Positions 1 to 64,000 of a stretch of DNA of 64,000 bases are shown piece by piece (position 1 is the stretch's first letter; each line of letters begins with the position of its first letter). The stretch spans positions 13,970 to 77,969 of the forward strand of contig JAJYCD010000002.1 of the NCBI GenBank assembly GCA_021778635.1, in the 5' to 3' direction. The stretch comes from Actinomycetes bacterium (GTDB taxonomy: Bacteria > Actinomycetota > Actinomycetes > Actinomycetales > Cellulomonadaceae). The notes beneath the pieces were generated by a model. The model searched no databases. It worked only from the letters and a program-made list of their open reading frames with translations, and had not been told where the DNA came from. The position numbers were made by a program, and so were the translations under genes.

Positions 1-134
1 CGGCGATCGGCCTGTCGACCGACCTGCCGGGACTACGCAACGCCGGCCATCGACCACTGGTGCTCGGTGCCGCGCTGTGGGTCGTCGTCTCCGTCACGAG
101 CCTTGTCCTCCAGCGCGTGACCGGCCTCGGCTGA
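1..134 (+). CDS. C-terminal fragment of an integral membrane protein (YeiH/UPF0324-like), cut by the window edge
   Basis: Reading from nt 3 gives AIGLSTDLPGLRNAGHRPLVLGAALWVVVSVTSLVLQRVTGLG, then TGA at 132-134. The tail is a hydrophobic helix. The family call is from memory only. Confidence 0.35.
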   Translation, partial: AIGLSTDLPGLRNAGHRPLVLGAALWVVVSVTSLVLQRVTGLG

Positions 135-260
135 CACGCTCCGCACCGACACCCCGGGCCGCCGGCTGCCGTCGACCGGGACGTAGCGGTGCCCGTGCCC
201 GCGCCGACCTGCACGATCGCCGCTACGCTCGATGTGAGCTGATCTCGAGCTGGAGGCGCA

Positions 261-695
261 ATGGCGCGATCGAGCATCCTCGACCGTTTCCGTCCCGTGG
301 GCGCCCCGGGGCCGGCAGGTCCGGCGGGGGTTCCGTCCAAGGACGTCCCAGGTTACGTCACCGAGCTCGCTCCGGTCTTTGCCGAGCTGGCGACCGACAT
401 CGAGGCGTGCCGCTCCCTGGTCGAGGACGCGCGCCGGCGGGCCGAGGCCGCGGTGGGACAGGCGCGCGCAGACGCCACGGCCGAGATCGCCCGGGCGCGA
501 CGAGAGGCACCGGCCGCGCGGGCGGCTGCCGCGGCAGCGGTCACCGAGGCTGCCGCGCAGCACGACGCCTTCGCGATCGCAGCCGCGCAGGAGGCGGGCC
601 GCGCCATCGAGTCGTCGAGCACCGCGCGACTACCCGGCCTCGTCCGGGACGTCGTCGAGCGGCTCCTTCGGGATCAGCTCGGAGAGGCTCGATGA
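261..695 (+). CDS. putative peripheral-stalk (G/H-like) subunit of the A/V-type ATPase
   Basis: 144 aa; the ATG is preceded by GGAGG. It has an Ala/Glu/Arg-rich helical segment (ARRRAEAAVGQARADATAEIARARREA) typical of stator-stalk subunits. It is the first cistron, ending 6 nt before subunit C. Confidence 0.5.
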   Translation: MARSSILDRFRPVGAPGPAGPAGVPSKDVPGYVTELAPVFAELATDIEACRSLVEDARRRAEAAVGQARADATAEIARARREAPAARAAAAAAVTEAAAQHDAFAIAAAQEAGRAIESSSTARLPGLVRDVVERLLRDQLGEAR

Positions 696-701
696 GCCGA
701 G

Positions 702-1614
702 GTGAGCGCCGACTGGGTTGCTGCGACGGTCCGAGCACGGGCCCTTGCCCGCCGCCGCGCCGGTGTGGGTGCGAGCGCCGTCATCGCTCGCGCGGCAACC
801 CTGCGCGACGGGCTGGCCGTGCTCGTCGGAACCGCCTACGAGTCACGGTTGGCCGACGTGACCGACATGGTCGCCGTGGAGCGGGCGACTGACGAGACCG
901 TTCTCTGGCAGCTCCGCGTGCTCGCAGGATGGCTGCCGGCCACGGCGTCGCGACTCTGCCGGAACGCCGCCGCGGCGTTCGAGCGGGACAACCTCGTCGC
1001 GCTCGCAGCGCAGCTCGCCGGCGGACGAGCCGCGCCCGAGGCCTTCGACCTGGGTTCGCTCGGCACCGCATGGCCCAGGCTGAGCACGTCCGGCTCCACC
1101 GCCGAGCTGTACGCGGGGCTCGCCCGCTCACCCTGGGGCGCCGTCGGCGCCGAGGACGCTACCGCGCTTCGGGACCTGCTGACCGTGGTCTGGTTCCGTC
1201 GACTCGCCGACACCGCCGCTGCGGCGCGACCCTGGGCACAGAACGGCGCCGCACTCGTCGCCACCCGGATCGTGCTCGTCGACCGGGTCGAACCGCCGCC
1301 CCGGTTGCGCCGCCTGCTTCGACCACTGATCGGATCGGCGTGGGAGAGCGCAGCGGATCTCGAGGCGATGCGGGCCGCCCTCCCCCGTTCGACGGGTGCG
1401 GTGCTCGCCGGGATCGAGACGCCCACCGACCTGTGGCGGGCGGAGGCACGCGCCGCGATCGCCGTCGAGACGGACGCGTTCCGGCTCCTGCGGTCCGCGC
1501 TCCCCGGTCCAGACGCCGTGCTGGGCGCTCTCGCAGTGCTGGCGACGGACGCCTGGCGGGTGCGCGCCGCGCTCGCGTCGGCGTCGCTCGGGTCCGGTCG
1601 CAGCGAGGTGCTCG

Positions 1615-1628
<14 letters not shown>
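702..1628 (+). CDS. atpC: A/V-type ATPase subunit C (d/AC39-like)
   Basis: 308 aa from a GTG start. Length, helical composition and operon position match the C/d subunit. Its stop overlaps the start of subunit I. Confidence 0.65.
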
Positions 1629-3367
<1,739 letters not shown>

Positions 3368-3368
<1 letters not shown>

Positions 3369-3607
3369 TGGCGCCCAGGATGACACGAGGGACGGTCGTG
3401 GCCCTCGGTGAACCCGCCCGCGTCGAGGGCTACCGGCTCGCGGGCGCCGCAGTTCACACCGCCGACACCGCGGACGCCGCGCGCGCGGCGTGGCGCGACC
3501 TCCCGGACGGGATCGCTCTCGTCGTGCTGACCGACAGCGCCGCGCGGGCACTCGGGACGGCTGCGTTCGCCCCGGACGCCCCGCTGACGGTCGTGATCCC
3601 GTCATGA
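3368..3607 (+). CDS. atpF: A/V-type ATPase subunit F
   Basis: 79 aa. The ATG at 3368 overlaps the atpK stop. The pattern VVALGEPARVEGYRLAG...IALVVLTD is typical of V-ATPase F. Confidence 0.7.
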
Positions 3608-4128
3608 GCGCGCTCCCCCGCACGTCGCTCGCGTCGCTCGCACCGACCCGGGCTGCGCTGCGCGCGGCGGCCGAAGCCGAGTCCGCCCGCGTGCTGGCGC
3701 AGGCAGATGCCGACGTGGCGGAGCTGCTCGAGGATGCTCACCGCGAGTCCGGCCGCATCCGTGCCGACGCCGCAGCCGACGGTGCCGCAGTCGCGCGCGG
3801 CTCCGCTGCGCTCCGCTCGGCGCGGACGCGTCGCGAGGCCCACGAGATCGTCCTCGCCCAGCAGAACGCGGTCTACACCACGCTCGTCTCCGAGGTGCGC
3901 ACGGCCGTCTCTGCCCTCCGCTCCGATCCGTGCTATCCGGACCTGCTCGATCGGCTCAGCGCGCACGCGCGGGCGCTTCTCGGGCCACGGGCGGTGGTGA
4001 CGGAGAGTCCGGCGGGAGGGATCGTCGCCGAGCGGGGATCGAGACGGCTCGACCTCTCGCTGCCCACCGTCGCAGAGGCGACCCTCGGGACGATGGCATC
4101 GGAGGTGAGCGCGCTGTGGACGCCATGA
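3604..4128 (+). CDS. atpE: A/V-type ATPase subunit E
   Basis: 174 aa with an ATGA overlap with atpF. It has a long N-terminal helix (AEAESARVLAQADADVAELLEDAHRES) plus a globular C-terminus, as in subunit E. Confidence 0.7.
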   Translation: MSALPRTSLASLAPTRAALRAAAEAESARVLAQADADVAELLEDAHRESGRIRADAAADGAAVARGSAALRSARTRREAHEIVLAQQNAVYTTLVSEVRTAVSALRSDPCYPDLLDRLSAHARALLGPRAVVTESPAGGIVAERGSRRLDLSLPTVAEATLGTMASEVSALWTP

Positions 4129-5900
4129 CGGCGACCGTCTCGGGCGCAGCGCGAGGCGCGCGCGAGCACGGGCGCGCGGGGGTCGTGATCCGGGTGAACG
4201 GGCCGCTGGTCGAGGTCGAGGGCGTCGACGGGATCGCGATGCTCGAGCTGGTCGCTCTCGGCCCGGCGCGCGTCACGGCGGCCACCGTCGCGATCGCCGG
4301 CGAGCGCGCGACGCTGCAGGCGTACGAGTACACGGGCGGGCTGCAGGTCGGCGACCGCGCCGAGGCCACGGGCCGGCAGCTCTCCGGGCTCTTCGGTCCG
4401 GGGCTGCTCGGCCAGGTCTTCGACGGGCTGATGCGACCGTTGTCCTCCGCGCCGATCTGGCTCACGGCAGACCGAGCGCCGGCGATCGAGGACGCCGAGA
4501 CCGTCGCCCGTGCCTGGCGGTTCGCTCCGACCGCCGCGATCGGCACGACCGTGTCGCCGGGCGACGTGCTGGGAGTCGTGCCGGACGCCGGTTCTGTCGA
4601 GCACCGCGTCCTCGTCCCCTCGGACGCGAGCGGAGTGCTCACGTGGATCGCGCCCGAGGGCGAGCGGTGCGTCGTGGACGTCGTCGCGCGCATCGGAGAC
4701 CGCGAGGTCCGACTCGGGGAGCCGTGGCCGGTGCGAGTCCCGCGACCGTTCCGCAACCGCCCGGCGGGCTCGGTGCCCCTGCACACCGGGCAGCGTGTTC
4801 TCGACCTCCTGTACCCCGTGGCACGAGGCGCCGCGGCGGCCGTGCCCGGCGGCTTCGGCACGGGCAAGACGGTGCTCCTGCAGCAGATCGCCAAGTGGAG
4901 CGACGCCGACGTGATCGTGTACGTCGGGTGCGGCGAGCGTGGGAACGAGATGGCCGACGTCCTCGACGGCCTGTCACAGCTCGTCGACGCCCGAACCGGC
5001 GGGCGACTGATCGACCGAACCGTCATCATCGCGAACACCTCGAACATGCCGATGATGGCGCGCGAGGCCAGCATCTACAGCGGGGTGAGCGTCGCCGAGT
5101 TCTACCGGGACATGGGGTACGACGTCGTCGTCATCGCCGACTCGACGTCGCGCTGGGCCGAGGCGCTGCGCGAGTTCGCGAACCGGAACGGTGACCTGCC
5201 CGCCGAGGACGGGTACCCTGCGGATCTCGCGTCGGAGCTCGCGGCGTTCTACGAGCGCGCCGGTCGGGTGACCACCCTCGGTGGCGCCGAGGCGTCGGTC
5301 ACGGTCATCGGCGCCGTGTCACCCCCAGGGGGGGACCTCACCGAGCCCGTGACGACCGATACGCAACGCTTCATCCGGGCACTGTGGCTCCTCGACCGCG
5401 ACCTTGCCTACTCACGCCACTATCCCGCGGTGAGCTGGACCGGCTCGTTCGCGCGCGACGTCGTCGACCTCGGGTCGTGGCACGTGGCGAACGGAGACCC
5501 CGGGTGGCCCGTTCGGCGCGCCCGCGCGACGGCTCTGCTCGCGGAGGCCGATCGGCTGAGTGCACTCGCCGAGATCGTGGGGCCGAGCTCGTTGCCGGGA
5601 CACGAGCGCATGGTCCTGCTCGGCGGGCGGCTGCTGCGTGACGGGGTACTCATGCAGAACGCCCTGAGCGCGAACGACGGCTTCTGCAGCGCCGCGAAGG
5701 GCGCGGCTCTCCTCGACATGGTCCTGACGGTGGTCGACGCGTGCGAACGCCTCATCGAGAGCGGCGTCGCCGCGACCACCATCGAGCAGGCGGATCACGG
5801 CCTCGTGCTCCGCGCGAGGGAGGAGACGGGCCCGGACGACGCCGACGCGGTGCGTGAGCGCTCCCTCGAGGCTCTGCGGTTGCTCGAGGAGCTCCGATGA
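4125..5900 (+). CDS. atpA: A/V-type ATPase catalytic subunit A
   Basis: 591 aa with an ATGA overlap. It has Walker A PGGFGTGKTV, then GERGNEM, IANTSNMPMMAREASIY and SRWAEALRE, which are hallmark A-subunit motifs. Confidence 0.95.
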   Translation: MTATVSGAARGAREHGRAGVVIRVNGPLVEVEGVDGIAMLELVALGPARVTAATVAIAGERATLQAYEYTGGLQVGDRAEATGRQLSGLFGPGLLGQVFDGLMRPLSSAPIWLTADRAPAIEDAETVARAWRFAPTAAIGTTVSPGDVLGVVPDAGSVEHRVLVPSDASGVLTWIAPEGERCVVDVVARIGDREVRLGEPWPVRVPRPFRNRPAGSVPLHTGQRVLDLLYPVARGAAAAVPGGFGTGKTVLLQQIAKWSDADVIVYVGCGERGNEMADVLDGLSQLVDARTGGRLIDRTVIIANTSNMPMMAREASIYSGVSVAEFYRDMGYDVVVIADSTSRWAEALREFANRNGDLPAEDGYPADLASELAAFYERAGRVTTLGGAEASVTVIGAVSPPGGDLTEPVTTDTQRFIRALWLLDRDLAYSRHYPAVSWTGSFARDVVDLGSWHVANGDPGWPVRRARATALLAEADRLSALAEIVGPSSLPGHERMVLLGGRLLRDGVLMQNALSANDGFCSAAKGAALLDMVLTVVDACERLIESGVAATTIEQADHGLVLRAREETGPDDADAVRERSLEALRLLEELR

Positions 5901-7363
5901 CCGCGACCAACCCGCTTCCCGCAGCCGCCTCGATCCCTGCGGCGCCGGGACGTCCGAGCCATCCGGAGACGGATCCCCGCCTCGAGGCACAGGTGTCCTA
6001 CGGCGACGTGCGAGAGCTGCGCGGACCTCTGCTCGTTCTCGGCGATGTCGACGGCGTCGGGTGGGACGAGTTCGCCACGGTCGAGACCCCTGACGGGGCC
6101 AGGCACGGCCTCGTGCTCGAGGTAGATCGAGACCGCGTGACGGTACAGGTGCTCGAGAGCACGGACGGCTTGGCGCCGGGTGAGGTGCGCGTCCGGTTCG
6201 CCGGGCGACCGCTCGAGATCGTCGTCGGGCCTGGCTGGCTCGGACGCGTGTGCAACGGGCGCGGGGAACCCCTCGACGGGGGTCCACCGGTCACCGGCAC
6301 CACCACCATGCCCGTCTCCGGCTGGCCTCTCAATCCCGTGCACCGCGAGCCACCGCACGAGCCCGTGCTCACCGGCATCTCGGTCATCGACGCCCTCACG
6401 ACGCTCGTGCGCGGACAGAAGCTCCCCATCTTCTCCGTCCCCGGCATGCCCCACCTCACCCTCGCGACACAGATCGCCGCCCAGGCCACCTCGAAAGGCG
6501 CAGGGTTCCGCGTGGTCTTCGCGGCGATGGGGATGACGCACGCCGACATCGCCTACGTCCGGGACCGTCTCGAGGAGCGGTCCGCCGCCGGGGAGCTCGT
6601 CCTGCTGCTCAACGCCGCCGACGACCCGGTGATCGAACGGATCCTGACTCCGCGGATCGCTCTGACGATCGCCGAGGAGCTCGCCTACGTCGAGGGCCAC
6701 GACGTGCTCGTGATCATGTCCGACATGACGTCCTACGCCGAGGCGGTCCGCGAGGTGTCCGCCGCCCGCCGGGAGATCCCGGCGCGACGTGGGTACCCCG
6801 GCTACCTCTACAGCGACCTGGCGAGCCTGTACGAGCGGTGCGGACGGATCCGCGGCCGACCCGGCTCCGTCACGATCCTGCCGGTCCTGACCATGCCTGC
6901 GGGTGACATCACGCACCCGGTCCCCGATCTCACCGGTTACATCACCGAGGGGCAGATCGTCCTGTCGCCCGAGGTCGACGCGCGCGGTGTGTACCCACCC
7001 GTGGACGTGCTCTCCTCGCTGTCCCGACTCATGCGGAGCGGTGCCGGACCCGACCGCACCCGGGAGGACCACCTCGACGTCGCCGCCCAGGTCATGGCAT
7101 CTCTCGCGCGCGCCCGCCAGGCGGCCGAGCTTGCGGAGCTGGTCGGCTCTGCGGCGTTGAGCGAGACGGACCGCAGCTATCTGGCCTATCAGGGTGTCGT
7201 CGAGCACCGGCTGTTCGACCAGGGTGCCGACGAGCTGCGGTCGCTCGACGACACCCTCGGACGTGCCTGGGCTGCTCTCGCGGAGCTGCCTGAGCGCGAG
7301 CTCACGATGCTCCCGACGACATTCCTCGACCGCTTCCTTTCCGCCCGAACGGAGACACCATGA
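5897..7363 (+). CDS. atpB: A/V-type ATPase subunit B
   Basis: 488 aa with an ATGA overlap. Motifs: RGQKLPIFS, SDMTSYAEAVREVSAARREIPARRGYPGYLYSDLASLYERCG and TEGQIVLS. Confidence 0.95.
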   Translation: MTATNPLPAAASIPAAPGRPSHPETDPRLEAQVSYGDVRELRGPLLVLGDVDGVGWDEFATVETPDGARHGLVLEVDRDRVTVQVLESTDGLAPGEVRVRFAGRPLEIVVGPGWLGRVCNGRGEPLDGGPPVTGTTTMPVSGWPLNPVHREPPHEPVLTGISVIDALTTLVRGQKLPIFSVPGMPHLTLATQIAAQATSKGAGFRVVFAAMGMTHADIAYVRDRLEERSAAGELVLLLNAADDPVIERILTPRIALTIAEELAYVEGHDVLVIMSDMTSYAEAVREVSAARREIPARRGYPGYLYSDLASLYERCGRIRGRPGSVTILPVLTMPAGDITHPVPDLTGYITEGQIVLSPEVDARGVYPPVDVLSSLSRLMRSGAGPDRTREDHLDVAAQVMASLARARQAAELAELVGSAALSETDRSYLAYQGVVEHRLFDQGADELRSLDDTLGRAWAALAELPERELTMLPTTFLDRFLSARTETP

Positions 7364-7998
7364 CCGACACCGGGCGTGCCGGGCGCATGCGGCTCGAGCG
7401 CCGACTCCTCATCGCACGGCACGGCGCCGACCTCTTGGATCGCAAGCGACAGATCATGACCGACGAGCTCGAACGGCTCCAGCTCAACGCCGAGCGCGTC
7501 TCGGACTCGTGGTCGACGCGCGCCCGGGACGCCTCGACGTGGCTGCAGCGGGCGTCGGCGCTCGACGGGCACGGCAGGATCCAGGAGGTCGCACCGGCCC
7601 CGCCGGCCCAGGTGGAGATCATCTGGAGCGGTGCGATGGGGGTGGCCTTCCCCGACAGCGCGTCGTGCGACATCCCGGCGATGGCGGGTCGTGGCGGCTC
7701 CTCGGCGCTCGTCTACGCCGCGGCAGGCCACCGGGACGCACTCATGGCCGGCGCGCGGTGCGCCGCCGCCGAGCGCGCCGTCCGCCTCGTGCAGACCGAG
7801 CTCGACGCCACTCGGCTGCGGCAGCGCGCCGTCGAGCACCGCTGGATCCCTCGCCTCGAGCGCGAGCTCGACGCGATCCGCCGGCGGCTCGCCGAGCAGG
7901 AGCTCGAGGAGGCGCTGCGGCTCCGTTGGGCGGCGGACCTGCACGGCGGCGCGACCGAGCCGAACACACGCAGCACCGACGCGGGCGGTGCGCGGTGA
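7360..7998 (+). CDS. atpD: A/V-type ATPase subunit D (central stalk)
   Basis: 212 aa with an ATGA overlap. The N-terminus RMRLERRLLIARHGADLLDRKRQIMTDEL and the C-terminal coiled coil are typical of subunit D. Confidence 0.85.
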   Translation: MTDTGRAGRMRLERRLLIARHGADLLDRKRQIMTDELERLQLNAERVSDSWSTRARDASTWLQRASALDGHGRIQEVAPAPPAQVEIIWSGAMGVAFPDSASCDIPAMAGRGGSSALVYAAAGHRDALMAGARCAAAERAVRLVQTELDATRLRQRAVEHRWIPRLERELDAIRRRLAEQELEEALRLRWAADLHGGATEPNTRSTDAGGAR

Positions 7999-8453
7999 CC
8001 GATCTTGTCCTGGTTGCGGTGAGCGACTCCTCTGCGGCCTTCGCCGCCGCTGAGGTCGCCGTCGAGTGTGCGGCTCGCCTCCATGCGCCGCTGCACGCAC
8101 TCAGCGTCCTCGGGTCCGGAGAGCTCGACGAACCCCTCGACGGTGTGGACCACCTGAACCTGGTCCGCGACGAGGCTGCGAGCGCGGCCCTGCGACACGT
8201 CGCGACACTGTGCGCGGCGGCGGACGTCGCATGCACCGGGATCCGCCGTCGCGGGAACGTGGCGGCTCAGATCCTTCAGTACGCCCACGAGGCCGGCGCG
8301 ACCGTGATCGTCATGGCCTGCGTCGACCGACCCGGCCGTACCTTGCCGTACGTCGGCAGCGAGACGCTCCGCGTCCTCGAGTTCGCCACGGTCCCCGTGC
8401 TCGTCGTACCGGTCCACCGCGACTCCCGCAGGCGCACGAGCCTGTCGCGCTGA
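7995..8453 (+). CDS. universal stress protein (UspA family), translationally coupled to atpD
   Basis: 152 aa. The GTG at 7995 overlaps the atpD stop (GTGA). Motifs: VLVAVSDS...AQILQYAHEAGATVIVMA...GSETLRVLEFATVPVLVVP. The longer track ORF (7194..) is out-of-frame read-through. Confidence 0.8.
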   Translation: MTDLVLVAVSDSSAAFAAAEVAVECAARLHAPLHALSVLGSGELDEPLDGVDHLNLVRDEAASAALRHVATLCAAADVACTGIRRRGNVAAQILQYAHEAGATVIVMACVDRPGRTLPYVGSETLRVLEFATVPVLVVPVHRDSRRRTSLSR

Positions 8454-8661
8454 CGTGCGCTCTCGGCGAGCACCAGCACACCGGTCATCCCTCACGATCG
8501 TCCGAGGACCGACGTGACGTCAGCTCGCCGGCGCCGGTGTCGGTTCGCGCCGGCCTCCCAGCGTGGTCCCGTAACCTCCACGTCAAGATCCCCGCGGTGG
8601 CCGCGATCACGAACGCCAGCAGACTCCTGCGTCCACCTCGCACCGAAGGAGGCTCTCGCCG

Positions 8662-9636
8662 ATGTCCGATGACCCGGCGTCCGTGAGCGCATCGCCCTAC
8701 GAGGAGGATCGATCGCCAGGCTCCGGCGTCGACTCCGACGGCGCGACCCACGCCACCGAGCGCAGCATCGGACGGCGCGCCTTCCTCGGAGTCATCGGCG
8801 TCGGAATCGCGGCAGCGGCCGTCGCCGCCGCCGACGCGTTCCTGTCGCCGCGTGGACCGGCGCCAGTGACCGCAGGCACCGGCACGGTGACCGGGCTCCT
8901 CGCCACCGCGCACTTCTCGGTGGCTCATCGCGGTTGTGATCGTTCGTGGCCGGAGATGAGCCTGTACGCCTACGAGAAGGCGGTCGCGGTCGGCTTCGAC
9001 GCTCTCGAGATCTCGCTGGCCCGCACCGCCGACGGAGTCTGGTTCGGCCTCCACGACGACACGCTCGACCGGACCTCCGGCGTCGTCCAGAAGCGAGCCA
9101 GCATGATGACCTGGGCCCAGGTCCAGGAGTACCGGATCCGCGGGTCGAACGCCGTGGACGATCCGTCCCAGCCTGACCGACCGTACATGCGATGGGAGGA
9201 GCTCACTGATCGGTACTACGGGTCGCGCGTGATCTTCATCGACCCGAAGTCTGCTGGTGTGCACGCGGCCGAGCTGCTGACCAGGATGGACGCCCTCGCC
9301 GGAACACCTCAGGATCATCTGGTGTGCAAGGGCTACGGCATCTCAGGCAACTCCCAGAACACCACCGGGTGGGCGCGTGATGCGGCGGAGCACGGATATC
9401 GCAGATGGGGATACTTCTACGGCTCGGACATCCCGCACCTCGCGGAGTACGAGGCCCGATGGGACATCCTCGGCATGGACTACTCCGCTGGAGACTCGGC
9501 ATGGTCGGCCGTACGAGCCTTCGGCAAGCCGGTGATCGGGCATGTCGTGCCCTCCACCGCGGCGGCCGATGCCGCGCTCGCCAAGGGTGCTGCCGGCGTC
9601 GTCGCGTCAGACGCGTCGGTTCATTCTGGTCGCTGA
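8662..9636 (+). CDS. secreted glycerophosphodiester phosphodiesterase (GDPD) family protein
   Basis: 324 aa; GAAGGAGG lies 9 nt upstream. It has a Tat-like signal (RRAFLGVIGVGIAAAAVAAADA) and the GDPD motifs AHRG...E..LA.TADGVWFGLHDDTLDRTS. Confidence 0.75.
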   Translation: MSDDPASVSASPYEEDRSPGSGVDSDGATHATERSIGRRAFLGVIGVGIAAAAVAAADAFLSPRGPAPVTAGTGTVTGLLATAHFSVAHRGCDRSWPEMSLYAYEKAVAVGFDALEISLARTADGVWFGLHDDTLDRTSGVVQKRASMMTWAQVQEYRIRGSNAVDDPSQPDRPYMRWEELTDRYYGSRVIFIDPKSAGVHAAELLTRMDALAGTPQDHLVCKGYGISGNSQNTTGWARDAAEHGYRRWGYFYGSDIPHLAEYEARWDILGMDYSAGDSAWSAVRAFGKPVIGHVVPSTAAADAALAKGAAGVVASDASVHSGR

Positions 9637-9858
9637 TCCAGGATCTCGGATTCGCGGTGAGGACGTGCGCCACAGCGGTCGCCGTCAACCACGCGGTCAC
9701 TGTCGGCGTACCCTCGCGCAGCCTGGCCGACGTCGCCGCCCTCGGCGTGCCCCGGCGCCTTGCACCCGCCGACGGGCGATCCGTGCGCTCGAGCTCGCCA
9801 CGTCTCCGCTGCTCGTCCCGCCCGGCCACCGCGCTGCCTGGCGAGGACCGCCCGCCCC

Positions 9859-11241
9859 TCAGTCCCGATCCCCCAGGTTCGCGGCCTTCCGGCGCGCCGC
9901 GTCGTGTCGACGCAGCGCCTCGAGCCGTTCCGCAGCGTGGTCGACGATCCGACGCGGATAGCCGTGCGCCAACCCTCCCGGAACGTCCCACGGGCGGTGC
10001 ACTGCCCGGCCGGCGACGTGCGCGAGCTCCGGCACGTACCGGCGCACGTAGTCGCCGTCCGGATCGAATCGCTCCCCCTGCAGCACCGGGTTGAACACCC
10101 GGACGTACGGTGCCGCATCCGTGCCGGTCCCGGCGACCCACTGCCACCCGTGGGTGTTGGAGGCGATGTCGCCGTCGCGCAGGCGGGACAGGAAGTAGCG
10201 GGCGCCGTGCGGCCACCACACGTGCAGGTCCTTGACGAGGAAGCTCGCGGTCACCATCCGGACCCGATTGTGCATCCAGCCCTCGCGCGCCAGCTGGCGC
10301 ATGCCCGCGTCGACGAAGGGATAGCCCGTTCGCCCCTCCCGCCACGCCGTGACAACCGGCTGGTCCGGGTCGTCGTAGACCATCTCGGCCAGGTCGGTCC
10401 GCAGGTCCGTCCAGGCAGACTCGGGCTCGTGCCACAGCACGTCGGCGTAGAACTCGCGCCAGCACAGCTCGTCGACGAAGCTCGCCACGTCGATCCCGAT
10501 CGACGACCGCGCGGCCAGGTCCGCCAGCATCGTGCGCGGATGGATCGTGCCGAACCGGAGCTGGGCGGACATCCCCGAGGTCCCGTCGACGTCCGGCCGG
10601 TCGCGCATCGCACCGTAGTCCGCAATACCGCGTTCGAGGAACTCGTGCCAACGCGAGTGTGCCTGCTGCTCGCCGACCGAGGGTGCCCCATCCGGACCGC
10701 GACCCGCGTCGAAGGCAGGCACGGTGTCGGAGCTCGCGCCACGGTGCCAACGCAACCCGGTCGGCACGTCGGCCGGACGCGGCCACCCGTGCTCGCGCCA
10801 TGCCCGGGCGAACGGCGTGTAGACGCGATACGGGCTGCCGTTCGCCTTGAGCACCCGTCCGGGCGTCACGGCGTACGGACTCCCCGTCGCCACCATCGGC
10901 ACACCGACCGGAAGCGCAGCGCGAACCCGGTCGTCGCGTCGACGTCCGTACGGCGTCGTCTCCGCGCTCACGTGCACGGACGTGGCCCCTACCTCGCGCA
11001 CGAGTGCCGGAAGCACCTCCGTCGGATCGCCGCACCGGATCACGAGAGCTCCCTCGTACACCTCGCCGAGGTTCGCCAGCGCGCCGACGAGCGCGTCCGC
11101 ACGACGTGAGTCGCCGAGCAGCCGCGGGTCGGCGACGAAGACGGGAAGCACGCCGCCCGCACCGGACGACTCGTGGGCCGAGACCAGCGCCGGGTGGTCA
11201 CGCAGGCGAAGGTCCCGCCGGAGCCACAGGACGCTCGTCAT
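9859..11241 (-). CDS. phr: deoxyribodipyrimidine photolyase (class I CPD photolyase/cryptochrome family)
   Basis: 460 aa. Motifs: VLWLRRDLRLRDHPAL, TSGMSAQLRFG, WREFY, GWMHNRVRMVTASFLVKDL, ASNTHGWQWVAGTGTDAAPY. Confidence 0.9.
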   Translation of the reverse strand: MTSVLWLRRDLRLRDHPALVSAHESSGAGGVLPVFVADPRLLGDSRRADALVGALANLGEVYEGALVIRCGDPTEVLPALVREVGATSVHVSAETTPYGRRRDDRVRAALPVGVPMVATGSPYAVTPGRVLKANGSPYRVYTPFARAWREHGWPRPADVPTGLRWHRGASSDTVPAFDAGRGPDGAPSVGEQQAHSRWHEFLERGIADYGAMRDRPDVDGTSGMSAQLRFGTIHPRTMLADLAARSSIGIDVASFVDELCWREFYADVLWHEPESAWTDLRTDLAEMVYDDPDQPVVTAWREGRTGYPFVDAGMRQLAREGWMHNRVRMVTASFLVKDLHVWWPHGARYFLSRLRDGDIASNTHGWQWVAGTGTDAAPYVRVFNPVLQGERFDPDGDYVRRYVPELAHVAGRAVHRPWDVPGGLAHGYPRRIVDHAAERLEALRRHDAARRKAANLGDRD

Positions 11242-11442
11242 GGGCCGAGCCTAGGTCGTCGCGGACGCGTGCTGCCGGTCGGCGTCGCGATTCCGACGTC
11301 GCCGTCGGCCCGCACCCGCGCGTCTCGGCCCAGCATCCGATCGGTTCGCTGTCAGGATGCTCGCAGCAAACCACGGCACCCTGTCCTGGACACCTCGACC
11401 AGCACGGGGAGGCGACGAAGGGACGAGGAGTTGGCAAGCAGC

Positions 11443-12615
11443 GTGGAGGGCCAGGTCGGAGGCGCGCGGACCCGCAGGCGCGTGAGCAGACGGCGGATCT
11501 GGGTGCGTCGCACGGGCGTGGTCATGGTGCTCCCGCTGGCGTGGCTGTCCTGGTCGGTCGGTGGTGTCCTCATGGCGCCGGGCACGGACACGGTGACCGC
11601 AAGGCTCGCAGAATGGGCGCGGTTCCACGGGATGGGCGGGGTCGTGAGCGAGCTCGAGCGGATCCAGTACCAGCTCTCCCCCCCGAAGGTCGGCGGCGCG
11701 CTCGCCGGTGCGATCCCGACCGAGACACCCGTGACCGCGGTGCCGAGCCCGCTGCCGACGGCTCAGCCGACCGCTCAGGTCTTCGGCGTGCCGACCGGTC
11801 TGCAGCCGATCGCCACCCAGACCCAGCCCGCTCTGCCGGGTGAGGGTCAGTGGCAACCGTTGGTGACGCTGCACGGCAGGCCGGCGATCCAGGCGGCGTT
11901 CCTGCGTCCGGATGCCCTGCACACGAGCTACCTCACCGGCGTGACGGTGATCGACCAGTCGCTGCTGAAGATGGAGCTGCACCCCGGCTACCAGGTCCCC
12001 GGCGGCACCGGGTGGCTCCAGCCGTCCCAGGTGCCGACGAGCGAGCGCGACGCTCTGGTCGCGACGTTCAACTCCGGCTTCCGGATGGAAGACTCGCGGG
12101 GCGGCTACTGGCAGGACGGGCAGACGGGCGTCCCGCTGCGGACCGGTGCCGCGTCGATGGTCATCTACAAGGACGGCCACGCCGACGTCGTGGCCTGGGG
12201 CGGGGGTGCGCCCGGCCCCGACGTGGTCGCCGTCCGCCAGAACCTGGACCTTCTCGTGAACAACGGCACCCTCGCGGCGGACATCGACAGCACCACCACC
12301 CGGACCTGGGGCAAGACCGTCGGCAACGCCACCTACGTGTGGCGCACGGCACTGGGCATCCGCGCCGACGGGTCTCTCGTGTTCGTCGCCGGGAACGCCC
12401 TCTCGGTGCGCACGCTGGCCACGATCGCACGCGACGCGGGTGCGGTCCGGGCCATGGAGATGGACATCAACAAGGCCTGGACCAACTTCATCACGTACAC
12501 CCACCCGAGCCCCGGCATCGCGGTGCCGCACATGCTCACGGCCGACGAGCAGCCGAACCCGAGCCGGTACCTGCAGCCCTCGACGCGCGACTTCGTCGCC
12601 GTCCTCGCTCGATGA
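11443..12615 (+). CDS. phosphodiester glycosidase (DUF2233/NAGPA-like) family protein, membrane-anchored
   Basis: About 390 aa from GTG 11443, with GGAGGAG 12 nt upstream; the start is uncertain. It has an N-terminal TM segment (VVMVLPLAWLSWSVGGVLMA) and a C-terminal DGSLVFVAGNALSVRTLATIARDAGAVRAMEMDIN motif. Confidence 0.7.
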   Translation: MEGQVGGARTRRRVSRRRIWVRRTGVVMVLPLAWLSWSVGGVLMAPGTDTVTARLAEWARFHGMGGVVSELERIQYQLSPPKVGGALAGAIPTETPVTAVPSPLPTAQPTAQVFGVPTGLQPIATQTQPALPGEGQWQPLVTLHGRPAIQAAFLRPDALHTSYLTGVTVIDQSLLKMELHPGYQVPGGTGWLQPSQVPTSERDALVATFNSGFRMEDSRGGYWQDGQTGVPLRTGAASMVIYKDGHADVVAWGGGAPGPDVVAVRQNLDLLVNNGTLAADIDSTTTRTWGKTVGNATYVWRTALGIRADGSLVFVAGNALSVRTLATIARDAGAVRAMEMDINKAWTNFITYTHPSPGIAVPHMLTADEQPNPSRYLQPSTRDFVAVLAR

Positions 12616-13127
12616 CCCGCCTCCACGGCCTGGACGTCGACGCCGTCGTCCAGGTCCAAGGGCGCCTGTCCGGGGCCGGCTTCCTGCAAGGCGCGCGCCT
12701 CCTCAGCGCCTTCGGCGAGCACGCCTGGGGATGGACGGCGATCTGCCTGGCGGGCGCCGCTGTCGACCGGGAACGACGGGGGGACTGGCTGCGCGCCACG
12801 GCCGCGGTGGTCGGTGCCCACGGCGTGAGCATCGCGCTCAAGCGGCTCGTGCGCCGCCACCGCCCGGACGACGAGCGGGTCCGCGTCCACGGCACGACGT
12901 CGAGCGACTGGAGCTTCCCGTCGTCCCATGCGGCATCGACCACGGCTGCCGCGGTCGCCTGCTCGCGTCTTCTCGGGCGCCGCTGGCCCTGGGCGGTCGT
13001 GCCCGCGATGATGGTGAGCCGGGTTGCCCTCGGCGTCCACTACCCGGGTGACGTCGCGGCCGGTGGGGTCATCGGCGCGGTCCTCGGTCGTTGGCTCGTC
13101 CCCGCGCGAGTCGATCCCCTCGCGTGA
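12612..13127 (+). CDS. PAP2 phosphatase, probable decaprenylphosphoryl-5-phosphoribose phosphatase (Rv3807c-like)
   Basis: 171 aa with an ATGA overlap with the upstream gene. It has the PAP2 signature KRLVRRHRP ... PSSH ... SRVALGVHYPGDV and lies immediately upstream of the UbiA-type DPPR synthase. Confidence 0.8.
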   Translation: MTRLHGLDVDAVVQVQGRLSGAGFLQGARLLSAFGEHAWGWTAICLAGAAVDRERRGDWLRATAAVVGAHGVSIALKRLVRRHRPDDERVRVHGTTSSDWSFPSSHAASTTAAAVACSRLLGRRWPWAVVPAMMVSRVALGVHYPGDVAAGGVIGAVLGRWLVPARVDPLA

Positions 13128-13990
13128 GGCGCGCGCGGATCCTGCTCCGGGCCTGCCGGCCCCGGCAGTGGACGAAGAACGTCCTGGTGCTGACCGCGCC
13201 TGTCGTCGGTGGGGTCGCGCTCGACCCACGGGCTCTCGTGGCGATGTTCGGTGCGGTGGCGGCGTTCTCGCTCGCGGCATCCGGTATCTACCTGGTCAAC
13301 GACGCCATCGACGTCGAGGTCGACCGCACCCATCCGTCGAAGCGCAGGCGCCCGATCGCCTCCGGAGCACTGTCGATCCGCGCCGCGTGGACGGCCGCAG
13401 CGGTACTGCTGCCCGCCGCCATCGCCATATCCGCGCTGCTCGGATGGCAGCTCGTGGTCGTGGTCGCGGTCTACGAAGCGGTGCAGCTCTGGTACTGCCT
13501 CGGGATGAAGCACGAGCCGGTCGTCGAGCTCGTCAGCGTCGCCTCCGGCTTCCTGCTGCGCGCGATCGCCGGCGGCGTCGCGACCCACGTCGCTCTCTCG
13601 CAGTGGTTCCTCATCGCTGCGGGCTTCGGGTCACTGTTCATGGCGGGCGGGAAGCGGTACGCGGAGATGCGCTCGAGCGAGACGACGGGCGAACCAGGAC
13701 GACCGGTGCTCGCCCGCTACACGTCGTCGTACCTCCGGTTCGTGTGGACGCTGTCGGCCGGGGTGCTCGTGACCACGTACGCGCTGTGGGCATTCGCGAT
13801 CCAGGATGCGACGGCCAACGAGTGGAGTGTCATCTCGATCGTGCCCTTCGTGATGGCACTGCTGAGGTATGCCGTCGACGTCGACAGCGGCGCCGCCGGC
13901 GAGCCGGAGGAGGTCGTCCTCCACGACCGGGTGCTCCTGGCGCTCGGTGCCGCGTGGGCCGCGTGCCTGATCGGCTCGGTGTACGTCTAG
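13124..13990 (+). CDS. decaprenyl-phosphate phosphoribosyltransferase (UbiA family, Rv3806c-like)
   Basis: 288 aa from GTG 13124 (GTGA overlap; alternative start at 13091). Motifs: RPRQWTKNVLV and the Asp-rich NDAIDVEVDRTHPSKRRRPIASG. The protein is polytopic. Confidence 0.85.
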   Translation: MRRARILLRACRPRQWTKNVLVLTAPVVGGVALDPRALVAMFGAVAAFSLAASGIYLVNDAIDVEVDRTHPSKRRRPIASGALSIRAAWTAAAVLLPAAIAISALLGWQLVVVVAVYEAVQLWYCLGMKHEPVVELVSVASGFLLRAIAGGVATHVALSQWFLIAAGFGSLFMAGGKRYAEMRSSETTGEPGRPVLARYTSSYLRFVWTLSAGVLVTTYALWAFAIQDATANEWSVISIVPFVMALLRYAVDVDSGAAGEPEEVVLHDRVLLALGAAWAACLIGSVYV

Positions 13991-14070
13991 CGACCGAGGC
14001 CGACCGAGGCGACAACCCATCGCGACCCCGTGGCGCGCCCATCACGCCGGAAGTCGGGACGCGGTGCCGG

Positions 14071-14832
14071 TCAGATCGGCAGTCGGCGCAGCACGACCCG
14101 AGGCAGGTGCCGCAGCCCGGACATCACCCACCGCATCGCGCTCGGCGCCCACACGCGGTCCCTCCCGGCGCGCAGACCTTCGACGACCACGGCCGCGACC
14201 TCGTCCGCCGTCTGCGACAACGGCGCCGGTCGGAGCCCGGCCGTCATCCTCGTCCGGACGAACCCCGGACGCACGACGATCACCTCGACCCCGTCCGGCG
14301 CGACGGCGTCGCCGAGGCCGGTGAAGAACGCATCCATGCCGGCCTTCGTCGAGCCGTACACGAAGTTCGACCGACGCGGAAGCTCCCCCGCTACCGAGGA
14401 GAACGCCACGACCGTGCCGTGGCCCTGCGCCCGCATCCGCTCCGCCACCAGCACACCGCAGCCGACCGCAGCCGTGTAGTTCACCTGGGTCATCTCGAGA
14501 GCGGCATCGAGGTCCTGCCACGCGCGCTCCTGGTCGCCCAGCACGCCGAACGCGATCAGCACGACGTCGACGTCACGACCGACGTCGAACGTCGCGCCGA
14601 TCGCGCGCTCGTACGAGGTGCGGTCCATGACGTCCAGGTCGATCTCGGTCACCGTGAGGCCGCGTCCCCGCAGACCGGACGCCGCGTCGGCGCGGCGCGT
14701 CCCCGGTCGTGCCGCGAGCGTCACCTCCGCGTCGGCGCGCCCTTCGGTGAGCCTCCGGACGGTCGCCAGGGCGATCTCCGACGCGCCTCCCAGCACCAGG
14801 ATCCGTTGCACGTTGCCGATCGCGTCCTTCAC
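14071..14832 (-). CDS. dprE2: decaprenylphospho-beta-D-erythro-pentofuranosid-2-ulose 2-reductase (SDR)
   Basis: 253 aa. The GTG at 14832 overlaps the dprE1 stop (GTGA). SDR motifs: LVLGGASEIA and YGSTKAG. The longer track ORF extends upstream into dprE1. Confidence 0.85.
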   Translation of the reverse strand: MKDAIGNVQRILVLGGASEIALATVRRLTEGRADAEVTLAARPGTRRADAASGLRGRGLTVTEIDLDVMDRTSYERAIGATFDVGRDVDVVLIAFGVLGDQERAWQDLDAALEMTQVNYTAAVGCGVLVAERMRAQGHGTVVAFSSVAGELPRRSNFVYGSTKAGMDAFFTGLGDAVAPDGVEVIVVRPGFVRTRMTAGLRPAPLSQTADEVAAVVVEGLRAGRDRVWAPSAMRWVMSGLRHLPRVVLRRLPI

Positions 14833-16211
14833 AGGTCGAGTCTCCTTGCCAGGTCCGAGGTGAACACTCCGCGCGGGTCGGCCTCGGCGCGCACGGCGCG
14901 CCACTCGTCCAGTCGCGGGTACATCTGTGCCACGGCCGAGGCCGGTAGACGGGAGTCCTTCGCCAGGTAGAACCGTCCACCGGCCGCGAGCACCTCGGCA
15001 TCGAGGCGGTCCAGCAGGCCGCCGAGGTCGGCCGCGCCGAGCGGCAGGTCGAGCGCAAGCGTCCAGCCAGGGGTCGGGAACGACAGGTGGCCGTCGCCCG
15101 CCGCACCGAACCGCTTGAGCACCGCGAGGAACGACGCCAGACCGGACGCACTCAGCAGCTCGAGCGTCCGTCGGAGCGTGTCCTCGGCGCCGAACGGCAC
15201 CACGAACTGGTACTGCAGGAAGCCACGAGGTCCGTAGACGCGGTTCCACTCCCCGACGCCGTCGAGCGGGTGGAAGAAGCTCGCGATGCCCTGCACCTCA
15301 CCCCGCCGCACGCGCGGCGCCTTGCGGAACCAGACCTCGTTGAACGCGGTCACGGTGCTGCGGTTCAGCAGTCCGCTGGGGAAGACGGGCGGCGCGACGG
15401 CGAGCTGGCGAGGGCGGAACTCCGTCGCCCGGGGTTGCAGCCGCGACGGTAGCTGGTCGCGCCTGGCCGACCAGCCACGCGTCAGGACGGACCTACCCAG
15501 CGACGACCCGCGCGCCAGGCAGTCGATCCACGCCACGGAGTACGTGTACCCGTCATCACCCTCGGTCATCCGCGCGAGCAGGTCGTCGAGATCGTCGCAG
15601 CGCTCGGTGTCGACGACGCAGTAGGCCGACTCCACCGGGGTCAGCCGGAGCGTCGCGCGCAGAATGACGCCCGTGAGCCCCATGCCGCCGACGGTGGCCC
15701 AGAAGAGCGGCTCGTGCGGCGTGAGTCGTCTGATGCTGCCGTCGGCGAGCAGCAGGTCGATCGAGGTGACGTGCTGCCCGAAGCTGCCGTCGACGTGGTG
15801 GTTCTTCCCGTGGATGTCCGCGGCGATCGCGCCGCCGACGGTCACGTACCGCGTCCCCGGCGTGACCGGCACGAAGAGGCCCAGAGGAAGGAGCACTCGC
15901 ATGAGCCGATCGAGACTGGCGCCCGCCTCGACCTCCACCACGGCGTCCTCGACGTCGATGCGGAGAACGCGGTCGCGCGACGTCAGGTCGAGCACGACTC
16001 CCCCGGCGTTCTGCGCGGCGTCCCCGTAGCTGCGCCCGAGCCCGCGCGCGAGCACGCCACGTCCGGTCGCGCCGACGACCTGCTGACTCATGGTCTCGTC
16101 TTCGCCGGCCGAGACCACGGTCGCGACGCTCGGACTGGTCTTCCCCCAGCCGGTCAGCGCGCGGCGACTGCCCACTGCTCCTCCTCCACCCAGCGCTCCG
16201 CCCCGGAGCAC
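14829..16211 (-). CDS. dprE1: decaprenylphosphoryl-beta-D-ribose oxidase (FAD-dependent)
   Basis: 460 aa. Motifs: LTGWGKTSPS, ARGLGRSYGDAAQN, FLQYQFVVP, LSFPTPGWTLALDLP and the C-terminal FTSDLARRLDL, collinear with mycobacterial DprE1. Confidence 0.9.
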   Translation of the reverse strand: MLRGGALGGGGAVGSRRALTGWGKTSPSVATVVSAGEDETMSQQVVGATGRGVLARGLGRSYGDAAQNAGGVVLDLTSRDRVLRIDVEDAVVEVEAGASLDRLMRVLLPLGLFVPVTPGTRYVTVGGAIAADIHGKNHHVDGSFGQHVTSIDLLLADGSIRRLTPHEPLFWATVGGMGLTGVILRATLRLTPVESAYCVVDTERCDDLDDLLARMTEGDDGYTYSVAWIDCLARGSSLGRSVLTRGWSARRDQLPSRLQPRATEFRPRQLAVAPPVFPSGLLNRSTVTAFNEVWFRKAPRVRRGEVQGIASFFHPLDGVGEWNRVYGPRGFLQYQFVVPFGAEDTLRRTLELLSASGLASFLAVLKRFGAAGDGHLSFPTPGWTLALDLPLGAADLGGLLDRLDAEVLAAGGRFYLAKDSRLPASAVAQMYPRLDEWRAVRAEADPRGVFTSDLARRLDL

Positions 16212-16238
16212 GACGATCGTCGCAGAAGAGTCTGAGGA

Positions 16239-16251
16239 GATTCTCAGAATC
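16239..16251. promoter_or_regulatory. 13-nt perfect palindrome GATTCTCAGAATC in the dprE1 / coiled-coil-gene divergent intergenic region
   Basis: Read directly from the sequence. It sits in a locally low-GC patch (gaagagtctgaggagattctcagaatcctc), 28 nt upstream of the dprE1 start. The function is unknown. Confidence 0.25.
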
Positions 16252-16380
16252 CTCGGCGGCGGTGATCCCGGTGATCGCCAGGGCCATGTGCAATAGTGCC
16301 GAACGGTCAGGATCTGCTGGTCGCAAGCGCGTCACCCTGTCGTTTGACGGGCCTGCTTGCACTACCCGAGGTGTGAACCG

Positions 16381-17736
16381 ATGCGGCAACCCCCCGTGCG
16401 ATGGTCACTGGGTCGACGCCTGCTCGGGGTCGGCGCGACCGTCCTCGTCGGTCTCACCGCGGTCGCCGGCCCGGCGATGGCCGACAGCTACGACGCTCAA
16501 CGGCAGAGCCTCGAAGCCCAGCTCCAGCAGGCCACCCAGGCCGCCGACCAGCTCGCCGCGGCGCTGCAGTCGGTGAACAGCCAGCTCACCCAGGCCCAGG
16601 ACCAGCTGCAGACGACGCAGTCGCGCCTCACCACGGCGCAGGCCGATCTCCGCACCGCCCAGGACACGCTCGCGACCTCTCAGCGCGAGGAGGTGCTCAT
16701 CGCCAACCGCCTCCAGGACGCCCAGGCGCAGGTGACCACGCTCACCGCCAAGATCAGCGCAGACGCGAGCCAGACGGCCAAGGCACATGCGGCCATCGGG
16801 CAGATGGCCCGTCAGGCGTACCAGGACCGGGGGTCGACGAGCACGATCGGACTGGTGCTCGGCGCCCAGAGCACGCAGGATGCCGTCGACCAGTTCGCGA
16901 TGGTCTCGACCGGCCTCCGAATCCAGGCCGCCGCGCTCTCGCAGCTCCGCCAGGTCGACGCCGAGAACGCGAACGACCAGGCTCGACTGGGCGCCGTCCA
17001 CGACCTGATCGCCGCACTCAAGGCGGAGGCGGACAAGAAGCTCGCGGACGCCGCCTCCGCAGAGACCGTCGCCGCCACGAAGACCGCGGAGATCCAGACG
17101 CTCGTCGCCGTTCAGACGACCCAGGTGGCCTCGGTGACGGCTCTACGGGCGACCTACGTGAACGAGCAGGCGCAGAATGCGACCGAGCGTCAGGTGATCT
17201 CTCGCTCGCTCGCCGACATCATCGCCAAGCAGCAGGCCGCGCGAGCGGCCGCCGGTCAGGCCACCAGCTGCAGCGCCGGCTCGCCCGCCGGGGGCGGGCC
17301 CGGAGCGGCTCTGCCGAGCAGCATCGGCCGGTTCTCGGGTCAGCAGATCGTCAACGCCGCCCAGGTCATCATCGCCGCGAACGACCTCGGTATCGGCCTC
17401 CGTGGCCAGTCGATCGGCATGATGACCGCGATCGGCGAGTCGAACCTGGTGAACGTCAACTACGGCGACCTCGCCGGCCCGGACAGCCGGGGTCTCTTCC
17501 AGCAACGCGCCAACGGCGCGTGGGGCTCGTACGCCGACCGGATGAACCCACGGATCGCTGCGACCAACTTCTTCAGAGCCCTGCTGGGCGTACCCGGATG
17601 GCAGACGATGGCGCCGACTCTGGCCGCCCACGCGGTGCAGCGCAACGCCGACCCGTACTACTACACGCCGTACTGGAACGAGGGCGTCCAGATCGTCGGA
17701 GTCCTCAGCGGCTACCCGAACCTGTCGTGCCAGTGA
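16381..17736 (+). CDS. secreted coiled-coil protein with a C-terminal lytic-transglycosylase-like domain
   Basis: 451 aa from ATG 16381, with GAGGTG upstream. It has a signal peptide ending AGPAMA/DS and about 250 aa of Q/A/L-rich heptad-like coiled coil. The C-terminus reads AIGESNLVNV...SRGLFQQR...RMNPRIAATNFF...AAHAVQRNADPYYY, resembling ES...GLxQ muramidase motifs. Confidence 0.6.
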   Translation: MRQPPVRWSLGRRLLGVGATVLVGLTAVAGPAMADSYDAQRQSLEAQLQQATQAADQLAAALQSVNSQLTQAQDQLQTTQSRLTTAQADLRTAQDTLATSQREEVLIANRLQDAQAQVTTLTAKISADASQTAKAHAAIGQMARQAYQDRGSTSTIGLVLGAQSTQDAVDQFAMVSTGLRIQAAALSQLRQVDAENANDQARLGAVHDLIAALKAEADKKLADAASAETVAATKTAEIQTLVAVQTTQVASVTALRATYVNEQAQNATERQVISRSLADIIAKQQAARAAAGQATSCSAGSPAGGGPGAALPSSIGRFSGQQIVNAAQVIIAANDLGIGLRGQSIGMMTAIGESNLVNVNYGDLAGPDSRGLFQQRANGAWGSYADRMNPRIAATNFFRALLGVPGWQTMAPTLAAHAVQRNADPYYYTPYWNEGVQIVGVLSGYPNLSCQ

Positions 17737-18937
17737 GCGCGACCGCGGCGCCTCGTGTCTCCGGCATGGCCACGGTCGTGGCAACCGCGAGCACCGAGAC
17801 GGCAGCGGTCGCGAGGAAGGCCACCTCGAAGGACGCCGCGTCCACGAGGGCGCCGGCCACGAGTGGGCCGATGAACGCGCCCGCGTCCGAGGCCATCTGG
17901 AAGGCCGCGACCGGTGCACCGCCGCGACCATGGATGACGTCACCGACGACGGCCGAGGTGGACACGCCCAGCAGCGCCGATCCTGCTCCGTACAGGGCCA
18001 TGGCGAGGAGGAACTGCGGTGCGCCACCGGCTAGCGCCATGGTGACGGCAGCGAGCAGCGCGATCGCCGCCCCCGCGCGCAGGTAGGGTCGGCGTCCGCG
18101 CGTGTCGACCACGCGGCCGACCGGGACGAGCGCCAGCGCCTGCACCACCGCGGAGACGACGAGGCCGGCGCCCGTCCACGACGCCCCCAGCCGAAGACCC
18201 TCGACGACGAACAGCGGCACCAGCGAGGAGCGGACGCCGACGACTCCCCAGCCGACGGCGAAGTTGTTCACGACCGCAGCCCGGTAGGCGGAGCTGCGCA
18301 GAGCGGCGCCCAACGGGGTGGGAGGACGGTCCGCGCTACCGGCTGCCACCTCGTGCGCACGCAGCGACGTCCGTGCCAGGAACACGGTCGCCACGGTGCC
18401 GGCCACCAGCAGCGTGACGGCGTACACGAAGAACGGTGCGCGCAGCGACCATGCGGTCAACGGGCCACCGAACGCCGGTCCGGCGATCCCCCCGAGAAGA
18501 AACCCTGTCTGGTACGTCCCCGTCGCTCGACCGCGCTGCTCCGGCGCCACCACCCTGAGCAGGAGCGCGAACGAGGACACGGTGAACATCGCCGAGCCGA
18601 ACCCGCCGATGCCTCGCAGGACGAGGAGCTGCACATAGCTCCCGGAGAGCCCGGCCAACAGGCTCGAGATGCCGACGATCCCGATCCCGGCTGCGAGCAC
18701 GATGCGCTCCCCCAGCCGATTGACCATCCGCCCCGCCACTGGCGCGGAGACGAACCGCACGAGCGCGAAGACCGAGATGACCGCGCTGGCCGCGAAGTTG
18801 GTGACGCCGAAGTCCTTCGCGAACAACGGGATCGCCGGCGCCACGATGCCGAAGCCGAGGGCGACGGAGAAGGCCACGGCCGTGAGGACCGCGACCTCGG
18901 GCGGGAGAGATCGGAACGGGCTGCGTAGGTGGCGCAT
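17705..18937 (-). CDS. MFS transporter
   Basis: 410 aa with about 12 TM segments. It has the MFS loop motif GRMVNRLGERIV. Its 3' end overlaps the convergent gene by 32 nt. Confidence 0.85.
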   Translation of the reverse strand: MRHLRSPFRSLPPEVAVLTAVAFSVALGFGIVAPAIPLFAKDFGVTNFAASAVISVFALVRFVSAPVAGRMVNRLGERIVLAAGIGIVGISSLLAGLSGSYVQLLVLRGIGGFGSAMFTVSSFALLLRVVAPEQRGRATGTYQTGFLLGGIAGPAFGGPLTAWSLRAPFFVYAVTLLVAGTVATVFLARTSLRAHEVAAGSADRPPTPLGAALRSSAYRAAVVNNFAVGWGVVGVRSSLVPLFVVEGLRLGASWTGAGLVVSAVVQALALVPVGRVVDTRGRRPYLRAGAAIALLAAVTMALAGGAPQFLLAMALYGAGSALLGVSTSAVVGDVIHGRGGAPVAAFQMASDAGAFIGPLVAGALVDAASFEVAFLATAAVSVLAVATTVAMPETRGAAVALTGTTGSGSR

Positions 18938-19001
18938 ACGATCGTCTATCTTTCCAGATCAGCAGGGATGCGCGGGCAACTCGGTACCCTCGGGCCTGGA
19001 C

Positions 19002-19709
19002 GTGCGCCCGGCCGCTCCACCCCGCTCGTCGACCCTCCGGAGGTTCACCGTGGTCCTCTTCCTGACCGTTCTCAGCGGGGTCGCGTGGACCGTCGTCTAC
19101 GTCGACGCGATCAGGGTCGGCCTGCGCGCCCGGACGTACGCCATGCCGGTGGCCGCTCTCGCGCTCAACATCGCCTGGGAGGCGATCTACGCGGTCCACG
19201 GTGTGGCGACGGATCTGTCGGCGCAGGCAGTCATCAACGTGGTCTGGACGGTGGCCGACGTCATGATCGTCACCACGTTCCTCCGCTTCGGACGACGCGA
19301 GCTACCCGAGTTCGTCTCGCGCGCGATGTTCCTCGCCTGGGCTTCCGGGATGCTGCTGACCGCGTTCGTGGTGCAGGCGCTGTTCATCGGTGAGTTCGGC
19401 TGGGACAACGGCTCCGGCTACGCCGCATTTCTCCAGAACCTGCTCATGTCTGGTCTGTTCATCGCCATGTTCGTCGGGCGGCGCGGGGCACGCGGCCAGA
19501 CCCTCGTCATCGCGATCGGGAAGTGGATCGGCACACTCGCGCCGACGATCGCCTTCGGCGCGCTCGGTCACAGCGTGTTCGTCCTCGGCGTCGGCCTGCT
19601 GTGCAGCATGTTCGACATCGCGTACATCGGCCTGCTGCTGTGGGCACGGGCCGCGCCAACAGCGCTCATCGAGCACGCGTCGGCCGAGCAGGCGCCGACC
19701 GCGGCCTGA
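19002..19709 (+). CDS. polytopic membrane protein of unknown function (possible Pyr4/PaxB-like transmembrane cyclase fold)
   Basis: About 235 aa from GTG 19002, with 6-7 hydrophobic segments and the motif RARTYAMPVAALALNIAWEAIYA. The upstream part of the track ORF (from 18669) is antisense to the MFS gene. Confidence 0.55.
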   Translation: MRPAAPPRSSTLRRFTVVLFLTVLSGVAWTVVYVDAIRVGLRARTYAMPVAALALNIAWEAIYAVHGVATDLSAQAVINVVWTVADVMIVTTFLRFGRRELPEFVSRAMFLAWASGMLLTAFVVQALFIGEFGWDNGSGYAAFLQNLLMSGLFIAMFVGRRGARGQTLVIAIGKWIGTLAPTIAFGALGHSVFVLGVGLLCSMFDIAYIGLLLWARAAPTALIEHASAEQAPTAA

Positions 19710-19719
19710 GCGACGACGC

Positions 19720-19754
19720 GCGTCGGCCCCCGCGGTGGGAGCGGGGGCCGACGC
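19720..19754. terminator. bidirectional intrinsic-terminator-like hairpin between convergent genes
   Basis: A 14-bp perfect GC-rich stem (gcgtcggcccccgc / gcgggggccgacgc) with the 7-nt loop ggtggga. It lies 11 nt after the 19709 stop and 27 nt after the 19781 stop. There is no U-tract. Confidence 0.55.
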
Positions 19755-19780
19755 ACGAACGATCGGGGCGAGCGCAGGTC

Positions 19781-22645
19781 TCAGAAGCCGTGCGCCACCC
19801 TGCTGCGCTGCTCCTGAGTCTTGAAGAGCCGGAACCGCGGCAGGAACTTGTCCCAGTCGATCAGGTGGGAGTCGATCTCCGGACCGTCGATGCACGCGTG
19901 CTTGCGGATCAGCTTGCCGTCGATGACCACCGGAACCATGCACGCTCCGCACATCCCGGTGGCGTCGACCATGATCGAGTTCAGACTGGCGACGCAGGGG
20001 ACGCCGTACGGTTTCGTCAGGTCGCTCACCGCTCGCATCATGAGCGGTGGGCCGATCGTGATGACCTCGGCGACGGTTCTGCCCTCGCCACGCTTGTTCG
20101 CCTCGAGTAGCTCTTCCAGCGGACCGGTCACGAACCCCGGGACGCCGAACGAACCGTCGTTCGTGGTGTAGATGATCTCGAGCTGGTCGCCGTACTGCGA
20201 CTCGATCCGGCCGACCCGCTCGTCCTCACCGGTCCAGAACATCAGGTCGCCGCTGCGGAACCCCGCGATCAGGGTGACGTGGTTCCCGGTCTCGAGATGT
20301 TTGCGCATGATCGGGAACACCGGTGGGAGCCCGAGGCCGCCCGCGGTGAACACCACCGTCGAGTCGTCCGGATACCGGTGCACGTCGCTAGGACGCCCGA
20401 GCGGCCCGGCGATCCCGGTGAAGGAGTCACCCGCGACCATCTGGTTGATCTCGAAGCTGCTGGTCCCCATCCCCTGGACCACGAGGCAGATGGTGCCGGC
20501 CTCCGCGTCCCAGTCGGCGAGCGTGAGCGGGATCAGCTCGCCGTCCGGCCGCGGGAGGACCCGGACGAACTGTCCCGCCTGAGCGGCCTGGGAGATGACC
20601 GGCGAGTGCACCGTGAACTCGTGGATGCCGTCGCTGAGCTCCGAGGTTGCGACGACGCGCTGCGCCGTGGACGCCGTGTCGGTGTAGGCCTTGGCGCTGG
20701 CCACCATCGCCGCGATCGTCGACGGGTCGACGTCGATGTTCCCGACGATCTCCCGTGCCGCGGCCTGGCCGTCGCCGGCGGCACGGATCGCCGTCGAACC
20801 TCCGCGAGCCGCGTCCCCCCCGGTGAACACCCCGGCCAGCGTCGTCTCCTGCGAGCCCTGCTCGCTGAGCTCGATCGTGCCCCACTTCGAGGTGTGCAGC
20901 CGTGGCTCCGAGTCCTTGATGATGGGGTTGGCGTCGTTGCCGAGAGCCATGATCACCAGGTCGGCGAGCATGGTCTCGGTCTTCCCGGTGGCCGCGGGTC
21001 GGCGTCGCCCGGACTCGTCCGGCTCACCGAGCTCCATCACGTCCAGGGTCGTGGCGGTGACGAATCCCGTCTCGAGGTCCCCGAGGAACTCCGACGGACC
21101 GCGCAGCACCTTGAGGTGGATCCCCTCCTCGAGTGCGTGGTGCAGCTCCTCGACGCGCGCGGGCATCTCCGCCTGGGTGCGCCGATAGACGATCGTCACG
21201 TCACCCCCGAGTCGTCGGGCCGTCCGGGCCGCGTCCATCGCGGTGTTGCCACCACCGATGACGATGACCTGCTTGCCTTCGGTGTCCGGCAGCGGGGTCT
21301 CGTAGTCGGCACGCAACCCCTGCATGAGGTTGACGCGCGTGAGGAACTCGTTGGCCGACATCACGTTGAGCAGGTGTTCCCCCGGCACGTTCATGAACCG
21401 GGGAAGACCGGCACCGGATCCGACGAAGATCCGCCAGAAGCCCGCGTCGCGCAGGTCCTGGAGCGATGCTGTCTTGCCGACGACGAAGTTCGAGACGAAC
21501 CGGCCACCGAGGAGCGTGATCTTGTTGACCACGTCGTCGATGAGGTCGTTCGGGAGCCGGAACTCCGGGATGCCGTATCGCAGCACCCCGCCGAGGGCGT
21601 GGAACGCTTCGAAGACCGTCACCGGGAAGCCCTCGGCGGCAAGGAGGTACGCATTGATCAGGCCGGAGGGTCCCGAACCGACGATCGCCACCGGCGGGCG
21701 CTCCGCGCGATCCCACGGGTCGGGGATCTCCGCGAACCGTGCCGTGATCGAGTCAGGGTTGACCAGCTTCTCCCGCTGCGGAAGGAACCACTCGACCTGA
21801 CCGATCTGAATCGGGTTGTCCTTGTGCAGGCAGACGCCCTGGCACTGCAGCTCCTGCGGGCACACCCGGCCGGTGACGTCGGGCAACGGGTTGCTGCCCT
21901 CGATCAGCTCCAGCGCGTCCTGGAACCGACCGTTGCCGATCAGCTCGAGGATCTGCGGGATGTGGATCTTCACCGGGCAGCCGCCCTTGGGCTCGCGGTG
22001 GTTCGCGAGGAAGATCCCGAGCTCGCACGGCTTCTCGGCACACTGCTTGTCTCGCAGCGCCTCGAGCCAGACGAACAGGTCGATGTCCTCGCGGCTGTAG
22101 CCGAGCGACATGTAGCCGAGGTAGCCCTGGTTGACCAGACCGAAATCCTTCGAACGCGACTCGGCGTCACGCACGTAGGGCGGGATGCTGGTGCTAGCCG
22201 GCCACCCGTCCGACAGCCCGTCGAACATCGGGTAGCGGTCCGAGAGGTGCGCGTCGATCGCTCGGATGAACAGCCGCTTCTTGCCCAGCGGAAGGTTCCA
22301 CAGGAACCGCATGAGCACGGTGCTCGCGTCGTCGCCGCGTCGCAGCATGGACCACAGCACGCGGGTGAACTCCGGCCCGAGCTCGGGCTGGGTGAACTCC
22401 CACGCGACCGCCGACATGCCGTCGGAGATGAACAGCTCGCGGAACGTCTGCGGCTCGGCGAGGAGCCGACGCCGCAGGAGCTCCATCTGGCGGTTGTACT
22501 CGGCAACTCCGGAGGACTGCTCCAGCTCGGCGACCTCGGCGCTGCTGGACTGCAGCGCCGACGAGGCGTCGAGGTACCGGAGCAGATCGTCTCGACCCGA
22601 CTCGGTGGTCGACGTCGACCCGACGGGGGGCAGGATGTTCGTCAC
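19781..22645 (-). CDS. fusion oxidoreductase: unknown N-domain + GltD/NfnB-like (2x[4Fe-4S], FAD, NAD(P)H) + NfnA/PyrK-like (FAD/NAD(P), [2Fe-2S])
   Basis: 954 aa. The GTG at 22645 overlaps the PFOR stop (GTGA). Motifs: GCPVKIHIP, GRVCPQELQCQGVC, VAIVGSGPSGL and VIVIGGGNTAMD. The C-terminal third has FTAGGLGLPP and MVDATGMCGACMVPV...HACIDGP. Confidence 0.85.
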   Translation of the reverse strand: MTNILPPVGSTSTTESGRDDLLRYLDASSALQSSSAEVAELEQSSGVAEYNRQMELLRRRLLAEPQTFRELFISDGMSAVAWEFTQPELGPEFTRVLWSMLRRGDDASTVLMRFLWNLPLGKKRLFIRAIDAHLSDRYPMFDGLSDGWPASTSIPPYVRDAESRSKDFGLVNQGYLGYMSLGYSREDIDLFVWLEALRDKQCAEKPCELGIFLANHREPKGGCPVKIHIPQILELIGNGRFQDALELIEGSNPLPDVTGRVCPQELQCQGVCLHKDNPIQIGQVEWFLPQREKLVNPDSITARFAEIPDPWDRAERPPVAIVGSGPSGLINAYLLAAEGFPVTVFEAFHALGGVLRYGIPEFRLPNDLIDDVVNKITLLGGRFVSNFVVGKTASLQDLRDAGFWRIFVGSGAGLPRFMNVPGEHLLNVMSANEFLTRVNLMQGLRADYETPLPDTEGKQVIVIGGGNTAMDAARTARRLGGDVTIVYRRTQAEMPARVEELHHALEEGIHLKVLRGPSEFLGDLETGFVTATTLDVMELGEPDESGRRRPAATGKTETMLADLVIMALGNDANPIIKDSEPRLHTSKWGTIELSEQGSQETTLAGVFTGGDAARGGSTAIRAAGDGQAAAREIVGNIDVDPSTIAAMVASAKAYTDTASTAQRVVATSELSDGIHEFTVHSPVISQAAQAGQFVRVLPRPDGELIPLTLADWDAEAGTICLVVQGMGTSSFEINQMVAGDSFTGIAGPLGRPSDVHRYPDDSTVVFTAGGLGLPPVFPIMRKHLETGNHVTLIAGFRSGDLMFWTGEDERVGRIESQYGDQLEIIYTTNDGSFGVPGFVTGPLEELLEANKRGEGRTVAEVITIGPPLMMRAVSDLTKPYGVPCVASLNSIMVDATGMCGACMVPVVIDGKLIRKHACIDGPEIDSHLIDWDKFLPRFRLFKTQEQRSRVAHGF

Positions 22646-25600
22646 TGGATGATCTCCGCGTCGCAGGTGGCCTTGACCCGTGCGATCCGAGCCGACAGCT
22701 CAGGAGTGATCTCGACCTTCTCCAGAGCGCCCGGGATCATCCTGGCGACGACCGTGGCCTTGCCGTCGATGATCGTCGTGGTCTTCTCGAACAGCTGGGG
22801 CAGCTCCTGGTAGCACGTGCCGCAATCGGTGCACCTGGTCTGGTCGGCCGGATCGAGCCACACCGCTCGATCCGCCACCGCGACGGCGGAGGACTGCGGT
22901 TCCGCGGCCACCGCCGTGCCGTTCGACCCTGCGATCCCGACCGACACCCGGGTACCGAGCCCGGCAGGCGCCCGACTCGAGGTCGCCAGCTCGGACATCG
23001 CCCTCGCGATGTCGTCGAGCGAGCTCTCCTTGGCCCGCGTTGCTGCGTCGTACTTCGCCTGCAGCTCCGCGATGTCGTCCCGGTGCAGCGCCGTCAGCGT
23101 GGCTTCGTGGCCGCCGGACAGGTACTGCAGGATCTCCCAGTGCCGCATCCGGTCCTCGACCAGCGCGACCACCTGGTGCGAGCAGGCCACCTTGATCAGG
23201 CGCCGGTCGTCGTCGGTCGCGTACACGAACGGGATCTTGTCCGTCCGGGCCGCGACGTCCAGGGAGACGTACTCGTCGATCGGCAGTGCCGTCGCTTCCT
23301 GCGCCGGTGTCAGGCGTCGGAACTGCTTCTTGAACCGGGTCTCGCCGAGCGCGAACTCCGCAGGGGTGAGCGGCGTGGTCATCAGCTGCACCTGACCGGA
23401 CTCGTCCAGGTACTCCAGCGTGCTCGTCGTCCACCGCTTGTCCGGGTCGGGGTTGCCCTCGAGCGAGAACCAGTCGTGCAACGTCGTCCCGCGCCTCGGG
23501 TCGTGCACGAACAGCGGACTCATGCGCGACTCGACCGAGAGCCGCGACCGTGCGGCCGAGGCCGCCTCCGCGATGCCGTTCTCCGAACCGCACGGCGTGT
23601 ACACGTCCATCAGGGCGGGCGCGCCGTCGTAGCTCAGGTAGTCCATGGTGCACTTGAGGAAGTGACCGTGCATCGCGGTGCTCGTCTGCGCCACGTAGAC
23701 GTTCGGGTGGAACGACGCCAGCAGACCGAGCTCCTTGCGGAACTCGTGCTTGCCGTCATGCGCTCCGCCGAACCGTGAGAGGTCGGAGTCCTGACCCGTG
23801 AAGCTCGCGGTCGACGCCTGGCCGCCGGTGTTGGAGTACGCACCGGAGTTGAGCACCATCACCTTGATCGGGGTCTCGCTCGCCAGCACCCGGCTCATCG
23901 CGCCGAAGCCGATGTCGTAGCTCGCACCGTCACCGCCGATCGTGAGGATGGTCGGCATCAGAGCGAGCTCGTCGTGGGTCATCCGCTCCCACGTCAGCCG
24001 CTGCATCGCCTTGTCGTGACGGGCGGGGTCATAGGCGTCGTCCAGCTCGAGACGCGCGGTCCGCATGTTCCGCACCTCCCCGACGAGCTCGGCCGCGACG
24101 CCTTCGAAGATGCCCTTCGCCAGCGGTTGAGCGTCCTGGAACAGGCTGTTGACCCATGGGTCGACGTAGTTGTTGAACGGCATCGTCGACGCGTACACGC
24201 TCGAGCACCCGGTGGAGTTCGCCACGATCATCGGCGCGGGGCCGTCGCCCGTGGGTCCGCTCTCCACCAGGTACAGCCGGCGCTCGAGAGCGTCGAGCAC
24301 GGCCTGGACCCGTGCCTGCCGCTCCGGGTCGGCGGCCAGCGCGACCACCTTCTCCTGGAGGCGTCCGACGACGTCCTCCAGCTCGCGCAGGTGGGCGACC
24401 CTCTTCTCCTCGCCGAGGGCATGGCCCATGGACATCACGAGCCGGATCGCGGTGACCTCACCGCAGCCACGGCACGCGCCGTGCCCGCCGGTCGTCGCGT
24501 AGTAGTTGTCGTGGTCGAGCAGGAGTCGCTTGAGATCGCCCTCGGGAGAGGTCGATCCCTCGTAGAACCGCTTCGGGGTGTTCGGGAGCTGCGACAGCAG
24601 CTCGAACCGGTCCTGAAGGGTCTCGAGAACCGTGTCGTCCTGGTCCATCGGAGTCAGCGCACCGGGGCCGCAGACCTCGGTGCACTCGAGGCAGCCCGTG
24701 CACTTCCACGGGTCGATCGTCGCGGTGAAGAGTCCGCCGCTTCCCGGTACCGACTTCTCCATCGCGTCGAAGTAGGGCCGCGTCCGGGCGACGGGGAAGG
24801 CGGCCAGAGCCTCGACGAGAGCACCGAGGCTCCGGGTGAAGACAGGGCTCTCCACCGACAACCCGGCACCGACCTGCGCCACCAGGTCGTGGAACGCCAC
24901 CTCCGACTTCTCGGCACGGTAGCGCTCGCGGACGCCCTCGGAGAGTGGGTAGACCTGTGCGCGCAGTGCGGCGCGCTGCGCCTCCGGCAGCTCGAGCCGG
25001 TCGATCGTCGTGAGCAGCAGGGCGTGCAGGTCGTGCACCGTGTTCGGGATCGCAGCGTCCGGGCAGACCAGAGCGCACTCGAGACAACCGGTGCACAGGT
25101 CCGCGTTGAAGCTCGGCACGGTGCGACGGAACAGACCCTTGTCCTTGCCACCCGCAGATCCGGGAGGCATGAACAGACCGATCCCCGGCATGACCGGAGC
25201 GTCGCCGATCGTCCCCTCGCGGAACGGCCGCGCCACGATGTCCTCGTAGTAGCCCGGGTCGAAGAGCCCGCTCGCACTTCCGGCACTCGCGCTCACACAC
25301 ATGTCCCCTGACACCGAGACCGGCAGGGTCCTGCGCAGCTGGACGCTCGAGGCGTCGATCGCCACCAGCTCGGGGTCGTCGTAGTCGACCTTCGTGACGG
25401 CCTCGATGCCCTCGCGGATGACCGCCATGTTGCCCTCGACGACGGCCTCGCCCTTGCTTCCGAACTTCTTGACGATCTGCGTGCGGACCTTCTCGAGGAT
25501 GACGTCCCGGTCGGCGCCCTTCGACACCCGGTCGACATGGCCGGCGACCACGCCGATGAACGCGATGCCCATCATCCGCGTCTCGAGCTCGGGCTTCGGC

Positions 25601-27639
25601 GCGTGCTTCTTCGCCACGCTGAAGGCGTCGACGACGAGGAAGCGGATATGGCGCTCACGGATGGCAGTGCGCGCGTACTTCGGAAGCTGACGCCACACGT
25701 CGGCGGCCGGCAGGTCAGACTGGAGGATCAGCGTGCCTCCCTCGACCAGTCCCTTGAGCGGGTTGGTGTGCACGAACGCCTTGTGATCGGGGCAGAGCAC
25801 GACCTCGACGTCCTCGAGTTCGGCGTTGGTGATGAGCACCGGCTCAGGACTCAGGGTGATGTAGTAGTTCGTCGGCGCGCCGCTCTTCTCCGAGCCGTAC
25901 TTCGGCGCGGACTTGGAGTGCATACCGAGCACACCGGCGAGGATGTCGGTAAGCAGCTTGCCGGTCGCGATGGTGCCGTAACCGCCGACCGAGTGGAACC
26001 GGATCCGCATGGCGCTCTCGGGGAGCAGCTGGGGGTTCGGCTTCGTCTCGAGGGCCATGTGCGCGGTGTCGGGGTACGCGGCTCGCAGCCGATCCTCGAT
26101 CTCCGCCATCTGCGGCGTCGGGTGCTTGCTGAAGAACTGGGAGCCGAGGTAGATCAGCGGTGCGCTCTTGCCGTCGATCATGTGCTCGAACGCCGCGATC
26201 AGGTCGCGCGGCTGCACGTCGTGGCCGCCGAGGCCGAAGATCGCGGTGGTGAGCAGCGGCATGGCGCTCAGCGGCGGAACGGCGTGCGCGGCGCCGTCCG
26301 CGTTGGCGCGCGCCTTGAACAGTGCGGTGGTCACGAAGGTCGTGAGCGACGTCTGGTCGGACCGCTCCAGCACGGTCACGGCCTTCTTGCCCGCCAGGGC
26401 CGCGACGAGCTCGGCCTCCGGGAACGGCTGCAGGAGCTTCACCGACACCACGCCGACCTTGTGCCCCTGCGCACGCAGGTACGGCACCACGGCGCGGACG
26501 TCGTCCGTGATCGAGCCGAGGCCGACCATGACGTAGTCGGCGTCCTCGATGTCGTAGGTGTGCAGCGGGCTGTACTCGCGACCCGTCAGCTCGCTGTACT
26601 CGGCCATCGCCTGACGCGCGAGCCTCGGCACCTCGCTCGCGAAGTGGGTCCGGTGGTCGACCGCGCCGGCCTGGAAGTCGGGCTGGTTCTGCACGGGTCC
26701 GGTCAGACCGGGGTTGTGCACGTCCACCAGGGCCGGGACCATCTGCCGGGTGCCCTTGGCAGGGGCGTTCACCCACTGGCGACGCCAGGGCGCGTGCAGC
26801 TCGACCGGAAGCCATGCGAGAGTCTCGCCCACCAGCGCGGCGGCCTCGTCGGCCTCGATCGCGTCGGCGTTCGCGCGGAGGAAGGTCGTCACGGCCTCAC
26901 GAGCGGCCTCGACGAGGTCGTCCTTGTGGCGGTCGAGGTAGGCGCTGAGCTGCGCGACGCGTCCCTTGGCGCCGAACAGCACCTCCTGCGCAACCGTCGG
27001 AGCCGGGATCCGACCGGCAGGGTCACCCAGATACGTGCGCAGCAGATCCGCCTCGGGAAGCAGCATCTCGCTGAGCATGTGGCTCGTGGAGAACCCGTCC
27101 ATCGCGTTGGTGACCGGGATCAGCGACAACGCGGACGTGCGGTAGGAGATCGCCGCGAGGTCGGCCGCCTCCTGCGGGTTGGACCCGAAGAACACGGTGT
27201 ACCCCGACGGCAGCAGGGCGTAGACGTCGTCGTGCCCGGCCATCACGTTGAGTGAGTGCTTGGACACCACGCGGGCGGCGACCTGGAGGACGAAACCACC
27301 GATCTTCTTGCCGACCGTCACGAAGTGCGACTCGAGCGCGTACAGGATCCCCTGGCTCGACGAGGCGTTCGAGACGAACTGCCCGCCGGTCAGAGCTGCG
27401 CCGAGCGCGCCGCTCTGCGCGGAGTGCTCACCCTCGGCCTCGAAGAAGAACGGGTGCTTGCCCCAGACGTTGACGCTTCCCTCGGCCCGTGCGGCCTCGA
27501 AGAGCTCGGAGATCTCCGTGGACGGTGTGATCGGGTACCCGATCACGCCCCCGCACACGTGTCGCATGACATGAGCCACAGCGCCATTGCCGTTGATGAC
27601 GGCGGGAACGCCGGGGAACCGCGGTTGCTGAGAGGTCAT
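22642..27639 (-). CDS. giant pyruvate/2-oxoacid:ferredoxin oxidoreductase (PFOR/NifJ family) with a C-terminal ferredoxin-like extension
   Basis: 1665 aa. Motifs: GYPITPSTEISE (domain I), GGYGTIATGKLL (gamma domain), CTGCLECALVCPDAAIP plus CTGCLECTEVCGPGAL (2x[4Fe-4S]), CRGCGE, and the TPP motif GGDGASYDIGFGAMS...NSGAYSNTGGQ. An extra tail ends CTDCGTCYQELP...ATCDAEIIQ. Confidence 0.9.
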   Translation of the reverse strand: MTSQQPRFPGVPAVINGNGAVAHVMRHVCGGVIGYPITPSTEISELFEAARAEGSVNVWGKHPFFFEAEGEHSAQSGALGAALTGGQFVSNASSSQGILYALESHFVTVGKKIGGFVLQVAARVVSKHSLNVMAGHDDVYALLPSGYTVFFGSNPQEAADLAAISYRTSALSLIPVTNAMDGFSTSHMLSEMLLPEADLLRTYLGDPAGRIPAPTVAQEVLFGAKGRVAQLSAYLDRHKDDLVEAAREAVTTFLRANADAIEADEAAALVGETLAWLPVELHAPWRRQWVNAPAKGTRQMVPALVDVHNPGLTGPVQNQPDFQAGAVDHRTHFASEVPRLARQAMAEYSELTGREYSPLHTYDIEDADYVMVGLGSITDDVRAVVPYLRAQGHKVGVVSVKLLQPFPEAELVAALAGKKAVTVLERSDQTSLTTFVTTALFKARANADGAAHAVPPLSAMPLLTTAIFGLGGHDVQPRDLIAAFEHMIDGKSAPLIYLGSQFFSKHPTPQMAEIEDRLRAAYPDTAHMALETKPNPQLLPESAMRIRFHSVGGYGTIATGKLLTDILAGVLGMHSKSAPKYGSEKSGAPTNYYITLSPEPVLITNAELEDVEVVLCPDHKAFVHTNPLKGLVEGGTLILQSDLPAADVWRQLPKYARTAIRERHIRFLVVDAFSVAKKHAPKPELETRMMGIAFIGVVAGHVDRVSKGADRDVILEKVRTQIVKKFGSKGEAVVEGNMAVIREGIEAVTKVDYDDPELVAIDASSVQLRRTLPVSVSGDMCVSASAGSASGLFDPGYYEDIVARPFREGTIGDAPVMPGIGLFMPPGSAGGKDKGLFRRTVPSFNADLCTGCLECALVCPDAAIPNTVHDLHALLLTTIDRLELPEAQRAALRAQVYPLSEGVRERYRAEKSEVAFHDLVAQVGAGLSVESPVFTRSLGALVEALAAFPVARTRPYFDAMEKSVPGSGGLFTATIDPWKCTGCLECTEVCGPGALTPMDQDDTVLETLQDRFELLSQLPNTPKRFYEGSTSPEGDLKRLLLDHDNYYATTGGHGACRGCGEVTAIRLVMSMGHALGEEKRVAHLRELEDVVGRLQEKVVALAADPERQARVQAVLDALERRLYLVESGPTGDGPAPMIVANSTGCSSVYASTMPFNNYVDPWVNSLFQDAQPLAKGIFEGVAAELVGEVRNMRTARLELDDAYDPARHDKAMQRLTWERMTHDELALMPTILTIGGDGASYDIGFGAMSRVLASETPIKVMVLNSGAYSNTGGQASTASFTGQDSDLSRFGGAHDGKHEFRKELGLLASFHPNVYVAQTSTAMHGHFLKCTMDYLSYDGAPALMDVYTPCGSENGIAEAASAARSRLSVESRMSPLFVHDPRRGTTLHDWFSLEGNPDPDKRWTTSTLEYLDESGQVQLMTTPLTPAEFALGETRFKKQFRRLTPAQEATALPIDEYVSLDVAARTDKIPFVYATDDDRRLIKVACSHQVVALVEDRMRHWEILQYLSGGHEATLTALHRDDIAELQAKYDAATRAKESSLDDIARAMSELATSSRAPAGLGTRVSVGIAGSNGTAVAAEPQSSAVAVADRAVWLDPADQTRCTDCGTCYQELPQLFEKTTTIIDGKATVVARMIPGALEKVEITPELSARIARVKATCDAEIIQ

Positions 27640-28006
27640 CGTGCCTGTCCCGAGGTGTGAGCGAATACCGGTCGACGGCAGAGGGTCAGCGGTGACCCGT
27701 CGCGGCGGCGGTGGCCGTCGTGGCGGTGGAGGTGCTTCAACGCGAACCCCAGGCCTTGTCCCGCCAGGCTAGGTCCGTATTTGACACTGCATCTGGGACC
27801 TATCGGCCCCCCTCGGCATGGTTTCGGATCACTCCTGACGGAACTGGTGCCGGGCCGTCGGCGTGTCCCGACGTCCTCGGTCGATGCCGTGTGCGCTCGG
27901 CGCCGACCGCCCGGTTCGCGCCGCGAGAGGCGGCGATCCGCCGCCCAGATCGGCGGCCCGCGCGTCTACCCTCGAGAGCCCGCGCGAGAGGACCGGAGAC
28001 AGACAA

Positions 28007-29491
28007 GTGACTGCCGCGCCAGCTGGACATGCACCCAGGCCCCGGGAGGCCGCGACCCGCCGATGGGTGGCACCCGCGGTGCTGGCGCTCGTCCAGCTCG
28101 CCGTGATGGCGACGTACTCGCTGACCCGGTACGACCAGTTCCTGACGGCGGGGCATGACCTTGGCATCTTCGACCAGGTCGTTCGCGCCTACTCGCACCT
28201 TCGCGCACCGATCGCCCCGCTCAAGGGCGACGGTTTCAACATCCTGGGCGACCACTTCCACCCGATCGTCGCGTTGCTGGCGCCGCTGTACTGGATCTGG
28301 GACGACCCGCGCATGCTGCTGCTCGCGCAGTCCGCACTCCTGGCGGTCTCGACACTGATCGTCTGGCGATTCACACGTCGAAGGCTGGCGCCCGGCTGGT
28401 CCACGGTCCTGACCGTCGGCTACGCCCTGGGCTGGCCGCTCCAGGGCATGGTCAACTTCGACTTCCACGAGGTCGCCTTCGCGGTCCCGCTGCTCGCCTG
28501 GGCGATCGACGCCCTGGATCGCCGGTCCGACGGAGAGCTCGCCGCAGCATCCGCACTGCTGCTGCTCGTCCGCGAGGACATGGGTGCACTCGTCGTGCTC
28601 CTCGGTGTCCTACGCACCCTTCGGCGGCCTCGGCGCATCGGCATCGTCCTGGGAACAGCGGGCGCCGCCTGGCTCGTCCTCGTCGCAGGCGTGCTGATCC
28701 CCCACTTCTCCCGTACGGGCCACTACGCGTACTGGGACCTCCCCGGGCTCGGCCCCGACGCCGGCGCTGCGCTCCGCACCGCGATCGCCGATCCGGGGAC
28801 GGTGCTGCGGCTCCTCGTCACCCCGGACGAGAAGTGGCACACGCTGCTCTTCCTCGTCGTGCCGCTCCTCCTCCTGCCGCTCCTCTCCGCTCGAAGCGTC
28901 CTCGCCGTGCCGTTGCTGGCCGAACGCTTCCTGTCGGCACGTCCCGCGCTCTGGGGGACGAGCTTCCACTACAACGCCCCCGTCTGGATCATCCTGTTCC
29001 TCGCGACGATCGACGTCGTCGGCCGACCTCACGGCTGGCGTCGACACCTGCTGGGATCGGCGCTCGCCGTCACCCTCGTCGTCGTTCCGGTCGTGGGACT
29101 CGTCCTGGAACCGGCCAGCGTCCAGTCCCTCCTGCCGCTGGCGCGTCTGGTCGACGGCAGCGCGTTCCAGACCACGGCACACATCCGGGACCAGGCCGCG
29201 ATCGTCGCGCAGGTACCGGCAGGTGTCTGCGTCGTCGCCGACGATCGGCTCGCGTCGCACCTCACGTCGAAGGACGTCGTTGCGACCTTCGGTCTGACGA
29301 ACCGGTCGCAGGACTTCTACGCGATCGACCTCTCGCAGCCGGTCCTGTCGGTCGAGCCGAACCAGAAGACGACGCAGGACGCCCTTCGCACCGCGCAGGC
29401 TGAGGGCTTCCGGGAAGTCGCGCGCGCCGGCACGGTCGTGCTGCTGCGGTCGCCGTCGTACGCCGGTCCGACGCCTGCGTGCCGCCCGTGA
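28007..29491 (+). CDS. DUF2079-family polytopic membrane protein (GT-C-like putative glycosyltransferase)
   Basis: 494 aa from GTG 28007, with GGAGA 8 nt upstream. Motifs: YDQFLTAGHDLGIFDQ, GDHFHPI and DFHEVAF. It has many TM segments. Confidence 0.75.
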   Translation: MTAAPAGHAPRPREAATRRWVAPAVLALVQLAVMATYSLTRYDQFLTAGHDLGIFDQVVRAYSHLRAPIAPLKGDGFNILGDHFHPIVALLAPLYWIWDDPRMLLLAQSALLAVSTLIVWRFTRRRLAPGWSTVLTVGYALGWPLQGMVNFDFHEVAFAVPLLAWAIDALDRRSDGELAAASALLLLVREDMGALVVLLGVLRTLRRPRRIGIVLGTAGAAWLVLVAGVLIPHFSRTGHYAYWDLPGLGPDAGAALRTAIADPGTVLRLLVTPDEKWHTLLFLVVPLLLLPLLSARSVLAVPLLAERFLSARPALWGTSFHYNAPVWIILFLATIDVVGRPHGWRRHLLGSALAVTLVVVPVVGLVLEPASVQSLLPLARLVDGSAFQTTAHIRDQAAIVAQVPAGVCVVADDRLASHLTSKDVVATFGLTNRSQDFYAIDLSQPVLSVEPNQKTTQDALRTAQAEGFREVARAGTVVLLRSPSYAGPTPACRP

Positions 29492-29569
29492 CGCGACTCG
29501 GACCAGCAGATCTGGCCTGATCGCCGCCACGGCGCAGTGTTAGCGTGAGGGTCCCCTGCTGGAGGTCTG

Positions 29570-31243
29570 ATGCGATCGTCCCACCTTCGCGGCCGATACA
29601 TCCACATCGTGACGTTCTTCGCCGGAGTCATCGCGCGGTTCGTGCTGTGGGACATCGTCCTGCGTCATCTCGGATTCCGGCGCTGGGTTCGGCGAACCAG
29701 GAACGAGCGATTCCGACGGGAGGCGGCGCGCTTCCGGGTGCTCGCGATCCGCATGGGCGGCGTCATGATCAAGATCGGGCAGTTCCTGTCCTCGCGGCTG
29801 GACGTGCTGCCGCGTGAGGTGACCGACGAGCTCGCGAACCTGCAGGACGAGGTGCCGGCCGAGGACTTCCTCGCGATCAGATCGCTCGCCGAGGCGGAGC
29901 TCGGCGCCTCGCTCGACGAGCTCTTCGCTCGGGTCGATCCCGTACCGATGGCCGCAGCCTCCTTGGGTCAGGTGCACCGGGCGACGCTCCGTAGCGCGGA
30001 CGACAGCGACTTCCGCGATGTCGTCATCAAGGTCCAGCGCCCAGGCATCGCCGCGATCGTCACCACGGACCTCGCCGCGCTCCGCAGGGTCGGCACCTGG
30101 CTGATGCGCTACCGCCCGATCCGCACGCACGCGGACGTCCCCGCGCTGCTGCGTGAGTTCTCCACGGTGCTGCACGAGGAGATCGACTACGAGCGCGAGG
30201 CCGACAACGCCGAGATCTTCCACGCGAACGTCGCCGACGACCCGGGCATCCAGGTCCCCCGGGTCGTCCGGGCGCTGAGCACCCGGCGGGTCCTCACCCT
30301 CGAGGACGTCGCCGCGATCAAGATCACCGACTACGCGGCCATCACGGCCGCCGGGATCGACCGCGCCGAGGTCGCCGAGCGGCTCGTGACGGCCTACCTC
30401 AAGCAGACCTTCGAGGACGGGTTCGTCCACGCAGACCCGCATCCCGGGAACCTGTTCGTCACCCCGGTGGCCGGTCACGACGGCGCGGCGGCGACCTGGC
30501 GCCTGACCTTCGTCGACTTCGGCATGGTCGCGCGGATCCCCGACTCCGTCCGCACGAGTCTGCGGGAGCTCGTGATCGCGGTGGGGACCCGGGATGCTTC
30601 CCGGGTCGTGAAGGCCTACCAGCTGCTCGACATGCTGCTGCCGGGCGCGGACCTCGCGGCGATCGAGAGAGCTGAGGCACAGGTCTTCGACAAGTACTGG
30701 GGCCTCTCGATGAGCGAGCTCCGGAACATCGACCCGCACGAGGTGCGCGAGTTCGCCCACCAGTATCGCGACCTGCTCCTCGACATGCCGTTCCAGGTCC
30801 CTCAGAACCTCATCTACGTCGTGCGGACGGTCGCCATCCTGTCCGGGATGTGCACCGGCCTCGATCCGGACGTCAACCTCTGGGAGCAGGTGGCACCCTA
30901 CGCGCGCCGCCTCGTCGAGGACGAGGCCACGGCGGGCGCCGGGCAGTGGCTCGACAGGATCGGAGACGCCCTGCTCGCGGTGCTCGCGCTGCCGACGCAG
31001 ACGAGTCGCGTCCTCTCCCGGATCGAGGGAGGCGGGCTCCCGGTCCGGGACGAGCAGGCAGGTCGTGCGCTGCGCTCGCTGGCTCGGTCCGTCGACCGGC
31101 TGACCACCGCGGTCGTCGCGGCCGGTCTCCTGGTCGCGGGTTCGGTGCTCGTGGCGTCGGGTCATGACGGCGCAGGCGGTGGAGTCCTCGGCCTGTCCGG
31201 CATCTCCCTGGTGTGGTTGGTGATCGGCGGCCCGCGACGCTGA
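29570..31243 (+). CDS. ABC1/UbiB-family atypical kinase
   Basis: 557 aa with GGAGG upstream. Motifs: MIKIGQFLSSRLDVLPREV, AAASLGQVHRA, VVIKVQRPG, HADPHPGNLFV and FVDFGM. It has two C-terminal TM segments. Confidence 0.85.
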   Translation: MRSSHLRGRYIHIVTFFAGVIARFVLWDIVLRHLGFRRWVRRTRNERFRREAARFRVLAIRMGGVMIKIGQFLSSRLDVLPREVTDELANLQDEVPAEDFLAIRSLAEAELGASLDELFARVDPVPMAAASLGQVHRATLRSADDSDFRDVVIKVQRPGIAAIVTTDLAALRRVGTWLMRYRPIRTHADVPALLREFSTVLHEEIDYEREADNAEIFHANVADDPGIQVPRVVRALSTRRVLTLEDVAAIKITDYAAITAAGIDRAEVAERLVTAYLKQTFEDGFVHADPHPGNLFVTPVAGHDGAAATWRLTFVDFGMVARIPDSVRTSLRELVIAVGTRDASRVVKAYQLLDMLLPGADLAAIERAEAQVFDKYWGLSMSELRNIDPHEVREFAHQYRDLLLDMPFQVPQNLIYVVRTVAILSGMCTGLDPDVNLWEQVAPYARRLVEDEATAGAGQWLDRIGDALLAVLALPTQTSRVLSRIEGGGLPVRDEQAGRALRSLARSVDRLTTAVVAAGLLVAGSVLVASGHDGAGGGVLGLSGISLVWLVIGGPRR

Positions 31244-31275
31244 CGCGGGTCCCCGCCGCGGCCGGACCGATCCGC

Positions 31276-31503
31276 TTACGCCTTCGGGCTCTTCTCGTCG
31301 ATGCGCTGGATCGCCGTGTCGAGGACTCCGCGCCACGCGAGGAGCATCTCGCGCCGCGCGGTGTCCCGGTGATCGAAGAAGGCCTCGGGAAGGAACGTCT
31401 CCAGGCCCTTGCGCATCTCGGTCCGCGCCGCGTGGAGGTGCTGGCGGACCTCGTCCGGGACGTGCGCCCGGAATGCGTCGTGACTCGCTCGGCTCTCGGT
31501 CAT
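31276..31503 (-). CDS. small helical hypothetical protein (75 aa)
   Basis: A strong AAGGAG sits 7 nt upstream of the ATG. The composition is non-shadow (Glu/His/Phe/Lys present). It is convergent with the kinase gene. I recognise no family. Confidence 0.55.
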   Translation of the reverse strand: MTESRASHDAFRAHVPDEVRQHLHAARTEMRKGLETFLPEAFFDHRDTARREMLLAWRGVLDTAIQRIDEKSPKA

Positions 31504-31555
31504 GAGCGGCTCCTTGCTCGGGATCCCAGGATAGCAACGGGGGCTGGCGACGCGG

Positions 31556-32575
31556 TCACCGCCAGCCGAGGCCCGGTGCGACGTCGCGGAGGACGCTCTC
31601 CATCAGGTGCGCGTTGTAGTCGACGCCGAGCTGGTTCGGGATCGTCAGCAGCAGTGTGTCTGCGGCTGCCACGGCCTCGTCCTCGGCGCGAGCTCGCACG
31701 AGCTGGTCCGGCTCTCCGGCGTACGTCTTGCCGAACCTGGCGGTACCTCCGTCCAGATGGCCGACCTGATCGGCACTGGCGACGTCCCTCCCGAAGTAGG
31801 CCCGGTCGAGGTCGCTCACGATCGGGAAGATGCTGCGGCTGACGGAGACACGCGGTTCACGCGGATGACCTGCGGACCTCCAGGCGCTCCGGAATCGTCG
31901 GATCTGCTCGGCCTGGAGCTGGTGGAACGGTACGCCGGTATCCTCGGTGAGCAGCGTCGAGCTCATCAGGTTCATGCCGTGCGTCGCGGCCCACTCCGCG
32001 GTCTGACGTGATCCGGCGCCCCACCAGATCCGCTCGGAGAGTCCAGGTGCGTGCGGTTCGACCCGGAGCAGCCCGGGCGGGTTGGGGAACATCGGACGAG
32101 GGTTCGGCGTCGCGAACCCCTCCCCCGTGAGGACCTCGAGGAACCGGCGCGTGTGCTCACGAGCCATGGCCGCATGATCTTCTCCCTCCGCAGGCTCGTG
32201 GCCGAAGTAGCGGAAGCCGTCGACGACCTGCTCCGGCGACCCCCGACTGATGCCCAGCTGGAGCCGGCCACCCGAGACGAGATCGGCGACTCCGGCATCC
32301 TCGGCCATGTAGAGAGGATTCTCGTAGCGCATGTCGATCACACCCGTGCCGATCTCGATCCGGCTGGTCCGGGCCCCGATGGCGGCGAGCAGCGGGAACG
32401 GCGCCGACAGCTGGTTCGCGAAGTGGTGGACCCGGAAGTAGGCGCCGTCGGCGCCGAGCTCCTCGACGGCGACGGCGAGCTCGATCGACTGCAGGATCGC
32501 GTCGGACGCCGAACGCGCCTGCGAGTGCGGTGAGGGTGACCAGTGGCCGAACGAGAGGAAGCCGATCTTCTTCAT
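31556..32575 (-). CDS. LLM-class (luciferase-like) flavin-dependent oxidoreductase
   Basis: 339 aa from ATG 32575 (MKKIGFLSFGHW), with GAGGGA upstream. Motifs: GADGAYFRVHHF, IEIGTGVIDMRYENPLYMAED and RLQLGISRG. Confidence 0.85.
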   Translation of the reverse strand: MKKIGFLSFGHWSPSPHSQARSASDAILQSIELAVAVEELGADGAYFRVHHFANQLSAPFPLLAAIGARTSRIEIGTGVIDMRYENPLYMAEDAGVADLVSGGRLQLGISRGSPEQVVDGFRYFGHEPAEGEDHAAMAREHTRRFLEVLTGEGFATPNPRPMFPNPPGLLRVEPHAPGLSERIWWGAGSRQTAEWAATHGMNLMSSTLLTEDTGVPFHQLQAEQIRRFRSAWRSAGHPREPRVSVSRSIFPIVSDLDRAYFGRDVASADQVGHLDGGTARFGKTYAGEPDQLVRARAEDEAVAAADTLLLTIPNQLGVDYNAHLMESVLRDVAPGLGWR

Positions 32576-32691
32576 TCCCTCACGATGACAGACTCTCCCG
32601 CCATCCCCCTGGGCCCGCGCCGCACCTCCGCAGCGAGCTACTGGTCGATGTCCGCGCCGCCGTGCGTCCGGCGACTGGTGGTGCCTCCGTG

Positions 32692-33650
32692 TCATTCGAG
32701 CGGCACGAGAACGGCGTCGACCTTGAGGGTTCCGCCGGTCGCCCCAGGAACGCTCGTCGGAGGTCTTGTGCGACGCTGCGCGGATCCCGATCGACGGCGT
32801 CGCGAAGGAGTCCCCAGAGGTCGAACGCGGCGGCGCTGCGCCTGTCCATGCTGTCGGTCATCGGCAAGAGGGCGGTCGCCTGACACCGGCTGTCGCTCCT
32901 GATGAGCGAACGTCCCCGGCCGGATGCCGAGCGGAGGGCCCCGCGAGCACGACGATGGTCACCTCGCCGCGGCGGAGCAGCAGTCCGCCAGGGTGACCTG
33001 CGGTGACGATCCGAACCGCGGCAGGTTTCGCGCCGAGCGTCGCCGACGCCGGTTCGAAGTCGCCCTGAACGGTGGTCAGGTCGATCTCGACGAGGATGCA
33101 GGCGACGCACTCTCCTGCCTCCGCGTGTGCGGGCACGCCTGGTGAGCGGGCACGCCTGGTGAGCGGTCACGCCTGGTGGGCGGTCACGCCTGGTGGGCGG
33201 TCTCGCCCGCTCGACGAGGCTGGCGCCGCTGCGCCGGGCGTTGCGCACGGTATGGACGGTCAGGGTGGCGAGCAGTGCGGCGGTGACGTCATGCCCGACG
33301 CCGCCGGTGAGGCTGGTCATCAACCAATCGCTCGAGGCGACGCAGTCGCAGGCTTCTCCTCCGGCGCTCGCGGCGGGCTCGAGCCATCCGGCGAGGGTGA
33401 ACGCCCCTCCGTCGCACACGAACGCTGCCGGAAGGAGACGCCACTGGATCTCCATCGCGAGCTCGAAGGGGGTCGATCTCGTGGCCGTCTCGTACACGTC
33501 GGCGTGGCGCCGGTTGGCGATCACGGCGCATCCCAGCGCATGGGCCATCTCGCGAAGCTGCGCGGCGACCGTCGGTCGGACGAGATCGACCTCTGACCGT
33601 GCGCCCGCCGAGGTCCAGCTGCTGTCGTCCGGCGGCTCGACGGACAGCAC
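32692..33650 (-). pseudogene. PP2C/SpoIIE-family serine phosphatase pseudogene (multiple frameshifts)
   Basis: The homology path changes frame at least four times. The segments are: ELAMEIQWRLLPAA...GGEACD...LTGGVGHDVTAALL (frame of ORF 32580..33650); HAEAGECVACILVEIDL...VTAGHPGGLLLRRGEV (ORF 32858..33136); GPPLGIRPGTFAHQERQPVSGD (third frame); ALLPMTDSMDRRSAAAFDLWGLL (first frame); GGTLKVDAVLVPLE-stop (third frame). The metal-binding Asp positions also look degraded. Confidence 0.7.
33131..33198. repeat. 17-bp tandem repeat, 4 full copies (2+2 variants) plus a degenerate fifth, inside the PP2C pseudogene
   Basis: The units are gggcacgcctggtgagc x2 (33131-33164) and ggtcacgcctggtgggc x2 (33165-33198), followed by the related ggtctcgcccgctcgac. 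Read directly from the sequence. Confidence 0.9.
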
Positions 33651-33689
33651 GCCGAGCGCGACGCCGCCCGGGCGACGTAGCGTCGAGTC

Positions 33690-34001
33690 ATGTGCCGCAA
33701 CATCACCACCCTGCGTGGGCTCGAGCCGCCCGCGACGACCGACGAGATCGAGGCCGCGGCGGCGCAGTACATCCGCAAGGTCACGGGCATCACCAGCGTC
33801 ACCGACGTGACGAGCGACGCGTTCAGCACCGCGGTCGCCGCGGTCGCATCCGCCACCGCCCAGGTGCTCGCTGACCTGCCCCAGCGCCGAAGGCCCCCCA
33901 CCACCGTGCCTCCGCTACGGCGCGATGATGTCGGCGCGCACGCCGTAGGCCATCGGCCTACGGCAGAGGAGCACGCGCACGGTGCGTCGCCCCGCCACTG
34001 A
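33690..34001 (+). CDS. DUF2277-family small protein
   Basis: The N-terminus MCRNITTLRGLEPPATTDEIEAAAAQYIRKVTGIT matches the conserved MCRNI..L...EPPAT.EEI.AAA.QY(V/I)RK start of DUF2277 proteins. The C-terminal about 35 aa is atypical and overlaps the convergent pseudogene, so the true stop or frame is uncertain. Confidence 0.65.
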   Translation: MCRNITTLRGLEPPATTDEIEAAAAQYIRKVTGITSVTDVTSDAFSTAVAAVASATAQVLADLPQRRRPPTTVPPLRRDDVGAHAVGHRPTAEEHAHGASPRH

Positions 34002-34626
34002 TCGGTCCCGGCGGAGGGTGGGTCTGACGGGCGCTGCGGGTGTCCCTAGCCGGGACGCCCCCGCGACGAGCACGATGTTCACGGTGGCGAACGCCGGGCT
34101 CATGGGCTCGTCACCCAGGTTCAGTCCGCCGACGGAGAACGTCGTGCCCGACCAGTCCGCTACCGAGGCGCCCAGGGGACGAGTCAGGGCGTAGGCCACC
34201 CAGAAGCTCGCGACGCCACCTCGTGACCGGGTGGACCGAGAGCGTGCCCTCCACGCGCCACCAGGTCCAGAGCACCGCGGCGAGGATCAGCGCGTAGCCG
34301 ATGCTCGAGCAGAGGAAGGGCACCGCGAGCACGACGTGGAGCACGTCGGCGACCATCGTGCCGAGGACGCCGATCATGGTCCCCGCGAACCAGGACGTCC
34401 AGGGGTGGTACCGACCGCGACCGAGCTGGAGCCCGAGCGCGATCAGGCACACGACGAACGTGCCCAGGACCGCGATCACCGGGTCGACGGCGAACACGAG
34501 GTAGTCGGGCGTCGACTCACCCAGCGCTGTCGAGAGCGCCCTGATCACTCAGGACGTCGCGGTGACCTCCGCGACACGAACCGCCGTCGACTGCGTCGAG
34601 GGCGCCAGGCGCAGGGTCGAGAGCAC
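33915..34626 (-). pseudogene. COG4705-like membrane-anchored protein gene disrupted by an in-frame TGA and a frameshift
   Basis: The N-terminal part reads RVAEVTATS-TGA(34549-34551)-VIRALSTALGESTPDYLV, where intact homologs have ..PE(V/I)T..FW.IK.L.T..GE. A frame change near 34206 (RRE/c/FWVAYALTRPLGASVADW) joins ORFs 34111..34548 and 33915..34199. Confidence 0.6.
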
Positions 34627-34797
34627 CCGCTCTTCCACGGACGTCGGCACCACACATCGGTCGGTACCGAACCGGTGGCGCGTCTCGACTCCGGGCGGCC
34701 GTTCGCCGTCGTGATCACCTCTCGGGCGCCGGCACACTCGCGGCTCGGGTCCGGCCGGATCCAGCCTTCGAGATCGCCCGCCCCGCGAAGGCGCCCC

Positions 34798-35619
34798 CTA
34801 GACGTCGCGTCGGCGCAGCAGGACCAGGGCGACGGCGAAGGTGACGGCCACCCAACCGGCGAAGACGGCGAGCCCGACCCAGGGGGTGAGCTGCAGGGGC
34901 TGGGCTACCTTCTCGATGATCTGGAAGCCCGCGTTGGACGGGAGCCACTGCGCGATGGCGTCGCGGTGCCAGGACAACGGCAGGAAGTTCATCATGATCG
35001 GCAGGATGAACAGCAGACCAGCCAGGGTCGTGATGGCGGCCGGCGTGCTGCGTAGCAGTGCGCCCAGTCCCACTCCGAGCAACCCGCACAAGGTGAGGTA
35101 GAGCGCGGCACCGACCACGATGCGCAGCGCGTTCGGGCTGGTCAGAGACACGCCGAGGTGCCGCGAGTCGCGGCCGAGGATCCACTGGGACGCGAAGAAC
35201 GTCACGAAGGTCGTGACCGCCGCGACCACGAAGGTGACCAGGGCGAACACGGAGGCCTTGACTGCGAGCAGGAGCCCGCGCTGGGGAACGGCGGTGAAGG
35301 TCGTGCGGATCATCCCCGAGGAGTACTCCGCGGTGACGATCAGCACCCCGAGCACCCCGATCGCCAGCTGACTCAGGAAGAGCGCGTTGAACGGGAACCC
35401 GGCGGCGTTGAAGTCGGGCCCGATGGGCTCACGGCCCGAGGTGCGGCCCAGCGCGAACAGCGAGCCGAGCCCGATGGTGAGCCCTGCGGTGACCAGCAGC
35501 GTCCAGAAGGTCGACCGCAGCGACCGGATCTTGGTCCATTCCGAGCGCGCCACACCGGCCGGTCCGGGTCGGTGGTCGGGTCGGACGGTCGAGGTGATGG
35601 TGGGGGCGATGGCGCTCAC
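34798..35619 (-). CDS. ABC-2 type transporter permease
   Basis: 273 aa with 6 TM segments. The SEWTKIRSLRSTFWTL N-terminus is typical of ABC-2 exporter permeases. It starts 4 nt downstream of the ATPase gene. Confidence 0.8.
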   Translation of the reverse strand: MSAIAPTITSTVRPDHRPGPAGVARSEWTKIRSLRSTFWTLLVTAGLTIGLGSLFALGRTSGREPIGPDFNAAGFPFNALFLSQLAIGVLGVLIVTAEYSSGMIRTTFTAVPQRGLLLAVKASVFALVTFVVAAVTTFVTFFASQWILGRDSRHLGVSLTSPNALRIVVGAALYLTLCGLLGVGLGALLRSTPAAITTLAGLLFILPIMMNFLPLSWHRDAIAQWLPSNAGFQIIEKVAQPLQLTPWVGLAVFAGWVAVTFAVALVLLRRRDV

Positions 35620-35622
35620 GGG

Positions 35623-36603
35623 TCAGGCCTTCCTGTGCGAGGCGACGGGTGCGGCCGGACGCTCGGCGGGCTGTTCTGCGCCGTGCGCGCGGAACTCGAC
35701 GTCATCGGCCGTGAGCTCCATGAAGGCCTGCTCGAGAGAGGCCTTCTCACTGGTCAGCTCGTGGATCGCGATGCCGTGGTGCAGCGCGAGGTCACCGATG
35801 ACCGATCGCTCGAGACCGGCCACCGTGAAGGTCGGCGCCTCGCCGTCGTGCCCGGCCTCGACCTGTCCCACGTCACTCGACGTCTCGAGCACGAGCTGGC
35901 GCAGCCGCGCGGCGTCCGGCGAGGACACGCGCACCCGTCCGCCCGAGGCGCGCGCGACGAACTCGGCGACCGAGGTGTCGGCGATCAGCCGCCCCCGCCC
36001 GATGACGACCAGGTGGTCGGCAGTCAGCGCCATCTCAGCCATCAGGTGGGAGGACACGAACACCGTGCGCCCCTCCCCCGCGAGCGACTTCAGAAGATTG
36101 CGGACCCAGATGATCCCCTCGGGGTCCAGACCGTTGACGGGCTCGTCGAGCAGCAGCACCCCGGGGTCCCCCAGCAGCGCCGTCGCGATACCCAGCCGCT
36201 GACCCATGCCCAACGAGTACTGCCCCGCACGCCGGCGCGCGACGTGCTCCAGGCCCACGAGCTCCAGGACCTGCCTGACGCGCCGGGGACCGAACCCGTT
36301 GGACTGGGCGACCGCCAGCAGATGGTTGTACGAGCTGCGCCCGGGATGGATGGCCTTGGCCTCCAGCAACGCACCGACCTCGTGCAGGGGGTAGCGGTGC
36401 TCGCGGTACGCCGTGCCGTTGACCGTCACCGACCCGCCGGTCGGCGCGTCCAGGCCCAGGATCATGCGCATCGTGGTGGACTTGCCCGCACCGTTCGGGC
36501 CCAGGAACCCCGTCACGTGACCCGGCGACGCCGCAAACGTCAGCCGGTCCACCGCGAGCGTCTCGCCGTACCGCTTGCTGAGCTCACGCGCCTCGATCAT
36601 CAC
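35623..36603 (-). CDS. ABC transporter ATP-binding protein
   Basis: 326 aa. It has Walker A GPNGAGKST, the signature YSLGMGQRLG, and Walker B LLLDEPVNGLD. Confidence 0.9.
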   Translation of the reverse strand: MMIEARELSKRYGETLAVDRLTFAASPGHVTGFLGPNGAGKSTTMRMILGLDAPTGGSVTVNGTAYREHRYPLHEVGALLEAKAIHPGRSSYNHLLAVAQSNGFGPRRVRQVLELVGLEHVARRRAGQYSLGMGQRLGIATALLGDPGVLLLDEPVNGLDPEGIIWVRNLLKSLAGEGRTVFVSSHLMAEMALTADHLVVIGRGRLIADTSVAEFVARASGGRVRVSSPDAARLRQLVLETSSDVGQVEAGHDGEAPTFTVAGLERSVIGDLALHHGIAIHELTSEKASLEQAFMELTADDVEFRAHGAEQPAERPAAPVASHRKA

Positions 36604-36768
36604 ACGTTCCGGGGTGTCGGGTGAAGTGACATGGCCCCAGCGTGCCCCGCCGCCGCTGCCCTGTCATCAGCCCTCAGAACCCTCGCACCACGACGGACAT
36701 CATCCCCAGGGTTGATCGCCGGCGGGACCGGGCGGGAGTCCTCTCGGCCCCGACCGGCCCCGGTGTGG

Positions 36769-37713
36769 TCAGATGGCGGTGAGCGGGGCCCACTCGACGA
36801 TGGTGAACGCGTCGCCGTTCTTCTTCACGCGGAAGCCGCCGTGGCCACCGAAGTGCGCGGGGAAGATCAGCAGGCGCTTCTCGGCCGCCTCGGTGAACAG
36901 GCGTTCGCGGGTTGCGTGGGCCTGGGTCGGGTCCTCGTCGAAGCAGCTGCTGGTGTGCACGTCATGGACCTGGGCGGGGCTGTGCACAGTGTCTCCGACG
37001 ACGAGCACCTCGTCGTCGCCGGACACCAGCCGCAGGATCGAGGCGCCAGGTGTGTGCCCGGGTGCGGCCTCGAGGGTCAATGCGTCGTCGATGCGGTGGT
37101 GGCCGCTCCACGCGGTGACCTGACCGGCGGCGAGCACGGGAGCGATGCTGTCCGCCCAGACGCCGTGGGCGCCGGGTCCCATGATCGTCTGGTGGCCGTG
37201 AGCGGGGTCCCAGAACGCCAGGTCCTCTGCTGGCATCAGGTACTGCGCGTTCGGGAACGTCGGAACCCAGGTTCCCTCGACCAGGCGCGTGTTCCAGCCG
37301 ACGTGGTCGGCGTGCAGGTGCGTGTTGACCACGACGTCCACGCTCTCGGGAGTGACGCCGGCCGCGGCGAGGTGGTCGAGGTACGCGCTGTGCAGGTGCG
37401 ACCAGCTGGGCACGTCGGGGCGGTCCTTGTCGTTGCCGATGGCGGCGTCCACGAGGACGGTCGTGCCCCCGCTGCGGATGATCCAGGTCTGCATCGCCAC
37501 GCGGCAGGTGCTGTCCATCGTCGTCGCGCCGTCGTCCTCGAGGAAGAACGGGCGAAGCGCGCTCTCGTTGCCGACCCACGCCGCGGGGTCGGTGCCGGGG
37601 AAGAACTGCCCCGGCGTCATGCCGATGCTCCCGACGCTCTCCACTGCGCGGGTGAGGGTGACGGCTCCGAAGGTCAGCCGGTCGGTCGTCGTGGTGCTCG
37701 TCGTGCCTGTCAT
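36769..37713 (-). CDS. MBL-fold metallo-hydrolase (lactonase-like)
   Basis: 314 aa from ATG 37713. It has the HxHxDH motif THLHADHVGWN and later TPGH / GD..H metal ligands. It shares orientation with the downstream ABC genes. Confidence 0.8.
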   Translation of the reverse strand: MTGTTSTTTTDRLTFGAVTLTRAVESVGSIGMTPGQFFPGTDPAAWVGNESALRPFFLEDDGATTMDSTCRVAMQTWIIRSGGTTVLVDAAIGNDKDRPDVPSWSHLHSAYLDHLAAAGVTPESVDVVVNTHLHADHVGWNTRLVEGTWVPTFPNAQYLMPAEDLAFWDPAHGHQTIMGPGAHGVWADSIAPVLAAGQVTAWSGHHRIDDALTLEAAPGHTPGASILRLVSGDDEVLVVGDTVHSPAQVHDVHTSSCFDEDPTQAHATRERLFTEAAEKRLLIFPAHFGGHGGFRVKKNGDAFTIVEWAPLTAI

Positions 37714-37898
37714 TGTGTGGTCCGTCTCAGAGGTGCGGATGTTCAGGGGTGTGGATGGTCGCCGTCGGGCTCGCGCCGTTGTCCCGAAGTGGAAGCGCGC
37801 GTCGGATCGCGCCACGAACCACGTCCGTGCCGCCGGTCGCCCGGTCGCAACCGGAGATCAGCGTCGCTCGGGATGCGAGGCGGAGACAGACCGGCGTG

Positions 37899-37923
37899 TA
37901 CCTACCCCTGACAGGGACAGGTA
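37899..37923. promoter_or_regulatory. 25-nt imperfect palindrome (candidate operator) in the MBL / MmyB-like-regulator divergent region
   Basis: TACCTacCCCTGaCAGGGacAGGTA has a perfect 11-nt core, CCCTGaCAGGG, at 37906-37916. It ends 31 nt upstream of the regulator ATG (37954). Confidence 0.35.
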
Positions 37924-37953
37924 GCGAGGCGCTCCGGGGCGGAGACTGACGTC

Positions 37954-38880
37954 ATGACCGCGAACGACTCCATCGGATCCCTGGGCGCCTTCTTGCAGGC
38001 CAGCCGCGCCAGGATCACGCCCGACGAGGCGGGACTGACCCTGTACGGAGATCGCCGTCGTGTCCCGGGGCTGCGACGCGAGGAGCTCGCCATGCTTGCC
38101 GGTGTCAGCGTGTCCTACCTCACCCGTCTCGAGCAGGGCCAGTCCCGTGGCGCGTCGCTGCACGTCCTGGACGCGTTGGCGGACGCCCTGCATCTCGACG
38201 ACGCCGAGCGTCAGCACATGCGACGACTGGCCGAGCACCTGGGCCGACGCACGGCCCCGAAGCGACCGGCGGCGGAGGTTGCAGACCCGGCCCTCGCGGA
38301 GCTGCTGCGCTCCGTCGGCGACGTGCCTGCCCTCGTGCTCGGGCGCCGCACCGACGTCCTGGCGTGGAACCCCCTGGGACATGCCTTGCTCGGAGGGCAC
38401 CTGGACGCCGATGCCCCCGCGGCAGCGGCCACCCGCCCGAACATGGCCGCCCTGGTGTTCCTCGACGCCAACGTCCGCGAACTCTACGTGGACTGGCGGG
38501 CGAAGTGCCGTGCCGTCGTCGGCAACCTGCGCCTCGTCGCCGGCCAGCACCCCGACGACCCCGTTCTCACCTCGTTGATCGGGACCTTGTCGATCACCAG
38601 CCCGGAATTCGCCTCCCTGTGGGCCGACCACCGGGTTCGGGCATGCGCCACCGCGATCTACGCGTTGCACCACCCCCTCGTCGGCAACCTTGCCGTCACC
38701 CAGCAGACACTGCGATCGATCGACCACCCCGACCAGACCCTGGTCACGCACACCGCACCCCAGGGCTCCGCCTCTGCCGAGGCCCTCACACTCCTCGCGC
38801 AGATCGTCGGGGATCGCCCCGCGCCCCCGCAGGTCTCCCCCTCAGTGCGTGCGGTGTCCGCCGTCGGAGCGGAGGACTGA
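37954..38880 (+). CDS. XRE-family HTH transcriptional regulator with an MmyB-like C-terminal domain
   Basis: 308 aa. The N-terminus LGAFLQASRARITPDEAGL...RRVPGLRREELAMLAGVSVSYLTRLEQG is the characteristic MmyB-like HTH start. It is divergent from the MBL hydrolase. Confidence 0.8.
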   Translation: MTANDSIGSLGAFLQASRARITPDEAGLTLYGDRRRVPGLRREELAMLAGVSVSYLTRLEQGQSRGASLHVLDALADALHLDDAERQHMRRLAEHLGRRTAPKRPAAEVADPALAELLRSVGDVPALVLGRRTDVLAWNPLGHALLGGHLDADAPAAAATRPNMAALVFLDANVRELYVDWRAKCRAVVGNLRLVAGQHPDDPVLTSLIGTLSITSPEFASLWADHRVRACATAIYALHHPLVGNLAVTQQTLRSIDHPDQTLVTHTAPQGSASAEALTLLAQIVGDRPAPPQVSPSVRAVSAVGAED

Positions 38881-39517
38881 CGCTTCTCGACGACGCCAGG
38901 CCATCGCACCGAGGGCGGGGACAGGACGCTCGAGGCTGAGCCCACCACGAGGGCGAGCGATCGGCTGACGCCGGCGGTACCGGCCTCGCGGACGGGCTGG
39001 ACGTCGCACGGCGCCAGGCCGTGGGCGAGGCGGTAGCCGGTCGGCGTCTGTCGCTCGCGCGGTGTGCCGATGGTCCGCCGGATGGGTCATCCGCACGCTC
39101 CGCGACCTACATCGAATCTTCATCACGTCTGCAGCCTGGATTCGGGGTTCGCCACGACGATGGGACCCGGCCGCGCTCCCGCGTCGGCACGGGGATGGCG
39201 ACGTGCGAGGGGAGACATGGACGACGTACGAGCCGAGATCGTGACGACGGCGGTTGGCGTCACCCACGACCGTGCCCTGACGCCGCGATGGCGTCGATGC
39301 CGGCTCGGTGGGCAAGGATGGTCGGCGATGTCTCACATCCGGGTCGGAACCCCCTCGGCCATCATCGGCGCCGGCAAGGCAGCACCCGAGAAGGGCTGCC
39401 CGCCGGTCGACCTGCCGGACCACGTCCGCACCCGTGGTCTGAACCCTCTCCCGCCTCGGCTCATCCCGGTCGCGCACGTCCTCGCCCTCGCACCATCACC
39501 GAAAGGCATCTTCACCC

Positions 39518-40168
39518 GTGAACAACAAGCGCAGATCTGAGCTGACCGATCGTCAGGTTCGTCTCGAGGCGATCAAGAGTGCCCAGAAGAGGTCGGAGCG
39601 CAAACGCACCATCCTCATCGCCGCGATCGCGGGAATCCTGGTGGTCGGCCTGACCGGGGCCACGATCACCGTGATCGTGCGTCAGGGTCAGCACGACGCG
39701 AGCATCCAGGCCGCCGCGAAGTCCCCCATCGCCGGCGTCAAGACGTACACGGGCCTCTCACGGAACCACGTGACCGGCACCGTGACCTACGCCCAGAACC
39801 CACCGGTGGGCGGCGACCACGCCGCCGTACCCCAGAACTGCGGCTACTACTCCGCGCCGGTCGCCGACGAGAACGCCGTGCACTCGTTGGAGCACGGCGC
39901 GGTGTGGATCACCCACGACCCCCACCTGCCCGCCGCCCAGCTCGCCACCTTGCGCGCCTTCGCAGCCCACAATCCCTACGTGCTCGTCACCCCCCGCGCC
40001 GGGCTCCCGACGCCCGTCGTCGCCTCCGCCTGGGGCGTACAGCTGCAGCTCCCCTCGGCCGACGACCCACGCCTGCCCGTGTTCCTGACCGCCTACGTCA
40101 ACGGACCCCAGACCCCCGAACCCGGAGCCGCGTGCTCCGGAGGAGTCGGCACGCCGGACGCGCCGTGA
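39518..40168 (+). CDS. DUF3105-family membrane-anchored protein
   Basis: 216 aa from a GTG start. It has an N-terminal TM anchor and the motifs NPPVGGDH...CGYY...AVHSLEHGAVWITHDP. Confidence 0.75.
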   Translation: MNNKRRSELTDRQVRLEAIKSAQKRSERKRTILIAAIAGILVVGLTGATITVIVRQGQHDASIQAAAKSPIAGVKTYTGLSRNHVTGTVTYAQNPPVGGDHAAVPQNCGYYSAPVADENAVHSLEHGAVWITHDPHLPAAQLATLRAFAAHNPYVLVTPRAGLPTPVVASAWGVQLQLPSADDPRLPVFLTAYVNGPQTPEPGAACSGGVGTPDAP

Positions 40169-40592
40169 CCGACGCCGACATGCACGCGCCGGCCGTCGCG
40201 GAGGTGCGCCCGCATCGCGCGCACCGAACCGATCGCCGCCCTTCCGCGCGTCGCCATGCCTGAGGGACGGTCGTGCGCCCGACGCGGCGAGCCCCGGGCA
40301 GCCGGGTCGAGCCCGGGGGCCCGAGTCGACGCATGATCGGTCGTGCCTCCGGGAGCCGACGACACAGTCGCGTGGACGGTCCCGGCCGAGGTGGCGCGCG
40401 GGCGCGGCGCGGCTCAGGGCAGGCGCCGACGACCAGCTCGACGCGGAACGGCGCGCCGTCGGCGTCGACCGGCGCGCCGTCGCGCCACGGGCGAGCTCGG
40501 CGGCAGCAGCCGGGTTCAGCTGCCCCACGTCGACCGCGTCCGGCGCATGACACTGTGTCCAACCACGGGTTCACAAGCCGGCGGAAGACCAT

Positions 40593-40628
40593 CAGAGCCT
40601 CGCCGGATACTTCTCCGGCGAGGCTCTG
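40593..40628 (-). terminator. perfect 15-bp stem-loop just downstream of tRNA-Pro
   Basis: cagagcctcgccgga-tacttc-tccggcgaggctctg. It starts 16 nt 3' of the tRNA on the minus strand and has only a weak U-rich tail. Confidence 0.55.
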
Positions 40629-40644
40629 ACCTGCTGCTATACCG

Positions 40645-40718
<74 letters not shown>

Positions 40719-40742
40719 ATGCCCCGTGGGGCCGTGCAAACT

Positions 40743-42044
40743 CTACCGCACGCGGACGGCCGACTCCGTCACGGCTCCCGACGCGACCAGCCCGTCCTCG
40801 TCGTCCGATACCCGCACGTCAGGCGAGGGCACCGCAAGGGCGGGACCGACCGGCAGGTGCGCCCGCCACGCCGACGTCACCACCGCGAGGCAGCCGAGCG
40901 CGATCACGAACCCCGCGCCGAACATCTGCGGATAGCTCCACTCGGTCGCCAGCACCGCGAGGACCGCCGGGATGAAGAACCCGAGGTACGCCACCGAGTA
41001 GTACACCGCCGTCAGCCCCGCGAGATCGTCGGGACCGGCGATGCGCTGCACCTCGCTGAGCCCCGAGACGAGCGCCAGACCGTAGCCCATCCCGAGCACG
41101 GCAGCGGCCGCCAGTGCGAGCGGAAGAGTGAGCCGCGCCGACGCCAGCGCGCCGAGTCCCATCCCCGCCACGACGATCACCAGGGCGACGACGGACGCTC
41201 GCGCGCTACGCCTCGTGTCGATGGCGCGACCGAGTACCTGGATCCCGACACCGCACCCCAGGGTCAGCACCGTGAGCAGCGCGGACAACGCGATCGGCAT
41301 GCCACCTGAGCGGTCCCGCATGAGGGCGGGGAGCACGGCGTACGCACTCCCTGCGCACCCGAACACCCAAGGGGCGAGCGGCACGACCACGCGGAGGAAC
41401 CGGCGGTGCGCCGCGGAGGGGATCCTCAGGTCGTCCCGCAGTCGGGCCCGACGGCCTAGGCCGTCCGGCGTGCGCGTCTCGCGCACCACGAGCAGCCACA
41501 GTCCCGTGACGACGGTGAGGACCGCATGCACGGCGTACGCGGTACCGGTACGCCAGGGACCCCACTGCGCGAGCGCGCCCGCGGCCCCCGCACCTGTCAG
41601 GAATCCGAGCGTCAACGCCAGCGACGCGCGCCGGGCACCTGCCGCCTGGTCGTCCGCCCGTTCGGACAGCTCCTTGATCCACGTCGATCCGACGGCCATG
41701 ACGAGCCCCAGCGCCAGCCCGCAGAGGATCCGCCCGACCGCGAGCACCATCGGGGCTCCCGGCCCGAGAGCGAGGACCACCGAGCCCACGAGGCTCAACG
41801 GCGCCGCAGGCAGGAGCAGCGGGCGCCTCCCGAAGCGGTCGGACAGCGGCCCACCGACCAGCAGCGCCGGGATGATGCCGAGCACGTAGGCACCGAGAAG
41901 GACGTCGACGGTCACGGCCGAGAAGTGCTCGACCTGGCGATACATGACGAGCAACGGGGTGAACTCGTTCCCTCCCCAGGCGATCGCGAACATCGAGGCC
42001 GCGATCGGCAGCCACGGCTTCCGCTCCTGAGCCCGTACGCTCAC
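40743..42044 (-). CDS. MFS transporter
   Basis: 433 aa, polytopic, with the motif GGPLSDRFGRRPLL. It has an ATGA overlap with the upstream gntR-family gene. Confidence 0.85.
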   Translation of the reverse strand: MSVRAQERKPWLPIAASMFAIAWGGNEFTPLLVMYRQVEHFSAVTVDVLLGAYVLGIIPALLVGGPLSDRFGRRPLLLPAAPLSLVGSVVLALGPGAPMVLAVGRILCGLALGLVMAVGSTWIKELSERADDQAAGARRASLALTLGFLTGAGAAGALAQWGPWRTGTAYAVHAVLTVVTGLWLLVVRETRTPDGLGRRARLRDDLRIPSAAHRRFLRVVVPLAPWVFGCAGSAYAVLPALMRDRSGGMPIALSALLTVLTLGCGVGIQVLGRAIDTRRSARASVVALVIVVAGMGLGALASARLTLPLALAAAAVLGMGYGLALVSGLSEVQRIAGPDDLAGLTAVYYSVAYLGFFIPAVLAVLATEWSYPQMFGAGFVIALGCLAVVTSAWRAHLPVGPALAVPSPDVRVSDDEDGLVASGAVTESAVRVR

Positions 42045-42739
42045 CGCAGTCCCCCGACCGATGCGGCGCGTTCCGGCAGGTGCGCAGCGTGCAGGTGGCG
42101 GCGCAACGCCTCCCCGAACTCCTCCGTGGAACCGTCCGCGACGAGGTCCGCGAGGTGCTGATGGTCGTCGATGAACGCCAGCGCGTGCTGCTCGTCGCGC
42201 CAGAGCGAACGCGCGACCATCCGACGCTGTCGTTCTCGCAGCGTGATGTAGAAGTCGGTGAGCAGCGGGTTCTCCCCCGCCGCCACGATCGTCAGGTGGA
42301 ACTCGAGGTCGCTCTCCGAGTAGGCATCGAGATCACCCGTGCCCAGCGCCTCCCGCTGGTGCTGCACCGAGGTGCTGAGACGTTCGGCCAGTCGCTCACG
42401 GCTCCTGAGGTCAACGATCGACCGGACGGCGTGGGTCTCCAGGAGCAGCCGGGCGTCGACGACGGACTGGGCTTCTCCCGGACCCACCGGAACGACGAGC
42501 GCCCCACGCTTCGGGTAGAGGCGCAACCAGCCCTGTGCCTCGAGACGGAGGAACGCCTCGCGCACGGGGGTTCGGCTCAGCGAGAGCTGACCGGCGACCT
42601 CACCTTCGCTGATCATGGTGCCGCCGGGGAGGCGGTCGTCCAGGATCAGACCCTTGGTGTACTGGTAGGCCACCTCCGCCGCGGCAGGGGTCTCCGTGGG
42701 GCGGACGGGTCTCGCTGCAGATGCTGACGACATAGACAC
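42041..42739 (-). CDS. GntR-family (FadR/FCD subfamily) transcriptional regulator
   Basis: 232 aa. The winged HTH reads ISEGEVAGQLSLSRTPVREAFLRLEAQGWLRLYPKRGALV, followed by an all-helical FCD-like C-domain. Confidence 0.85.
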   Translation of the reverse strand: MSMSSASAARPVRPTETPAAAEVAYQYTKGLILDDRLPGGTMISEGEVAGQLSLSRTPVREAFLRLEAQGWLRLYPKRGALVVPVGPGEAQSVVDARLLLETHAVRSIVDLRSRERLAERLSTSVQHQREALGTGDLDAYSESDLEFHLTIVAAGENPLLTDFYITLRERQRRMVARSLWRDEQHALAFIDDHQHLADLVADGSTEEFGEALRRHLHAAHLPERAASVGGLR

Positions 42740-42821
42740 AAGATGAGTCTAAGCCTGGTGGCGTCGCCGCTGCTCCCAGCACCGCCCGGACGACGTCACC
42801 CCACGACCGGTTCGGGCGCCG

Positions 42822-44435
42822 TCAGCGACGGCGTTTCTCCCGCACCCGGACCGAGATCGAGATCGGCGTGCCCTCGAACCCGAAGGTCTCACGCAGTCGC
42901 CTCTCGATGTACCGGCGGTAGCCGGCCTCGATGAAGCCGGTGGCGAAGATCACGAAGCGCGGCGGCCGCGTCGACGCCTGGGTCGCGAACAGGATGCGCG
43001 GCTGCTTGCCGCCGCGCAACGGGTGCGGGTGCGCCGAGACGAGCTCGCCGAGGAAGGCGTTCAGTCGCCCCGTCGGGATGCGGGTCCCCCAGGACTCGAG
43101 GGACCGGTCCAGCGCCGGGACGAGCTTGTCGGTGTGCCACCCCGTCCTCGCCGAGAGGTTCACGCGCGGCGCCCACTGCACCTGCACGAGGTCCTGCTCG
43201 ATCTCGCGCTCGAGGAAGGGCCGGCGGTCCTCGTCCATGAGGTCCCACTTGTTGTAGGCGATCACCAGCGCGCGCCCGGCGTCGACCACCTGGCTGATCA
43301 CGCGGGTGTCCTGCTCGGTCATCTTGGTGCTCGCGTCCACGAGCACCACCGCGACCTCGGCCTTCTCGATCGCGGCCTGGGTGCGCAGCGACGCGTAGAA
43401 GTCGGCTCCCGAGCTCTGGTGCACCCTGCGGCGGATCCCGGCGGTGTCGACGAACACCCATGGACGCCCACGCAGCATCACGAGCTCGTCCACCGGGTCG
43501 CGCGTGGTTCCGGCGACGTCATCGACGACGACTCGCTCGGCACCGAGCACCTTGTTGAGCAGCGAGGACTTGCCGACGTTCGGTCGCCCGACGAGCGCGA
43601 CCCGACGCGGACCGCCCTCGGGTATCGGCAGACCATGCGCCGACTCCGTCGGAAGGGCATCCATCGCGGCGTCGAGGAGATCGCCGGTGCCGCGTCCGTG
43701 CAACGCGGACACCGGGTACGGCTCGCCCAGCCCAAGGCTCCAGAGTGCAGTCGCGTCGGCCTCCACGCGCGGGCCGTCCACCTTGTTGGCGCACAGCACC
43801 ACGGGCTTCCCGGACTTCCGCAGGAGCTTGACGACGCGCTCGTCCGTCGCGGTGGCTCCGACCGTCGCATCGACCACGAACAGCACCGCATCGGCGAGAC
43901 TGATCGCGACCTCGGCCTGCTCGGCGACCCGGGCGTCGATCCCGGCGACGTCCACCTCCCAGCCCCCGGTGTCGACCAGGGTGAAGTCGCGGCCGTTCCA
44001 GCTGGCCGGATAGCTCACGCGGTCGCGGGTGACTCCCGGCTTGTCCTCGACGACCGCCTCACGGCGTCCGAGGATCCGGTTGACGAGCGTCGACTTGCCG
44101 ACGTTGGGTCGACCGACCACGGCCAGCACCGGGAGCGGCTTCGAGGCGCCCTCTCCCCCATCACCGTCGTCGCCCTCGCCCAGAAGGACGAGGTCCTCGT
44201 CGTCGAGCTCGTAGTCGGAGAGACCCGCGCGCAGCGCGTGCTCGCGCTCCTCGTCGGTGACGCCGTCCTGCGGCTCCCAGCCGGGGCCGAGCCCGTCGTC
44301 CGCCGCGTCGACCCGGTCGAGCTCGGGCAGGTCTCGGTCCGCAGAGGTGTCGGTGTACGGGTCGATCTCCATCCGGGTCGAGGAGAGAGAGTCGTGCGGG
44401 GCGTCGTCGTTCGACGTCCGGTCAGTGGGGCTCAT
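42822..44435 (-). CDS. der: ribosome biogenesis GTPase Der (EngA), with an acidic N-terminal extension
   Basis: 537 aa with two GTPase domains ([12 protein letters not shown] and [16 protein letters not shown] / DTAG, NKVD / NKWD) and a KH-like C-terminus. The first about 100 aa are Asp/Glu-rich. Confidence 0.92.
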
Positions 44436-44493
44436 GCCCCCATCCTCCCAGCCCGACGGCTCGGTCGACGAACCGGGGTTCCCCGGGGACAGG

Positions 44494-45210
44494 TCAGGCG
44501 GTCACCGTCGCGTCGCCGGCATCAGGTCCGTCCGTCGGGAGCGCGAGCCCGGCACGAACCGACGCGGCCGCCACCAGCTCGGCAAGTGCCACCCGGATCG
44601 CGTCGTTCGCCCACTCCGTCGCGGCCTTGCCGGTCGTCCCGGCGGCAGGCTCGACGACGATCGGCCGCCCGAACTCGACCACGCACCGTCGACGGAGCCG
44701 CGGGACGTGCCCGACGCCCTCGCCCGTCCGCCGGGTGCCCAGGATCGCCACAGGTACCACCGGAGCGTGCGCGCGCAGGGCGAGCCACGCGACGCCGGCG
44801 CGGGCAGCGGCGGCGTCACCTCGTCCGCGATTGCCCTCCGGGAACACGCCGACGACGCCGTCTCGACGGAGCACGCCCAGCGCCGCCTGCAGCGCGCCGC
44901 GGCCCGAGTCTCGGTCGACCGGGATCTGGCCCGCTCCTCGGAGCACCGCCCCGACCGGTCCGTGGAAGGCCTCCGCCTTGACCAGCACGTGGGACGGTCG
45001 CGGTGCCGCGGCCATCAGCAGCGGGCCGTCGATCACCCCGGTGTGGTTGGCCGCCAGCAGCACCGGCCCGTCGACCGGGACGTGGTCGGCGCCCACGACC
45101 TCCGTGCGCCACAGGACGTGGGCCATGAACCAGGCGAGTCTCCTGCCCCACCGTGGCCCTCGCTCACCCGGTACGGCCGACCCGTCTCCGGTCCGGTGCG
45201 CGGTGCTCAC
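44494..45210 (-). CDS. plsC: 1-acyl-sn-glycerol-3-phosphate acyltransferase family protein
   Basis: 238 aa with the motifs NHTGVIDGP (HxxxxD) and FPEGNRG. It has a GTGA overlap with cmk. Confidence 0.8.
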
Positions 45211-46028
45211 GGCGCGCTCGCGTCGGCGCGTCCACCGTGCGCGTGATCGCCGACCGGACGACCGGTCTCCGCGGAGATGATGTCGATCACCGCCGCGATC
45301 GTGCCGTCCAGGTCCAGAGCCGAGGAGTCCAGCGTCACCACGCCGTCGGCCGCCCGGTGGAACTCGGCGACCGTCGAGTCGTCCGCATCGCGACGCAGGA
45401 CCTGGTCCCGTGTCGAGACGAGAGCGTCCGCGTCGGCAGTGCCGTGGATCTCCCTGGCACGCCGGGCGAGTCGCGCCTCCTCGCTCGCGGTCAGCAGAAC
45501 CCGCACGTCCGCGTCCGGCGCGACCACCGTCGTGATGTCGCGCCCCTCCGCCACGACACCCCGTCCACCGGAGACCGAGCCGGCGTGGCGCTCAGCCTCG
45601 ATGAGGTCACGTTGGCGTCGTCGGAGCTCGGCGCGGACGTCGAGGTTGGTCGCGACCGCGCTCACTGCCGCCGAGATCTCCGTCGTCCTGATCGCCTCGG
45701 CCACATCGGTACCTGCGACACGGACGGTCGGCGCCGAGGGCTCGAGCCCCTGCACGAGCGGAAGGTCCTTGACGGCGTCCGCCACCGCGTCGCGGTCGGC
45801 GAGGTCGAGCCCGAGGTGCAGGCACCACCACGTCGCCGCGCGGTACATCGCGCCGGTATCGAGGTAGGCGAGCCCGAGCCGCTCGGCGACCCCGCGCGAG
45901 ACGCTCGACTTCCCCGAGCCGGAGGGTCCATCGATCGCGACCACGAGCGGGGGTCGGTGCTCCGCGGGCCGCACCTCCATCGTCACGTCGGTCGGTCGGT
46001 CCTGGCCTTGCTCGTCCAGCATCGTCAT
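45207..46028 (-). CDS. cmk: (d)CMP kinase
   Basis: 273 aa from ATG 46028 (ATGA overlap with the tyrA stop; the track ORF starts at 46049). Motifs: AIDGPSGSGKSSVSR and LDTGAMYRA. Confidence 0.9.
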   Translation of the reverse strand: MTMLDEQGQDRPTDVTMEVRPAEHRPPLVVAIDGPSGSGKSSVSRGVAERLGLAYLDTGAMYRAATWWCLHLGLDLADRDAVADAVKDLPLVQGLEPSAPTVRVAGTDVAEAIRTTEISAAVSAVATNLDVRAELRRRQRDLIEAERHAGSVSGGRGVVAEGRDITTVVAPDADVRVLLTASEEARLARRAREIHGTADADALVSTRDQVLRRDADDSTVAEFHRAADGVVTLDSSALDLDGTIAAVIDIISAETGRPVGDHAHGGRADASAP

Positions 46029-47152
46029 CCTCTGTTCGCCACCCGCCACCCGCGTGCGGCGAGCTCCCTCTCCAACGGTTCCGATCGGCCGGTGAGCACC
46101 GAGATCATCGCAAGCCCGACCGGTTGTTGCGGCGAGTGCTCGAGCTGGAGGTCCTCGATGTTCACCTTGGCGTCACCGACGTCCGAGAACAGCCGTGCCA
46201 GCTCCCCGGGTGCGTCCGGCACCAGGACCGTCACGACCTCGTAGTGCCGCGGCGCTCCTCCGTGCTTGCCAGGGATGCGGGCGACGCCCAGGTTCCCCGC
46301 GGTGACCGTGCGCGCGAGGGCGCCCAGCGCGCCGATCGTGGCCGTCCCGTGCGGGCCGTCGGCCTCACCGAGTGCATCGATCACGACGTCGAGGTCGGCC
46401 CGCAGGTCGACCAGCACCGATCGCACCGCCGTCGCGTTGGCCGCCAGGATCGACGTCCACAGCGGTGCGTCGCTCGAGGCGATCCGGGTGACGTCACGGA
46501 GACCCTGGCCGGACAGATCCAGTGCCGCAGCCGGAGCATCGGCCAGTCGTGCGCCGACGAGGCTCGCGACCACCTGCGGCACGTGCGACACGACGGCGAC
46601 GGCGGCGTCGTGCTCACGCGCCTCCATCGCTATCGGCGTGGCGCCCAGGTCCGCCGCGAGCTGACGTACCGCCAGCACCGCCGCCGCGGACGAGTGCCCC
46701 GACGCGGCGATGACCCACGGCCGCCCGGCGAACAGGTCCGCGCGCGCCGCCGTCGGACCCGAACGCTCACGCCCCGCCATCGGGTGCGAACCGACGTAGC
46801 GTGACAGGTCGGCGCGCGCGGCGACGAGCTCGTCGAGCACCGCACCCTTGACGCTCGCGACGTCGGTCACGACGGCGTGCGGGTGCGCCGAGAGCTCGGC
46901 GATGACGACCTCCGCCGTGACGTCGGGAGGAGCCGCGACCACGACCAACCGGACCGGCGCGTCGCCGTCCGCCGGCAGGCGGCCGGCGCCGACGTCACGA
47001 GCGAGCGCGAGAGCCGTCCGCGACGAGTCGTGCAGGACCACGTCGACGCCCCGGGTCGCGAGCGAGAGGCCGATGCTCGCGCCGAGCAACCCGGTGCCGA
47101 CGATCCGCACCGGTCCGGTCGTCGCCACCGGGGGCAGCGCGCCGAGGCTCAT
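46025..47152 (-). CDS. tyrA: prephenate dehydrogenase
   Basis: 375 aa. It has a Rossmann motif (IVGTGLLGASIGL), GSHPMAG, and a C-terminal ACT-like regulatory domain. Confidence 0.85.
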   Translation of the reverse strand: MSLGALPPVATTGPVRIVGTGLLGASIGLSLATRGVDVVLHDSSRTALALARDVGAGRLPADGDAPVRLVVVAAPPDVTAEVVIAELSAHPHAVVTDVASVKGAVLDELVAARADLSRYVGSHPMAGRERSGPTAARADLFAGRPWVIAASGHSSAAAVLAVRQLAADLGATPIAMEAREHDAAVAVVSHVPQVVASLVGARLADAPAAALDLSGQGLRDVTRIASSDAPLWTSILAANATAVRSVLVDLRADLDVVIDALGEADGPHGTATIGALGALARTVTAGNLGVARIPGKHGGAPRHYEVVTVLVPDAPGELARLFSDVGDAKVNIEDLQLEHSPQQPVGLAMISVLTGRSEPLERELAARGWRVANRG

Positions 47153-47183
47153 GGGGCGGTCTCCGCGATGGTGGTCCGGCTGC

Positions 47184-48113
47184 TCACATCCCGACCTGCG
47201 CCATCAGCGTGCCGACCTCTGTCTTGCCCAGCACGCGCGTGCGACCGGACTTGAGGTCGCCGAGCCGGATGGGCCCGATCTGCGTGCGCACCAGCTGCAT
47301 GACCGGATGCCCGACCTCGTCGAACAGACGTCGCACGATCCGGTTGCGGCCCTCGTGCAGGACGACCTCGACGAGCGACGCCTGGGGGGTCTGGTCGACC
47401 AGCTTGTAGGACGCGAAGCTCGCAGGACCGTCCTCGAGCTCGACGCCGCGCAGGAGTGCCTTCGCCGTCTGCGCCGAGACCCTGCCCTCGACGTGCGCCA
47501 GGTACGTCTTGGCGACCCCGTGCGACGGGTGCGACAGGCGGTTCGCCAGCTCGCCGTCGTTCGTGAGGAGGATCAGGCCCTCGGTGTCCGCGTCCAGGCG
47601 CCCGACGTGGAACAGCCGCTCCTCGCGGTTGGCGACGAACTGCGCGAGTGACGGGCGCCCCTCCGGGTCGTGCATCGTCGACACCACGCCCAGCGGCTTG
47701 TTCAGTGCGAGCGTGATCACCGTGGTGTCGAGCTGTATCCGGAGGCCGTCGAGGTGGATGACGGCGTGGGTCGGATCCACCCGAACTCCGAGCTCACGGA
47801 CCACGACGCCGTCGACCGTCACGCGCCCTGCCGTGATGAGGTCCTCGGCTGCCCGCCGGGAGCCGTACCCGGCGCTGGCGAGCACCTTCTGGAGCCGGAC
47901 GCCGTCTGGGTCGTGCACGTCCCGCGGCGGGACGGGCGGTCCCGAACGCGCAGGCGCAGCGCCGCGGCCGGTCGCGCGCGCGGCACGCGGTGCGCCCGCA
48001 CGACCACGGGTCGCGCCCGCGCCGCCGCGTCCGGATCCCTGCCCGGGACCACCACCGCGCCGGCCCCCCGCCCCCTGCCGGTCGCTGCTGGACCGTCCGC
48101 TGCTCTCGCTCAT
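47184..48113 (-). CDS. rluB: 23S rRNA pseudouridine synthase RluB family, with an Arg/Gly-rich N-terminal tail
   Basis: 309 aa. It has an S4 domain (RLQKVLASAGYGSRRAAEDLI) and the catalytic motif HVGRLDADTEGLILLTNDGE. Confidence 0.88.
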   Translation of the reverse strand: MSESSGRSSSDRQGAGGRRGGGPGQGSGRGGAGATRGRAGAPRAARATGRGAAPARSGPPVPPRDVHDPDGVRLQKVLASAGYGSRRAAEDLITAGRVTVDGVVVRELGVRVDPTHAVIHLDGLRIQLDTTVITLALNKPLGVVSTMHDPEGRPSLAQFVANREERLFHVGRLDADTEGLILLTNDGELANRLSHPSHGVAKTYLAHVEGRVSAQTAKALLRGVELEDGPASFASYKLVDQTPQASLVEVVLHEGRNRIVRRLFDEVGHPVMQLVRTQIGPIRLGDLKSGRTRVLGKTEVGTLMAQVGM

Positions 48114-48799
48114 CGCCTGTCTCCTTCTGCTGTGTCCACGCCGTCGAGCGCATCGATCTCGGGGAGGTACGGGGCCAGCGGCGGCAGCTCGTCGAGACTG
48201 CCCAGACCCATGCGCTCCAGGAAGTACCCGGTCGTGCCGTACAGCACCGCGCCGGTCGTCGCGTCCGTACCGACCTCGGCCACCAGCCCGCGCGTCGTGA
48301 GCGTCCGGACGACACCATCGACGTTCACCCCACGCACCCCGGACACCTGACCGCGCGTCACGGGCTGCCGGTAGGTGATCACCGCGAGCGTCTCGAGCGC
48401 AGCCTGCGTCAGCCGGGCGGACTGCCCGTCAAGAACGAATCGTCCCACGACGGCCGCGTAGGCGGGTGCCGAGTAGATCCGCCAGCCCGCGCCTACCTGC
48501 CGCAGCTCGAACCCGCGCGCGCGGCCGTTGGCTCCGTGGTAGTCGCTGACGAGCTCGGCGAGCAGGCGTTCGACCTCGGCGGTCGGGAGGGCCAGGACGG
48601 TGGCCAGCTGGACCGCCGACACCGGCTCGTCGGCGACCATGAGGACGGCCTCGAGCGCACCGAGAGCGCCGCCGGGGAGATCTGCCACGTCGAAGGCCAG
48701 CTCGTCCGGGACAGTGCCCTCCGCGACGCCGGAACCGGAATCCGCGGCTGGCCCCGCGCTGTCGAGCCCGCCAGTGACGTCGTCCGTGTCCTGCGTCAT
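48110..48799 (-). CDS. scpB: SMC-Scp complex subunit ScpB
   Basis: 229 aa from ATG 48799 (ATGA overlap with scpA). Motifs: LEAVLMVADEPVS, SARLTQAALETLAVITYRQPVTRGQVSGVRGV. The upstream part of the track ORF is out-of-gene read-through. Confidence 0.88.
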   Translation of the reverse strand: MTQDTDDVTGGLDSAGPAADSGSGVAEGTVPDELAFDVADLPGGALGALEAVLMVADEPVSAVQLATVLALPTAEVERLLAELVSDYHGANGRARGFELRQVGAGWRIYSAPAYAAVVGRFVLDGQSARLTQAALETLAVITYRQPVTRGQVSGVRGVNVDGVVRTLTTRGLVAEVGTDATTGAVLYGTTGYFLERMGLGSLDELPPLAPYLPEIDALDGVDTAEGDRR

Positions 48800-49686
48800 T
48801 CGGTCCCATCCTCCTCGTCGAAGTCGTCGGAGACGACCACGTCGCCGTCGTCCGCGCCCATCCACCGCACCGTGAGCTCCCCGAGCGGGACCATCTGGTC
48901 GAACGAGACGACGCCCTCGCGGAACAGCTCGAGCAGCGCGAGGAACCGGGCGACGACGACGAGCGTCGACCCGGCGTCGGCCGTCAGCGCGCGGAACGAC
49001 GCGGCAGTCGTGTGCCGCAGCCGGTCGACCAGCAGCGCGGCCTGCTCGCGAACGCTCACGGTCGTGGCATGCAGGTGACTCAGGTCGACCCCGGGCGGCA
49101 GCGGCTTCGGCGCGACGGCCTTCGCGGCGAGCTCCGCCAGCTGAGCGGGACCGAGGTTCCACACGAGCTCCGGCAGCAGCGCAGCGAGCTGGGGCTCGAG
49201 CGCGACGGCCCGCGGGAATCGTCGTCCCTCGCTCGCGAGCTTCTCTGCGATCGCAGCCGCGACCTCCTTGAACGCCCGGTACTGCAGCAACCGTGCGAAC
49301 AGCAGGTCTCGCGCCTCGAGGAGCTCGAGGTCCTCGGCATCCTCCACGTCTCCGGACGGCAGGAGCCGTGCCGCCTTGAGGTCGAGCAGCGTGGCCGCGA
49401 CCACCAGGAACTCGCTCGCCTGGCCCAGGTCCCACCCCGAGCGCCCGTCCGAGGTCGTCCCCGCCGCGCGGATGTACGCGATGAACTCGTCGGTCACCTG
49501 CCCGAGTGCGACCTCGGTGATGTCCAGCTTGTGCTTGGTGATCAGCCCCAGGAGCAGGTCGAAAGGACCCGTGAAGTTCGCGAGGTGGACCGAGAAGCCG
49601 GTGCTGCCGACCGGCGGGAGCGCGGTGTCGGTCTCGTCTGCAGGGGTCGTCGACGCCACGGGGGCGGCGTCAGGCCGCGTCGCCAC
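48796..49686 (-). CDS. scpA: segregation and condensation protein A
   Basis: 296 aa with the motif FSVHLANFTGPFDLLLGLITKHKLDITEVALGQVTDEF. Confidence 0.88.
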   Translation of the reverse strand: MATRPDAAPVASTTPADETDTALPPVGSTGFSVHLANFTGPFDLLLGLITKHKLDITEVALGQVTDEFIAYIRAAGTTSDGRSGWDLGQASEFLVVAATLLDLKAARLLPSGDVEDAEDLELLEARDLLFARLLQYRAFKEVAAAIAEKLASEGRRFPRAVALEPQLAALLPELVWNLGPAQLAELAAKAVAPKPLPPGVDLSHLHATTVSVREQAALLVDRLRHTTAASFRALTADAGSTLVVVARFLALLELFREGVVSFDQMVPLGELTVRWMGADDGDVVVSDDFDEEDGTE

Positions 49687-50551
49687 GAGAGATGAGCTCG
49701 CGGGCGAGCTGGCGATAGGCGACCGCGCCGGAGTGGGTCGGCGCGTAGGAGGTGATCGGCTCCGCCGCGACCGACGCGTCGGGGAACTTGACGGTGCGGC
49801 CGATGACGGTGTGCAGCAACGCCTCGCCGAAGGCCTCGTTCACGCGCGCAATCACCTCGCGCGAGTGCAGCGTCCGAGGGTCGTACATCGTCGCGACGAT
49901 GCCGTCGACCTGGAGCCGCGGGTTGAGGCGGTCCCGCACCTTCTCGATCGTCTCGACGAGCAGCGCGACACCCCGCAAGGCGAAGAACTCGCACTCGAGC
50001 GGGATCAGCACGCCGTGCGCCGCGGTCAACGCATTGACCGTCAGGAGCCCGAGCGAGGGCTGGCAGTCGACCAGGACCACGTCGTAGTCGTCGAGCACCG
50101 GGCGAAGCACACGCGCCAGGACCGACTCGCGTGCCACCTCCCCGACGAGCTGCACCTCGGCGGCCGAGAGGTCGATGTTCGCCGGCAGGACGTCGAGGTT
50201 CTCGAACGCCGTGCGGCGGATGACGTCCTGGATCGTCGCCCTGCGTTCCATCAGCAGGTTGTAGACCGTGAGGTCGAGCTCGTGGGCGCTGATCCCGAGC
50301 CCGACCGACGCCGCACCCTGCGGGTCGAAGTCCACGATCAGCACCCGGCGGCCGTACTCCGCCAGTGCCGCGCCCAGGTTGATCGTCGTCGTCGTCTTGC
50401 CGACGCCGCCCTTCTGGTTGCACATCGCGATCACGCGTGCTGGGCCGTGGGACGCGAGCGGCGACGGGTCAGGAAGCACCGGCATGGGGCGACCGACCGG
50501 GTCGAGGGCCTGGGGTGCCGTCGACGTCGCGTCGGGGGCGTTGCTGCTCAC
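49670..50551 (-). CDS. ParA/Soj-family ATPase
   Basis: 293 aa. It has the deviant Walker A NQKGGVGKTTTT and the motif LIVDFDPQG. It occupies the conserved xerD-parA-scpAB position. Confidence 0.9.
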   Translation of the reverse strand: MSSNAPDATSTAPQALDPVGRPMPVLPDPSPLASHGPARVIAMCNQKGGVGKTTTTINLGAALAEYGRRVLIVDFDPQGAASVGLGISAHELDLTVYNLLMERRATIQDVIRRTAFENLDVLPANIDLSAAEVQLVGEVARESVLARVLRPVLDDYDVVLVDCQPSLGLLTVNALTAAHGVLIPLECEFFALRGVALLVETIEKVRDRLNPRLQVDGIVATMYDPRTLHSREVIARVNEAFGEALLHTVIGRTVKFPDASVAAEPITSYAPTHSGAVAYRQLARELISRGDAA

Positions 50552-50629
50552 GCGGCCAACCTACCGCAGCAGGGCTCCGTGACCCGGCACCCGAGCGGGC
50601 GTGGATGCGCCGCTGCCCGCTCGACCCAG

Positions 50630-51571
50630 CTAGCCCAACGCGCGCGGATGGGACGCTGCGTAGACCTCGCGGAGCGTGTCGACCGTGACCTGCGTGTAGA
50701 TCTGAGTGGTGGTCACCGACGCGTGGCCGAGCAGCTCCTGGACGACCCGGACGTCGGCGCCGCCGGCGAGGAGATGCGTCGCGAACGAGTGTCGGAGCGT
50801 GTGGGGCGAGACGTGCGAGGCGACCGGGAGACCGGCGCGGACCGCGGCCGCTCGGAGCACCGCCCACGCGCTCTGCCGGGTGAGCCGTGCCCCGCGCGTG
50901 TTGAGGAAGAGCGCCGGCGTTCCTCGGCCTCCGACGGCGAGGGCGGGTCGGGCGCGCACCAGGTAGACCTCGACGGCCTGCACCGCGAACGACCCGACCG
51001 GCACCACCCGCTCCTTGCCACCCTTCCCGAGCAACCGGACCGATGCGCGATCGGGATCGAGGTCGAGGTCGTCGACGTCGAGGCCGACCGCCTCGGAGAT
51101 GCGCGCACCGGTCGAGTAGAGCAGCTCCAGGAGTGCCCGGTCCCGGAGCGGAACAGGTCCGTCCCCGACGCTCGCCGCCTCGAGGAGGCGCTCGACCTCG
51201 TCGGTGGAGATCGCCTTCGGGAGCCGCCGCGGCTGGCTCGGCGGATGCACCGACCGGGAGGCGTCCTCGGCGACGAGCCCCTCGCGTGCACAGAAGCGGT
51301 GCCAGCCGCGAACGGCGACGACCGCCCGCGCCGCCGAGGACGCCGAGAGCACCGCAGCCCCGTCGGAACCTGTCCGCAGGACCAGGACGAAGTCCTCGAC
51401 ATCCCGCTCGGTCACCTCGGTCGGGTTCGCACGACCCGCGGTGTCGAGGTAGCCGAGATACCGGGTCAGGTCCCGGCGGTACGCATCGACCGTGTTGGGC
51501 GCGAGCCCACGCTCGACGGAGAGGTGGGCGAGGTAGTCCCGCGCGGCGTCCTCCAGCAGGTTGCGCGTCAC
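50630..51571 (-). CDS. xerD: site-specific tyrosine recombinase XerD
   Basis: 313 aa. Motifs: [22 protein letters not shown] and [14 protein letters not shown] (the R..HxxR..Y catalytic set). The synteny is as in other actinobacteria. Confidence 0.88.
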
Positions 51572-51599
51572 ACCGGGTCTCTCGGGTCGGAACGCCGGG

Positions 51600-52622
51600 T
51601 CAGAACGGAAGGAAGACGTCCACCGCGATCGCGACGGACAGCAGGGTGAGGTACGTGATCGACGCGTGGAACACCTTCATTGCGCCGAGCTTGCCACGCG
51701 ACGGGTCCTGCGCGCGGCGCAGCAGCCCGACGCAGGCGCTCAGGAACCACAGCCCGAGCGCGAGCGCGACGACTCCGTACACCCACGTCATCCCGGCCAC
51801 CGGCACCAGGGCGAGCGAGCAGGCGACCATCGCGACCGCGTAGGCGATCATCTCGCGGGCGACCTTGGTGTCGGCCGCGACGACGGGAAGCATCGGGACG
51901 CGCGCGTTGGCGTAGTCGCGTCGGAACTTCATCGACAACGGCCAGTAGTGGGGAGGCGTCCAGAAGAAGATCACGCCGAACAGCACCACCGGCGCCCAGC
52001 CGATCCCGCCCGTCACGGCCGACCAGCCGATCAGCACCGGCATGCAACCGGCCGCGCCGCCCCAGACGATGTTCTGCGGGGTCCGCCGCTTGAGGATCAT
52101 CGTGTAGCCGACGACGTAGATCGTGATGGCCGCGAAGGTGAGCCACGCCGACGCGGCGTTGACGAGCAGCGCGAACCACACGAGCGACGCGATCGCCAGC
52201 ACGAAGCCGAAGATCAGCGCGTTCCGCGGTGACACCTCCCCCGTGACGAGCGGACGGCGTTTGGTGCGGTTCATCACCTCGTCGATGTCACGGTCCAGGT
52301 AGCAGTTCAGGACCCCGGAGGCGCCCGCCGCGCCCGCGCCCCCCACCATCGTCGCCAGGACGAGTCCGATCGGCGGGAACCCGCGCTGCGCCAGGATCAT
52401 CGTCGGCAGCGTCGTGACGAGCAGCAGCTCGATCACCCGCGGCTTGGTGAGAGCGACGTAGGAGCCGACGACCTGCCGGGTGCGGAACCACCCGCGCGCG
52501 ATCGCGGACGCGCGTCCGTCGGCGGGCGCGCGTACTGCCTGGGGCAGGTCGCTCGGCGATCGAGGGTCAACGAGCACGATCGGGCTGCTGGTGCGCACGC
52601 GAAGGGCACTTCCGTTCGTCAT
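51600..52622 (-). CDS. ctaB: protoheme IX farnesyltransferase (heme O synthase)
   Basis: 340 aa from ATG 52622. Motifs: [14 protein letters not shown] and the UbiA-type [20 protein letters not shown]. It is divergent from tkt, as in other actinobacteria. Confidence 0.88.
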
Positions 52623-52972
52623 CCGGGCCGATGCCGCCGGCGCGTCAGACGCGCCCGCGGCCTGGGTCGTCGAGCAGCATCGTACGGCGCTTCCGTCCGA
52701 AAGCACCCGAGGCCTAGCCGAACGAGCGGGTTCCGGAGTGTGACCTTGGTCCCGAATTGGCCTCGGATTGCCCCACGACGCGCTCGATTCGGGTGCCGCC
52801 CGTCCGAGGTCCGGTCGGCGCTGCATGCCTCTGGGTGCGCGTATAGGCTCGCTCGGGGCGGAGAGCGGCGTTCACCACGCGGCCGCAGCCCCGGGCGGAC
52901 TCCACCACGGAGGCGTCGGACGCGATTCAGGCGAGGTCCCGGGACCGGACTCCCGGGCGGGAATGAGGTTCG

Positions 52973-55078
52973 GTGAACGTGCAAGCCCCCAAGGCGACGA
53001 CGGTCGGTTGGAACGAGCTCGACCGACGTGCTGTCGACACCATTCGTGTCCTGGCAGCCGACGCGGTCGAGAAGGTCGGCAACGGCCACCCCGGCACCGC
53101 CATCAGCCTTGCGCCGGTCGCCTACCTGCTCTACCAGCGCACGATGCGTCTGGATCCGGCCGACCCGACCTGGATCGGACGCGACCGGTTCGTGCTCTCG
53201 TGCGGCCACTCGAGCCTCACGCAGTACATCCAGCTGTACCTGTCCGGCTACGGGCTCGAGCTCAGCGACCTGGAGGCACTGCGCACCTGGGGGTCCCTGA
53301 CCCCGGGCCACCCCGAGCACGGGCACACGGCGGGTGTCGAGATCACGACGGGGCCGCTCGGGCAGGGGATCGCGAGTGCTGTCGGCATGGCCATGGCCGC
53401 GCGCCGCGAGCGAGGCCTGTTCGATCCCGAGGCCGAGGCAGGTACCAGCCCGTTCGACCACACCGTGTACGTGCTCGCCTCCGACGGCGACCTCCAGGAG
53501 GGGGTCTCCGGCGAGGCGTCCTCGATCGCCGGGACCCAGAAGCTCGGCAACCTCGTCGTGATCTGGGACGACAACCACATCTCGATCGAGGGCGACACGG
53601 ACATCGCGTTCACCGAGGACGTCGTTGCCCGGTACGCGGCGTACGGCTGGCACGTCCAGCTGATCGACTGGACCGCCGGGCCCGACGGCTACGTCGAGGA
53701 CGTCGATGCCCTCGACGCCGCCATCGCTGCGGCGGTCGCCCAGACCAGCAAGCCCTCGTTCATCGCGCTGCGGACGATCATCGCCTGGCCCTCGCCGACC
53801 AAGCAGAACACGCACGGCTCGCACGGCTCGAAGCTCGGGACCGCGGAGGTCCGCGGGCTCAAGGAGGTTCTCGGTTTCGACCCCGAGACGTCGTTCGACG
53901 TCGACGCCGAGGTGCTGGCCCACGCACGCGAGGTCGCAGCCCGCGGAGCTGCGGCCCGTGCCGAGTGGGAGGTCGGGTACCAGGCGTGGCGCAGCGCCAA
54001 CCCGGATCGGGCCGCACTGCTCGACCGCATGCAGGCGCGCGCCCTGCCCACCGGGTGGGAGTCGGCGCTCCCGACGTTCGCAGCCGGCACATCCGTCGCG
54101 ACGCGTGCGGCCTCCGGCGAGATCCTGAGCGCGGTCGCGGACGTGCTCCCCGAGCTGTGGGGCGGGTCGGCGGACCTCGCCGGGTCGAACAACACGACGA
54201 TGAAGGGTCAGCCCTCGTTCATCCCGGCCGAACGGTCGACGCACGAGTTCGCCGGCGACGAGTACGGCCGGACCCTGCACTTCGGCATCCGCGAGCACGC
54301 GATGGGCGCGATCCTCTCCGGCATCGCCCTGCACGGCCCGACCCGGCCGTACGGTGGCACGTTCTTCACGTTCAGCGACTACATGCGCGGATCGGTACGA
54401 CTGGCCTCGCTCATGGGTGTTCCCGTGACGTACGTGTGGACCCACGACTCGATCGGACTCGGTGAGGACGGGCCCACGCACCAGCCGATCGAGCACCTGG
54501 CCGCGGTGCGCGCGATCCCCGGACTGTCGATCGTGCGGCCTGCCGATGCGAACGAGACCGTGGCTGCCTGGAGGGCGATCCTCGAACGCGACTCCGGTCC
54601 CGTCGGACTGATCCTCACGCGTCAGAACGTCCCGACCTTCCCGCGTGGCGAGGACGGCTTCGCCTCGGCCGAGGGCCTGTCGAAGGGCGCGTACGTGCTG
54701 CTCGAGTCGAGCACCCCCGTGCCCGACGTGATCATCCTGGCGACCGGTTCCGAGGTGCAGCTCGCCGTAGCGGCGCGCACCACCCTCGAGGCCGAGGGCA
54801 TCGGGACGCGCGTCGTCTCTGCCCCGTGTCTCGAGTGGTTCGCCGAGCAGGACGAGGCCTACCAGGAGTCCGTGCTCCCTCATGCGGTCAAGGCTCGCGT
54901 CTCGGTGGAGGCGGGTCTCGCACTGAGCTGGTACCGCCTGCTCGGCGACGCCGGTCGCGCGGTGTCCCTCGAGCACTACGGCGCCTCGGCCGACGCCGAC
55001 CGCCTGTTCCAGGAGTTCGGCATCACCGCCGAGGCGGTCGAGGCGGCCGCCCGCGAGTCCCTCGCGGCCGCTCGGTAG
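52973..55078 (+). CDS. tkt: transketolase
   Basis: 701 aa. Motifs: [32 protein letters not shown] and [12 protein letters not shown]. Confidence 0.95.
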
Positions 55079-55099
55079 TCCCCGCTTCATCGACGCAGC

Positions 55100-55129
55100 G
55101 CTGTGCCGGACCACCAGGTCCGGCACAGC
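55100..55129 (+). terminator. 13-bp perfect hairpin between tkt and tal (attenuator or processing/stability element candidate)
   Basis: gctgtgccggacc-acca-ggtccggcacagc, 22 nt after the tkt stop and 59 nt before the tal ATG. There is no U-tract. Confidence 0.4.
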
Positions 55130-55187
55130 CTCGTCGGTCAGACTGCACCTCAGCGCTGTACCTGTCACCGAGCACGGGAGGAACACC

Positions 55188-56321
55188 ATGAACTCGACCG
55201 CCCCATCTCCGCTCGATCGACTCGCCGCTGCCGGGGTGGCGATCTGGCTGGACGATCTCTCACGCGAACGCCTGCGCACCGGGAACCTCGCCGAGCTGGT
55301 GCAGACCCGGCACGTCGTCGGGGTGACCACGAACCCCACCATCTTCGCGTCGGCGCTCGGCTCGGGAGATGCGTACGACGCGCAGCTCCGCGACCTCGCC
55401 GACGTCGGGGTCGGTGTCGACGAGGCCGTCTTCACGATCACGACCGACGACGTCCGCGAGGCGTGCGACGTCCTACGACCGGTTTACGACGCGACCGGAA
55501 CCGTCGACGGCCGCGTGTCGATCGAGGTCGACCCTCGGCTCGCACGCGACACCGACGCCACCATCGCGATGGCACGCCGCCTGTGGGCGACGGTCGACCG
55601 CCCGAACCTGTTCATCAAGATCCCGGCGACGGTCGAGGGTCTTCCGGCCATCTCGACGGTGCTCGCCGAGGGCATCAGTGTCAACGTCACGCTGATCTTC
55701 TCGATCGAGCGGTACCGCGCCGTCGTCGACGCATTCATGTCCGGCCTGGAATCGGCGCGGGCGGCCGGTCGCGACCTCGGGCCGATCGCGTCCGTCGCAT
55801 CGTTCTTCGTCTCGCGCGTCGACTCCGCGATCGATCCGCGTCTCGACGCGCTCGGCACCCCCAAGGCGGCACGACTCCGCGGGCGGGCAGCCGTCGCGAA
55901 CGCCCGCCTCGCGTACCAGGCCTTCGAGGACAGCCTCGCCACCGAGCGTTGGCACTCGCTGGCGTCGAGCGGCGCGCGACCGCAGCGCCCGCTCTGGGCG
56001 TCGACCGGCGTGAAGGACCCCGCTTACCCCGACACGCTCTACGTCGACGAGCTCGTCGTCGATCGGGTCGTGAACACGATGCCGGCGGCGACCCTCGAGG
56101 CCGTGGCGGACCACGGCGCGGTCGCCTCTCCCGACTCCGTGACGGGCGCGTACGCGGAGTCGGCCGATCTCTTGCACGCGTTGTCGACCCTGGGCATCTC
56201 GATCGACGAGGTCACCGCACACCTCGAGGTCGACGGGGTCGCGAAGTTCGAGGCGAGCTGGGAGCAGCTGCTCTCGACGGTCTCCGCCGGACTCCACCAG
56301 CACACGTCGGCGTCGCAGTAG
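55188..56321 (+). CDS. tal: transaldolase (long actinobacterial type)
   Basis: 377 aa with GGGAGG upstream. Motifs: [29 protein letters not shown] and NVTLIFS. Confidence 0.93.
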
Positions 56322-56393
56322 GACGTCCGCCACCCCCCGTGGTCGCCGTCCCACCCACGTCGCGTCACACCTCCGCCCGTCCACCCTCCCGCC

Positions 56394-56425
56394 CTCACCC
56401 TGCACCGCCCTCGCCCTGCACCGCC
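56394..56425. repeat. 16-nt tandem duplication (ctcaccctgcaccgcc / ctcgccctgcaccgcc) within a C-rich, G-poor tal-zwf spacer
   Basis: Read directly from the sequence: one mismatch between the two units. It is followed by two copies of cgccgccgcgtct (56431-56443 and 56457-56469). Confidence 0.8.
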
Positions 56426-56490
56426 AGAGACGCCGCCGCGTCTGCACCAGCTGAGTCGCCGCCGCGTCTCACCGACCACCTGGACCACTC

Positions 56491-58032
56491 ATGAGCCCCA
56501 CGAAGATCAGCTCCGACCACAACCCGTTGCGCGACGCGCGCGATCGGCGGCTCCCGCGGATCGCCGGTCCGTGCGGACTCGTGATCTTCGGGGTCACCGG
56601 CGACCTCGCACGCAAGAAGCTGATGCCGGCGGTCTACGACCTCACCAACCGAGGGCTGCTCCCGCCAGGGTTTGCGCTCACCGGCTTCGCTCGGCGTGAC
56701 TGGGAGACGCAGGACTTCGCCCAGATCGTTCACGACTCGGTCAAGGAGCACGCGCGCACGCCCTTCCGGGAGGCGACCTGGCGACAGCTCGCCGAGGGGA
56801 TCCGGTTCGTGCAGGGCAGCTTCGACGACCCCGAGGCCTTCGAGAGGCTGAGCGCCACCGTCCACGAGCTCGACGAGAAGCGCGGGACAGGAGGCAACCA
56901 CGCGTTCTACCTGTCCGTGCCGCCGAGCGCCTTCCCTCTCGTGTGCCGGCAGCTCGCATCGTCCGGGCTGTCCCAGCCGCAGGAGAAGACGTGGCGCCGC
57001 GTCGTGATCGAGAAGCCCTTCGGTCACGACCTGCAGAGCGCGAACGAGCTGAACGATGTGGTGTCGGAGGTCTTTCCGCCCGACTCCGTCTTCCGGATCG
57101 ACCACTACCTCGGCAAGGAGACGGTCCAGAACCTGCTGGCGCTCCGCTTCGCCAACCAGATGTTCGAGCCGATCTGGAACTCCAACTACGTCGACCACGT
57201 GCAGATCACCATGGCCGAGGACATCGGGATAGGTGGCCGTGCCGGGTACTACGACGGCATCGGCGCGGCCCGCGACGTGATCCAGAACCACCTGCTGCAG
57301 CTGCTTGCGCTCACGGCCATGGAGGAGCCCGTCTCGTTCGACCCGCGCGACCTCCGCGCCGAGAAGATCAAGGTGCTCTCGGCGGTGCGGGTGCCGAAGG
57401 ACCTCGCCCGCCACACGTCGCGCGGCCAGTACGTCTCGGGCTGGCAGGGCGGCGAGGAGGTCTGCGGGTATCTCGACGAGGACGGCATCCCGGCGAGCTC
57501 GACCACGGAGACGTTCGCGGCGATCCGCGTCGACATCGACACTCGCCGCTGGGCCGGTGTCCCGTTCTACCTGCGTACCGGCAAGCGCCTCGGCAGGCGG
57601 GTCACCGAGATCGCCGTCGTCTTCAAGCGCGCACCCCACCTGCCGTTCGAGTCGACCGCGACCGAAGAGCTCGGGAAGAACGCGCTCGTCATCCGGGTGC
57701 AGCCTGACGAGGGCGTGACGCTGCGGTTCGGCGCCAAGGTGCCCGGGACGGCGATGGAGGTGCGCGACGTGACGATGGACTTCGGCTACGGCCACGCGTT
57801 CACGGAGTCGTCCCCCGAGGCGTACGAGCGCCTCATCCTGGACGTCCTGCTCGGTGACCCGCCCTTGTTCCCTCGCCACGAGGAGGTTCAGCTCTCCTGG
57901 AAGATCCTCGACCCGGTCACGCAGTTCTGGGCCGCCAAGGGCAAGCCGGACGCCTATCGCTCGGGCACGTGGGGGCCCGAGTCCGCCGACGCGATGATCA
58001 CGCGCGACGGCCGCACCTGGCGACGGCCATGA
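56491..58032 (+). CDS. zwf: glucose-6-phosphate dehydrogenase
   Basis: 513 aa. Motifs: FGVTGDLARKKL, RIDHYLGKE, EKPFG and LRTGKRL. Confidence 0.95.
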   Translation: MSPTKISSDHNPLRDARDRRLPRIAGPCGLVIFGVTGDLARKKLMPAVYDLTNRGLLPPGFALTGFARRDWETQDFAQIVHDSVKEHARTPFREATWRQLAEGIRFVQGSFDDPEAFERLSATVHELDEKRGTGGNHAFYLSVPPSAFPLVCRQLASSGLSQPQEKTWRRVVIEKPFGHDLQSANELNDVVSEVFPPDSVFRIDHYLGKETVQNLLALRFANQMFEPIWNSNYVDHVQITMAEDIGIGGRAGYYDGIGAARDVIQNHLLQLLALTAMEEPVSFDPRDLRAEKIKVLSAVRVPKDLARHTSRGQYVSGWQGGEEVCGYLDEDGIPASSTTETFAAIRVDIDTRRWAGVPFYLRTGKRLGRRVTEIAVVFKRAPHLPFESTATEELGKNALVIRVQPDEGVTLRFGAKVPGTAMEVRDVTMDFGYGHAFTESSPEAYERLILDVLLGDPPLFPRHEEVQLSWKILDPVTQFWAAKGKPDAYRSGTWGPESADAMITRDGRTWRRP

Positions 58033-58081
58033 CCGCCCGCGCCACCCCGCTCGCCCCGCGTCTCGGATGGGAGACAGTCGC

Positions 58082-58999
58082 ATGATCATCGACCTGCCTG
58101 GAACCACGACGAACGATGTGAACAAGCGGCTCGTCAAGCTCCGCGACGAGGGCGGCGCCGTCGCGCTCGGTCGCGTCCTCACCCTGGTCATCGATGTCGG
58201 TGATCGCGACGTCGAGGAGGCGGTCGCGGCCGCGAACGAGGCGAGCCACGAGCACCCGTGCCGGGTCATCGTCATCGCCCCTCGTGCCGCGGATACCGGC
58301 AACACCCTCAATGCCGAGATCCGGCTCGGCGGCGACGCCGGGGCGAGCGAAGTCGTCGTGCTCCGACCCTCCGGCGACCTCCCGGCTCACGGGGACACCC
58401 TCGTGATCCCGCTCCTCCTCCCGGACGCACCGATCGTCATCTGGTGGCCTTACGAGTCCCCGGAGAACCCGGCGGAGAGCCCGCTCGGCAGGATGGCCCA
58501 ACGGCGGATCACCGACGCAAGCCAGTGCGCGCACCCGTTCGAGACTCTCCGTCGCCTCAGCACCGTCTACACGGCTGGCGACACCGACCTCGCGTGGACG
58601 CGCGTCACCCTGTGGCGCGGGCTCCTCGCCGCCGCGCTCGACCAACCGCCGTACGAGCCGGTGCAGCGCGTCGTCGTGGCGGGCGAGAGCACGCACCCGT
58701 CGGTGGACATGATCGCTGCCTGGTTCGCCCAGGAGCTGCGCTGCCCCGTGGAGATCCGTCGTGAGCCCGACGCGCCGGCGATCACCGAGGTACGGCTCGA
58801 GCGGCGGTCCGGCGACATCGTGCTCTACCGCCCGGACGGCAAGACGGCCGCGCTACGTCAGCCTGACCAGCCCGAGCACCGCATCGCGCTGCCGATCCGG
58901 CAGCTCCAGGAGTGTCTCGCGGAAGAGCTGCGGCGTCTCGACCCCGACGAGGTCTACGGCGAGGTTCTCACCAAGGGACTGGCGAGGCTCGACGCATGA
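58082..58999 (+). CDS. opcA: glucose-6-phosphate dehydrogenase assembly protein OpcA
   Basis: 305 aa from ATG 58082 (MIIDLPGTTTNDVNKRLVKLRDEGG...GRVLTLVI), with GGGAGA upstream. The track ORF starts 15 nt earlier. Confidence 0.88.
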   Translation: MIIDLPGTTTNDVNKRLVKLRDEGGAVALGRVLTLVIDVGDRDVEEAVAAANEASHEHPCRVIVIAPRAADTGNTLNAEIRLGGDAGASEVVVLRPSGDLPAHGDTLVIPLLLPDAPIVIWWPYESPENPAESPLGRMAQRRITDASQCAHPFETLRRLSTVYTAGDTDLAWTRVTLWRGLLAAALDQPPYEPVQRVVVAGESTHPSVDMIAAWFAQELRCPVEIRREPDAPAITEVRLERRSGDIVLYRPDGKTAALRQPDQPEHRIALPIRQLQECLAEELRRLDPDEVYGEVLTKGLARLDA

Positions 59000-59757
59000 C
59001 CGCGCCGCAGGTGGTCGTGCACCCGGATGCCGCTGCGGTCGCCGAGGTCACCGCGGCTCGCCTGATCGTCACCCTCGTCGATCGTCAGTCCCTCCACGCA
59101 CCGCTGCACGTCGTGCTCACGGGTGGCACCGTCGGGATCGCGGTGCTCGCCGCGGTCAACAGCTCCCCCGCCCGCAACGCCGTCGACTGGTCCGAGGTTC
59201 ACCTCTGGTGGGGCGATGAACGCTTCCTGCCTGTCGGCCACGCCGACCGCAACGAGACCCAGGCACGGGCGGCCCTCCTGGACGGCCTCGGGATGGCCCT
59301 CCCCGCGGGCAACGTGCACCCGGTTCCCGCTGCGGGGTCCGCCGGGGTCACGACGGCGGAGGACGCAGCGGCCGCCTATGCGATCGAACTTGCGGCCTAC
59401 GCACCCCCCGGCACGGCGGGCCCGGCCTTCGACGTCGTCCTGCTCGGCATGGGACCCGACGGCCACGTCGCGTCGTTGTTCCCGGGTCATCCGGCCGCGA
59501 CGGCGTCAGGCGCGCCCACGGTCGCCGTCCACGATGCCCCGAAGCCGCCCCCGGAGCGCGTCTCGCTCACGGGCGAGGCGATCTGCGCGGCAGACACCGT
59601 ATGGATCGTGGTTGCCGGAGCGGAGAAGGCTCCGGCGGTCGCCGCTGCCCTGAGCGGTGCGGAGCTCCCTGCCGCTCACGTCCACGGTCGAGGAAGCACC
59701 CTGTGGCTCGTCGACGCGGCCGCTGCCGGGCCTGGGACCGGTACCTCGCCGGCGTAG
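58996..59757 (+). CDS. pgl: 6-phosphogluconolactonase
   Basis: 253 aa with an ATGA overlap with opcA. Motifs: LTGGTVG, WWGDERF, LLGMGPDGHVASLFPG. Confidence 0.9.
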   Translation: MTAPQVVVHPDAAAVAEVTAARLIVTLVDRQSLHAPLHVVLTGGTVGIAVLAAVNSSPARNAVDWSEVHLWWGDERFLPVGHADRNETQARAALLDGLGMALPAGNVHPVPAAGSAGVTTAEDAAAAYAIELAAYAPPGTAGPAFDVVLLGMGPDGHVASLFPGHPAATASGAPTVAVHDAPKPPPERVSLTGEAICAADTVWIVVAGAEKAPAVAAALSGAELPAAHVHGRGSTLWLVDAAAAGPGTGTSPA

Positions 59758-59880
59758 CCAACGCTTGTCCTGCGACTCACCCGGCACGAGTTCCCGGTGC
59801 GACCCCGGCGCGAACGGATCCGTACCGAGTGGTGTGGCAGGAAGACGCGCACCCGCACGCCGGGATGAGGGACCCGCGGT

Positions 59881-59903
59881 GCGGGGTCGACGTGAGACCC
59901 CGC
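59881..59903. terminator. GC-rich hairpin between convergent pgl and rbpA
   Basis: gcggggtc-gacgtga-gaccccgc, an 8-bp perfect stem with no U-tract. Confidence 0.3.
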
Positions 59904-59952
59904 CGGTCAGGATCGATCGACTGTCAGAGAACCCGCCGACCAGGAACGACTG

Positions 59953-60303
59953 TCAGGCTCCGCGCCGCCGTGCCCGCAGCGCCGCGAGGGCCTCGTCCAG
60001 GATGTCCATACCGTCCTGGTCGCTCCGCCGCTCCTTCACGTACGCGAGATGGGTCTTGTAGGGCTCGTTCTTGACCGGAGCGGGCGGGTTCTGCTGCTCC
60101 TGGCCTGCGGGGAAACCACATCGAGGGCAGTCCCACGTCGCGGGGGCGTCGTCGCGCGCCTCCTCGGCGAAGCTGGGCCTCGTCTCGTGCCCGTTGGCGC
60201 ACCAGTAGGAGATCGAGACCCGAGGCGCGGTGTCCCCTCGCTCGGCCTCGCCCATCGGCCCGGCGCCGACGCGGGAGCCTCTGATCGCACTGCCACTAGC
60301 CAC
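59953..60303 (-). CDS. rbpA: RNA polymerase-binding protein RbpA
   Basis: 116 aa. Motifs: RVSISYWCANGHET, WDCPRCGFPAG and EPYKTHLAYVKERRSD. Confidence 0.92.
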   Translation of the reverse strand: MASGSAIRGSRVGAGPMGEAERGDTAPRVSISYWCANGHETRPSFAEEARDDAPATWDCPRCGFPAGQEQQNPPAPVKNEPYKTHLAYVKERRSDQDGMDILDEALAALRARRRGA

Positions 60304-60318
60304 GATGATCCTCCGAAG

Positions 60319-60564
60319 TCACGGGGCGACGCGCTCGAGGAGCCCGAGCAGGATGATGATGACCGCCCAGACTGACGCCACGATGATGGTCAACCGGTTC
60401 AGGTTCCGCTCCGCGACCCCGGAGCTCCCGATGTTGCTCGTCACTCCCCCCCCGAACATGTCGGACAGCCCGCCGCCCTTGCCCTTGTGCAGGAGGACCA
60501 AGGGGATCAGGAGCAGGCTGGTGAGGCACAGCAGTGTCAAGAGGGTGATACGCAGGGCGGACAC
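60319..60564 (-). CDS. secG: preprotein translocase subunit SecG
   Basis: 81 aa with two TM helices flanking KGKGGGLSDMFGGG. Confidence 0.9.
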   Translation of the reverse strand: MSALRITLLTLLCLTSLLLIPLVLLHKGKGGGLSDMFGGGVTSNIGSSGVAERNLNRLTIIVASVWAVIIILLGLLERVAP

Positions 60565-60734
60565 GGTCTGAATCGATCCTCACGAGTACGGGAGCGGCCG
60601 CGGTGAGCGGTCGCTGTCAAGGGTAGGCGACGCGGAGCCGATCCGACCAACAGACTCGGCCGACCCGGCTGGTCGGCGTCGTTCCAGCGCGCCGAGCGCA
60701 CCGGAACGACGCCACCTCATGCCGTCGCCAGCGG

Positions 60735-61532
60735 TCAGAGTCCGACCTGGTGAGACTGGTACCGCGCGATCGCCGCGAACTCCTCGGCGTCGAGGCTTGC
60801 GCCTCCGACCAGGGCACCGTCCACGTCCGCCTGCGCCATGATCGACGCCACGTTCCCGGACTTCACCGAACCGCCGTAGAGCACGCGAACGCCGTCGGCG
60901 ATCTGCTGGCCGTAGAGCTCGGCGAGCTTGCCGCGAATGGCCGCACAGACCTCCTGGGCGTCCTCGGGCGTCGCGACCTCGCCGGTCCCGATCGCCCACA
61001 CCGGCTCGTACGCGATCACCACGCTCGCCACCTTGTCGGCGGGAAGACCCGCCAACGAGCCCTCGAGCTGGGCGAGCGTGTACTCGACCTGCTGGCCGGC
61101 CTTGCGGATCTCGAGACCTTCACCGACGCACACGATCGGGACGATGCCCTCGCTGAAGGCCGAGGCCGCCTTCGCCGCAACCGTGGCATCGCCCTCGTCG
61201 TGGTACTCCCGGCGCTCGGAGTGGCCGACCACGGCGTAGGTCACCCCGAGCTTGGCGAGCATCGAGGGAGAGATCTCGCCGGTGTACGCGCCACCGGCGT
61301 GCGCCGAGACGTCCTGCGCACCGTAGACGATCTCCAGCTTGTCCGCGTCGATGAGGGTCTGCACGCTCCGCAGGTCGGTGAACGGCGGGATCACCGCCAC
61401 CTCCACCGCACTGAAGTCGTGCTTCGCATCCTTGAGCGTCCAGGCGAGCTTCTGCACCAGCTGGATCGCCTGGTGATGGTCAAGGTTCATCTTCCAGTTG
61501 CCCGCCATCAGCGGGGTACGGCTCGTTGCCAC
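60735..61532 (-). CDS. tpiA: triose-phosphate isomerase
   Basis: 265 aa from GTG 61532 ([16 protein letters not shown]). Motifs: [18 protein letters not shown] and YGGSV. The upstream part of the track ORF runs into pgk. Confidence 0.93.
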
Positions 61533-61578
61533 ATCAGTCCTTCGATCGAGGGGAGGAAGCGGTGAGGTGAGTCGTCTC

Positions 61579-62769
61579 TCAGCTGTCGAGGACGGCGATA
61601 CCGGGAAGCGTCTTGCCCTCGAGGTACTCGAGGCTCGCGCCGCCACCGGTGGAGATGTGCCCGAACGCGCTCTCGTCGAAGCCGAGGAGCCGCACCGCCG
61701 CGGCAGAGTCGCCGCCGCCGACGATGCTGAAGCCCTCGGAGTCGACCATCGCCTGCGCGACGGCGCGGGTGCCGCCCGCGAATGCGGCGAACTCGAAGAC
61801 GCCCATCGGGCCGTTCCAGACGATGGTCTTGGCGTCGTGAATCTTGCTCGCGAACAACGCCTGCGACTCCGGACCGATGTCGAGACCGATCTTGCCGTCC
61901 GGGATGGCGTCCGCGGCGACGATCGTGTGCGCGGCATCTGCGGCGAACGAGTCTGCGGCGATGATGTCGGTCGGCAGGACGATCTCGACACCCTTCTCCT
62001 GGGCGAGCGAGAGGTAGCCCTTCACCGTCTCGACCTGGTCGGCCTCGAGCAGGGAGTTGCCGACCGAGTGACCCTGCGCGGCCAGGAACGTGAACACCAT
62101 GCCGCCGCCGATGAGGAGCCGGTCGGCCTTGCCGATCAGGTTCTCGATGACGCCGAGCTTGTCCGAGACCTTCGAACCGCCGAGAACGACCACGTACGGA
62201 CGCTCGGGGTTCTCCGTCGCCCGCTTGAGAGACTCGACCTCCTTGAGGACCAGGCTGCCGACCGCGGCGGGGAGCTTGAGCGCGATGTCGTACACGGAGG
62301 CCTGCTTGCGGTGCACGACGCCGAAGCCGTCGGAGACGTACACGTCTGCGAGACCGGCGAGATCATCGGCGAGCGATCCTCGCTCTGCCTCGTCCTTCGA
62401 CGTCTCACGCGGGTCGAACCGGATGTTCTCGAGCATCGCGACCTCACCCGCGGCGAGGGCCGCGACCGTGGCCTTGGCAGAGTCGCCGACGGTGTCGTCG
62501 GCGAGGTGGACGGGGACGCCGAGAAGCTCGCCGAGTCGCACGGCGACGGGAGCGAGCGAGTACTTGGCCTCCGGCGCGCCCTTGGGACGACCGAGATGGG
62601 CGGCGACGACGACCTTCGCGCCCGCGTCGAGCAGCGCCCTGATCGTCGGGACCGCCGCGCGGACCCGGCCGTCGTCGGTGATGGTCGTGCCGTCGAGGGG
62701 CACGTTGAGGTCGGAGCGAACGAGCACCGTCTTGCCGCTCAGGTCGCCCAGGTCGTCGATCGTCTTCAT
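61579..62769 (-). CDS. pgk: phosphoglycerate kinase
   Basis: 396 aa from ATG 62769 ([25 protein letters not shown]), with GCGAGGA upstream. Motifs: [17 protein letters not shown] and STGGGASLE. Confidence 0.95.
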
Positions 62770-62891
62770 GCTGCACATCCTCGCTGTGAGGTCGTCCGGG
62801 GGTGACATGACGGAGTCCACGAGCCCCGGTCGACCCGGAGGTCGCGCGGGGCCCGTGGACTCACGTCAGCTTCTTGCAGGAGCGACGAAGG

Positions 62892-63941
<1,050 letters not shown>

Positions 63942-64000
63942 TTACGTTGATGGTGAGCACGCACGCCGATGTGCGCTACCGAGGCCTTGCCAGGAGTGCG

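What the first reader, a model, noticed from the sequence alone, without database searches (positions are those of the whole stretch)
19781..27639. Translationally coupled giant PFOR-ferredoxin fusion and NfnB-NfnA fusion: candidate self-contained 2-oxoacid:NAD(P)+ oxidoreductase module
Two very large redox genes share a GTGA stop/start overlap at 22642-22645, which indicates co-translation. The first is a 1665-aa PFOR-family enzyme. By my recollection that is roughly 430 aa longer than canonical about 1.2-kDa-residue PFORs. It carries all the core motifs: domain I, gamma, two [4Fe-4S] motifs, CRGCGE and the TPP GDG motif. It also has internal insertions and an extra C-terminal domain ending in a single-cluster ferredoxin pattern (CTDCGTCYQELP ... 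ATCDAEIIQ). The second is a single 954-aa polypeptide that fuses a GltD/NfnB-like module to an NfnA/PyrK-like module. In characterised Nfn/Sud systems these are two separate subunits encoded in the opposite order. Taken together, the pair encodes a complete electron path: 2-oxoacid to TPP, to Fe-S clusters, to a tethered ferredoxin, to flavins, to pyridine nucleotide. That would be a bacterial analogue of the eukaryotic pyruvate:NADP+ oxidoreductase built from different parts, or possibly a bifurcating or reversible pyruvate synthase module. The substrate specificity is unknown.
Basis: partly seen in the sequence, partly recalled or inferred. Interest (0 to 1): 0.7.

Follow-up and report, generated by a model that had tools for sequence, protein, structure and literature searches.

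The report
Pyruvate oxidoreductase wired to Nfn flavoprotein
A Cellulomonas-type bacterium carries a two-gene cassette, kept together in at least 128 sampled genome and metagenome loci from two bacterial phyla, that pairs an oversized pyruvate:ferredoxin oxidoreductase carrying its own tethered ferredoxin with a single-chain Nfn-type flavoprotein; this probably lets pyruvate oxidation feed NAD(P)H directly, but nobody has tested it.

Summary
ORF 22642-27639(-) encodes a 1665-aa PFOR with all core cofactor motifs, four family-specific insertions, a disordered linker of about 44 residues and a terminal single-cluster ferredoxin domain. ORF 19781-22645(-) encodes a 954-aa NfnB-then-NfnA fusion and overlaps the first gene by GTGA.

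The new result is comparative:
- Anchored on the Nfn-like gene, 49 of 52 genome loci with upstream DNA have the long PFOR directly upstream.
- Anchored on the PFOR, 79 of 80 metagenome loci have the Nfn-like gene directly downstream, and 74 of those 79 show the RTGA overlap.
- The pair occurs in Actinomycetota, Alpha-, Beta- and Gammaproteobacteria and Magnetococcales, with no conserved third gene.

The Nfn fusion is already in the literature as the uncharacterised "Pattern C" (NCBIfam PRK12779). I found no description or characterisation of its obligate pairing with this ferredoxin-tailed PFOR.

Best reading: a self-contained pyruvate:NAD(P)+ oxidoreductase, possibly Nfn-type confurcating and reversible. 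The function is inferred and has not been shown. I rate it a new variant of known kinds, with interest about 0.65.

The parts
22642..27639 (-). Long PFOR gene (1665 aa), a single-chain 2-oxoacid:acceptor oxidoreductase
   Evidence: ORF found and translated. Pfam and NCBIfam hits. PDB matches to 6cin (E 5.9e-78) and 1b0p (E 7e-66). At least 120 homologues at 68-100% identity with near-constant length.
27040..27549 (-). PFOR domain I (POR_N, residues 31-200), including the substrate-pocket residues T38, R123 and V132
   Evidence: Pfam E 2e-33. The alignment to D. africanus 1b0p equates T31, R114 and I123 with T38, R123 and V132. All three are invariant in 41 sequences.
26725..27027 (-). Family-specific insertion 1 (about residues 205-305), between domains I and II
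   Evidence: Query residues 192-308 correspond to residues 181-209 of 6cin. Conservation across the family is 0.55-0.76.
26341..26541 (-). PFOR domain II (residues 367-433)
   Evidence: Pfam PFOR_II, E 1.5e-15.
25402..25986 (-). PFOR domain III (gamma / CoA-binding; residues 552-746)
   Evidence: Pfam POR, E 1.1e-27, covering the full profile length 1-173.
24661..25119 (-). Domain V, the 2x[4Fe-4S] ferredoxin domain (residues 841-993), split by a helical insertion of about 110 aa (865-975)
   Evidence: Fer4 hits at 841-864 and 969-993. Cys 849, 852, 855, 859, 980, 983, 986 and 990 are invariant in 41 of 41 sequences. Residues 871-946 are helical in the AF2 model.
23479..24492 (-). Domain VI (residues 1050-1387): TPP binding, the proximal [4Fe-4S] cluster, and a helical-hairpin insertion at 1060-1123
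   Evidence: The GDG...YSNTGGQ motif aligns to 6cin and 1b0p, and N1270 corresponds to Da Asn996. Cys 1056, 1059, 1145 and 1350 are invariant. Long helices appear in the AF2 model.
23002..23472 (-). C-terminal extension (residues 1390-1546): a beta-rich subdomain followed by helices, absent from solved PFORs
   Evidence: The end of 6cin corresponds to about query residue 1447. In the AF2 model residues 1404-1486 have pLDDT 80-90. No Pfam hit.
22870..23001 (-). Flexible Ala/Ser/Gly-rich tether (residues 1547-1590)
   Evidence: This is the lowest-conservation stretch of the protein: 0.33, with 14% gaps. AF2 pLDDT is about 25-48.
22645..22845 (-). Tethered single-cluster [4Fe-4S] ferredoxin domain (residues 1599-1665; C1603-x2-C1606-x2-C1609 ... 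C1659)
   Evidence: Pfam Fer4_15, 38 bits against a cut-off of 22.4. The four Cys are kept in 39-41 of 41 sequences. 116 of 120 homologues keep the motif, and the four exceptions are truncated or frameshifted. AF2 pLDDT is 70-81.
22642..22657 (-). Translational-coupling junction: GGAG (22654-22657), an 8-nt spacer, then the GTG start (22643-22645) overlapping the TGA stop (22642-22644)
   Evidence: Sequence read. The same NTGA in-frame overlap occurs in 74 of 79 metagenome loci and 35 of 52 genome loci.
19781..22645 (-). Fused Nfn-like gene (954 aa; order NfnB-like then NfnA-like; "Pattern C")
   Evidence: NCBIfam NF009415/PRK12779 scores 1706 bits against a cut-off of 1519, over the full length. 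PDB matches to NfnI L and S and to T. maritima NfnAB. Fold search agrees.
22076..22597 (-). N-terminal all-helical domain of the Nfn-like protein (about residues 17-190), specific to this family; candidate PFOR-docking domain
   Evidence: No Pfam or PDB sequence hit. Helices 17-134 have pLDDT 70-90. Many residues are invariant, including W98, W116, K123, R124, Y138, P139, W148 and P149. The 19 non-fused Bacillota loci align only from about residue 110-180 onward (most from 152-179) and have no long PFOR within the flanks fetched.
21776..22042 (-). NfnB-type 2x[4Fe-4S] domain (residues 202-290)
   Evidence: Pfam Fer4_20, E 6.6e-19. C202, C207, C223, C262, C268, C272 and E285 are invariant, and E208 is kept in 44 of 45 sequences.
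20747..21691 (-). NfnB-type FAD and NADPH-binding domains (residues 319-633)
   Evidence: Pfam Pyr_redox_2, E 1.1e-23. The alignment to NfnI-L includes GGGNTAMDAAR and YRR.
19802..20662 (-). NfnA/PyrK-type FAD, NAD(H) and [2Fe-2S] module (residues 662-948; ligands D894, C899, C902, C918)
   Evidence: NfnI-S match, E 5.5e-66. DHODB_Fe-S_bind, E 2e-10. The four ligands are invariant in 45 of 45 sequences. Foldseek TM-score to 5jca_S is 0.86.

Best explanation
The two genes form one self-contained enzyme system.

**Proposed electron path.**
1. The long PFOR oxidatively decarboxylates pyruvate with CoA at its TPP site.
2. It passes the electrons one at a time through its three canonical [4Fe-4S] clusters.
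3. It hands them to its own C-terminal [4Fe-4S] ferredoxin domain, which swings on a disordered tether of about 44 residues.
4. That domain delivers them to the co-translated, dedicated Nfn-type flavoprotein. There they enter the two NfnB-type [4Fe-4S] clusters and reach the NfnB-type FAD, which reduces NADP+.
5. The NfnA-type FAD/[2Fe-2S] module links the same flavin to NAD(H).

**Net reaction.** This is a ferredoxin-pool-independent pyruvate:NAD(P)+ oxidoreductase. Most probably it has Nfn stoichiometry: pyruvate + CoA + NADH + 2 NADP+ -> acetyl-CoA + CO2 + NAD+ + 2 NADPH. It would be reversible in principle.

**Shown:** gene structure, cofactor motifs, the tether, strict co-occurrence and translational coupling.

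**Inferred:** physical complex formation, the role of the helical N-terminal domain of the Nfn-like protein and of the PFOR insertions as a docking surface, pyruvate as the substrate, the pyridine nucleotides used, and the stoichiometry.
For: 1. **Intact cofactor sets.** In the PFOR, 12 Cys for three clusters, the GDG...NTGGQ TPP motif and the pyruvate-pocket residues T38, R123, V132 and N1270 are all invariant. In the Nfn-like protein, the ligand residues C202, C207, E208, C223, C262, C268, C272, E285, D894, C899, C902 and C918 are invariant or nearly so in 45 sequences.
2. **A tethered extra ferredoxin.** Fer4_15 scores above threshold. The linker is the least conserved and least ordered stretch of the protein, while the ferredoxin domain is conserved and confidently folded. 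The motif is present in 116 of 120 homologues, and the four exceptions are truncated or frameshifted.
3. **Reciprocal co-occurrence.** Anchored on the Nfn-like gene, 49 of 52 genome loci with upstream DNA have the full-length long PFOR immediately upstream on the same strand. Anchored on the PFOR, 79 of 80 metagenome loci have the Nfn-like gene immediately downstream; the remaining contig ends 3 nt after the PFOR match, which is itself cut at residue 1560.
4. **Conserved coupling.** The 4-nt overlap is kept in 74 of 79 and 35 of 52 loci.
5. **No conserved third gene.** None recurs in the flanks of about 130 loci. In the window the pair is bounded by a divergent gene and a convergent gene.
6. 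**The cassette moves as a unit.** It occurs in Actinomycetota, Alpha-, Beta- and Gammaproteobacteria and Magnetococcales at 55-83% identity. Pairwise identities of the two proteins correlate at r = 0.90.
7. **The family-specific N-terminal domain goes with the PFOR partner.** It is present where the long PFOR is present. The non-fused Bacillota relatives lack it and have no long PFOR within the flanks fetched.
8. **A reusable NAD(P) module.** The same fused module is attached to a different dehydrogenase set in Devosiaceae, which fits a generic output or input module for NAD(P).
Against: - There is no biochemical, genetic or expression evidence at all. Nine literature searches found no characterisation of either protein type.
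- No true fusion of the two proteins was found. The one apparent 2587-aa fusion, P0098, is a frameshift artefact.
- I could not model complex formation. The AF2 monomer models are only moderate (pLDDT 69 and 62).
- The first Cys motif of the NfnB-type domain has one Cys fewer than P. furiosus NfnI (C-x4-C-x15-CP against C-x2-C-x6-C-x3-CP). The properties of the entry cluster are therefore uncertain.
- The PFOR scores far below the curated pyruvate:ferredoxin oxidoreductase equivalog cut-off (379 against 911 bits). Substrate identity rests on four pocket residues.
- Three Nfn-anchored loci (L051, L052, L055) lack an adjacent long PFOR.
- Anaplasmataceae are reported to encode a protein with the same NCBI name (PMC4251998). 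I did not examine it.
Confidence: 0.7

Rival explanations
1. Same machinery, but run in the opposite physiological direction as a bifurcating pyruvate synthase. The Nfn-type module bifurcates electrons from 2 NADPH. One pair goes to NAD+. The other goes, at low potential and through the tethered ferredoxin, into the PFOR to carboxylate acetyl-CoA reductively. This would allow C2 or CO2 assimilation without a free reduced-ferredoxin pool.
For: - Canonical Nfn is described as a reversible bifurcating or confurcating enzyme (PMC6405883).
- PFORs of reductive organisms are reversible (PMC12337175).
- The cassette occurs in phototrophs and autotroph-like lineages where pyruvate synthesis is useful: Rhodopseudomonas, Rhodopila, Chromatiaceae and Magnetococcales.
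- A tether would keep the scarce low-potential electron from leaking away.
Against: - Most carriers are heterotrophic, fermentative or facultative Actinomycetota such as Cellulomonas, Actinotalea, Propionibacteriaceae, Varibaculum and Bifidobacteriaceae. By my general knowledge these oxidise pyruvate.
- No carbon-fixation genes are conserved next to the cassette.
- Direction cannot be read from sequence.
Confidence: 0.15
2. The coupling is simple and non-bifurcating. The Nfn-like protein acts only as a ferredoxin:NAD(P)+ reductase for the tethered ferredoxin, in the manner of Xfn/NfnII, SudAB or FNR. The net reaction is pyruvate + CoA + NAD(P)+ -> acetyl-CoA + CO2 + NAD(P)H. The second flavin module would serve as an alternative exit or be vestigial.
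For: - The query is about equally similar to the bifurcating NfnI (345 bits) and to the P. furiosus NfnI paralogue deposited as "Ferredoxin NADP Oxidoreductase (Xfn)" (331 bits).
- The altered Cys pattern of the first cluster could change the potentials.
- By my own estimate from standard potentials, direct pyruvate:NADP+ transfer is strongly exergonic and needs no coupling.
- Liang et al. stress that Nfn homologues may be bifurcating or not, and that function cannot be told from sequence.
Against: Both flavin modules and all Fe-S ligands, including the NfnA-type Asp+3Cys [2Fe-2S] site and its NAD-binding fold, are invariant across phyla. This argues that the NfnA half is under selection and in use.
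Confidence: 0.25
3. The genes are co-regulated neighbours without dedicated electron transfer. The PFOR reduces the cellular ferredoxin or flavodoxin pool as usual, with its tail domain serving stability or oxygen protection. The Nfn-like protein balances NADH, NADPH and ferredoxin independently.
For: - Canonical PFOR and NfnAB both work with free ferredoxin.
- D. africanus PFOR has a C-terminal domain VII. By my recollection it is linked to oxygen stability; the held literature only notes that it may hinder access to the distal cluster.
Against: - Near-absolute reciprocal adjacency, a conserved 4-nt overlap and transfer of the cassette between phyla are far tighter than is usual for merely co-regulated genes.
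- The tail is a complete ferredoxin on a disordered tether and does not look like a cap.
- Both proteins carry family-specific insertions or domains that are conserved only in this paired family.
Confidence: 0.08
4. The substrate is a 2-oxoacid other than pyruvate, for example 2-oxoglutarate, a branched-chain or aromatic 2-oxoacid, or oxalate.
For: - The PFOR falls well below the curated PFOR equivalog threshold (379 against 911 bits).
- It also hits VOR, phenylglyoxylate and oxalate oxidoreductase subunit models, far below their thresholds.
- NCBI names it only "2-oxoacid:acceptor oxidoreductase family protein".
Against: - The four residues I recall as lining the pyruvate site of D. africanus PFOR (Thr31, Arg114, Ile123, Asn996) are T38, R123, V132 and N1270 here, and are invariant in the family.
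- The best structural relatives are the two homodimeric pyruvate enzymes.
Confidence: 0.15

Closest known systems
Homodimeric single-chain PFOR (D. africanus 1B0P; M. thermoacetica 6CIN; NifJ / TIGR02176 type)
   Same: It shares the domain order I-II-III-V-VI in one chain, the TPP GDG...NTGGQ motif, twelve Cys for three [4Fe-4S] clusters and the pyruvate-pocket residues.
   Different: - It is 433-494 aa longer.
- It has four family-specific insertions: about 205-305, 865-975 inside the ferredoxin domain, a helical hairpin at 1060-1123, and 1390-1546.
- It adds a disordered tether and a fourth [4Fe-4S] cluster in a Fer4_15 ferredoxin domain.
- The EKR domain is not detected by Pfam.
- It scores only 379 bits against the TIGR02176 cut-off of 911.
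[quoted passage not shown]
   Same: Both modules are present at 41-42% identity. They include the FAD and NAD(P)-binding folds, the Asp+3Cys [2Fe-2S] site and the Glu-containing [4Fe-4S] site.
   Different: - It is one polypeptide in B-then-A order, whereas canonical systems have two subunits encoded A-then-B (PMC6405883).
- It has an extra conserved helical N-terminal domain of about 190 aa.
- One Cys of the first cluster motif is missing, and an invariant Glu208 sits next to Cys207.
- The electron partner is predicted to be a ferredoxin domain tethered to the PFOR instead of a free ferredoxin.
"Pattern C" fused Nfn homologues (Liang, Huang and Wang 2019, PMC6405883; representative Mobiluncus curtisii ADI67453) = NCBIfam NF009415 / PRK12779
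   Same: This is the family the 954-aa protein belongs to. Members are about 200 aa longer than other fused forms, carry the NfnA-type domains at the C-terminus, and occur in Actinobacteria, Alpha- and Gammaproteobacteria.
   Different: The papers treat it as an uncharacterised, early-branching Nfn. In the text I could read they do not connect it to a dedicated, ferredoxin-tailed PFOR. PFOR appears only in the abbreviation list of their Figure 2 legend.
Eukaryotic pyruvate:NADP+ oxidoreductase (PNO; Euglena, Cryptosporidium)
   Same: The concept is the same: a PFOR whose electrons go straight to NADP+ without a soluble ferredoxin. (This comparison rests on my general knowledge; the papers only mention PNO.)
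   Different: In PNO the PFOR is fused in one chain to an NADPH-cytochrome P450 reductase-type FMN/FAD domain. Here the acceptor is a separate Nfn-type two-flavin, three-Fe-S protein reached through a tethered ferredoxin. No flavodoxin or CPR domain is present.
NAD(P)-linked multi-subunit OFORs of Azoarcus/Thauera (phenylglyoxylate:NAD+ oxidoreductase PadEFGHI; 2-oxoglutarate:NADP+ oxidoreductase)
   Same: These are bacterial OFORs that carry an extra flavoprotein subunit and reduce NAD(P)+ directly. The PadE, PadG and PadI models give weak hits on the PFOR core, far below their cut-offs. The rest of this comparison comes from my memory of the literature.
   Different: They have a multi-subunit OFOR core, different substrates, a single flavoprotein subunit and no tethered ferredoxin. 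Membership was not tested here.
StnABC / NfnABC transhydrogenases (8OH5, 9BOV, 9N5U)
   Same: An NfnB/GltD-type module is recruited into a larger Fe-S or flavin assembly.
   Different: The partner modules differ (NuoF/HydB-like and molybdopterin-fold-like). There is no OFOR and no NfnA-type module fused at the C-terminus.

Membership tests
Single-chain PFOR (OFOR superfamily, NifJ type) | Domains I, II, III, V and VI in one polypeptide, in that order | tested here: met
   Pfam hits POR_N 31-200, PFOR_II 367-433, POR 552-746, Fer4 841-993 and TPP_enzyme_C 1230-1283. Collinear alignment to 6cin and 1b0p.
Single-chain PFOR (OFOR superfamily, NifJ type) | TPP/Mg binding motif GDG...NTGGQ | tested here: met
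   GGDGASYDIGFG ... NSGAYSNTGGQ aligns to the same motif in 6cin and 1b0p and is conserved in the family.
Single-chain PFOR (OFOR superfamily, NifJ type) | Twelve Cys ligating three [4Fe-4S] clusters | tested here: met
   Cys 849, 852, 855, 859, 980, 983, 986, 990, 1056, 1059, 1145 and 1350 are invariant in 41 of 41 sequences.
Single-chain PFOR (OFOR superfamily, NifJ type) | Pyruvate-pocket residues (Da Thr31, Arg114, Ile123, Asn996) | tested here: met
   They correspond to T38, R123, V132 (a conservative change) and N1270 and are invariant. Which residues line the pocket is my recollection of the D. africanus structure.
Single-chain PFOR (OFOR superfamily, NifJ type) | Score above the curated equivalog threshold (TIGR02176, 911 bits) | tested here: not met
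   The score is 379 bits in five stretches. This is a divergent subfamily, so I treat it as PFOR-like and not as a certified equivalog.
Single-chain PFOR (OFOR superfamily, NifJ type) | Pyruvate- and CoA-dependent acceptor reduction | not testable with these tools
   This requires an enzyme assay.
NfnAB (bifurcating ferredoxin:NADP+ oxidoreductase) | NfnB-type module: 2x[4Fe-4S], FAD and an NADPH domain | tested here: met
   Residues 193-633 match NfnI-L at E 7e-102. Fer4_20 and Pyr_redox_2 are both found.
NfnAB (bifurcating ferredoxin:NADP+ oxidoreductase) | Full canonical ligand set of the two NfnB [4Fe-4S] clusters (7 Cys + 1 Glu) | tested here: inconclusive
   Six Cys plus E285 are invariant. 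One Cys of the first motif is absent, and E208 (44 of 45) is a candidate substitute.
NfnAB (bifurcating ferredoxin:NADP+ oxidoreductase) | NfnA-type module with FAD, NAD(H) and an Asp+3Cys [2Fe-2S] site | tested here: met
   Residues 664-946 match NfnI-S at E 5.5e-66. D894, C899, C902 and C918 are invariant. TM-score to 5jca_S is 0.86.
NfnAB (bifurcating ferredoxin:NADP+ oxidoreductase) | Two subunits encoded nfnA-then-nfnB | tested here: not met
   It is a single 954-aa chain with the NfnB part first. The canonical order is taken from PMC6405883.
NfnAB (bifurcating ferredoxin:NADP+ oxidoreductase) | Electron bifurcation or confurcation between ferredoxin, NADH and NADPH | not testable with these tools
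   This requires biochemistry. The literature states that it cannot be inferred from sequence.
Pattern C fused Nfn / NCBIfam NF009415 (PRK12779) | Full-length match above the curated cut-off; B-then-A order; about 200 extra N-terminal residues | tested here: met
   1706 bits against 1519, with residues 12-954 aligning to profile positions 3-943 of 944. The description in PMC6405883 matches.
Eukaryotic PNO (PFOR-CPR fusion) | PFOR fused to an FMN/FAD NADPH-cytochrome P450 reductase domain | tested here: not met
   Neither protein has a flavodoxin or FAD_binding_1 domain. The resemblance is functional only, not membership.

The most novel reading that the evidence does not exclude
The cassette encodes a previously unrecognised class of flavin-based electron-confurcating or -bifurcating enzyme, a "PFOR-Nfn" supercomplex. 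The ferredoxin half-reaction of Nfn is hard-wired to pyruvate/acetyl-CoA + CO2 through a tethered ferredoxin domain. In the forward direction, pyruvate oxidation would drive NADH-to-NADPH transhydrogenation, giving 2 NADPH per pyruvate. In reverse, NADPH bifurcation would power pyruvate synthesis in facultative and even aerobic bacteria that keep no low-potential ferredoxin pool.
Probability: 0.3. Interest if true: 0.85.

Novelty: new variant of a known kind. Interest (0 to 1): 0.65.

Why it matters
- **Metabolic reconstruction.** Automated annotation currently calls the pair "2-oxoacid:acceptor oxidoreductase family protein" and "glutamate synthase small chain" or "sulfide/dihydroorotate dehydrogenase-like protein". 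If the pair works as inferred, the pyruvate-to-acetyl-CoA step would yield NAD(P)H and not reduced ferredoxin. That would change redox balances, H2 and fermentation predictions and NADPH budgets in many environmentally abundant lineages: Cellulomonadaceae, Dermatophilaceae/Tetrasphaera, Nanopelagicales, Propionibacteriaceae, Actinomycetaceae, purple bacteria, Vibrio and Photobacterium.
- **Electron bifurcation.** The "Pattern C" Nfn has been flagged as the earliest-branching Nfn lineage of unknown function. This work gives it a concrete, testable physiological partner. A defined two-protein system with a tethered ferredoxin would be convenient for structural and kinetic work.
- **Engineering.** A ferredoxin-independent, possibly reversible link between pyruvate and NAD(P)H that fits in 7.9 kb is attractive for engineering acetyl-CoA or CO2-fixation pathways.

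Tried and rejected
1. **P0098 as a natural fusion.** This 2587-aa hit carries both domain sets and looked like a Rosetta-stone fusion. I rejected it. The ferredoxin domain is replaced by an Arg/Gly/Pro-rich out-of-frame stretch that then reads into the next gene, so it is a frameshift or assembly artefact.
2. **A conserved third gene** (ferredoxin, regulator, pta/ack, maturation factor). All-against-all clustering of flank ORFs from about 130 loci found nothing recurring beyond a generic ABC ATPase in 12 loci.
3. **Promoter and terminator scan of 19400-28000.** It found no promoter-like sites, and two terminator-like sites on the non-coding (+) strand against 1.6 expected by chance.
4. **Nine literature searches** for any characterisation of the long PFOR, of Pattern C Nfn, or of a bacterial PFOR-Nfn or PNO-like system. 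They returned only the two survey papers that mention the Mobiluncus-type fused Nfn. The M. marinus PFOR studied in PMC12337175 is a normal three-cluster enzyme.
5. **AF2 monomer models.** They gave only moderate confidence (pLDDT 69 and 62). They were useful for the helical N-domain, the disordered tether and the folded ferredoxin domain, but not for geometry.
6. **Firmicutes relatives as fused homologues.** They turned out to be separate nfnB-like and nfnA-like genes, with the best ORF about 465 aa.
7. **Search of 50%-identity representatives.** The full-length family collapses to a single full-length representative (70% identity, 949 aa); the other hits above 50% identity are fragments, and the more distant full-length relatives have other architectures. 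That search alone did not show distribution.

Full report
**1. Observation**

The window has about 70% G+C. The exact PFOR sequence falls in a 90%-identity cluster whose named members come from Cellulomonas sp., Cellulomonas sp. P24, Cellulomonadaceae and a mine-drainage metagenome. The source is therefore a Cellulomonas-type actinobacterium.

Two minus-strand ORFs with strong third-position G+C bias (0.91 each) sit at 22642-27639 (1665 aa, ATG) and 19781-22645 (954 aa, GTG). The junction reads ...GAG ATC ATC CAG TGA with GTG-A overlapping. This confirms the GTGA overlap at 22642-22645. A GGAG lies 8 nt upstream of the GTG.

The pair is bounded upstream by a divergent DUF2079 membrane-protein gene, and downstream by a convergent Pyr4-like cyclase gene and an MFS transporter gene. 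In this window it is a stand-alone two-gene unit.

**2. Anatomy of the first protein**

Pfam finds the following:
- POR_N, residues 31-200.
- PFOR_II, residues 367-433.
- POR (gamma), residues 552-746.
- Two Fer4 motifs, at 841-864 and 969-993.
- A weak TPP_enzyme_C hit, residues 1230-1283.
- Fer4_15, a single-cluster ferredoxin domain, at the very C-terminus (1599-1665; 38 bits against a cut-off of 22.4).

The best solved relatives are the homodimeric PFORs of Moorella thermoacetica (6CIN, 1171 aa, E 5.9e-78) and Desulfovibrio africanus (1B0P, 1231 aa). The protein is thus 433-494 aa longer than the solved enzymes.

The collinear alignments place the surplus in four insertions: about 205-305, 865-975 (between the two cluster motifs of domain V), about 1060-1123 and about 1390-1546. 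A tail follows.

A family alignment of 41 full-length sequences from several phyla shows that all 12 Cys of the three canonical clusters are invariant. The four Cys of the extra ferredoxin domain (1603, 1606, 1609, 1659) are kept in 39-41 of 41 sequences.

I recall Thr31, Arg114, Ile123 and Asn996 as lining the pyruvate site of the D. africanus enzyme. They align with T38, R123, V132 and N1270, all invariant in the family. This favours pyruvate or a similarly small 2-oxoacid.

The curated PFOR equivalog model is nevertheless far from satisfied (379 against 911 bits). This is a divergent subfamily.

An AF2 model of residues 466-1665 is of moderate quality (pLDDT 62). It shows:
- the domain-V and domain-VI insertions as helices;
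- a confident beta-rich subdomain at 1404-1486;
- a disordered stretch at 1547-1590 (pLDDT about 25-48);
- a folded ferredoxin domain at 1591-1665 (pLDDT 70-81).

The disordered stretch is also the least conserved and most gap-prone part of the family alignment. The description "ferredoxin on a flexible tether" is therefore supported by three independent lines of evidence. Of 120 database homologues, 116 keep the terminal CxxCxxC motif, and the four exceptions are truncated or frameshifted.

**3. Anatomy of the second protein**

Residues 193-633 align with the large subunit of P. furiosus NfnI (E 7e-102) and with T. maritima NfnB. Residues 664-946 align with the small subunit NfnS/NfnA (E 5.5e-66). 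A fold search of the AF2 model returns the same structures.

Across 45 full-length family members the putative ligands are invariant or nearly so:
- NfnB-type clusters: C202, C207, C223, C262, C268, C272 and E285, plus E208 in 44 of 45.
- NfnA-type [2Fe-2S]: D894, C899, C902 and C918.

The first Cys motif is C-x4-C-x15-CP here, against C-x2-C-x6-C-x3-CP in NfnI. One Cys of the outer cluster is therefore missing, and E208 is a candidate replacement. This is an inference.

The first 190 residues or so have no Pfam or PDB relative. They are predicted all-helical with fair confidence and contain many invariant Trp, Arg, Tyr and Pro positions.

**4. What is already known**

Liang, Huang and Wang (2019, PMC6405883) classify exactly this architecture as "Pattern C" fused Nfn homologues. 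These occur in Actinobacteria, Alpha- and Gammaproteobacteria, are about 200 aa longer than other fused forms, and carry the NfnA-type domains at the C-terminus. The representative is Mobiluncus curtisii ADI67453. The authors list it among homologues that need study.

Poudel et al. (2018, PMC6085437) place that sequence as the earliest-branching Nfn lineage.

Neither text, as far as I could read it, links it to a special PFOR. PFOR appears only in the abbreviation list of a gene-arrangement figure legend.

Nine full-text searches found no characterisation of the long PFOR or of the pair. The Magnetococcus PFOR studied electrochemically in 2025 is a standard three-cluster enzyme.

**5. Comparative test of the pairing**

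*Anchored on the Nfn-like protein (genome collection).* The scan returned 60 loci of the full-length family. They come from:
- Actinomycetota: Cellulomonas, Actinotalea, Kineosporia, Kineosphaera, Dermatophilaceae, Propionibacteriaceae, Varibaculum, Bifidobacteriaceae, Beutenbergiaceae.
- Alphaproteobacteria: Rhodopseudomonas, Rhodopila, Tropicimonas, Roseiarcus, Xanthobacteraceae, Acetobacteraceae.
- Betaproteobacteria.
- Gammaproteobacteria: Photobacterium, Vibrio, Chromatiaceae.
- Magnetococcales.

A further 20 more distant loci were returned. Nineteen are Bacillota loci in which the nfnB-like and nfnA-like parts are separate genes; one is an archaeal locus (L069, not examined).

By tblastn, every full-length-family locus that includes upstream DNA has the long PFOR immediately upstream on the same strand, except three. 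Where the contig allows, the PFOR match covers residues 1-1665 including the ferredoxin tail. The exceptions are two Devosiaceae loci and a second copy in one Micrococcales MAG. That makes 49 of 52. None of the Bacillota loci has the long PFOR within the flanks fetched.

*Anchored on the PFOR (metagenome collection).* Of 80 loci, 79 carry the Nfn-like gene immediately downstream. The remaining contig ends 3 nt after the PFOR match, which is itself cut at residue 1560.

*Junction.* The in-frame NTGA stop/start overlap is present in 74 of 79 metagenome loci and 35 of 52 genome loci. Most of the rest have overlaps or gaps of up to about 50 nt; one locus (L026) has a gap of about 440 nt.

*Flanks.* No other gene recurs in the flanks.

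*Co-inheritance.* Pairwise identities of the two proteins across 37 genomes correlate at r = 0.90. Sequences from different phyla are still 55-70% identical.

The simplest reading is that the cassette is inherited, and transferred horizontally, as a unit. This is as strong as gene-neighbourhood evidence for a functional and probably physical partnership gets.

**6. Mechanism**

*Shown.* Both proteins have complete and conserved cofactor sites. The PFOR carries an additional ferredoxin domain on a disordered tether. The partner is a complete Nfn-type two-flavin, three-Fe-S protein with a family-specific helical N-domain. The genes are obligately adjacent and translationally coupled.

*Inferred.* The tethered ferredoxin replaces the free ferredoxin that canonical PFOR reduces and canonical Nfn oxidises, so electrons pass from pyruvate to pyridine nucleotide without a soluble carrier. 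The PFOR insertions and the Nfn N-domain form the docking surface.

If Nfn chemistry is retained, the net reaction is pyruvate + CoA + NADH + 2 NADP+ -> acetyl-CoA + CO2 + NAD+ + 2 NADPH. This lies close to equilibrium and is reversible. If it is not retained, the system is a simple pyruvate:NAD(P)+ oxidoreductase.

The invariance of the whole NfnA-type half argues that both nucleotide sites are used. The missing Cys in the entry cluster and the literature's warning that bifurcation cannot be read from sequence keep this open.

The Devosiaceae variant supports the view that the fused Nfn unit is a portable NAD(P) interface. There the same fused module carries an N-terminal DUF1667 domain and follows GlpA-like (DAO plus BFD) and Pyr_redox_2 genes.

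**7. Caveats**

- There are no experimental data.
- I could not do multimer modelling.
- The apparent natural fusion P0098 is a frameshift artefact.
- Anaplasmataceae are reported to encode a protein with the same NCBI name (ECH_0778; PMC4251998). I could not examine it. If it belongs to this family and has no OFOR partner, the pairing is not universal for the wider family.
- The literature corpus covers only open-access papers and bioRxiv.

**8. Verdict**

The parts belong to known families. The Nfn fusion was already catalogued as Pattern C/PRK12779 but is uncharacterised.

To my knowledge three things are undescribed: the ferredoxin-tailed long PFOR subfamily, its near-obligate translationally coupled pairing with Pattern C Nfn, and the spread of the cassette across phyla.

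I class it as a new variant of known kinds, with interest about 0.65. It would rank higher if the confurcating or bifurcating reading proves true.

Noticed in passing
window 1396-7998 (+): A V/A-type ATPase gene set lies in this actinobacterial window: V_ATPase_I-like, catalytic A and B subunits, and subunit D. By my recollection most Actinomycetota rely on F-type ATPases, so this may go with a fermentative lifestyle.
   Followed up: no
L051 6341-12595 (+); also L055: In Devosiaceae the same NfnB-then-NfnA fused module (66% identical over residues 89-952) carries an N-terminal DUF1667 domain, giving a 1206-aa ORF. It follows a GlpA-like DAO+BFD [2Fe-2S] gene and a Pyr_redox_2 gene, and no PFOR is nearby. 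This suggests the fused Nfn unit also serves another dehydrogenase, perhaps one of the glycerol-3-phosphate or opine type.
   Followed up: partly
protein P0098 (2587 aa; from a 253-kb contig): An apparent PFOR + Nfn-like single polypeptide in the database is a frameshift read-through. An Arg/Gly/Pro-rich out-of-frame stretch replaces the ferredoxin domain, after which translation continues into the next gene. P0102 has a similarly frameshifted tail.
   Followed up: yes
window 22030-22042 (-), Nfn-like residues 202-223: The first Fe-S motif of the NfnB-type domain has only C202 and C207 before the CP motif (C-x4-C-x15-CP), against C-x2-C-x6-C-x3-CP in P. furiosus NfnI. Glu208 is kept in 44 of 45 sequences (one has Gln). 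The electron-entry cluster may therefore have a non-Cys ligand or differ in type.
   Followed up: partly
L061-L068 and L070-L079: Nineteen Bacillota loci (Clostridia, Oscillospiraceae, Christensenellaceae) hold nfnB-like and nfnA-like genes as separate ORFs in B-then-A order, about 45% identical to the query. This is the reverse of the canonical nfnA-nfnB order. No long PFOR lies within the flanks fetched.
   Followed up: partly
L069 5315-14044: A Promethearchaeota (Asgard) MAG locus shows Nfn-like matches spread over about 9 kb, summing to 1147 bits. This may mean several tandem Nfn-like genes or one very large one.
   Followed up: no
window 13091-13990 (+) and 18669-19709 (+): A UbiA-family prenyltransferase gene and, 5 kb away, an ORF matching Pyr4-like transmembrane terpene cyclases (PF25129, E 1.8e-20). 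The latter ORF overlaps the end of the MFS transporter ORF by about 270 nt, so its true start is probably later. Possibly meroterpenoid or carotenoid-related chemistry.
   Followed up: no
literature: Ehrlichia chaffeensis ECH_0778 (PMC4251998): [quoted passage not shown] If it is an Nfn-type fusion like the one here, that functional assignment is doubtful, and it may be a PFOR-less member of the family.
   Followed up: no
protein P0245 (Austwickia chelonae WP_116114394.1, 847 aa): A divergent actinobacterial relative, 43% identical, that retains the family-specific N-terminal region (query residues 43-518 align) but is about 100 aa shorter overall. Its genomic partner is unknown.
   Followed up: no
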